Notes: a model not told the origin generated them from the sequence alone. Numbered from the whole stretch's first letter, positions 1-64,000 are shown. The stretch is DNA of 64,000 bases, filler included, from Collodictyon triciliatum (GCA_043381765.1; 5 parts of 5 records of this genome joined end to end with filler, not necessarily neighbours in it), one strand, 5' to 3'. Translations and numbers: made by a program.

Positions 1-709
1 AGAATTAACCAGAGTGCGAGCAAAGACGAGAGAATGAAAACGCCCACGAAAAAGACGGAAAATAAAGTTGCGGTTTTGGAATGAGTGAAAAGGTATATAG
101 ATGCAATTGAAAAAAAAATGCTCGGTTTGTCCAGAGTGTATGCGTGGATCACACAGTTCTTAGCCAGTCGCTGCTTTTCCCGTGCTTCGTTGTGAGTTTG
201 TGAATTGTTTGACTCTTGGCTGCTGTAAAGCGAGCAGGTTTCAGTTGATGCCTGTGGAACGAGCGGTTATGGAGTGACGATAGATCAACGCATTCCCAAA
301 TAAGGGCAGGATATTACTTCTGGAAATTATATGCTGCAGCATTTTAATTGAAGTAAGTGGCTTAGACTCTGAATATTAAAGTGAATGTTTAAAGACGAAC
401 ATACATGTATTACATATTACATGTGCCATCTCGCTCAATTAAAGTAATTATGTTACAATTCATGAAACTGACATAAAATTCTATTTCTGAAGTGCACACA
501 TACAATCAGTTGCATACTTTTTTTCGCGATACACTTGAATACTAAGGTGAAGGTTTTCAATAAGAATTCATTTGTACTTTAGGTATTACAGCCGCAAAAC
601 TAGCTCCCACACAGAGTTCTCGATGGACGGCTTCTCAGCTCAAAGTTATCACAAAAACAAAAAACAAAAAAACAATAACTGAAAAAAGAAAGAAAAAAGG
701 AAACTTGTC

Positions 710-2863
710 ATGCAGCAGGTCAAAAGCGCAGTCGAAAAACTGGTGGCGAAGGCTCATAACGGACTAGAAGCCTGCAACCAAGATCAACAGCATAGTTAAT
801 CAATTTGTTTCTGCTCATAACCTCAATCGCCAGAAACTCGCACTGTATATCTAAGTCTTATTTTTTTCCCTGGCAAAACAGGTTATGCTTTATGGCTGAG
901 CGTTCGAAACATGAGAGCCTGAATGAGGAGCCTTTTTTTTTTCCCGGAACTCTTTTTATTAACCGCACCCGATAGAAAACACAAGTCGCGACCCGTTGAA
1001 GTCTTTGCAAGTTGCAGCCAGCTCTTCTGGTTCCAACGCTGGTGCGGAAAACCCCCCAAGTTGCACGTAAGTCTAGGAAACCCGTGCAAGGAAGCCGCCT
1101 GCAAGTCTATCTGAGCGGTTATATTTTTGCACGGGGTCGAGCAGGTCGTTTACAACAAGAACAAGGCCCGCAGGCTAACAGATGCGCTCGCCTCCTTCTT
1201 GAAAGCGAACAAACTTTGGGAAGAGTCCATCGAACCGCGCTTACCAGACAGCGAAGGCCTTTGCCTGATTGTCTTGCGCACTGCAGAAAACGCCCGAAAG
1301 CTTGTGGAGCTGAAGAAGGTAAGTTTGATCGATATTACGAGCAGCTTCAGCAGAAGTAAACCAACAGAGACCTCAGTGATGCTCTACCAACTACCGCTGG
1401 ATGTGTGGCCGCAACACCTTCGTGAGGAGCTGAAGCCGTTCAGACCGACATGCGTGGAGATCAAAAGGAACAAAGTCTTCTTCAGAGACACGGCCGTGGT
1501 GAGGCTTCTTTGCCACAAGAACCAACTCATGCAAAGTTTACGGTCATGGGCAAAAAGTATCCGAAGCGCATCCTCAAAGAGCGTCCGCCAGCCGTGAAGA
1601 ACGAACGACAAGTAAAAACCCCGCAAAAGAATACACCCGCCAAACAGACAAGCAGCAACGGGGTCAAGGAAGCAAAGGCCAGGCAACAACAGAGTCCGCA
1701 AGACTCACAGCAGATATACACACTCAGCGACAGCGACGATGACATGGAAGGAAATCTCGGTTCCTCTTCAGAATCCTCGCATTCGAGCCCTCCACCACCA
1801 ACGCTGGACAAGCCCGCACATCACAAGACCCAAGAGCAACGCATCTCCAAACCCCGAAAGAAATCCCCCTTAAACTACCTTTTAGTCTGACGTGAATATG
1901 GTTAACATAGGAGGCATCAAGGCAGTCTTCGTTACATACCAGAAAGGATACTCCAAAGCGAAGGCAACACAAGAACCAGCGCCCACCAAAGATAGTCCGT
2001 TTATCATTCCCAACCCGTATTACATTCCATAGATTTAACCCCAATCACAACCGTCCTGAACAACAAAGGAGAATGATGCTCACGACACCCCATCTCATAC
2101 GGAGCGCCGTCTCCATTTTTCTTTCTCCTGAAGAACTAAAGGCGGTCCATTACGCCTGATTCTCCGCAATTCTCGATGGCCATGACATATTCCAAGCTAT
2201 TTCGATATAAAATCATCAGTCCGAATCCCTACAAACCGGAGAAGATGAGTCGTTGGGCCGAAACTATAGGCATTATAGACCCGCTGATAGTCAAAAGCTG
2301 GAAGCAAGCCCGTATACCTCAGTTGCTCCCGAAACACCGCGCCTTACTGCTCAATATCTCCAACAGAGAGCTGTGGATAGGTGCGCGCGTAGTCCATGCA
2401 GCAACGACCTCTCCGGAATGCACCATGTGTCATAGTGGAGATGACTCTATCGAACACACATTTGTGAAGTGCTCTTTGGCTCAAAAAGTGACAGAATCTA
2501 CCCACAAGATGCTCTCTGAGCTTGATTATGCTCCCAGCCGTCTCAGCGCGTCTGATATCCTGTTTGGCGCACAATACCAAATGACCCTCGACTCTAGAAT
2601 ACTCCGGACAGTCACAAGGGGCATTTGCTGTGGTCCCTATGGAGTGTGCGCGCATTCTCTCGCTCTAATGATTCACCCGAACGAGAAATCAATGTATCCA
2701 GGCGTGAAAGCCTCGTGCAATAAAGTTTCCTGAATAGCTTACTGAAACACGCTCGCATTCTTCGCTACTCTGACCGCAAGCGAAGAGAGATATGGGAATG
2801 TGTCGTGCGATATCTCCCACAGCATATCCAACCCCTGCTACCCACGCAGCCAATCAACCAGTT
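710..2863 (+). mobile_element. Decayed, internally deleted non-LTR (L1/Tx1-like) retrotransposon: broken ORF1 plus C-terminal zinc-finger end of ORF2
   Basis: Intronless, GC-richer block of frameshifted ORFs (1127-1597, 1450-1890). ORF 2176-2733 has CTMC-x7-H-x4-C (CTMCHSGDDSIEHTFVKC), the CCHC motif typical of the C-terminus of L1-type ORF2. Diverged copies occur at 5014-5390 (-) and 51556-51709 (-). No RT or endonuclease core visible. Confidence 0.75.
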
Positions 2864-3339
2864 AGTACTCTATCCCACTTCTGACTGCACAACCCTAAGT
2901 CCACCCTAATGCAACTGAGGAGGGTACCGCAAGGCGCATCGCGAAGAGATTCAGGGCGAGCAGCAGGGTTAAATCGAATTGCGCCCTAAAGCCCTGGCTG
3001 CTTTTGTGTGTTTCCTTTCTTCCGAGAAAGAGCCTTTCGGCGCAATATCAGTTACCATTCGGTTCGGCAACAAAGGGATATAGCCGAGTGGAGATGAGGC
3101 CACAAACACATCCTCCTATAAAGTCAGCTTAACCCGCAAACCAACCGCCGACACAAACAGGTGTCAATGAAATACGGAGGAGAGAAGGAAGAAACAGGGG
3201 AAGGAGCTCGAAAAACATTGATCGAACAAAGGAAAGGCAGCGACGAAGGAAAAAATAAATAAATAACAAAAGAGAATCAAAGAAAAAGGAGCGAGGTATT
3301 CCTAACTTTTCTCGCCCTCAATCGAAAGGAATTCTTGTC

Positions 3340-3999
3340 ATGGAAATCGAAAGTTTGACGGAGGTTGAGTTGCAAAAGCTCCAGGAGATTCTAAAGGAGT
3401 TTCGCGCCCCTATTGTGAAGGGTCAAATGGAAGAGGTTAGGCCTAAGTGGAACCTACAACCTGATAGTCCCAACAAATCACGAGGAGTTTGCAGTGACTG
3501 TCCCCACGGAGATTACACATACTGTGATTACTGCGACACCAGGAGCTGCTATCAATGCGTGGAGCTGTGTAATCCGAGAGTATCAATGGCGGATTTTGAA
3601 CACGCCTGTGATATTCGAAAGAAAATCATCGACATGTTGGAGCAAGAGGAGAAAGAAAGGTCTGAAGGCGGAGATGGAAATAGAAGTGATGAAAATAGTG
3701 ATGATGACATACCCGCCAAAAGGCCAAGGGAGGGCCAAGCCGCTTATTGGAATGGATTAAGGGAAAATTGGGTAAGTTGGAATGATTATCGGCATGACAG
3801 TAGCAGTAGGGTTGAAAGACGTTCGTTTATCGAATGGATCGAAGAAAGGTTCGAAGATGAAATTCGCGAAAGGCTTCATGAGTTACAGTGGGAGGAGGAG
3901 ATGGAAATAGAGTCCAACAGGCCGTATTGGAGTCCAAAAGAATTTCTGGAGATGGCAAATTACGTCAAGATGATTCAAAAACGCCTGGAGTCAGCCTAA
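3340..3999 (+). CDS. Intronless 219-aa protein with Cys cluster (CxxC, CxxC, CxxCxxxC) and acidic/helical C-terminus; unknown function, probably mobile-element derived
   Basis: Uninterrupted ATG-TAA ORF with CSDC...CDYC...CYQCVELC, lying between retroelement fragments and intronless in an otherwise intron-rich genome. Confidence 0.5.
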   Translation: MEIESLTEVELQKLQEILKEFRAPIVKGQMEEVRPKWNLQPDSPNKSRGVCSDCPHGDYTYCDYCDTRSCYQCVELCNPRVSMADFEHACDIRKKIIDMLEQEEKERSEGGDGNRSDENSDDDIPAKRPREGQAAYWNGLRENWVSWNDYRHDSSSRVERRSFIEWIEERFEDEIRERLHELQWEEEMEIESNRPYWSPKEFLEMANYVKMIQKRLESA

Positions 4000-4259
4000 T
4001 TGCAGGCCGAATGAAGCACAGATAATCACAAAGAGGAGCAGCTATAGAGACATGGAGTTGCTAGTTTGTGAACGCTTTTCTCTAAGTTCGATTCTCGCTA
4101 GTTGGGGGAAATGAGGGGAAACTCTTGTTTTCTTTCTGCATCCACTTAAACGGAAGGCCCTATGATAAAATGCAGAAAATACATATTTTCTTTCGCGTAT
4201 TCGATTCCACTTTCAATATAGAGCCCGTATTTCATGTCATTTTCTTCATTATTCATACA

Positions 4260-5390
4260 CTTTTCTTTCTTTGTGAATGTAATTTTTCAACAGTGTAATG
4301 AGAGAAAACAAGGCCGAGGAAACCGCCTTCGCCTCTAGGACAAAAATGAGCTGTGGATGAGACAGTGGAAACCCCCGGATTGTGTGGTTGGAGGTTTTGT
4401 GTTTTGGGTAGAAAAGAAAAAAAGAAAAAGAAGATAAAAAGAAGAAAAAAGAAAAAAAAAACAAGATAGAAAGAAAAAGAAAAAAAGATAGAAATGAGAG
4501 AAAGTGTTCTCACACGCAGACATTTCTACCCGAGGTGATTCAGCTCCAAGGCGATTTCTGGTTGTATTCGAGACTGACAGAAGAGCGGATAAAGTTGTCG
4601 GGTTAGTGAAAGTACGCACATGGCTGTTACTTCTCAAATCGACTCCGACGAGTCCTTTCAACTGTCTATCTCAGACAGGGCTTACATCCTATTTCACTCC
4701 ACAGGATGTGTCTTTTGAGGGGACAACGGGTCACTTTCCTTGCGTTTCTTGCTGGGCGACTCAGACAAAAAGCATACATCGTTGTTTCTTTGTTATTCAT
4801 GGAGGTGGCGCTTGACCGTCCCCTGGTTTCGGAACCATACGTAGCCGGCGGTGGACTTTGCTTAACCGTAGTATATGGACACGCGTTTGTGGTTTTATAA
4901 ACATACGCTCCTGCTTGCTCGGACTGCCTTTGGTGTGTGAAGTTCCAAGCTTGGTTTCGACTTCTGCTGTTTGCTCTTGCTCCTTGGTTCTCGGTGCGAC
5001 GGGCTGGGCAGGGTAAACGGACTATCTTTGGTGGGCGCTGGTTCTTGTGCTGCCTTCGCTTTGGAGTATCCTTTCGGATGAGTAACGAAGACTGCCTTGA
5101 GGCCTCCTATGTTAATCATATTCATGTCAGTTTGAATGGGTAGTTTAAGGGGGATTTTCTTTCGGGGTTTGGAGATACGCTGCTCTTGGGTCTTGCAATG
5201 TGCGGGCTTGTCCAGTATTGGTGGTGGATGGCTCGAGTGCAAAGATTCTGAAGAGGAACCGAGATTTCCTTCCATGTCATCGTCGCTGTCCCTGTATGCG
5301 CGTATCTGCTATGAGTCTTGCGGGCTCAGTTGTTGCCTGGCCTTGGCTTCCTTGACCCCGTTGCTGCTTGTCTGTTTGGCGGGTGTATTC
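4260..5390 (-). mobile_element. Second, inverted fragment of the same non-LTR element (ORF1 portion, possibly followed by a 3' UTR-like end)
   Basis: Reverse complement of 5014-5390 closely matches 1629-2003 (MEGNLGSSSES...KPRKK in both). It continues into sequence absent from copy 1. The 4284-4308 segment recurs in a TSD-flanked insertion at 24338-24376. Confidence 0.7.
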
Positions 5391-6197
5391 TAGTTTAGTT
5401 TATTGTTTTCCCATATTTTATAAGATGTTAAATGGACTCATCTTAAATCCCACTATACAAGTACTGTGATGCTTTATTTTCCCAATTCTTATTTCATAAC
5501 CCACGAATCACACAAAAAGAGGAAAAGAATCCACACCCACGAGCGATTGTTGAAAAGAAAAAAAAACCGGGGACTTTGGCCACTGCTCTAACGAGATTAT
5601 ACAACCCATCCGCCCACGCAGCCGGAAAACCAGAGGGTTTTGATTGAGGAAACTTTGGTAAAAGATATTCCATCCAGGCGGGAAAGAGCTTTATTCGGTG
5701 ATGGAACACAACCCCAACACCCAAAAATCAGCGAAGAGAGCGTAATGAATGGTATTCATTGTTCATTCCGCGAAGCCAATAAACATGAACGTCCACGTCG
5801 CTTTCTTGTCCACACAAATCGCAACCACCTACGATCGTAGACTTGATAGATTGTAAACACGAGGCGAAACCTCGATCTACCGTGCGGCACTTCTTTTATT
5901 CTCTTTTTTTCTCTACTTGAACCCCTATGCTTTGCCCACACGGAAGACAACTTCCTGTACTCCTCTTTCTTTCTTTTCAAGCTGCTTCGTTTGCACTCAC
6001 AAAAAAAAAAATTTTTTTTTTAGTCGTAATACCCTTCTGTTGATTCTTAGTTCATGTACCTTTATATCTTTCCCATTTTATTTATTCTTTATTTATTATC
6101 TATTTATCTATTTATCTATTTATTTATTTATCTATTTATTTATCTATTTATCTTTGCGAGGTGGTTTGCAACCGATTCCCACCTTTGTTTAAGAGCA

Positions 6198-7618
6198 ATG
6201 TCCCAAAGACTCGAGTTCCGCCTTGTCTCCACAGACGGCGGTCAGCACTCCTCCACGTACCAATGCGAAAACATGCTTCAAGGAAACACTAGCGTTTACT
6301 GCTCACACAAAGCAAACAACATAAACATTGTTCTCACACACGCGGAGGACGAGATTTTTTGTCTAGAGATGTTCATTGTGAAAGGGCCCGAGCAACAGTT
6401 CGTCTTCATTCTCTTTTCTTGTTTTTTATTTTCTGATGAATTCTATGATTTCTTTGATTTGAACTTACATATAATTGGTTTAAACACATGAAAAGCTTCA
6501 CAGCGCCGATTGGAACAGGATGTGTATTTGTTTCCATGGGTATATTTATCTACAAAATAAACCCATCCAAAAACATTCACATGTTTGGTGGTATCAATAA
6601 AAGTCATCAAATTTACTTATTAAATCAAAGAGAAAGCTTTTGATTTATAAAGAAATTCTATATTGTGTACTCTTTTACAAAAATCGTGATGTATTTTTCA
6701 TTGGTATTCCTTCGTTCTTCTTCAACATTTTTTTATATGATGCTTACATTTAGATCTCCCTAATATCGAGTCCACCTCGCACTTTGATTCCATGGAAGAA
6801 CGGGACTATGAAAACTATGTCAAAGAAAAAATAGCCAAAGGAGAGCAGTTATCGGACTCTGACCCTGTGGTAATATCATCTTTTTGAATGTGATATAATT
6901 GATTCTACACAGCGCATCATTTCTATCCACGTAAATGTCACATTTATGATAAATTGATGAAAGGGAGGTTTTTTTTTATACAAATGATAATAATATATTG
7001 AGTCCTTATTTTAATATTCATATAAATGTAATGTTATAAATGCTAAGGCGTTCTTTGATGCAAAAGACCATCCGTATTTAATCACAAAGCATCTTCAATC
7101 AAAAAAATATGGACGATTTGTACATATAAGTAAGTATATTTATGGTCACCATCACGGGCCATCCACTCTTTTTAACTGGGCTTCTTATTTTGTGACACTT
7201 TTATTGGACATATTTTTCGCATCAAAGTCTCACTAAATTCAACTCTACACATGAACAACATCATTTTATTGATATTTTCTGCCACACTTTTCTAATGGAT
7301 ATACATATCAGAAAGAGTGATATTTCTCAGTAAAGCAAAAAACAACTTCACGGCGAAATGCATTTATTTAGATTTTAATCACTTTCTAACGTGTAGAATT
7401 GATACGCTCTGCAAATTTCGGTTCAAACATTGACATTCAAGTAAACTTTAATCAAATAATTTAGTCTTGTTCCTCTCTCCAACGTCCAATATCTCGCTAA
7501 GATGCCAATGAAAAAATAACGCTGCGTCTTTTGAGAAAATAATGAATCAATTTCTTAGTATATGGGATTTCACGGATACGTTGGGCCCGAACAAAAATCA
7601 TCGTCGCACTTGGCTTGA
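6198..7618 (+). CDS. Conserved hypothetical protein (about 6 exons), possibly a galactose-binding-like/jelly-roll fold
   Basis: Exons join with GT-AG sites: MSQRLEFRLVSTDGG...SVYCSHK...FTAPIGTGCVFVSM...GRFVHIKLIRS...NIDIQYMGFHGYVGP. The motif order resembles an uncharacterised family I recall from fungi. Confidence 0.65.
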
Positions 7619-8009
7619 ATGAAAGCGACCACGAAAATAAATAAATAAAAATTATAATCAGACATTGAATGATTCGTTTTGGAAGTCTACATTCTCTAAA
7701 TTACGAGTTATTCAAAATCTGTACTATTTTTTTTTTTTAAAAAAAAAAAAAAACAGGTGCCTTTATTATCGCAGAAGTGTAAAATCGTCGGTTCGGCCAT
7801 ATTTTTGTCATGTTGAAGTTGATCACTACGAACCTGATCGAGTTCTGGAAAGAAAGTAAAGGACAAAAAAATAATGTTGCGACAACGTATATGGGAAGAA
7901 AAATATAAGCATATGAAATATCCTTCAGAAGCGGATGGATAGCTTTGCCTCGAGATTCCCAATATCTGCAACCTATGATGACATTCATTTTGAATAAACA
8001 CTGCATACG

Positions 8010-9056
8010 CATTCCCTTATAGTAGTCCTTCATCTAGTTTTAACCATGTATGATTGGACAGGTTCATATTGACGAATAGCTCACTGAACAGAATTCATCA
8101 AATGATATTTTGCCATCACGATCTGAGTCTGCCTCTGCAATCGTGGTTTCGACAATTTTTCGGATTTGGTCGTCCGTAAGGTTAGTCCTGCAGAGTTTAT
8201 TTGGCACGGTTCATGCAATAACGAAAGTTAAATGATTATTTATTAGATAATATATGCTGACCGAATAGTTTCGTTTTTAAAATAGTTATAAAAATTAAAG
8301 AGATAGAAACGTAAACATACCGAACCATCTGACGAAGGACGATTGTTAATTCCTCTGGATCCAGAAATCCATCTCCCTTTTCATCATATAAATCAAAAGC
8401 AAAGCGGAGCTTTTTCATTTTATCCTCCTTGGGATGGAAAACAGACAATGAATTCACAAACTGCTTGAAAGTGATAGAGTCGTTTTTCTTGCGGTCGAAT
8501 CCCGAAATCACACACATGGCCTAGTAACATACAAACATTAATTATGCGATACATCTCCTTACAGAATTAATCATGTTTTATGAAGAAAGAGATTTTATTC
8601 TATATATTTTCCGGTGAATTTCTAACAGAATCAATTGTGAACACATAATCAGTAAAAACGAATGAATGAAGGGGGAAAAAAATTCATAATTAATATACAA
8701 GGGGATTCATGGCGAGCTCGGGAATCGAAAGTAGTTCATCAGCATTGAGAGAAGAAGATCCGTCCTTGTCCAGTCTTTGAAATCGGCGATAAAGGCGATG
8801 GAGCTCATCTGCACTGACTGAAACAAGCTTTTTGGTTAGCAGAGGCGATACAGGAAAGCTTAGTCCAGGAAATAAAATGAAATAAAAAGAAGAAAGGAGA
8901 GCGACACAAGCGACACAAAAAAGAAAACAAAAAAGAAAACAAAAAAAAAAGCAAAAAATAAAATTAAAAAAGAGAAGGAAGTTTAGGCTTACAGTGCGTC
9001 TGCTTTTGGAGGTCTTCAACCTCTCGTTGGGACAGGTCTGACGAGCTCGCACCCAT
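8010..9056 (-). CDS. Calcineurin B-like EF-hand protein (N-myristoylation Gly2); last exon(s) uncertain
   Basis: [61 protein letters not shown]...[22 protein letters not shown]...[14 protein letters not shown]. Confidence 0.9.
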
Positions 9057-9283
9057 TCGACACCGGAACTTGCTTTAAAGTTCAAGATCAGGTCTCTGTG
9101 CGCAAAAGGCACAACAAATCGAGGGTGTGCTCAGAGACTGCCGCGAATCCTGGTCTCTTTTATAAATGACGCGATCTGATTAATGTTTGGTAAAAAATAA
9201 TAGTTTCTCTTTAAACACAGTTCATCATGCCATAAATAGTCATATTCGGTAATATAGGGTGGAGTCGGGTGGTATAGATATCT

Positions 9284-11611
9284 TTATTTCTTCTTGGGCT
9301 TGGACTTTTCCTCTTTCGCTGTTGGTGTGGGAGCTGGTTTGGCAGGTTCGGCCTTCGTCTCGTTTGAAACCTTCATAGAAATGCTGATTAATTTATCATT
9401 ATTATTTTTTAAAAAAATAAATTAAAGTTAGATAGAGGTGCCCTTTTTCAAATTGATCAAATGCAAAAGAGAAGATGATTGTATTCCCTTACTGATTTTC
9501 TGTCTGTTTGCAATCCCTCTGTCAGCGAGGCTAGGGCGCCATCAGACGAGGTTTTATTTGGGTCTACAAAGAGAGCAACACGAATAGGGTTACAGAGCAT
9601 ATATTTCCAGGATCAAGAACAGCACCACAATCGTGTCTTTTGTATATACCCATACTTTGACATACCTGAGTTAAGACTCTCTTGCATCAGCCTTTCAGCG
9701 TCCTTTATGCATATAAGCAAATGGTCATTCAAACCTTGACTTTCCATATTTTACTCGAACAAGATAGAAATGATATCTTTGAGACATAATTTTGGTCTAC
9801 CTCTTTCTGAAGCCGCTCCATTTCCAATCTTAATCTTATTTTCTCCTCGCTCATACCAGTTGAGAGAGCGGGCGGTGGGAAAGGAACTTCGACAGTGCAT
9901 TCTGCCATTGAAATCCATATTAAATTTAGACTTTTTTCCCTCACTATTCGAAAAATTGGAATAATTATCCTGGTGAGCCTTGTAAAAATGAAGGTGTCAA
10001 AGTTAATGAAATCACCAATTTCTGCAATTTGAGACTCTTGCGGTTGATTGAAACAAAAGAAAAACAAATTGTAGTGCTGGAAGAATCTGGTATTTAAAGC
10101 GTTGAATTAAAGAATGTAGCTTTGAACATGCAATTATCGGCGAATCCATCGATATATGTATGTAATGAAAAAATTGTGGTAAATAATGGTAATCATCTAT
10201 TACGTTTTAGTTGCATATTCCACAATCAAACGGGTTTGTTTGGAGGAAAACATGCCCTCAGATTTCTCCGTTGAAAGTGAGTGCTTTGAAATATATCCAC
10301 GAAAGAGACTTTGTGACCCATCTAAAGTGAGCTGTTTTGCTAAAATAATGTAATATTAAGAAGACATAGGTTAATGGAGTATGAGTGTGGCAGCACTGAA
10401 ACTTTTACAACATATGAGAATATGGCAAAATTTATGAGGGAAAATGAAAACAAAAACCAAGAATATGAAACAACAATAGAAAATGTCGGAAAAGCTGAAG
10501 AGAATTTCTAATATGCTTTTTTTTCTTTTTTCTTTTTTCATTTTTTTCTCTCTCTCTCTCTTTTTTTTTTAGAAACAAGTTCACGCGACATTAATGCTGC
10601 TTACCTATTGAACGCTCAAGAGCTGCCTTCATAATAGAGAAAAAAGCTGCTGTCTGTTCAGCAGAAAATTTTTGTTTCTTTGCAAAACTAGACGCAAAGG
10701 ATATGTATACGAATCAGCCAGCAAACTGAAATAGTATCACAATGTTGGTATTATTGAATAATTATCCTTCAATATATAACTATGAAGGACAAATTAAAGA
10801 TAACATAGTTAAATGGAAAAAAAAAGAGTCATCTCACATTATATTTCGCGCATGATATTCTAAAAGAATGGACTTTAGCAAATCAACATCAGTATCTTCC
10901 AAGCCGAGGAACGAGGTCACCAATCTTAATATGAAATTGATTATAAATTTCCCTGTTAGTTTCACAAACATATGGAAACCCCATGATATAAACTATTTGG
11001 AAAAAAAAAAACAAAGAAAGACGCATTTATAGACAAAAGTTGATTTTAACACGAATGGTGGGCATCATTCTTTTAGATTGATGATTATCCAAACTGAACG
11101 AGAAAAACGCAATATCTAAAAAGAAAGGATGAGAAAAAAGAACTTTGTGTCGCTTATAAAAAAAAACCTGAAAGTACTTAGAAACAAAAGGAAAGCGCAC
11201 ACACACATTCAAGATAAAAGGGGACTCTACAGACCCAGAAACAACGATTTCATCCACCGGCGCCCGCCACAGAGACTCTCCCTGCTCGTCTGTCAAATCC
11301 CTCTGCACAAAACTGCTCCTTGCGGCATCCATCTCGTCCGGATCACTCACTATCGCCGCCGCCTCTCCTGCACTCTCGGCCAAACCCGCCGCAGCCCCAT
11401 TCGGAGTCGACATATCGGCCCTCATTGCATCCGGCGTATGCGGCTGTGTGCGGTCCTCTTCGCCCGGCTTTTTCTTTTTCTCTCCTTCGGCTCCTGCTCG
11501 CTTCTTTGACGTCGGTGTTCGCGGATTCGTCCCGGTCGGTGGCGGTGTGGTCGTTGCTGCGCCTGCCTTTTTGCTCTGCGAACTGGGCCGCGCGCTGCTG
11601 TCCAGACCCAT
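9284..11611 (-). CDS. CFAP119/CCDC189 (C1a-32)-like flagellar central-pair protein, multi-exon
   Basis: Exon peptides FAKKQKFSAEQTAAFFSIM, FRGYISKHSL...MFSSKQTRLIVEYATK, FFQHYNLF and VEVPFPPPALSTG resemble the family's FS.EQTS and F.HY.LY motifs. Low-complexity N- and C-termini. Confidence 0.65.
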
Positions 11612-11868
11612 GGTTCCTTCTTGTGTTTTCTTTTCTTTCCTTTTCTTCTTCCTGAAGGTGCTGAAATATAAAAAAAAAATGCAAGGAATAACGGAGAGAA
11701 GAAGAAGAAAAGGCAGTGATAAAAAAAATTCAAGACAAAATAAAAGTGAAAAAAAAGGAAAGGAAAGTGTGGCTTTTCAGGAAGGACAAGACGGATGTGA
11801 TTTGTTGCCCGACGTTTGTTCTCTTTTTTTTCTCTTTTTTCTCTTTTTTCTCTTTTTTCTTTTTTCTA

Positions 11869-11977
<109 letters not shown>

Positions 11978-12777
11978 CATTTTCTCTTTTTTCTCTTTTT
12001 TTTTCTTCTCTCTGACGCCCTTTTAGAAACAGCCACGAATCGCTTTACTAGTTTGTTCGCGTTGGTTCGGCCTTTTCAGGGGGTTTCGGCTGATCTGCCT
12101 TCTGATGCCGGGCTGAGTGTCGCCAGAGCCGCCGTTTTTTTAAAATAGGAAATAGATTGCATATGCGGAAAGAATCTTTGTTGTGTATATAATCCAATTT
12201 TAGATATAGATATGCTAATCTGGAAAACGCGGCAAACACCACGTCCTTTTTTCTTTTTTGCTTCCCGTTTCTTTTTTTAAATGGCTTTACTTTTTTTTTT
12301 TTTACAGAATCCATTCGTTGCTAGAACGGCATCGAAGCGGGACGCGCTTTGCGATTGTTCTTGAGAGCGACAAATATGTCAAAGAGTAGAGATTCAGAAA
12401 ACTGCATTTTCATTTATTTCTCTTTTCTTTTTTCTTTTTCTCTTTTTTCTCTTTTTTCTCTTTTTTCTCTTTTTTCTCTTTTTTCTCTTTTTTCTCTTTT
12501 TTCTTTTTCTCTTTTTTCTCTTTTTTTTCTCTTTTTTCTCTTTTTTCTTTTTCTCTTTTTTCTCTTTTTTTTCTCTTTTTTCTCTTTTTTCTTTTTCTCT
12601 TTTTTCTCTTTTTTTTTCTCTTTTTTCTCTTTTTTCTCTTTTTTCTTTTTCTCTTTTTCTCTTTTTTCTCTTTTTTTCTCTTTTTTCTCTTTTTTCTCTT
12701 TTTTCTCTTTTTTTCTCTTTTTTCTCTTTTTTTCTCTTTTTTCTCTTTTTTCTCTTTTTTTTCTTTTTTCTCTTTTT

Positions 12778-12876
12778 NNNNNNNNNNNNNNNNNNNNNNN
12801 NNNNNNNNNNNNNNNNNNNNNTTAATTAATTAANNNNNNNNNNNNNNNNNNNNNNNNNNNNNNNNNNNNNNNNNNN
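12778..12876. other. Assembly gap with artificial TTAATTAATTAA spacer
   Basis: An identical 12-mer between N runs also occurs at 25690, 38559 and 51417; it places stop codons in all six frames. Confidence 0.9.
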
Positions 12877-13152
12877 NGAAAAAAGAAAAAAGAAAAAAGA
12901 AAAAAGAAAAAAAGAAAAAAGAAAAAAGAAAAAAAGAAAAAAGAAAAAAGAAAAAAAGAAAAAAAAGAAAAAAAAGAAAAAAAGAAAAAAAGAAGAAGAA
13001 AAAAAGAAAAAAGAAATAAGAAAAAAAGAAAAAAAGAAGAAGAAAAAAAGAAAAAAAGAAGAAGAAAAAAAGAAAAAAGAAATAAGAAAAAAAGAAAAAA
13101 AAGAAAAAAAGCTGAATATTTACTCATAAACACGGTAATGACGCCGCATCTA

Positions 13153-13601
13153 GGTTTGTGCGTGGCTGGACTTATGCCATGATTCATGATGATACCAAAG
13201 CCGTCTCTGATTACAGCCGAGTAATAATGATCGAACCATCACACGCCATCGCGTACAACAATCGCGGCATTTCTAGGTTTCGCCTTCGTGACTACACCGG
13301 GGCCATCGAAGACTTCAATGTATGGGATATTATCAAACTTTATTATGCCGCGAACAACCATATCGCCCCATTACAACATCAAATGCAAATGCTGATGAGA
13401 TCTATGATTTGTTTATTATCTTAAAACAAACAAAAAAAATAATAATAAAAGATTGATGAAAATAGACATGTATTGCACATGAGTGTCAAGTCAACCTTAT
13501 GAGTATTCAATAAACTATAGAAAGCATTGCAACTGGACCCAGAATCCAAAGGAGCAAAGGAGAATATCAAGACTGCAAGGAAAATGCTTGGCAGGGAATG
13601 A
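13153..13601 (+). CDS. TPR-repeat protein, last two exons (5' part unresolved across low-complexity DNA and a gap)
   Basis: RGWTYAMIHDDTKAVSDYSRVIMIEPSHAIAYNNRGISRFRLRDYTGAIEDFN | KALQLDPESKGAKENIKTARKMLGRE*, a canonical TPR consensus. Confidence 0.8.
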
Positions 13602-13938
13602 GTACCTTCGTTGTTCTCTTGCTCAGGCTAGGTTGTTCATACCCCATATGGCTACAATGAAGCTTTTCTTTTGGTTTTGGTTTTCTGCTGCTTGCTTTTC
13701 TCTCTTCGTCGCCCTCTTCTGAAGATTCTTTTTCGCTTTGGCTCCGTTCTTCCTTGCGTGAACGAAGGCGTTCTTCACAAAACCCTTCCACATACCGATA
13801 AACATACCGACAAAGTGTGAGAACAAATACCGGACTATTATTGCCATCCACAGTGGCTGTGACTTTCAGTTTAACAAAAAAACACGCTTTCCTTTCGTGC
13901 ATACCTGCACACAGGAGGAATTGAATAGATAAGAATGA

Positions 13939-14029
<91 letters not shown>

Positions 14030-14030
14030 T
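13939..14030. repeat. (TTTC)n microsatellite
   Basis: Direct reading; the same unit occurs at about 25746-25830, 47090-47186 and 63912-64000. Confidence 0.95.
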
Positions 14031-14172
14031 CATTCCTTCTTCCTCGCTTTCCTTCTCTGTTTTGGGTCCGTATGGAGCAGAGTCAGTCAGAAAGAAGAGA
14101 TCAGGATCCAGTCTCGCGCTCTGTTGACCGCTGCGTTTTATGAGGCGCTCGCCGAATCAGGTCCAAGGAGAA

Positions 14173-17100
14173 ATGAGCACAGCCGCAGAGTTTGCTTTCG
14201 ATGCAACGCGCACGAATCAGTGGCTTTCCATGGTTTGTGTTGAGCTTACTTGGCGAAGGGACTTGATTTTCATTGCCCGACAAATCCTACCATCTGACTG
14301 CTATTCTGTTTTTTATTTTTATTTTTTTTGTTTTATTCTATCATCGTCTTTGTGATGTCTATTCATGTTTCTATTTTTTATATTTGTTTTTACTCTATGA
14401 TTATGATTATGATTATGATTATGATTATGATTATGATTATGATTATGATTATGTTTGTTATGTTTTTTTTTTTTTATAGTTTGTTTCTGTTTTTATTTTT
14501 GTTTTTACTCTATGATTATGATTATGTTTATGTTTGTTATGTTAATTATGTTTATCTTTATTTTTACGTTTTCGTGAACGGTTGATTTCGTCTTTTTCAA
14601 TTCATTTTGCACAACAAATATGCTGAGAAGCAATAATATGGTATATGTCCAGCCGAAGCCGATAGAGCAACCCACAGTATTTTACGAATATGTGATCATA
14701 TTTAAAAACACTGCACGTATATCTGACCACGATGAAGCTGAAAAGTTGAAAGATATACGCATCGACACCCTGAAGCGAATACGTTCATGCGGGCTCCAGT
14801 TTCAGCAAATAATGCAAGATTAATAGCCACCACATTCATTATTATTTGATATTTTATTTATCTCGATGGCTCAATTTTTATGAAAGGAAATTTTCTTTGT
14901 GCATCATCATTTTGAGAGAAAATACCTCTTTTTTTTTTTTTTGGATTATGAAACTAATGGAACTATCCTGTTGAAATAGATCACGAGACGGAGATGAAAT
15001 ATTTGCTCGAATTGGCTGCGAAGAGAGCCGCTTATTGAAAGAAGCAGAGAGAATGAAGCTCATGCTACCACTCCGCCCCAAAGAGGGTGTAAGTAATTTT
15101 CAGTGGATAACCTCAAACGATATTGGAAAATGCACTTGATTTTTTTTTAAATGTTACTATACAATGAATCTACACACGTGAGCAAAACTAGACGTATGAA
15201 GTCTGATTACTCTGAATCTAATGATTGATAATAGCTTGCCTAAATTGATATTCTTCTAACTCTCTAGCTTCTTATTTGTACAAACAACCATGCATGCATA
15301 TATTTTCCCCTTAAAAAAGTATGATGACATCCCACATTGAATTAAGAATCACAATGAATGAAATGAAAGGTTATTGCGACGGGCGCAGCACCATTCGAAA
15401 TAGAAAAAAAGGGGAAATTTCTGGGTGAAAACGAAAATGACCCATCGCTTCCATTTTTTACATCGGCAAAAAGACAAGAAATTATATTGTCTATTCTATC
15501 TACGAAGCAAGCGAATGGCCAAATCCCTTTTGGTAAATATAGTCGAAAGAAATGAACAAAAATATGGCTGTAAAAATGTTTAATATACATAAATCTCCTT
15601 TTGAAATAGTATGCACCTGGTCATTTTCAAAATTTGTTATTTAAACAGCTTGTTAAAACCCAGACTATGTCCGCCAACTGAAAAACGGATACGTAGTGGA
15701 TTTTTACCCATTGCATGAAAGACCTTATCTTGAAAAATTAACGGTATTAGAACCTCCAAGTCCAAACTCAGAAAAATAAGCATTTCTGAAGACTTTTTTA
15801 TCAGTATTTTTCGTGGATTATTATCCTTTTACACTTTTAAACTCTTGGTTACATGCAGGCCGAATGGGGTGACATAAATTTGATGAAAAACTTCCGTGAA
15901 TTTCTTGAACAGCCTCTTAATGATGTGCGAAAATACTATGGAGAATATATTGGGATGTACTTTGCATGGTTAGGTAAGTAATTGTTAGTTTTCAATAAAA
16001 CCATTATACCTTGATTAGCAAGTTAAACCGCTATATTAAACAAGATTTAGAATTGACTGGATAGAAATTATTAACACAAATACAAAAAGCTCTTTTCTAA
16101 GTACAAATATTAAGAAGAGCTGTAATTTAGGTTTTTATACAAAGGCCCTTGTTCCGTTATCTTTATTGAGCATTGTGGTCTTAATTGTCCAGTATGATGC
16201 TCAGTCATCACTTTTTAATGATATTTTCAGATAGTTTCGATTGGACAATACGCCCAATAGCTTTTTCTTACATACTTTTACATCAGAATTGCAGACGAAG
16301 TTGACAATAACCTAGTCCCGTTTTACTGTTTTTTCATTTGCGTTTGGTGTGAGTGCCAACAATATCCCTTATTCTTAACGCAATCAAAAAAAAAGTGTAT
16401 CAATGGCTTCCAAATGAGTTTGTTTTGAGAAATAATGTAAAAATATCATTTTAATCAAAAAAAGAATCTCTGAATGGAATCTGTTCACCTTAATAGCAAC
16501 ATGTTTTCTTGAGCTTTGGAAGAGAAAGCAGGCCACCTTGGCATGGGATTGGGGCGCATTTGGTTACGTGGAAGAGGTGCTTTCATATCCAAGTTCCAAA
16601 ATGGGTCGACCATTAACAGATAATCAAAACAACCCTGCTTTTCTAAATAGGAAAAAATCCGACCGAACTTCAAAGGAATCGAAAGGATAAATAAAGTGAC
16701 AGGGGAAGTTGAAATTCATTACTCTTCCTTTAAACGTGCTGCAAAAGTCCTGGTGGGGGCCCCTGTCATGATTATAATGGTGAACTCTTTTAGATTACAG
16801 GCAGTTTTCTTCTAATTCGCCGCAAAGTTAAATCTACATTATGTTTCATATTTTCCTTTCGGTTTATTCAGCGCCTTTGAATAAAAAGATTCACCTATAC
16901 TATTTCCTCACTCTGTTGGCACTAATGCAGTCTATTTTAAATTTCTCAGCTAATATCTATTGTAATCGGAACAGTTGCTCTGCTCTCTTTGCGCATTACG
17001 ATGTCACAGTATTTTTTTATTTCTAATCGACGAACCAGTGTGTCAAGAATGATAGAGTTTCATTCCACTGCTGCGTGCATGTCAATATTGCTCCAATTTT

Positions 17101-19833
17101 TTTGGTTAATTTTAATTTTTTTTTTTGATATTACACAGAATTGAAGGAATGCGCACTGTTGGTCCGATTGTTGCCGGATTTTTGAATGCCATCATCATTT
17201 TGATACTTGATGAGGTAAGGATTTCGTTATCATTTATGCATCTTATTTTATTGTTAGTCCATACATCAATTAGACATTTACTCAGGACAGTGCAACTTAT
17301 AGATTATTCAAAAAGTTGCATATCGGCTTACCGAGTGGGGTATTTCAATCAAATAAAATCAAACGAAGCCATTATCCTTTTTTTTTTCTGTGAGGATAAA
17401 ACCTCTGGACAAGGGATTCTTTGATTTTGATTGATTTTCTTTTGTTTCGTAATCAAAATAGAGAACTATAAGACCGAGGCACAATTCGAGTCCAATTTGG
17501 TGTCAAAGACATTTGTTTTACAGTTTATCAACTCTTTCATTTCTCTCTTTTACGTTGCCTTTGTTAAGGTTCTCTTAATTTCACTAAAATATGATTTAAT
17601 TTCTTCTACCTTTCCCGTTCTCGTTCCTTTCCCCATTTTGTGAATCAAACCAAAATCCAATACTCAACACTGCTTTTGAAATAGGATTCAAGGCCCGAAA
17701 TTTTCGGAAACAAAGACGAATGCGAGGGCTCTTGTATGAGAGAACTCATGATTCAACTAGGTTTATTATAATTCCACATTATAAGATATCTCAATCGAAA
17801 ATAACCGTTTTTTTTTTTCACAGAAAAGTAAAGCCACAACTTGTATTTGCATCACACTTATATTATCAACTATACTTACTAGGGTCCATCATGGTCACTC
17901 GCATGTTTCTTCAGCAATTTTTTGAATACTATATGCCGTATCCAAATTAAATAGTTAACTGACATCAATACACGGGATATATATTTTTTTGGTGAGCTAT
18001 CGGCTCAAATAAGAAACCTATTTTTCATAACTGAACCACCATGACCAAAGTTACATACGGATGAAGATGCGGTTGGCCATCGAAAAGGCACAAACGGACG
18101 AGGTTTCAGATATAAACTGAGATTTCCTTCTAGTCATATTCTTTCATTAATTTGAAATTTAATGCCACTCATGTTTTTCCCTGTAGTCCACTTCAGAATC
18201 GAGAATAACACCCGAGGAGTACCAGGCAAAACAAGAAACATATCACAGCGCGCATGGGGACTACAACGAAATGATTATGCAGTTCGGCTATGTCACCTTG
18301 TTTGCCGCTGCTTTCCCATTGACATCTTTGTTGGCTCTCATGAACAATCTTGTGGAAAGTAATCGAGAATTTCTTAAAAATTAGAGTTGTAATGAGAAAA
18401 ATAATTAAAATAAACTTTTTTCTTTTTATATTCCTTAAGACACTAAAATTTGAGTGTGTTTTACCTTTTTCATATATTTTTTAAATTATATAGTCCGTGT
18501 TGATGCTGAAAAGTTGTGTGTATCTCATCGAAGACCGTTTTATCGCTCCGCTGCTGACATCGGTGCACATATTTTAAATAAAAGCGAATAATCAGTACAC
18601 TTTTTCCTGTGTACTCTTATGGTGTTGAGAATATAATACCCTTCTGATTCAATATAATATCAAACGCTTCTCTCATATTCTTCAGTAATATGAAAATCAC
18701 GATGGTATAAAGCTATTGACACTAGCTTTATTATATCTCAAAAGGAGTCTACTACCGAGTATTGGAAATAATGTCGATGTTTTCAGTAATTACAAACTGT
18801 GGAATTCTAGGTATACCCAAATATCAAAATCCACAGAAGTATGCATTTTATCTTTTGAGAGAAATAATATTTTAGAAAAACTCTGTTCAATTACCTAACC
18901 TATGTTTTTTTCCCTCAGTCTTCACGTCCGATGTGCTGGAGAACCAGGGATTTGTCGATGATGATGATACGACGAAAAAACTTTGGATTGCTTTTCTTGC
19001 TGAGGTAAGCGGGCATTTCCATGGTTAATTCTATATTCTCTAATACAACCACAATGCCGTAATTTTTTAGGAAAAAAAAACAACTAATAAACATGAAATT
19101 TTCGAAATTATCAGAGTTTGATATTCCTTTGCAAGTATATTGTTTCCGTGGCGATTATAGATGTAGGTCTCCTTCTGTCTCGCTCCTCCATTTTCTGGAA
19201 TTTATATATATATACATATATATTTTATCTCCCATGTTTTTTTTACGGTAAGATGCATATCTTCAAATTCCCGAATAATATTACAGATTCCGCAAGAAAT
19301 CCAAGATGCTATTGAATCCGCGAAGCATTATCAAGTAAAGTTCGAATGGCTTAGTACACAGCATCCTGATTTTCTAATTTTCCTCCATTCACCCCGCTTC
19401 ATGATTGAAAATTGGTCAAAATTCGATTGAACTATCCTTGTGAATTACAAAACACTTACTTTCTACTCTTTGGTATGTTAGGGAGAAGCGATGAAATCTC
19501 AAACTGAAGCAGATGAAAATTTAAAGAGAGAAAAGGATTTTCAAGTTTTTTTTTCTTTTTGCTATCGTGAAAAGTTCCATCCTTCCATGTTTTCGTAAAA
19601 AAGTGATGTGTATCAGAAAACTTCAATTTTTCTTTCGCCTCGTCTATTATTCCATCTTTTATAATATCTAATGAGGTCTTTTTCTTGTTCTATTTTAACA
19701 TGTCTAGTGTTAAAATATTAACTTTCTTCGATTATTCTTCTTACCTCAGGACTTTATCTCCAAAATAACACCCTCAAAGCTGGCCGAGTATCATGTTGAC
19801 CGCTCCAGATGGTTGTTTGAAGGCACTCGCTGA
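14173..19833 (+). CDS. Anoctamin/TMEM16 family Ca2+-activated scramblase/channel, many exons
   Basis: Motifs [86 protein letters not shown]...NNLVE, RVDAEKL...RRP. Confidence 0.93.
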
Positions 19834-20850
19834 CTGTTTTTCAACATAAAGCCTTTCATAAATGCTCTGAACTTTTGGAAAGACCCTTGAAATAAAAAAT
19901 GGAATTAAATTTTCAAACATGCAAGAGTCGGGATTCATATTGCATAACCTGGTCTGGTTCATATCGTTAAGGGCATTGTTGGTTCCCGCTGGGGGAGCGA
20001 CACATGAATAGGAATGGTTTACATCCAAGCATTTCTCCACCAAATCCAAATCAAAGTACTATAACAAATTATATTTAAGACATTTATAGTTAGTCCAGTG
20101 CCATCGATGGTCTCAGCATTCAACATGTAATCAACGAACTAATGAGGATTATCTCCATATCCATTTCATTTTTTTTTTAACTTGAAAATGCGAAATAATA
20201 CTACGATTGAATGTCGACCTTGTGATTCTGGTTAATACTATTCACACTGAATAAATGGCGCTGTTCGATGTACTCGTATAATGGTGTTTGATGAAAAGTG
20301 TGAATAAATGGTGCTGTGTGATAGTCAGATTCACACTTGATGCATCTTTCCACATAGTCAATCTATGTCGAGTCGATGGAGTTCCAACGTTTGTCAAACA
20401 CATGATTCGCGTTTTGATTATTATTATTTTTTAAAAAAAAGGAAGGTCTTTTCTCGCTTCTTCGATTAAGTTCGATCCCCCTTTTGCTACATCATGGCTT
20501 CCTAGTCTAAAATAGCGCTACATTCATACAAACACACAGCACTCGCCACATTCCGTCCCGCGCTTGTAGTAATCTTGATAGCAGAATAAATAAAACCCCA
20601 CAAGGTTCACAGCATCATCCACAGGCACAAGGCTGCAATATGTCATCATATTCCTAATTGCAGGTGGGCTATGCAACAGGAACTTTATCTTGCTCATAAA
20701 GCTTACAATAGAGAAAATCAAAATTTGGATGGTGCTGTATGAATCGATAACAAAAGAACGTATGTTTTGTGGCGCCAGCCTTTTCATATGTGCCAAACAG
20801 CCCTTCGGAGACAACTATAAGTTCATCTTGCCTTGCAACAATGTTTTGGA
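19774..20850 (-). CDS. Possible small unannotated spliced gene or pseudogene, convergent with anoctamin
   Basis: Coding-looking segments FQNIVARQDELIVVSEGLFGTYEKAGATKH|TPPAIRNMMTYCSLVPVDDA join in phase across a GT-AG intron. Terminal ORF 19774-20049. No clear ATG. Confidence 0.3.
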
Positions 20851-20905
20851 ATCAATCGCCTCTCGTTAATAAACACTTTTAATTTTGCTCTCTGATTTAT
20901 ATCAC

Positions 20906-23900
20906 TCAGGTGCTGCACTGCACAAACCCAAAGTTTGGCCCAGGTGTGGGGCCAAGTGCAAAATGCAGCACTCCTCCGTTTGATATATCAGCATGTTTCA
21001 AGAATGGCTCACAAAGCTGGACACCATTGAGAGTGACGCGTTGTACATAGACGTGAGCAGTGTCTTGGTTTTCAGTAGTAATATAGAGCAAACGTCCAGA
21101 GGAGGTTACAAAAGAAGCAGAGGCAACAGATGGACTTCCAATTGCATATTCATCAGCACCAGCGTTTGGAAAGAATCCCAGAGACGCAAACAGCAACCAG
21201 GAACTCATAGCCCCGTAGTCGTCATTGCCTGTAGTATTTTGTTGATTCATATATTTTCTTTTTTTACATACTACAGAGAATCTTTGACGAATGGGAAAGG
21301 AAAATGCAATGATAAAATATTATGAGTATCGCAGGCAATACCACATAGCATCTACATGACATACCTGGCAGACCACTAGGTGTGTTTTTATATTTGTTCG
21401 AAACTAACCATCGGCTCCAGAACTGTGTTCGGTCAGGTCTTCCCACATAATTGAAAATCCAAGGGTGGAACAAATCATGTTCGTTGCCGGCCCACTATGT
21501 TTTCAAAATTTAATATTATATGCATATGCGTCAATCAATCTCCATTCGCTGTTCTATCAATATTATTGCTTTAAATCCTCGTAAGAAAATTCAGAACTTC
21601 AACCGAAGCTCGGCTCGTTGGAATATTATGGGACAAAAGATTGCTCAGTTAAATATATATATATATATCACAATAAACTGGCAGTCCATATTTGTGCGTA
21701 AAAAGAAATCATACATAAAAGGGATTTGGGAAATAGTTCTCCTCGATAGTTGGATGAACAAGCGTGGAGTTGTACATGCACAGCTCCGTCTTGGCCAAGA
21801 ATTCATCCTTACTGGGGTACAGTTCAACAAGTCCTTTTATGTCATGAGGAACAAACCAAGAGTACTGCCGACGAAAATTTTATACAAAATTATTACGAAA
21901 TAAAAATTCAATTATACGTATTTTTAAAACCCAACCTAGCTTCATTTTTCATTTCACGAAAATCACGATATAATGAGAAGCAATACAGAGTGTAAAATTT
22001 ACATGCCAGGCGTTTCCTTCCTTATAGTATCTACTCAGTGGATTGTTTGGGTAGGTGGGACAAAAAATAGTACCATTGCGATACTTTGGGCACATAAACT
22101 GGTCATTCGGCTGCCAAATATTCTTGTAGTTTTTGCTTCGTTGGAAAAACATATCTGCATCGTCTCTAAGACCAAGTATCCCAGCAGCCTTTCCGACCAT
22201 AGCATCATCAAACGCATACCCAAGTGTTAAAGACGTTCCAATTTCTGAGCACTGAAGATTCAAGTCATAAAAATATAATTGATACTATGTGTGTTTTACT
22301 TTACGTATCTAGTATAGCGAATACCAAAGTTAAATTGATTCTGGATAAACTTTGAATCGAATAAAGGAAAAAAAAACTGATTCTGGATAATATAAACATA
22401 AATTCTGATTTTTTACCTCAACGGGGACATATCCGTAAATAAGATAATCCTGGATACAACCTCTACTATCGTTTGGTCTAGGGCCCATGGCAGAAAGCCG
22501 CATTCCTTCGTAAGCAGCACTCATGTTGAAATCTCGAAATCCCTTCAGATATGCCTCCACAATAATCGCATTAGCATGGTCTCCAAACATTGTTCCGGTA
22601 TACACTTGTGAATGAATTTTGAAAATGAATCAAATTTGGTGGCATGGCTGAAACATTACGCAACTTTTTTTTATTAAGCTTATTTAATCAACGGGAGGGA
22701 GTCTATTGATAAAATTATAGGACAAAAACTTACAGTGCGCCAGAGGCCATCTTGGAATATCTCCACCGAGTTGATGCATATTCACAAGCGAGCGAACTAC
22801 ATCTAGGCCAACTTTAGGCTGGGACAAAAGGAGCCACGGTTGAGATGAACGGAAGGTATCCCATATGCTAAGGTCAGAATAATAATGTTGACCGCCTGGA
22901 ACCTTCAGGGATGAATCAAAATAAATTCAGAAGTAATTATGATATGAAATCCAAAAATTCTCAACGATTCAAAAAAAAGCACTCATGTGAATGGGCATAA
23001 AAGGCATTATTTTGGGTCATTGAAATTATTCCATTTCATTTCCTAATTTACTTTGTGTACGGCTCTGTCAAATCCATAGTAGCTGCCGTCAAACTGATAA
23101 GTGAATAAAAATAAGTTTTTATTACTTTATTACTTATACAATATGCAGTTAAGGTATTTATTGCTCTCATACTTCATCATATTGAGTTGGCGAGGTTGAC
23201 ATTCGGTAAAGGGCTGTGTATAACTTTGCTCTTTCATTTGTATCCTGAGTCTCAAAAGTCCATAGAGATAGAATTTCAGCCCACGTGGAGGATGCACGTA
23301 ATGCAGCATCATCAAAAGAAAGCCCTCGGGATTGGTACTCTAAATTTAATTTTGCATACTCTTGAGATACAAAGCTGATTCCTACTTCTACAACAATCAT
23401 TCTGTTTCTCTCATCTGCGCTTGCTAATCCAAAATCTAAGAAAGCACCCAAGGAGCCATTGACACTTTTGCCATCTCGTTGAGAAAGGATTTGTCCATCA
23501 ACCCATACACCACTTCGAGACCAAGACTGACCAGATGTTTTTTGAATTTTTGCATAAAAGTATATCTAACAGAAGCAATTTATTGTTTTTTTCAAATAAG
23601 TGATTTTTTCAGTTTGAAAATAAAATAAAGAAACATAGGGTATCGAATGGTGCATAATTGCCATAAATAACCGTCTACATTTCTGATATTTTTTCAAAGC
23701 TTTTCTAGTTAAGGGTCGTGCAAGTAAGGATATTACTTTGATAGGCTTTGAACGACTCAGACGGCCTTCATTTAAGACGTATCCCTCAACTGCACTGTTG
23801 GTATCATCGACGTAAATCTAGGCCTCTGTGCATGCATCTGGTGTTATTGTATGGCAAAAATCAATCAATAAAATCATCGGCTTCGACGGAGGGTAAGAAT

Positions 23901-25269
23901 AACGATGATATCCAGAATGAGTTCCTAAAAGAGATAAAAGAACCATAGTTATTGATAATGCCTCACAATCCATAGAATTTCGAATTTGGAAACCGATTCG
24001 GTTTGTAGAATGCAAAGGCTAAGCTATCCATTATTACCTGTTGATGTCACTTCTGCGAAAACTCCCCAAGTTCCCAAAAAGACCGAATAGTATCCAGGCG
24101 TAGCTACCTAAATTAGTAAATAATGGTATCAGCACAGAAATGTCTTTACAGAATAACATCTAAATCATTCTCAGCTCTACCTCATCATCATGAGAAAAAA
24201 TCGACCTATATCCGTAATTTCGAATAAGCAAAGAATTCACCTAACGCAGAGGAGATAATGAGGAATTTTTCTGATATGAATAGTTAATAAACGCCACATA
24301 TCCTTCTGCTGAACTCTTTGAAAATGTGAAGCTTGATTTTTTTTTGGTTTCTTTTCAACAGTTTATTGAGAGAAAAGAAAATGTGAAGCTTGATAAACTA
24401 TAAAGGGGTGTTATGGTGATATTTGCACTATATTGTAGATGTATTCACACTGGAATAACTCAGAAAAATTATTACAGGCTGCGTAACTGCCATAACCCCG
24501 AAGTTTCCCAAGTCTGTTGCGCCTGCACCAACCAAACGAGTGTGAGAAAACGCTCTGATGTGTGTGTCCCTAGTTTTTTTTTTGTCACAAGGTTACACAC
24601 TAGAGACATGTGTTTTGATAAAGATAAAAAATTCTTACGAATTTTACTCACATATGGGTCTCATGTAATTTTAAGACAAACCATTCAAAAAACAAAAACA
24701 AACAAAATCTTTTCATCTCTCGAAAATGGGAAAGAGAGGATGAGGTGTACCTACCTATAATAGTAGCCACCAAAATGATTCCAATCAATCCAAATATTAT
24801 CCAACGCAGTATCTGGGCCAATTCGACAGGCGCCAAAGGGATGCTGAGGGCCAGGACTATTATGCCCGATTCTATTACGCAGACGAAAAGAAAAAAACAG
24901 GTGATAAAAACTACTCTTTAATATCCCCATGCATGGTTCCTAGAAAAATAAAACTATACTATATTTATTGAAGGAAAGCTTGCACATGCATAGAAATTTT
25001 CAGCAGAATGATGGATTTGAAAAGTGAACGCATGGGTGATCAATTCGATACCCGAAAGCTGCCCCTCCTGTGCCAATAAACATGTTGACATGGCACGTAT
25101 TCCCAGAGCATCGACTTGAGTATGTTTTGGATTCTTTGTATTGAAGTTCAGATTGCGTGAATGAGTCCAGACCAAGCGGAATTGAATATCCTTCCAGCAG
25201 ACAAGCAACAGCGACGAGCGAAAAACACACTGCTTGGACAAGAGCTGAAGGTCCGGCACAGTATTTCAT
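20906..25269 (-). CDS. GH92 family alpha-1,2-mannosidase with signal peptide, multi-exon
   Basis: VNMFIGTGG, PGPQHPFG..IGPDT, FSHTRLVGAG, EVATPGYY, SIWDTFR, GDIPRWP, TLGYAFDD, YKEGNAW, AGNEHD, GNDDYGAMSSW are all GH92 hallmarks. Confidence 0.93.
22332..22390 (+). mobile_element. Ultra-short insertion (CTTTGAATCGAATAAAGG-An) with 17-bp TSD
   Basis: AAATTGATTCTGGATAA (22332-48) and AAACTGATTCTGGATAA (22374-90) flank the motif at 22350-22367. Confidence 0.7.
24320..24394 (-). mobile_element. Short (39-bp) retroposed fragment with perfect 18-bp TSD
   Basis: GAAAATGTGAAGCTTGAT at 24320-37 and 24377-94. The insert on the - strand has AATAAA and an oligo-A tail, and resembles 4284-4308. Confidence 0.65.
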
Positions 25270-25315
25270 GTCCTTTGATTTCTATAAATTTTCAGGACGC
25301 CTGGAAGCGAGCAAT

Positions 25316-25432
25316 AAAACATAAAACATAAAACATAAAACATAAAACATAAAACATAAAACATAAAACATAAAACATAAAACATAAAACATAAAACATA
25401 AAACATAAAACATAAAACATAAAACATAAAAC
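25316..25432. repeat. (AAAACAT)n 7-bp tandem repeat
   Basis: Direct reading. Confidence 0.95.
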
Positions 25433-25746
25433 AAAAATGAATGAGATTAACGACTAGAGGAAAAATAGTCTTGCATTCTGCACCATTTTCATTTTTATCA
25501 TCCTCAATTCCTCTTGTTCGACTCCGAAGTAACACGAAACACAATCCGTCTGTGCCGCTTCGGATAATTTGGTTATTCAGGCGGTTTTGTCGCCAACTTT
25601 TTTTCGTGGCCTGTCACATTCCACGTGACCCGTGTCCTTTAATCCNNNNNNNNNNNNNNNNNNNNNNNNNNNNNNNNNNNNNNNNNNNNTTAATTAATTA
25701 ANNNNNNNNNNNNNNNNNNNNNNNNNNNNNNNNNNNNNNNNNNNNT

Positions 25747-25834
<88 letters not shown>

Positions 25835-26343
25835 TTTTCTTTTCTCTCTCTTTCTTTTTCCTCGAAGCCCAAAAGATATTCTCTTTGAAGTAATTGTACT
25901 AACTGCTAACTTACTTCGTTTTTAGATATTGTGATGGTCGGATGAACTGATCAAAAATATAAAACTGATTTGACTGGTCAAAAAGAAAAAATAATCAAAC
26001 ACAAAGCCCACAAAAAATAATCAAGAAAAAACAAGAAAAAAACAAGAAAAAAACAAGAAAAAACTAGAAAAAAACAAGAAAAAAACAAGAAAAAACAACA
26101 AACAAAAAAACAACAAACAAAAAAACAAGAAAACAACAAAAACAAGAAAACAACAAAAACAATAAAAACAATAAAAAACAATAAAAACAATAAAAACAAC
26201 AAAAACAACAAAAAACAAATAATGAGGTAGCTCCTAACTTAAATATTTTACAAATAATCATCGTACGATCGCACACACTCACGCACGAGCCCTGTAGGCT
26301 GCTTCACAAGGTTATATACGAAATCCCAGAGCCTCCTCCTTGC

Positions 26344-27174
26344 ATGAAGACACTCTACCGCCAGAAGACGCCGCTCCTGTCATGTCTCGCACTGACACTG
26401 GCATTTGGAGCCTGTATCCGCAGCCTCGCAGACACAATTCCAATTGACTCTGCATCACAAGTTAGACAGGAAGCTGACACAGTCGCCCTGAATCGAGTTC
26501 ATGATGATATTGAAATGGTTGATTCAGTCGCGTTTCGTCATTTACTGAATATGAGAAACAAGATGGCTCGCAAGGACGAAAACGATGATAGCGCCGATGA
26601 AAAAGAAAACGAGAAAGGACAAAAGAAAGGAAAAAATGCTCCTCGAGCAAGGAGAGGGCGGAAGAGAGGCCAAAAAGACAGAGACGAAGACGATGAACGC
26701 ATTGAAGATGGCGTGGATATTGAAGAAAATGCTGAGCAAAAAGGGGATAATCAAGAGGTAAAGGCTAAACGAAGGAAGAGAAATAAACAGGAGAATCTTG
26801 ATGGCGATGATTCAGATATTCAGAAACAAAAAGGTGTCGATAAAAACGGTGACGGTGGCCAAAATGATGAAAGACAGAAAGATAATGACACAGGGAAAAA
26901 GAATATGAAGAAAAAGGGTAGAGATGACAATGACGACGGTGCTGAAGAAAATAATCGTTCGGGTGAAAATGAAGTCTTTGATAAGGGCGGAGACGAGGAT
27001 GGAGAAGAGGATGAAGAAGAGGATAGAGACGAGGATGGAGAAGAGGATGAAGATGAGGATGGAGATGAGGATGGAAATGAGGATGGAAATGAGGATGGAA
27101 ATGAGGATGGAGATGAGGATGGAGATGATGAGGAAAAATTCGCAGACCTTTTAAAAAAGCAAGAAAAGGAAAAG
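26344..27174 (+). CDS. Acidic/charged low-complexity protein with putative signal peptide, interrupted by a sequence gap
   Basis: 277 open codons before the Ns, hydrophobic LLSCLALTLAFGACI near the N-terminus and EDG(N/D) repeats. It may end at about 27829 after the gap. Confidence 0.5.
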
Positions 27175-40820: not shown

Positions 40821-41114
40821 CACCAATCGAAAAATTTTATAACCCCTTCTTGTCGAAATAAAAAAGATGAATCAGATGATTCTGATGCCTTAATAAAACA
40901 AAGTTATCACCACACTATTTTCTATAGTTTTTACAGTATATACTATTTTTCGCCAGCCGCTCTATAATTCCGTAACGTTTACACTAATCACTTTAGCGTT
41001 GTAAAAAAAACCAAACAAAAACCAAACAAAAACCAAACAAAAACCAAACAAAAACCAAACAAAAACCAAACAAAAAACCAAAGAAAACCAAAAATAAAAA
41101 AAAACTGCGGGCTT

Positions 41115-41167
41115 AAGGTTACAACATGACCTTTGAATCGAATAAAGGAAAAAAAAAAGGTTACAGC

Positions 41168-41172
<5 letters not shown>
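41115..41172 (+). mobile_element. Ultra-short insertion (CTTTGAATCGAATAAAGG-An) with 16-bp TSD
   Basis: AAGGTTACAACATGAC (41115-30) and AAGGTTACAGCATGAC (41157-72) flank the motif at 41131-41148. Confidence 0.72.
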
Positions 41173-48981
<7,809 letters not shown>

Positions 48982-49592
48982 AAACCAAAAAATCTTACCT
49001 ACTCTTGTGTGTCTGCACGAAATAAAATCATTTTTCTCTCAAAAATAAAATAATCATCGCCAGTCCCGTTCGCAGCACACGGATGGTAGTCAAGTCAGTT
49101 GCATAGGAATCACATATTGGCAAACTCAAAACAAAACAAAACAAAAATGATTGGGCCAACGAAGCAAACACTCTGCAGAGCTCGTTGGTCGCACACCGAA
49201 CGACCGAAATCGGCGATATATTACGACAAAGACCTCACAAACCTTTTTTTCCTTGGTTGGTCGCTCATTACAAACAAAAAGAATAAATTCCAAATCCATA
49301 GTGTATGGTAATAATGTTACCATTGTATATATTTTCCTTCTTTTTTTCCGCGAAAGTGAGCAAATGGACACGTCAGAACTCGCGGAAGAAAAAACGAAAC
49401 AAAATCAAGAACTCGAAAAGAGTCAGGGTCTGTGTCTGTATATAAGAGAGGGTCTGCTGAAACTAAAGAGAAGATATGTAGGCACGAACACCACGTCATA
49501 AGGAACTCTGCCACAAGGACAAGACCGACACACCCAGCAAGAAAAGACAAGACAAGGAAAGAGAAAAGAAAAAAAGAAAAGAGGAGAGTACG

Positions 49593-50940
<1,348 letters not shown>

Positions 50941-51269
50941 GCAGCTCTCTGGTCTCTGTTCTCAAGGGAACATGGAGAAAAAAACTGTATTCCTGGAGTT
51001 GATGACGTTGCTCACACTAGCTCATTTGCTTGCATTTGGCTTGAAATAAACTTGAAAATTAATAGAAAAAAATGTGAGGCTAGAGTATGACATTAACTTT
51101 CACTTTTCTTCTTGTTAGAAGGGATTATCTACACAGAGGTGTAAACGAAATGAAAGTTTTTTTAAAATATCCTCCCGTTCAGTTTGCGCCAGATAGGGAT
51201 ATTTCAGTTTTATGGACATTTTCTTCTCTTTCACTTCTCTTTCACTTCTCACTCTCTCACTCTTTCACT

Positions 51270-51372
51270 TCTCTTTCTCTCACTCTCTCACTCTCTCACT
51301 CTCTCACTCTCTCACTCTCTCACTCTCTCACTCTCTCACTCTCTCACTCTCTCACTCTCTCACTCTCTCACT
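51270..51372. repeat. (CTCTCTCA)n tandem repeat running into a gap
   Basis: Direct reading. Confidence 0.9.
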
Positions 51373-51472
51373 NNNNNNNNNNNNNNNNNNNNNNNNNNNN
51401 NNNNNNNNNNNNNNNNTTAATTAATTAANNNNNNNNNNNNNNNNNNNNNNNNNNNNNNNNNNNNNNNNNNNN

Positions 51473-51709
51473 AACGCGAGTAGGAGAAGACACTACCGTG
51501 GAGAGGCTAGCACTGGAAAGAAATCAGTGATAGCGAGCTGGTCAGGTGGGCGTCCCAACTGGTTGATTGGTTGCGTGGGTAGCAGGGGTTGGATATGCTG
51601 TGGGAGATATCTTACGACACATTCCCACATCTCTCTTCGCTTGCGGTCAGAGTAGCGAAGAATGCGAGCGTGTTTCAGCAGACTGTTCAGGAAGCTGTAT
51701 TGCACGAGG
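51473..51709 (-). mobile_element. Third fragment of the non-LTR element (3' end of ORF2)
   Basis: Reverse complement matches 2711-2863 (LLKHARILRYSDRKRRE.WECVVRYLPQHIQPLLPTQPINQL). Confidence 0.8.
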
Positions 51710-52819
51710 TTCTAATGCATATCTTAACATATTCTTGTACGTGCTAAATGAGTCTGGTAATGAATGTTTTTTTAGATAAATAATCCTTCAAAACAGAAAC
51801 CCACAAAATCTTTATACACTCAATTATTGCAACTCGATTAACAAAGATATTTATATACATTTTTTTTTTTTTTGTTGAAGATTCCAGTGACTTTTTATAT
51901 GCATATTTTTACACCAACCCCGATTGTCCTATTGTACCCAATTTCTTGTATTTAACATTTCCTATGAGTTAAGTGGAATAACAGTTTATCTAGAAGGCAG
52001 AGTTACATAAATCCAAATTGTTTTTCTAACGTTTAGACAATAAAGATTGATTCATTACAGATTCATCGACACAAATAGGTTTTGAATATCTCATGTTTTA
52101 TTTGACTAAAGACTTAAGAGCATCAAAAGGAATGAGAAAAAAAAAGATAGTTTACTCAAGAATTCAATCACACATATCCAAGGTCTTACTCTGATGCTGT
52201 TGAAAAAGAGGAAGGTTGCCGATTATTGGTGTGAAAGTAACAGAGTGCAAGCACACTTCCTTCTTTTTTTCTTTCTTTCTATTTCTGCCCTTATTCCGTT
52301 TAAATTTCCAACCAGTTGGCAATCGACGCGAAACACTCCGACTCGATTTCTGTCGTGACCCAATTCTCCGAGCTTATTCCTGTCTAAATTTCGCCAATAA
52401 CACGACGGGGCAGAATAAAAGCCTCGCGCAACCCACAACCCCCAATCAAACAAGTATAACCCGCCAGAAGAGAAGTGATCCACGAGTGACTGCAAACGTA
52501 AAAGCGGCACATAACATGGTGCTGACACTAGGGTTGTTCTTCTCTCTTTCTAGTTGTTCTTATTCATTTCCTTCTTTTTTTTCTTCTTTTTCGCCTGGGT
52601 ATCTGCCTCTGGCCCTCCAGCTCAAATCGTAATCTCGGAATTCTTTTTCCCTCTGAGAAGACCGACTATAAAGTTGGTGGGGCTTGAAAAAAAAAGGAAA
52701 AAAAAGGAAAAAAAAGGAAAAGGAAAAGGAAAAGGAAAAGGAAAAGGAAAAGGAAAAGGAAAAGGAAAAGGAAAAGGAAAAGGAAAAGGAAAAGAAAAAA
52801 AGAAAGGATAAATCATCCT

Positions 52820-55800
52820 ATGTTCAAGAATAAATTAAACAAAGAAAAGAATCATTTACCCAGACCGAGAATCTTACTGAAAACTTGCGCAAAAACTAGA
52901 GTTCACATGGAGGCAAAAGAACCCAGCTTCATCATTACATTATACCCCTTTCTTTTGGAAACCGTAAAGTCTTGCTGCCTTCACGCTTCGGACACACTCC
53001 TTGTGCACGAAACGATGGAAAATATGCGCCGCTTGCGGTATTCTTCTCTTCTTTCCCATATTCAGGAGTCAGATGTTGGTTTCAGGCTGTTAGATTGGAT
53101 CACCCACACAGAACATACAGAAGAAGAGAGAAAAACTTCGGAATATTATGTCGCTGCCTTGCAGAGGCTGAATGAGATTATAAATGCTGCTTCTTCGTCT
53201 ACCAACACTATCGAAGCCACACTTGAAGCCACAACCGATCAGTCCGAAGACCTACTCGTTGAGTGGAAAGACCCAGGTGCTACCTCTCCGACTTTGACTC
53301 TCGGCGATGAAATGGTCGTATCTGACTCTGAGAGCTGTGAGGAGAAAGAAACTACAGATAATGTTATATGGTGCACATGTCCAGCGGGACCAAACCGCAT
53401 ACCTAATCTTATAAAGGTGGCGAAGGAATTTGAACATGACTCTATCATCGTGATACTCCCATCAGACTCGGCTGTCAGATGGCTAAGTCATGTCGACAGC
53501 AAACAAGATTATGATGGCGCCTTATTTGTCTCACAAATTGACGTAAAAATGGCGATTCTAAAAAACCCACGGAACATTTTGGCCGAACTAGCAACTATGG
53601 CACACAATTCCGAACTAGTATTGAGTGCAACCTGCCGGCAAATAAAAGCACCCATCTTTATTTTGGATGACATCCATATTCCAGGACTTTACACTCGATT
53701 CATTATGAATTGGATTTTGCGAGTGACGATGAAAGTTGAGACAAAAGCCCATCTCATACTCAACTCAGACGCGGGCGGCAAACTTCTTTCATCCTATCCA
53801 CAAATTTTACCTTTTGCAACTTGCAGAAGCATAAAGCCAGAGACATGTCAACCAGCAATCAAGTTCTCTGAGTTTCAATATCACGAGATACTTACCAACA
53901 TCGAGAAAGAGGTAACTTGGTACACCATTTCTCTCTTTATATATATATAGAAAATAATCCACATGAAAATTTAAAAACAAAATTTGAATTCGTCACTATC
54001 AAAGTTGTTTATTCAACACTTATATCAATTTTCACGTTTCTTTTTCTCTGGCGAAACTCGTCTAGTTAAGCAGCATCTCCAAATCGAAAACATATGGGAA
54101 TATACTCGTCTTCTTTCCATCGATACAATCTGCAATGACAATGATGGATAGCATACATTCCATTCAATCAATGAAAGATTATACCGCCCGCTTAGTCCAT
54201 CAATCCATGACTCATAAAAAGATCGACAAGGTAACCTCCTATGTCCTTAAGAAATAAAAATATATTAGAATTATCCTATCCTAGCCTGCAATCCTTTTCA
54301 CGTTGAACTACATATATTTCAACAATAATATATGAAATTGAATAGATTATGAAAAGTTCAAAGGAAGGACGTCATATTTTTCTTTGCACTGATGCTGCCA
54401 ACGCATTGCCTTATCTACCCAATGTTACTGATATCATCAACACTGGATTTAATGCTACAGTTGAATCTGACCCCAACTCACCGGTGCGTTATATTAAATT
54501 ACATACATTAAAATCGCATGTTCTGATTCATATACGAATGTTATGATGGCGGTATATATATTGTACTTTATCTATTTGGTGCGATTAATGACGCAATATA
54601 ATTTATGCAATAGACGACATTTGATTCTATAGTGTGCTTGAGGAGAAAGGGAACACTTTTCTAAAGTAGTATAAAAAATGTTTCTCATCTCTTCTCGAAA
54701 GCACGAATGGAGACTTTTGGTCAGATAAGGAGAAGGTACCTTCCATTCGATGACGCGATACACATCATTTTTGTGACATCATCAGTAGGACTACTTGATG
54801 ACGATGTTGAACACGGTATACAAGTCTATGTTCACCCAAATACAAGAGATTTCACTCAAAACTACATTAGGAGAGCTCGCTATGGAGTTGAATCTTTCTC
54901 AAACATACAATTATCAGAATTCACTAAATACTTTGTGTCTGATATAAAATCACAAATACCATTACCAGTTATAGTTTTTCTGATCGAATGTAAAAGAAAA
55001 GGTATACTTGATATTGGGTTAGATGTAGCAACATTCTTGTGCACGCCGCGTCCTTTCTTTCAACCCCATGCCAGACCAGACGATTCTAGAGCTACTCTCG
55101 GGATACAAGGGTCTAACAAAATACTATCTCTTGGCAATCTGTTGGCACACATGAAACTCCTATTTTCCAAATTATGTGACTCTGGCTTGAAGAAACTCTG
55201 CACTGACTTGCGAGCGGACTATCTTGTTTTACAAGAAATGGTTTCCATACGAGATTCTCTCGTTAATTTCACGTTACTGTTTGATGGAGTCGAGCAAGAA
55301 ACAATCACTGAGAATCAAAGACAAAACGGAGACATCTATACTCTGACTTTGTGTATGGCAAGAGCATTACCATGGACACTGGCAACTCTTCAAGAGGATG
55401 GAGTCTTCTACAATGCTTTACTGAAAGAAGATGCACACATTCATCACATCAAGAAACATATTAGTGAAAATGTTAGACATATTTTGGTGGTGAAGACAAT
55501 TGGAAAGACTTTTCATTGCAATACCTTGATATGCCCCTTAAACATTGATAATTTAGTAATTGAATGCATTGATAAATTGAATGAAATAAAGAGTGAAGAT
55601 GTTGGGCGTTCTACAACTCAAAATCGAGCTGATGGGAAAAAAAGAAACTACAAAGATTCTCCTTGACATTGGCTCGAATTGGGAGATGGATGATATACCG
55701 ACTTACATTTTGTACCAGATAAGTTTCAGCAAAAAAATCCGATCTGAGCTTATGAGTCGATTCAATGCAACATTTTACATGTCAATATTTGATGGGAAAT

Positions 55801-58190
55801 TGAAGTTCAAAAGTCCTGTAGAAAATAAAGCAGATGTTGAACGCTACATCTCTGGAACTGTAGGTTGCTTTAAAGAAGAGTTATCAAAGGAAAGGCCGTC
55901 TATGCTCTTACAGGGCAACCACATGATGCGATTAGGCCCCGGTGGGGTGATTGATGAAGTGCATTATCATTCGCCCTCGTGTCGCATGTGGGTTAAGCTG
56001 TTGGAGATATCTGCGACATTAAAGGGGGTTTTAGATTACCTTAGTTTTCTTTGTGAATTCGAGGTAGCAATAGATGATTTCTACGAAAACTGTTGGACAG
56101 ATAAAAATCGAAATGATGATCCGCAACAAAGAGTGTGGGAGGATGTCCAGCTCAAAAACATGCAAACAATCCCTGTTAGATTAAGCGACATTCAACATTT
56201 CGGTAAACTATCAAGAAAATTAAGTCTCGTTTCTTTAAACAAAGGAAATTACAGTGAGGTGGAAGCAAAGCTTACCTCGCCAGTACGGAGAATCAAATTA
56301 CACTGTTATTTAGACCTCAATTTGTCTGGGATTAGGGCAAGTCCAGTCCATCGAAAGGTTGAGATTTATTGGGGAACTGGAAAGCCAACGGGATTATTTC
56401 TAGTAAGCTTTTCAAGATCCGCTGACAAAAGTGCCCCCTTCCATTTTTTGTCAAACTATGATACTAAAAACTTGAAGGTAAGCAGATTTTGTAGGAACGG
56501 TAAAAAAAAAACAGCCAATACTTCAGAATACATTATATCTGCGCCTTACGAAAGATCTCTACCGGAATATTTCTTGAGAGATTTGCAATTAAAATCATTT
56601 TTTAAATCTATCTATGAAATATATGTCAAAGACACAAACCTGGATGAACAGGAGCGCATCAACACACTCATTACGAAGCTGGAGCGTGATGGCGTGATAA
56701 CGAGAGATAAAATTCTCACAAAATACATATATGGACAAAATTGGTACTCTTCATTTGATTCTGATAGTGACAACATTACCCTGAGTGTGGCTGAGCTTAA
56801 CCAAAATCTAAAAGAAGGAGAACATCCTTACAAACCTGTATTTAAGTATTGCTGGAACCTCTACATCGAATCATCGTTGTATGAAAAACTAAAATTTATG
56901 CTCCATCGTAACGAATCTATACAAAGAAACCGTATAAAAATCAAAGTCCACCTAGAACACGACAGAAAAACCAAAATAATCGAGTTTTCTTCTGCTGAAT
57001 CTCACAATATTGCCAGCATACGTCTGAAAATGCTCAAAATGCTACATGGGACGACTGTCGATTTAAAGCATCCTCATTTGGTGCGATTCTACAAATCTAA
57101 AGAGGGTGCTTCTTTCATCAAAAGTTTAAATCGTAATTACACATCATGCTGTATTTTCTTTCATTCCGAAATACGTGTCATCAAGATTTATGGGTTGAAC
57201 CATCAAGCAGATATTGCTCACATTATCGAAGAGAAAAACATCACCCTGCTTCAAGGTCTCTCTGAAATCATGGTTCGTGTGGATGACCCCTTAGCTGTTT
57301 TCTTGCAAAGAAGCGAAGGGCTTTTACTAAGATCTCTTGAGTATAGTCTGGGAAGTGGGAAAATCAGATTGGTGAATATAGACGGAGGTTATGTCCTAAC
57401 TGCCTTTGAAAATGAAGAATTAAATGCTCAGCTATCGGAAAAATTATCCATATACAGCCGCAGACTCAAATCAACTCTTTGCATCGAAGAGAATGAGCGC
57501 AAACGAAGGAAAACTTGCCCAGAAGCTGAAGCACAGATTGAGAGACCTGTCTCGGAAGAAACTGGCCATGATTGCAGTATTTGCGCCAGCCCAATTGCAT
57601 ATGGAAATATTTATAAATTGGTGGGATGTGGCCATGTATTCGACCTCAGTTGTTTAGTTCTGCAACTGGAGTACAGTGCCAAGGAAGGTTTACTACCTTG
57701 TGTTTGCTGTTATGATGGATGCGACGCATTGATATCCTATTGCGATATCAAAAGAATTCTATCTCATCGCCAGCTGCAGAAACTGACTGAAAGGGCTTTG
57801 ACTAAATACGAACTCAGTACAAACTGGCCATATTTCCATTGTAAATTGCCTGACTGTAGTGGAATTCTGCATCGCTCTTTTGATAGGCCGACACAATCAT
57901 GTATGGAATGCACCTCCCAATATTGCATGGCCTGCCTAGAGATGCACTCTCTGAATGTATCATGTGAAGGTTATGCAGCAGCCAATGGAAATGATGAAGA
58001 ATTCGAAGAATGGAAAAAGGCAACAGACTCTCGAAACTGTCCTCGGTGCACATCAGTCATTCAAAAGAACCAAGGGTGTAATCATATGACCTGCCTAGTC
58101 TGCGATACACACATGTGTTGGATCTGCATGAAAACATTCCCGTCTGCCTCAGATGTCTATACCCATATATCCAAAGACCATGCACAATAA
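52820..58190 (+). CDS. DEAH11/12-like degenerate helicase fused to RBR (RING1-IBR-RING2) E3 ubiquitin ligase; frameshift near 55600
   Basis: C-terminus has CSIC...CGHVFDLSC, CKLPDC...CMEC...CMAC and CPRC...KNQGCNHMTC..CDTHMCWIC. N-terminus has helicase-like relics IFILDDIH, GNILVFFPS and HIFLCTDAA...PNVTDIINTG. Confidence 0.8.
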
Positions 58191-59371
58191 TGAACGACAC
58201 GCACAAATACCGACTTCATGGTTTTATTATATTTTTGCTCGTTTTATTCCTCTCTTTTTCTCCTTCAATTCCTTTTATTTTTTTCTCGTCTTTTGTTTCA
58301 TTCATTTTTCTTTAAAAAATAAAAAAAAATATTAACCATGAGTGAACACAATTTGAATCGAATAAATGGGGGAAAAAACTTGAATGAAAAAGAGGAACCA
58401 ATAAATCAACTCAACTACAAACAACATGGAATTACTTCAATCCAAAACTATGATTATCTTTTTTTTTTTTTTCTGTTCGTATAAGATTTTTCTGTAGTAT
58501 CGATGCTTTCCTTGTGATGCATATCTCGCGTGAGAACTGGGACTTCCCCCAGATTTTCTTGGTCACATTAATTTGTTGTGCTGCAAGGTGCTGGCTTGAG
58601 AAGAACTGAGGGCCAATCCAGCGCCTTACAAGAAAAGCGAAGCAAACGACCCGTGTTTTCTTTCGCCGCCACAGTGTCCATGCACTAACCCAATTAAAAT
58701 GCAAGATCGGGTTATTGAGCACCTTGCATATGTTTGAGGTTGTATTTCTTTTGAATAGATGATTTTCATAATTACAAATATAAATTCCAGATTTATTTGA
58801 ACGAATTTTTCGATAAAGAACAAAATAGGAATACCTATGCGGATATAGTTGTGCTATCGGTTGTCAGTACTTCTTGTCTCGTTTGACTTCGGAGGGACTT
58901 GAGCTTTGATTGATTTGCCACAAGAGAATTTCCATCCTTAATCAAACCTTCGCACCCGACCAGGCGTGAGAATCATCCGCGCGGAGATGAATCTGACCTT
59001 GGAGAAACAATCAAACAAATAGCGAAAAATCGAAGAAAAACTAAAACAAAAACAAATAATAATAAAAAGAAAAGAAAAGACATAACCTCGCTACACTTTG
59101 AATCGAATAAAGGAAAAAAAGAAAAGAAAAGAAAAGAAAAGAAAAGAAAAGGGTTGGGCCACGAGAAGGCTCCCAAAGAGATACCTCGTGCTAAGCACAA
59201 AATGATGCTGAAGCCGAGTGTGCCTGGAATGGTATCCTTCACAGGCTTTGTAAACAAATAGCAATACTGACTCGAGCATTTTCTTGCCTCCACTGGAATT
59301 AAAACGAAGCGCAAAGAGCACCGAAAGCCGACTAATACCCTATGGCTTTGTAGCTTTCGAAAAGTAAAACA

Positions 59372-60193
59372 ATGAGTCGCCTCAGCTATGTTTTCGGACG
59401 CGCCCTTCGCGAGACTGGACAAGCTCTCGACCGCCTTGGCTGCCGCATGGAGGGATCTTACGTCTTTCAGGAAAAGAGTGGGCTTCTACTTAACATATTT
59501 TTTTTTCTTGTTGTTGTTGTTGTTCTCTCTTTGGTGGCTTGACGAGTTTTTGCCCTGAGTGACTGACTATGCTTCCTTCGTCTCTGTCCGAGCGATATTG
59601 CACTCTTGATCAAATATTTCCTTGTGTTGTCTATTCACTTCTCTATAACAGCCAGAAAAAAGTAAAGAAAAGCTAACTATTGCCGCCATAGTCGACCGCA
59701 CTCGCCAGTTCATCAATCTCTTTGACAAAGTTCCACGCAAATTCCAGGACACTTTTGTGGCAAAGAATGCAACTGTTGTAGGTGATGTCTCTTTGGGCCA
59801 CCAGTCATCTGTTTGGAGCGGTGCTGTCATTCGTGGTTGGTTTCTTTTTATTATTTAACAATTGTTTTGTTACGATTGTTTTTAATAATCGCATTCCCTT
59901 TCTACCGCTTCATACATTTTTTTTTCCAAAACTGTGAATACCGTTCCCTTTCTTCATATATTACGTTTAAGAATCAAATCCAATCAGACCCATGAATAAA
60001 ATCTTCCTCTTACCGTTGTTGCTTCTCTTCATAGCTGATGTGAACCATGTCCACATTGGTGAGGGAAGCGTCATTGGAGACCGTACCATCGTCCACGTGG
60101 CCAAACATAACCCAAAAGGCGTCGATGCCCCAACAATCGTCGGTGACCGTGTTGTTGTCGGCAAGTCTCTTCCTTTGCATTTCTTTGCCCTTG

Positions 60194-60292
<99 letters not shown>

Positions 60293-60994
60293 TCTGTGGT
60301 GGCAGAGTTCTTACGCCGAAATGAGATTATGTATGATGTCAGCTTGTTCGTTTCCTTTTATTCCGTCGACTTACCAACTTTGTGTGTGGACATGTATGTG
60401 CCAACAGGAAAGGGTGTTGTTCTTCATGCTTGTCGACTTGAGAACGAAAGCCAAGTCGACGATGGTGCTATTATCTATGATGGTGCTGTTGTTGAATCAA
60501 ATGCTCGCATTGGCGCCGGCTCCATGGTCACTGCTGGGAAAGTCGTTCCTTCAGGACAGGTTCAATACCATCCCTCTTTTCTCATTCTTTCATGACTAGC
60601 AGAGGGGGACAGCTTACACAATTATAATGAAGTTTATGGAGATATATCATGACAAATACTATATTCATATGAAGATAGTTGTCTCCCATGATTTCTGTTT
60701 CTATTTGTCCTATCACCACGAATCTACATAAGTTTAATCACAGCTTTCTCTCGCCACCTATACAGTTTTGGGCCGGTGTCCCCGCCAAATATGTCCGCGA
60801 CCTGACTGAGGAGGAAAAAAAGTCCATCCCCACGATCGCACGAGTAAGTCTATGATTATGCACGGGGATACTTTGCGTGTTCGTCTTCTGTCCCCTTCTC
60901 ATCGAAATTATACTAAATGAACTCTTATTTATTCGTATTTCCGAAACAAATCCACTAGAAAACCTATGAGCTCTCCAAATCGCTCCCTCAATAA
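59372..60994 (+). CDS. Gamma carbonic anhydrase-type subunit of mitochondrial complex I
   Basis: GRALRETGQALDRLGCRM N-terminus, hexapeptide repeats (VVGDVSLG..SSVW.GAVIRADVN, TIVGDRVVVGKGVVLHAC) and WAGVPAKYVRDL. Confidence 0.92.
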
Positions 60995-61019
60995 AATGAA
61001 ATAAGAAAATAACAAAGGA

Positions 61020-61050
<31 letters not shown>

Positions 61051-61552
61051 GATGGACCGAATATTATCATCCGCACCCGGCTTACCATCTCGTGCTCACT
61101 CACAGCCGCGCCCTACATCTCACTTCAAAAGACTCTTCCTGAAACCACACAATAAAAGGAAGTTTGGCCGATAATGTCTCTGCGTTATGGGTTCCCTTCT
61201 CTTGAGTCGCCCCATGCAAGCCGCTTGCATTTGCCCATATACAATGACAGATATACAAACTGCACTTCTTTCGTCCAGCCCCAGAGGTGCAGACTCTAAG
61301 CGCTCAGCCAGCTGCCAGCTTCGACTTTTGTGTTTATGCGCTTGTTTTGTTTTTCCTTCCTTTTTCTTTTTCTTTTTTTTTTTTTTCTTCTTCATAATCT
61401 GGCTGGGTGGAGTGTGGTTATGTGGAGAGCAGAGGGCTTCATACGGAACGGGCCGCTGTTGATGACGCGGACGAGATGCATCTCCAGGGCCGTCTGCGTT
61501 CCCCGGCAGAGTCTGGGCGGGGAGCAGGGGAGACCGAGGCGGATGCGCGGCA

Positions 61553-63736
61553 TTAGAGCATCTTTTTGGAGGCGAGCAACGGGAGCATCACCACGATGAT
61601 GATGATGAGGAACAGAATCATCAGGCAGCACATTTTCTATGAGGCGGTAGGAGAGGGGTTGTGTGATGCTGGGTGTTCCTGTGAAAGCTGCTGGGCTTTG
61701 CATTTGAGGTCGTGCAAATTATGTATGTATTTGCAACTTGGTGGGAGAGGGGTGTTTTTTGTTTTTTGTTTTGTCTTCTTAATCATATTCTGGGTTGGTT
61801 TGCAGAGGTTGACCCGACAAAGAAGAGAAAAGAAAAAGATGGGAGGAATTTAAAAGAAAAGGTGGATATAGGAGAAAAGAAAACCTTTCTTGAAGATTTT
61901 TGCAGCTCGTTGGCCCGTTGCAACTCCTTCACACCTTTTGATGTGTATGCCACACTTTGACTCACACAGTGCTCGATTTGATCGAGGAGCTCGCCCTACG
62001 GTTGTTATGTTACGCCATCAATTATGCCGTAAAGTGAAAACATTCACCAAATAAAAGGACAATGAATAAAATACGAGGTGGATAGAAATAAGGAATAGGA
62101 AAAGGAAAAGGAAAAGGAAAAGGAAAAGGAAAAGGAAAAGGAAAAGGAAAAGGAAAAGGAAAAGGAAAAGGAAAAGGAAAAGGAAAAGGAAAAGGAAAAG
62201 GAAGCTGATGATAGTATATCTTACTTGAGCTTCAACCAGGATGGACATATCAACAAAGAGTTGGTGAAGTTCAGCGATGCTACTTTCTAGTTTTAGAATC
62301 TCGTTGTGTCTGTCCATCACATCGTTGTATACTTGCGAATACTTATCAGCCATTGCATCAACAAAGATTTGGGCATTGGCGCCTTCTTCGACAACACGGT
62401 CAACCTGGTCTTTAGTGATCTCCGGATTCACTGCAGACAAGTTTATTTTATATCAACAACACGAGATAGTAATCTCATAAAACTATTTTTCTCATAACCG
62501 GAAAAAAAAAAGATAATGAACAAACAGATAAATAAATAATTTAAAAGGAACACACAAAAGAAAATAATAGAATAGAATAGAATAGAATAGAATAGAATAG
62601 AAAAATAAGAATCAACTGAATTACAAATATATATCTAAGCTAACAGTATTACCGATCTTCAGTTGTCTCTCTGTTTTATCACGAATTTGGCTCTTATACT
62701 TTGATTGCTTCTCCTGGTACAGACTCATCAGTTCTATGAACTGCTTGGAAAGAGTTCCATACATGTTTTTGCGAATTCTGTCTTGCGCAGATGATTCGTC
62801 CTTCAAGATAAAAAAGAAATTAAAAATATGCGTGAAGTGTGCATCAACGCTTATTCATATATGCAGTAGTCGACAAAAAGGTTCATATATAATGTCACAT
62901 GTCTACGATGAATGATGGACACAGCCTTAACATACTTTGGCTTTTTTAATCTGAGCCTCCATCTCCTTCAGTTTGGCCTTAATGGCTACGCATTCACCGT
63001 TGGTGGCATCCATTAGGTCTTGAATTTCTTGGCTGTTTGCTATGAAGCACATAATTTTCTGAGATTCTAGAAAGAATTTGTGTGGCAAGGACCTCATGAT
63101 TGCATCAGCAGGTGCCGCTAATGCGGCCAGCCCCGCAAGAAGCTAAAGAAATTATAAAAGCCAGACATGATGCGCATAGAAAAGAAAAAATAGGGAAAAA
63201 AAGTAGGGAAAAGGAAAAGGAAAAGGAAAAGGAAAAGGAAAAGGAAAAGGAAAAGGAAAAGGAAAAGGAAAAGGAAAAGGAAAAGAAAAAGGAAAAGAAA
63301 AAGGAAAGAAAAAGGAAAATGAAAAAAAAGAATAGAGGAGGAAAATACCATCTCCTAGCCTTGTTGCGGTAACAGCTTTCTCTTGTAGTGACGTGAGCTT
63401 GTCAAGATTACGTCGCACGCTGGCCATTCGGTTTTTTATGATACCCACATCTTCAAAGAAAGTATCCATAAAGCCACCGCCACCTTCCTCTGCATTCAGC
63501 GACTGCATCTCCAGCGTGACGGAGTCTGTTTCGACACTGGTGCCAGTCTTATCCAAAATAATATACAATTATTTACTTAAAAAAAAAAAAAAGAGTTATG
63601 ATCGGGTGCATTAACAAACAAGTTGGAATAATGATACGATGAATGAACTTCCTGATTTTTTGTTCAAAAAAGAAAAGAAAAAAAAGAACGAGGAAGAGAA
63701 AAAAAATACCTTGAAGTCCGAGAAACGATCGACCAT
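61553..63736 (-). CDS. Plasma-membrane-type syntaxin (Qa-SNARE)
   Basis: [68 protein letters not shown] and C-terminal TM KKMCCLMILFLIIIIVVMLP. Confidence 0.93.
62098..62202. repeat. (GGAAAA)n microsatellite
   Basis: Direct reading; also at about 52715-52792 and 63207-63305. Confidence 0.95.
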
Positions 63737-63909
63737 ATTTTTATTTCGCTGTCCTTATCTTATATATACTATAGTTTGAAACTTTAAGTATACAGGCACA
63801 AACAAAGAGACTAAGCCCCATAATTACACTGCACAATTCATCATGAAACGATTGATGAGGTGGCAACCGTAGACAGGGATAGAGGGACAGACAAGTTTGT
63901 GGGAATGAA

Positions 63910-64000
<91 letters not shown>

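Follow-up and report, generated by a model that had tools for sequence, protein, structure and literature searches.

Truncation points of ordinary LINE insertions are usually scattered. An Alu insertion in SERPINC1, consisting of 6 bp followed by 40 A, is listed as the 'Shortest Alu insertion', and short insertions are ascribed to host factors rather than to poor RT processivity, in PMC4859970. That Alu resembles the units described below in showing that target-primed reverse transcription (TPRT) can leave few templated bases and a tail; such truncations in human disease alleles are isolated events, whereas here one tiny unit appears repeatedly and with a common start. In 'stringent-type' LINE/SINE pairs, a common 3′ tail is recognised by the LINE protein (PMC4176376 and PMC5135761), and among primate SINEs the ~100-bp Platy-1 has been described as the shortest (PMC4864456). 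As in the stringent pairs, a short terminal LINE sequence appears to move without the LINE body in the DNA examined here; unlike SINEs, the unit that moves has no promoter-bearing head or body and is far shorter. Nothing comparable in terms of recurrent truncation points or ultra-short retroposons was found in the literature searched (a scope that excluded subscription journals and supplements), and within the same scope the 16-mer TTGAATCGAATAAAGG was found in no paper.

The window, a stretch of 64,000 nucleotides from Collodictyon triciliatum that was analysed as a whole, consists of five contigs artificially joined by N44-TTAATTAATTAA-N44. Its coding content includes an RBR-type ORF, which had no match in a word-index protein search and whose protein-atlas neighbours are mostly fungal; a PEX6-like exon of 76 aa is 97% identical to a transcriptome protein, 83% to scorpion and 72% to bdelloid rotifer. 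The 18-mer CTTTGAATCGAATAAAGG was detected at six sites in the window (0.01 expected; 0 of 100 shuffles gave six matches), including: (i) four exact copies at 22350(+), 41131(+), 41752-41769(−), and 59096(+); and (ii) two variants with two mismatches at 45873-45890(−) and 58351-58368(+). The six copies on both strands given in the preliminary description were thus recovered; its coordinates were right for the exact copies and one base off for the two variants. A scan at three mismatches (0.20 expected) added a possible seventh, degenerate copy at 31856-31873(−), with two of its mismatches at the CpG and followed by GGAGGAAAA. The sample is therefore six or seven copies drawn from five contigs, and any endpoint distribution derived from it describes very few events.

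Four of the six copies carry an A-tail directly after the motif (A7-A10), and these same four are bounded by target-site duplications (TSDs) of 15-17 bp, as called by local alignment of the flanks. The first (22332-22390, +) consists of the 18-mer at 22350-22367 and A9 at 22368-22376 between TSDs at 22332-22348 (AAATTGATTCTGGATAA) and 22374-22390 (AAACTGATTCTGGATAA), with a single A at 22349 that could be LINE base −19. In the second (41115-41172, +), the 18-mer at 41131-41148 and A10 at 41149-41158 lie between TSDs at 41115-41130 (AAGGTTACAACATGAC, abutting the 18-mer) and 41157-41172 (AAGGTTACAGCATGAC). An older copy (45849-45905, −) has a variant 18-mer with two changes at 45873-45890 and the tail GAAAAAAAT at 45864-45872, flanked by TSDs at 45891-45905 and 45849-45863; the TSD mismatch and one of the two motif changes fall at CpG. 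These three TSDs, of 17, 16, and 15 bp, respectively, each have one mismatch, as had been reported earlier, and the fourth copy (59064-59132, +) adds an exact repeat of 17 bp at 59064-59080 and 59116-59132, which lies within a (GAAAA)n microsatellite and could be fortuitous. This fourth copy comprises 33 nt of LINE tail, in which the 18-mer at 59096-59113 is preceded by 15 further bases of the LINE 3′ UTR at 59081-59095 (CATAACCTCGCTACA) and followed by an A-tail. No TSD was found by flank alignment at the remaining two copies, of which 41752-41769(−) is exact and has neither an A-tail nor upstream bases like the LINE UTR, while 58351-58378(+) is a variant with two changes followed by GGGGAAAAAA (GGGGA6), its three upstream bases ACA equalling LINE −21 to −19.

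The association of TSDs with the motif was examined against the other A-tracts of the window. The window has 392 A-runs of at least six. At five A-runs, the tail was immediately followed by an 11-mer that repeats sequence up to 150 bp upstream (at most one mismatch), and three of these five carry the motif; sliding the downstream probe by 20-63 bp gave 0-2 matches in each of eight control scans. The TSDs are thus tied to these tails. The combination of A-tail and variable-length TSD (15, 16, 17, and 17 bp) seen in the preliminary description is real for four of the six copies. With just four sites and an ambiguous border between tail and TSD, the flanks (tt|AAAT, tt|AAGG, at|AAAAAG, and cc|ACAG) are no more than compatible with the T-rich/A-rich nick site of an APE-type endonuclease. 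No microhomology common to the copies was found at the 5′ junctions.

These signatures bear on the possibility that the 18-mer is a host cis-element, such as a polyadenylation or regulatory motif, which recurs by function rather than by mobility. The 18-mer contains AATAAA, and the RBR-type ORF at 55590-58190, on the same strand, has its stop ~160 nt before the copy at 58351; yet the AATAAA is just 2 nt from the tail, the copies occur on both strands in unrelated contexts, four of them have TSDs and A-tails, and the motif and a LINE terminus have the same sequence (see below), which makes a host element highly improbable.

The LINE terminus was identified on a metagenome contig from outside this assembly, L008, on which an L1-like LINE is represented by its 3′ end, with a zf-RVT ORF2 tail and a 3′ UTR of ~93 nt whose end reads ...CATAACCTCGCTACA followed by the 18-mer and A10. 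A longer parent element ending in the motif, which the preliminary description had proposed to look for, does therefore exist. The exact 18-mer was present in 35 metagenome stretches, with 34 being unrelated chance contexts and L008 the one informative case; only chance contexts were found among viral contigs (one match to the 18-mer, four to the 19-mer that includes the tail) and prokaryote genome contigs (24 matches to the 19-mer). The window itself holds LINE relics, as had been suggested: a 5′-truncated copy of the parent at 2037-2863(+), which is 93.5% identical to L008rc 63-889 before its 3′ UTR diverges and represents the ORF2 C-terminal region (Pfam zf-RVT, E 1.2e-7), and a fragment of 241 bp at 51473-51713(−), which is 97.9% identical to L008rc 733-973, begins 314 nt from the LINE terminus and has its 3′ end cut by the contig end. 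The copy at 59081-59128 matches L008rc 1014-1059 at 95.8%. Searched by HMMER, the ORF2 tail of L008 had 14 matches, four of which are full-length proteins of 1226-1275 aa with 29-38% identity, aligned near their C-termini; Exo_endo_phos and RVT_1 were present in all four and zf-RVT in three. No match to the ORF2 tail was found by word-index protein search, and no relatives were detected in viral contigs. Autonomy of the LINE is suggested by these distant full-length relatives, with the C-terminal part of ORF2 being what L008 and the window display. The micro-copies are like 5′-truncated LINEs of the L1 type (APE, poly(A)) in their A-tail, their variable TSDs of 15-17 bp, their possibly A/T-rich targets, and their match to the 3′ terminus of an element with Exo_endo_phos, RVT_1, and zf-RVT relatives; they differ in being just 18-33 nt long, in the tight clustering of starts seen in this small sample, and in outnumbering the longer LINE fragments of the window by 6-7 to two.

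A related motif also appears to close a second variant of the LINE 3′ UTR. The different 3′ UTR of the copy at 2037 has a possible terminus at 3207-3232(+), CTCGAAAAACATTGATCGAACAAAGG, beyond which the sequence is A-rich; 21 of 27 aligned columns are identical to the LINE tail, one column being a gap, and 18 of 2000 and 13 of 2000 shuffles scored as well (p about 0.007-0.009, a modest value). No TSD was found for the LINE copy spanning 2037 to ~3235. Because the similarity spans the −18 boundary, it suggests that the 18-mer belongs to the UTR, and the apparent retention of a related terminus by the second variant would fit a role of the tail in recognition, as in the stringent pairs.

That the 18-mer is a sequencing adapter, a linker, or an assembly artefact could be entertained since the window is an artificial joining of contigs. 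However, the copies lie far from the joins and between locus-specific TSDs, old copies show CpG-type decay, and the motif recurs as a LINE end in an independent metagenome contig; an artefact is accordingly extremely improbable, with an adapter or linker ruled out by the TSDs, the distance from the joins, and the recurrence in L008.

The undescribed ultra-short SINE-like family proposed in the preliminary description is only partly borne out by this comparison and is not supported as an independent family, as the 18-mer and poly(A) are the terminal 18 nt of the 3′ UTR of the L1-like LINE. Spelled out as a rival explanation, that proposal is a separate ultra-short non-autonomous retroposon: the LINE enzyme would copy a defined oligoadenylated RNA of ~18 nt, derived from a source gene distinct from the LINE, as far as the 5′ end of that RNA, and the LINEs ending in the 18-mer would be chimeras or have captured it. 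Run-off on a defined short RNA predicts the single start seen in three of the four TSD-bounded copies, and micro-copies outnumber the longer LINE fragments. This alternative is nevertheless unlikely, given that the junction between UTR and 18-mer was seen twice independently (L008 and site 59096), that the second UTR variant resembles the LINE tail across the −18 boundary, that a pol III promoter cannot fit in 18 nt, and that no tRNA in L008, no Rfam family in the window or L008, and no candidate master locus was seen. The internal pol III promoter and the tRNA-, 7SL-, or 5S-derived head of a SINE were likewise missing from the 18-nt unit.

The 5′ endpoints were compared along the LINE tail. 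All three TSD-bounded copies outside repeats start at −18/−19, and the fourth, in the microsatellite, at −33. At 22350, 41131, and 45873 the bases upstream of −18 are unlike the LINE 3′ UTR, except possibly the A at 22349, in agreement with the nearly identical start base noted previously. Considering all LINE endpoints, −18/−19 (three copies), −33, −314, and about −1010, there is some spread and a strong mode in a small sample. Ordinary random 5′ truncation of a LINE that is heavily restricted or of very low processivity, with the common endpoint as a small-sample coincidence, would account for the endpoints outside the mode and fits the occurrence of other tiny retrocopies in the window, namely a unit of 31 nt with A9 between exact TSDs of 17 bp at 24320-24393(−) and a second of ~52 nt. 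Very short cDNAs thus appear to be general in these 64 kb. The 31-nt unit, with AATAAA 16 nt before its tail, looks like a processed pseudogene or trans-mobilised mRNA 3′ end and has the same style of TSD as the 18-mer copies, which would differ from it in coming from the LINE's own RNA and not from host mRNA. The preliminary description had held that a continuum of 5′ ends into a LINE 3′ UTR would reduce the units to ordinary truncation; such ends were found in part, as 59081-59113 runs 15 nt further into the UTR and the fragment at 51473-51713 and the larger copy at 2037-2863 exist. Against chance, the probability of one start in three of four TSD-bounded copies is about 0.0005-0.004 under uniform truncation over 30-93 nt, and the two TSD-less copies and the possible seventh also start at −18 to −21. 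Coincidence in random truncation is for these reasons an improbable account of the common endpoint.

RNA structure was considered as a source of the endpoint. The small hairpin of the preliminary description can be drawn; its stability is negligible, with an MFE of 0 and −0.3 kcal/mol that is no better than shuffles (z +0.7), and the fold of the 191-nt UTR is equally unremarkable (z −0.33). A hairpin that stops the RT, as had been proposed, is therefore ruled out on energy and is not the cause of the boundary. The stable 3′ stem-loop of stringent tails was not observed, and the unit differs from them further in having a poly(A) tail instead of a short repeat. No Rfam family was detected in the window at the gathering threshold or in L008 at an E-value of at most 0.1, no tRNA was found in L008, and no ribozyme or tRNA-like cleavage signal was present among known families in the window and L008. 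Overall, no structure, ribozyme, or tRNA-like element able to set the boundary was found.

The units of 18-mer and oligo(A) are probably extreme 5′-truncated insertions of the 3′ terminus of the poly(A)-tailed, L1-like LINE. The motif is the LINE terminus, the copies have TSDs and A-tails, and other tiny retrocopies accompany them; since one copy, at 59096, has 15 further LINE bases, the copies can be understood as LINE tails truncated during TPRT. The LINE enzyme (an ORF2 of the APE endonuclease, RT, and zf-RVT type) would nick A/T-rich DNA, priming would occur on the poly(A) tail of the LINE RNA, reverse transcription would cover just the last ~18-33 nt of the 3′ UTR, and the cDNA would be joined across a staggered break to give TSDs of 15-17 bp. 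Several observations sit less easily with this LINE-tail origin: (i) the copy at 41752(−) is exact, with neither A-tail nor TSD, and has no simple TPRT account; (ii) the copy at 58351 has no clear TSD and that of 59096 may owe its TSD to the microsatellite; and (iii) the 18-mer is known from no more than two LINE 3′ termini, those of L008 and site 59096, the former being metagenomic, and the similarity of the second UTR is modest and comes without a TSD.

We infer that a property of the template RNP, and not chance, underlies the concentration of 5′ ends at −18 (to −21), although any version of the boundary mechanism is conjectural. The 5′ end of the template RNA may often lie near −18, through cleavage or through decay that halts at a 3′ footprint protected by protein; alternatively, a boundary immediately preceding the terminal 18 nt may be formed by the enzyme itself or by some bound protein. 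A stronger reading, which we regard as possible though doubtful, is that the terminal 18 nt and poly(A) constitute a discrete functional module of the LINE that is held and protected by the ORF2 protein, the micro-copies being run-off products on 3′ fragments of the LINE RNA that begin at −18 to −21. Their 5′ end might be set by endonucleolytic cleavage (e.g., by slicing, or at a site following the CA at −19), or decay might proceed as far as the footprint. If true, the genome would have recorded the natural footprint of a LINE RNP, and no self-sufficient TPRT template smaller than 18 nt with A(n) would be known.

Were the clustering to hold genome-wide, these insertions would provide a natural readout of where the RT, or its template, ends within the last 20 nt, and would give a hint that a short terminal sequence, besides the tail, is used by an L1-like poly(A) element. 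How 'relaxed' LINEs choose their RNA is described as an open question in PMC5135761, and use of a terminal sequence, if true, would bear on that choice. The clustering could also define a minimal retrotransposition cassette. Should it fail, the units would be ordinary, very short LINE stumps that are still useful in repeat annotation, since masking with long consensus sequences would miss units of 27 bp, which may be frequent at 6-7 per ~63 kb here.

The motif CTTTGAATCGAATAAAGG was detected in exact form at 22350 (+), 41131 (+), 41752-41769 (-), and 59096 (+), and as two-mismatch variants at 45873-45890 (-) and 58351-58368 (+), giving six copies in the window versus 0.01 expected. A possible seventh copy with three mismatches was located at 31856-31873 (-). 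Target-site duplications (TSDs), called by local alignment of the flanks, were direct repeats of 17 bp (22350), 16 bp (41131), and 15 bp (45873, minus strand), each with one mismatch, and an exact 17-bp repeat within a (GAAAA)n array (59096); all four of these copies carried tails of 7-10 A. By the same alignment, no direct repeat was found at 58351 or at 41752-41769 (-), an exact 18-mer that also has no A-tail. As a control, 392 A-runs of at least six in the window were scanned for an 11-mer repeated within 150 bp upstream with at most one mismatch; a repeat directly after the tail was found at five A-runs, three of which had the motif, whereas eight scans with the probe displaced by 20-63 bp yielded 0-2 hits apiece. 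The recurrence of the motif is genuine and non-random; the copies, A-tails, and 15-17-bp TSDs are as the preliminary description had reported them, with coordinates correct apart from one-base slips. Several differences in the old copies (45873-45890 and 31856-31873) and in one TSD (45891-45905 / 45849-45863) fell at CpG (CG to CA/TG/TA), which hints at CpG hypermutability, and hence possibly cytosine methylation, in the organism.

The exact 18-mer was found in 35 metagenome stretches, of which 34 presented it in unrelated chance contexts. In the remaining one, the 1157-bp contig L008, the minus strand has ...CATAACCTCGCTACA followed by the 18-mer and A10; the upstream part of L008 matched the window at 2037-2863 (93.5% identity) and 51713-51473 (97.9% identity), and Pfam zf-RVT was detected at window 2140-2733. 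In the L008 frames, ~300 residues of an ORF2 C-terminus can be read across one frameshift, up to a stop at L008 207-205, after which the 3' UTR runs for ~93 nt, the final 18 nt being the motif. Residues 1-202 of this ORF2 part, used as the query of an exhaustive HMMER search, retrieved 14 proteins: eight short pieces of 59-98% identity, apparently of the same family as the LINE; two short proteins of 25-30% identity; and four full-length proteins (1226-1275 aa, 29-38% identity) aligned near their C-termini, all four with Exo_endo_phos and RVT_1 and three with zf-RVT. Based on the L008 terminus, the window matches, the zf-RVT domain, and the domains of the relatives, the parent is an uncharacterised L1-like LINE with a poly(A) tail, whose extreme 3' end is the 'micro-retroposon'. 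The existence of this independent contig, together with the TSDs and the CpG decay seen in old copies, contradicts an origin of the motif as a host cis-element or as a library adapter or linker. The micro-copies resemble 5'-truncated L1-type insertions in terminus identity, tail, and TSDs, and differ from a SINE in having neither head nor promoter.

Counting LINE bases back from the 3' terminus before the poly(A), three 5' ends in the window lay at -18/-19. At these copies (22350, 41131, and 45873) the TSD reached the C at -18 or stopped within one base, and the bases upstream were unlike the UTR, although the single A at 22349 could be LINE base -19. The TSD-less copies 58351 and 41752 and the possible seventh copy 31856 begin at the same place, with only ACA (-21 to -19), nothing, and one A, respectively, in common with the UTR upstream. 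Copies do start at essentially one base, as had been claimed. At 59096, 15 more bases (59081-59095) inside the TSD were identical to the UTR, making this copy, on sequence identity, a 33-nt truncation product of the LINE, and a 241-bp LINE fragment (51473-51713) starts, in the same count, at -314. The preliminary description had set a separate SINE-like family against a continuum of 5' ends into a LINE 3' UTR. Ends at -33, -314, and, for copy 2037-2863, about -1010 go part of the way towards that second case, and the units form no family apart from the LINE; the mode at -18/-19 remains. Instead of a new SINE-like family, the units are read as stumps of the LINE tail that strongly favour one 5' end. 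Shorter LINE-tail copies with TSDs were not found in the window, and micro-copies numbered six or seven versus two longer LINE fragments. If truncation were uniform over 30, 50, or 93 nt, the probability that one start is shared by three of the four copies with TSDs would be 0.004, 0.0016, or 0.0005, respectively; coincidence is unlikely on these figures, although the sample is small.

The 3' UTR of LINE copy 2037-2863 differs and can barely be aligned; ~370 nt downstream of that copy, CTCGAAAAACATTGATCGAACAAAGG is followed by an A-rich tract, with no TSD found at this presumed end. This region was identical to the LINE tail at 21 of 27 aligned columns (one a gap), the similarity crossing -18, and 18 of 2000 region shuffles and 13 of 2000 query shuffles scored as high, which suggests conservation of the terminus as a piece of the UTR. 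The units are unlikely to come from a tiny source RNA of their own, given that this similarity crosses the -18 boundary, that the UTR/18-mer junction was found twice (L008 and 59096), and that a promoter cannot fit in 18 nt.

The micro-copies are most probably products of target-primed reverse transcription of the LINE's own RNA, stopping after 18-33 nt. The CTTTG/TAAAG hairpin proposed earlier did not hold as a stable structure, its minimum free energy being 0 kcal/mol when the unit was folded together with its tail and -0.3 kcal/mol when 15 upstream nt were included, values equalled by shuffles; the 191-nt UTR fold gave z = -0.33. Stringent-type tails, in contrast, have a stable stem-loop. 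No Rfam family was detected at the gathering threshold in the window or at E ≤ 0.1 in L008, no tRNA-like gene was found in L008, and no microhomology was common to the 5' junctions. The mode at -18 to -21 would presumably be template-intrinsic. Templates may often be 3' fragments with a 5' end at -18 to -21, arising by cleavage after CA at -19 or by decay to a protein-protected footprint; alternatively, a protein bound just upstream of the terminal 18 nt may form the boundary. A review (PMC4859970) attributes short L1 insertions to host factors rather than poor processivity, a view that would fit the 3'-fragment templates.

The window comprises five unrelated contigs of ~12.76 kb apiece rather than a single locus, with artificial joins (44 N + TTAATTAATTAA + 44 N) at 12778-12877, 25646-25745, 38515-38614, and 51373-51472, so spacing between features on separate contigs is meaningless. 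The DNA is eukaryotic, ~35% G+C, with genes containing introns and many microsatellites, within which most contig ends fall. PEX6-like AAA ATPase exons (46623-47683, +) are separated by AT-rich introns of ~130-230 nt, one with a (TTCT)24 array, and a further, ARF-like GTPase exon lies at 50081-50281 (+). For the exon at 46623-46850, identity was 97% with an unnamed transcriptome protein; among named proteins, the best matches were from a scorpion (83%) and a bdelloid rotifer (72%). A series of three long ORFs, of 420, 333, and 866 aa, occupies 52688-58190 (+); the last (55590-58190) has RING/IBR and a weak KH_DEAH11 match, its protein-atlas neighbours were mostly fungal, and a word-index protein search found no relative. 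ORF 31352-31933 (+), whose end contains the possible seventh motif copy in antisense, showed AAA_16 / NACHT-type NTPase similarity under Pfam cut-offs. An ORF of 246 aa that includes a Cys-rich stretch (3259-3999, +) adjoins the A-rich end of LINE copy 2037-2863, where G+C is higher (0.46), and a 393-bp repeat forms an inverted pair of 90% identity (1628-2018, + / 4999-5391, -) just upstream of that copy; Pfam searches of this ORF and of those in the repeat pair gave no match.

Other tiny retrocopies were also detected. At 24320-24393 (-), a 31-nt unit plus A9, present once in the window, is bounded by perfect 17-bp TSDs (TCAAGCTTCACATTTTC). AATAAA precedes its tail by 16 nt, and the unit resembles the 3' terminus of either an mRNA or a different LINE. 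Two low-complexity, uncertain candidates on the minus strand with short direct repeats were ~52 nt + A13 (near 14463-14541) and ~12 nt + A8 (48010-48040). Isolated extreme truncations are on record, such as 6 bp of Alu + A40 (PMC4859970), and PMC4864456 places the shortest primate SINE at ~100 bp; searches of open-access full text found no description of a LINE stump of ~18 nt that recurs with one fixed start. Judging from the 31-nt + A9 and ~52-nt + A13 units, very short cDNAs are general in the Collodictyon triciliatum genome.
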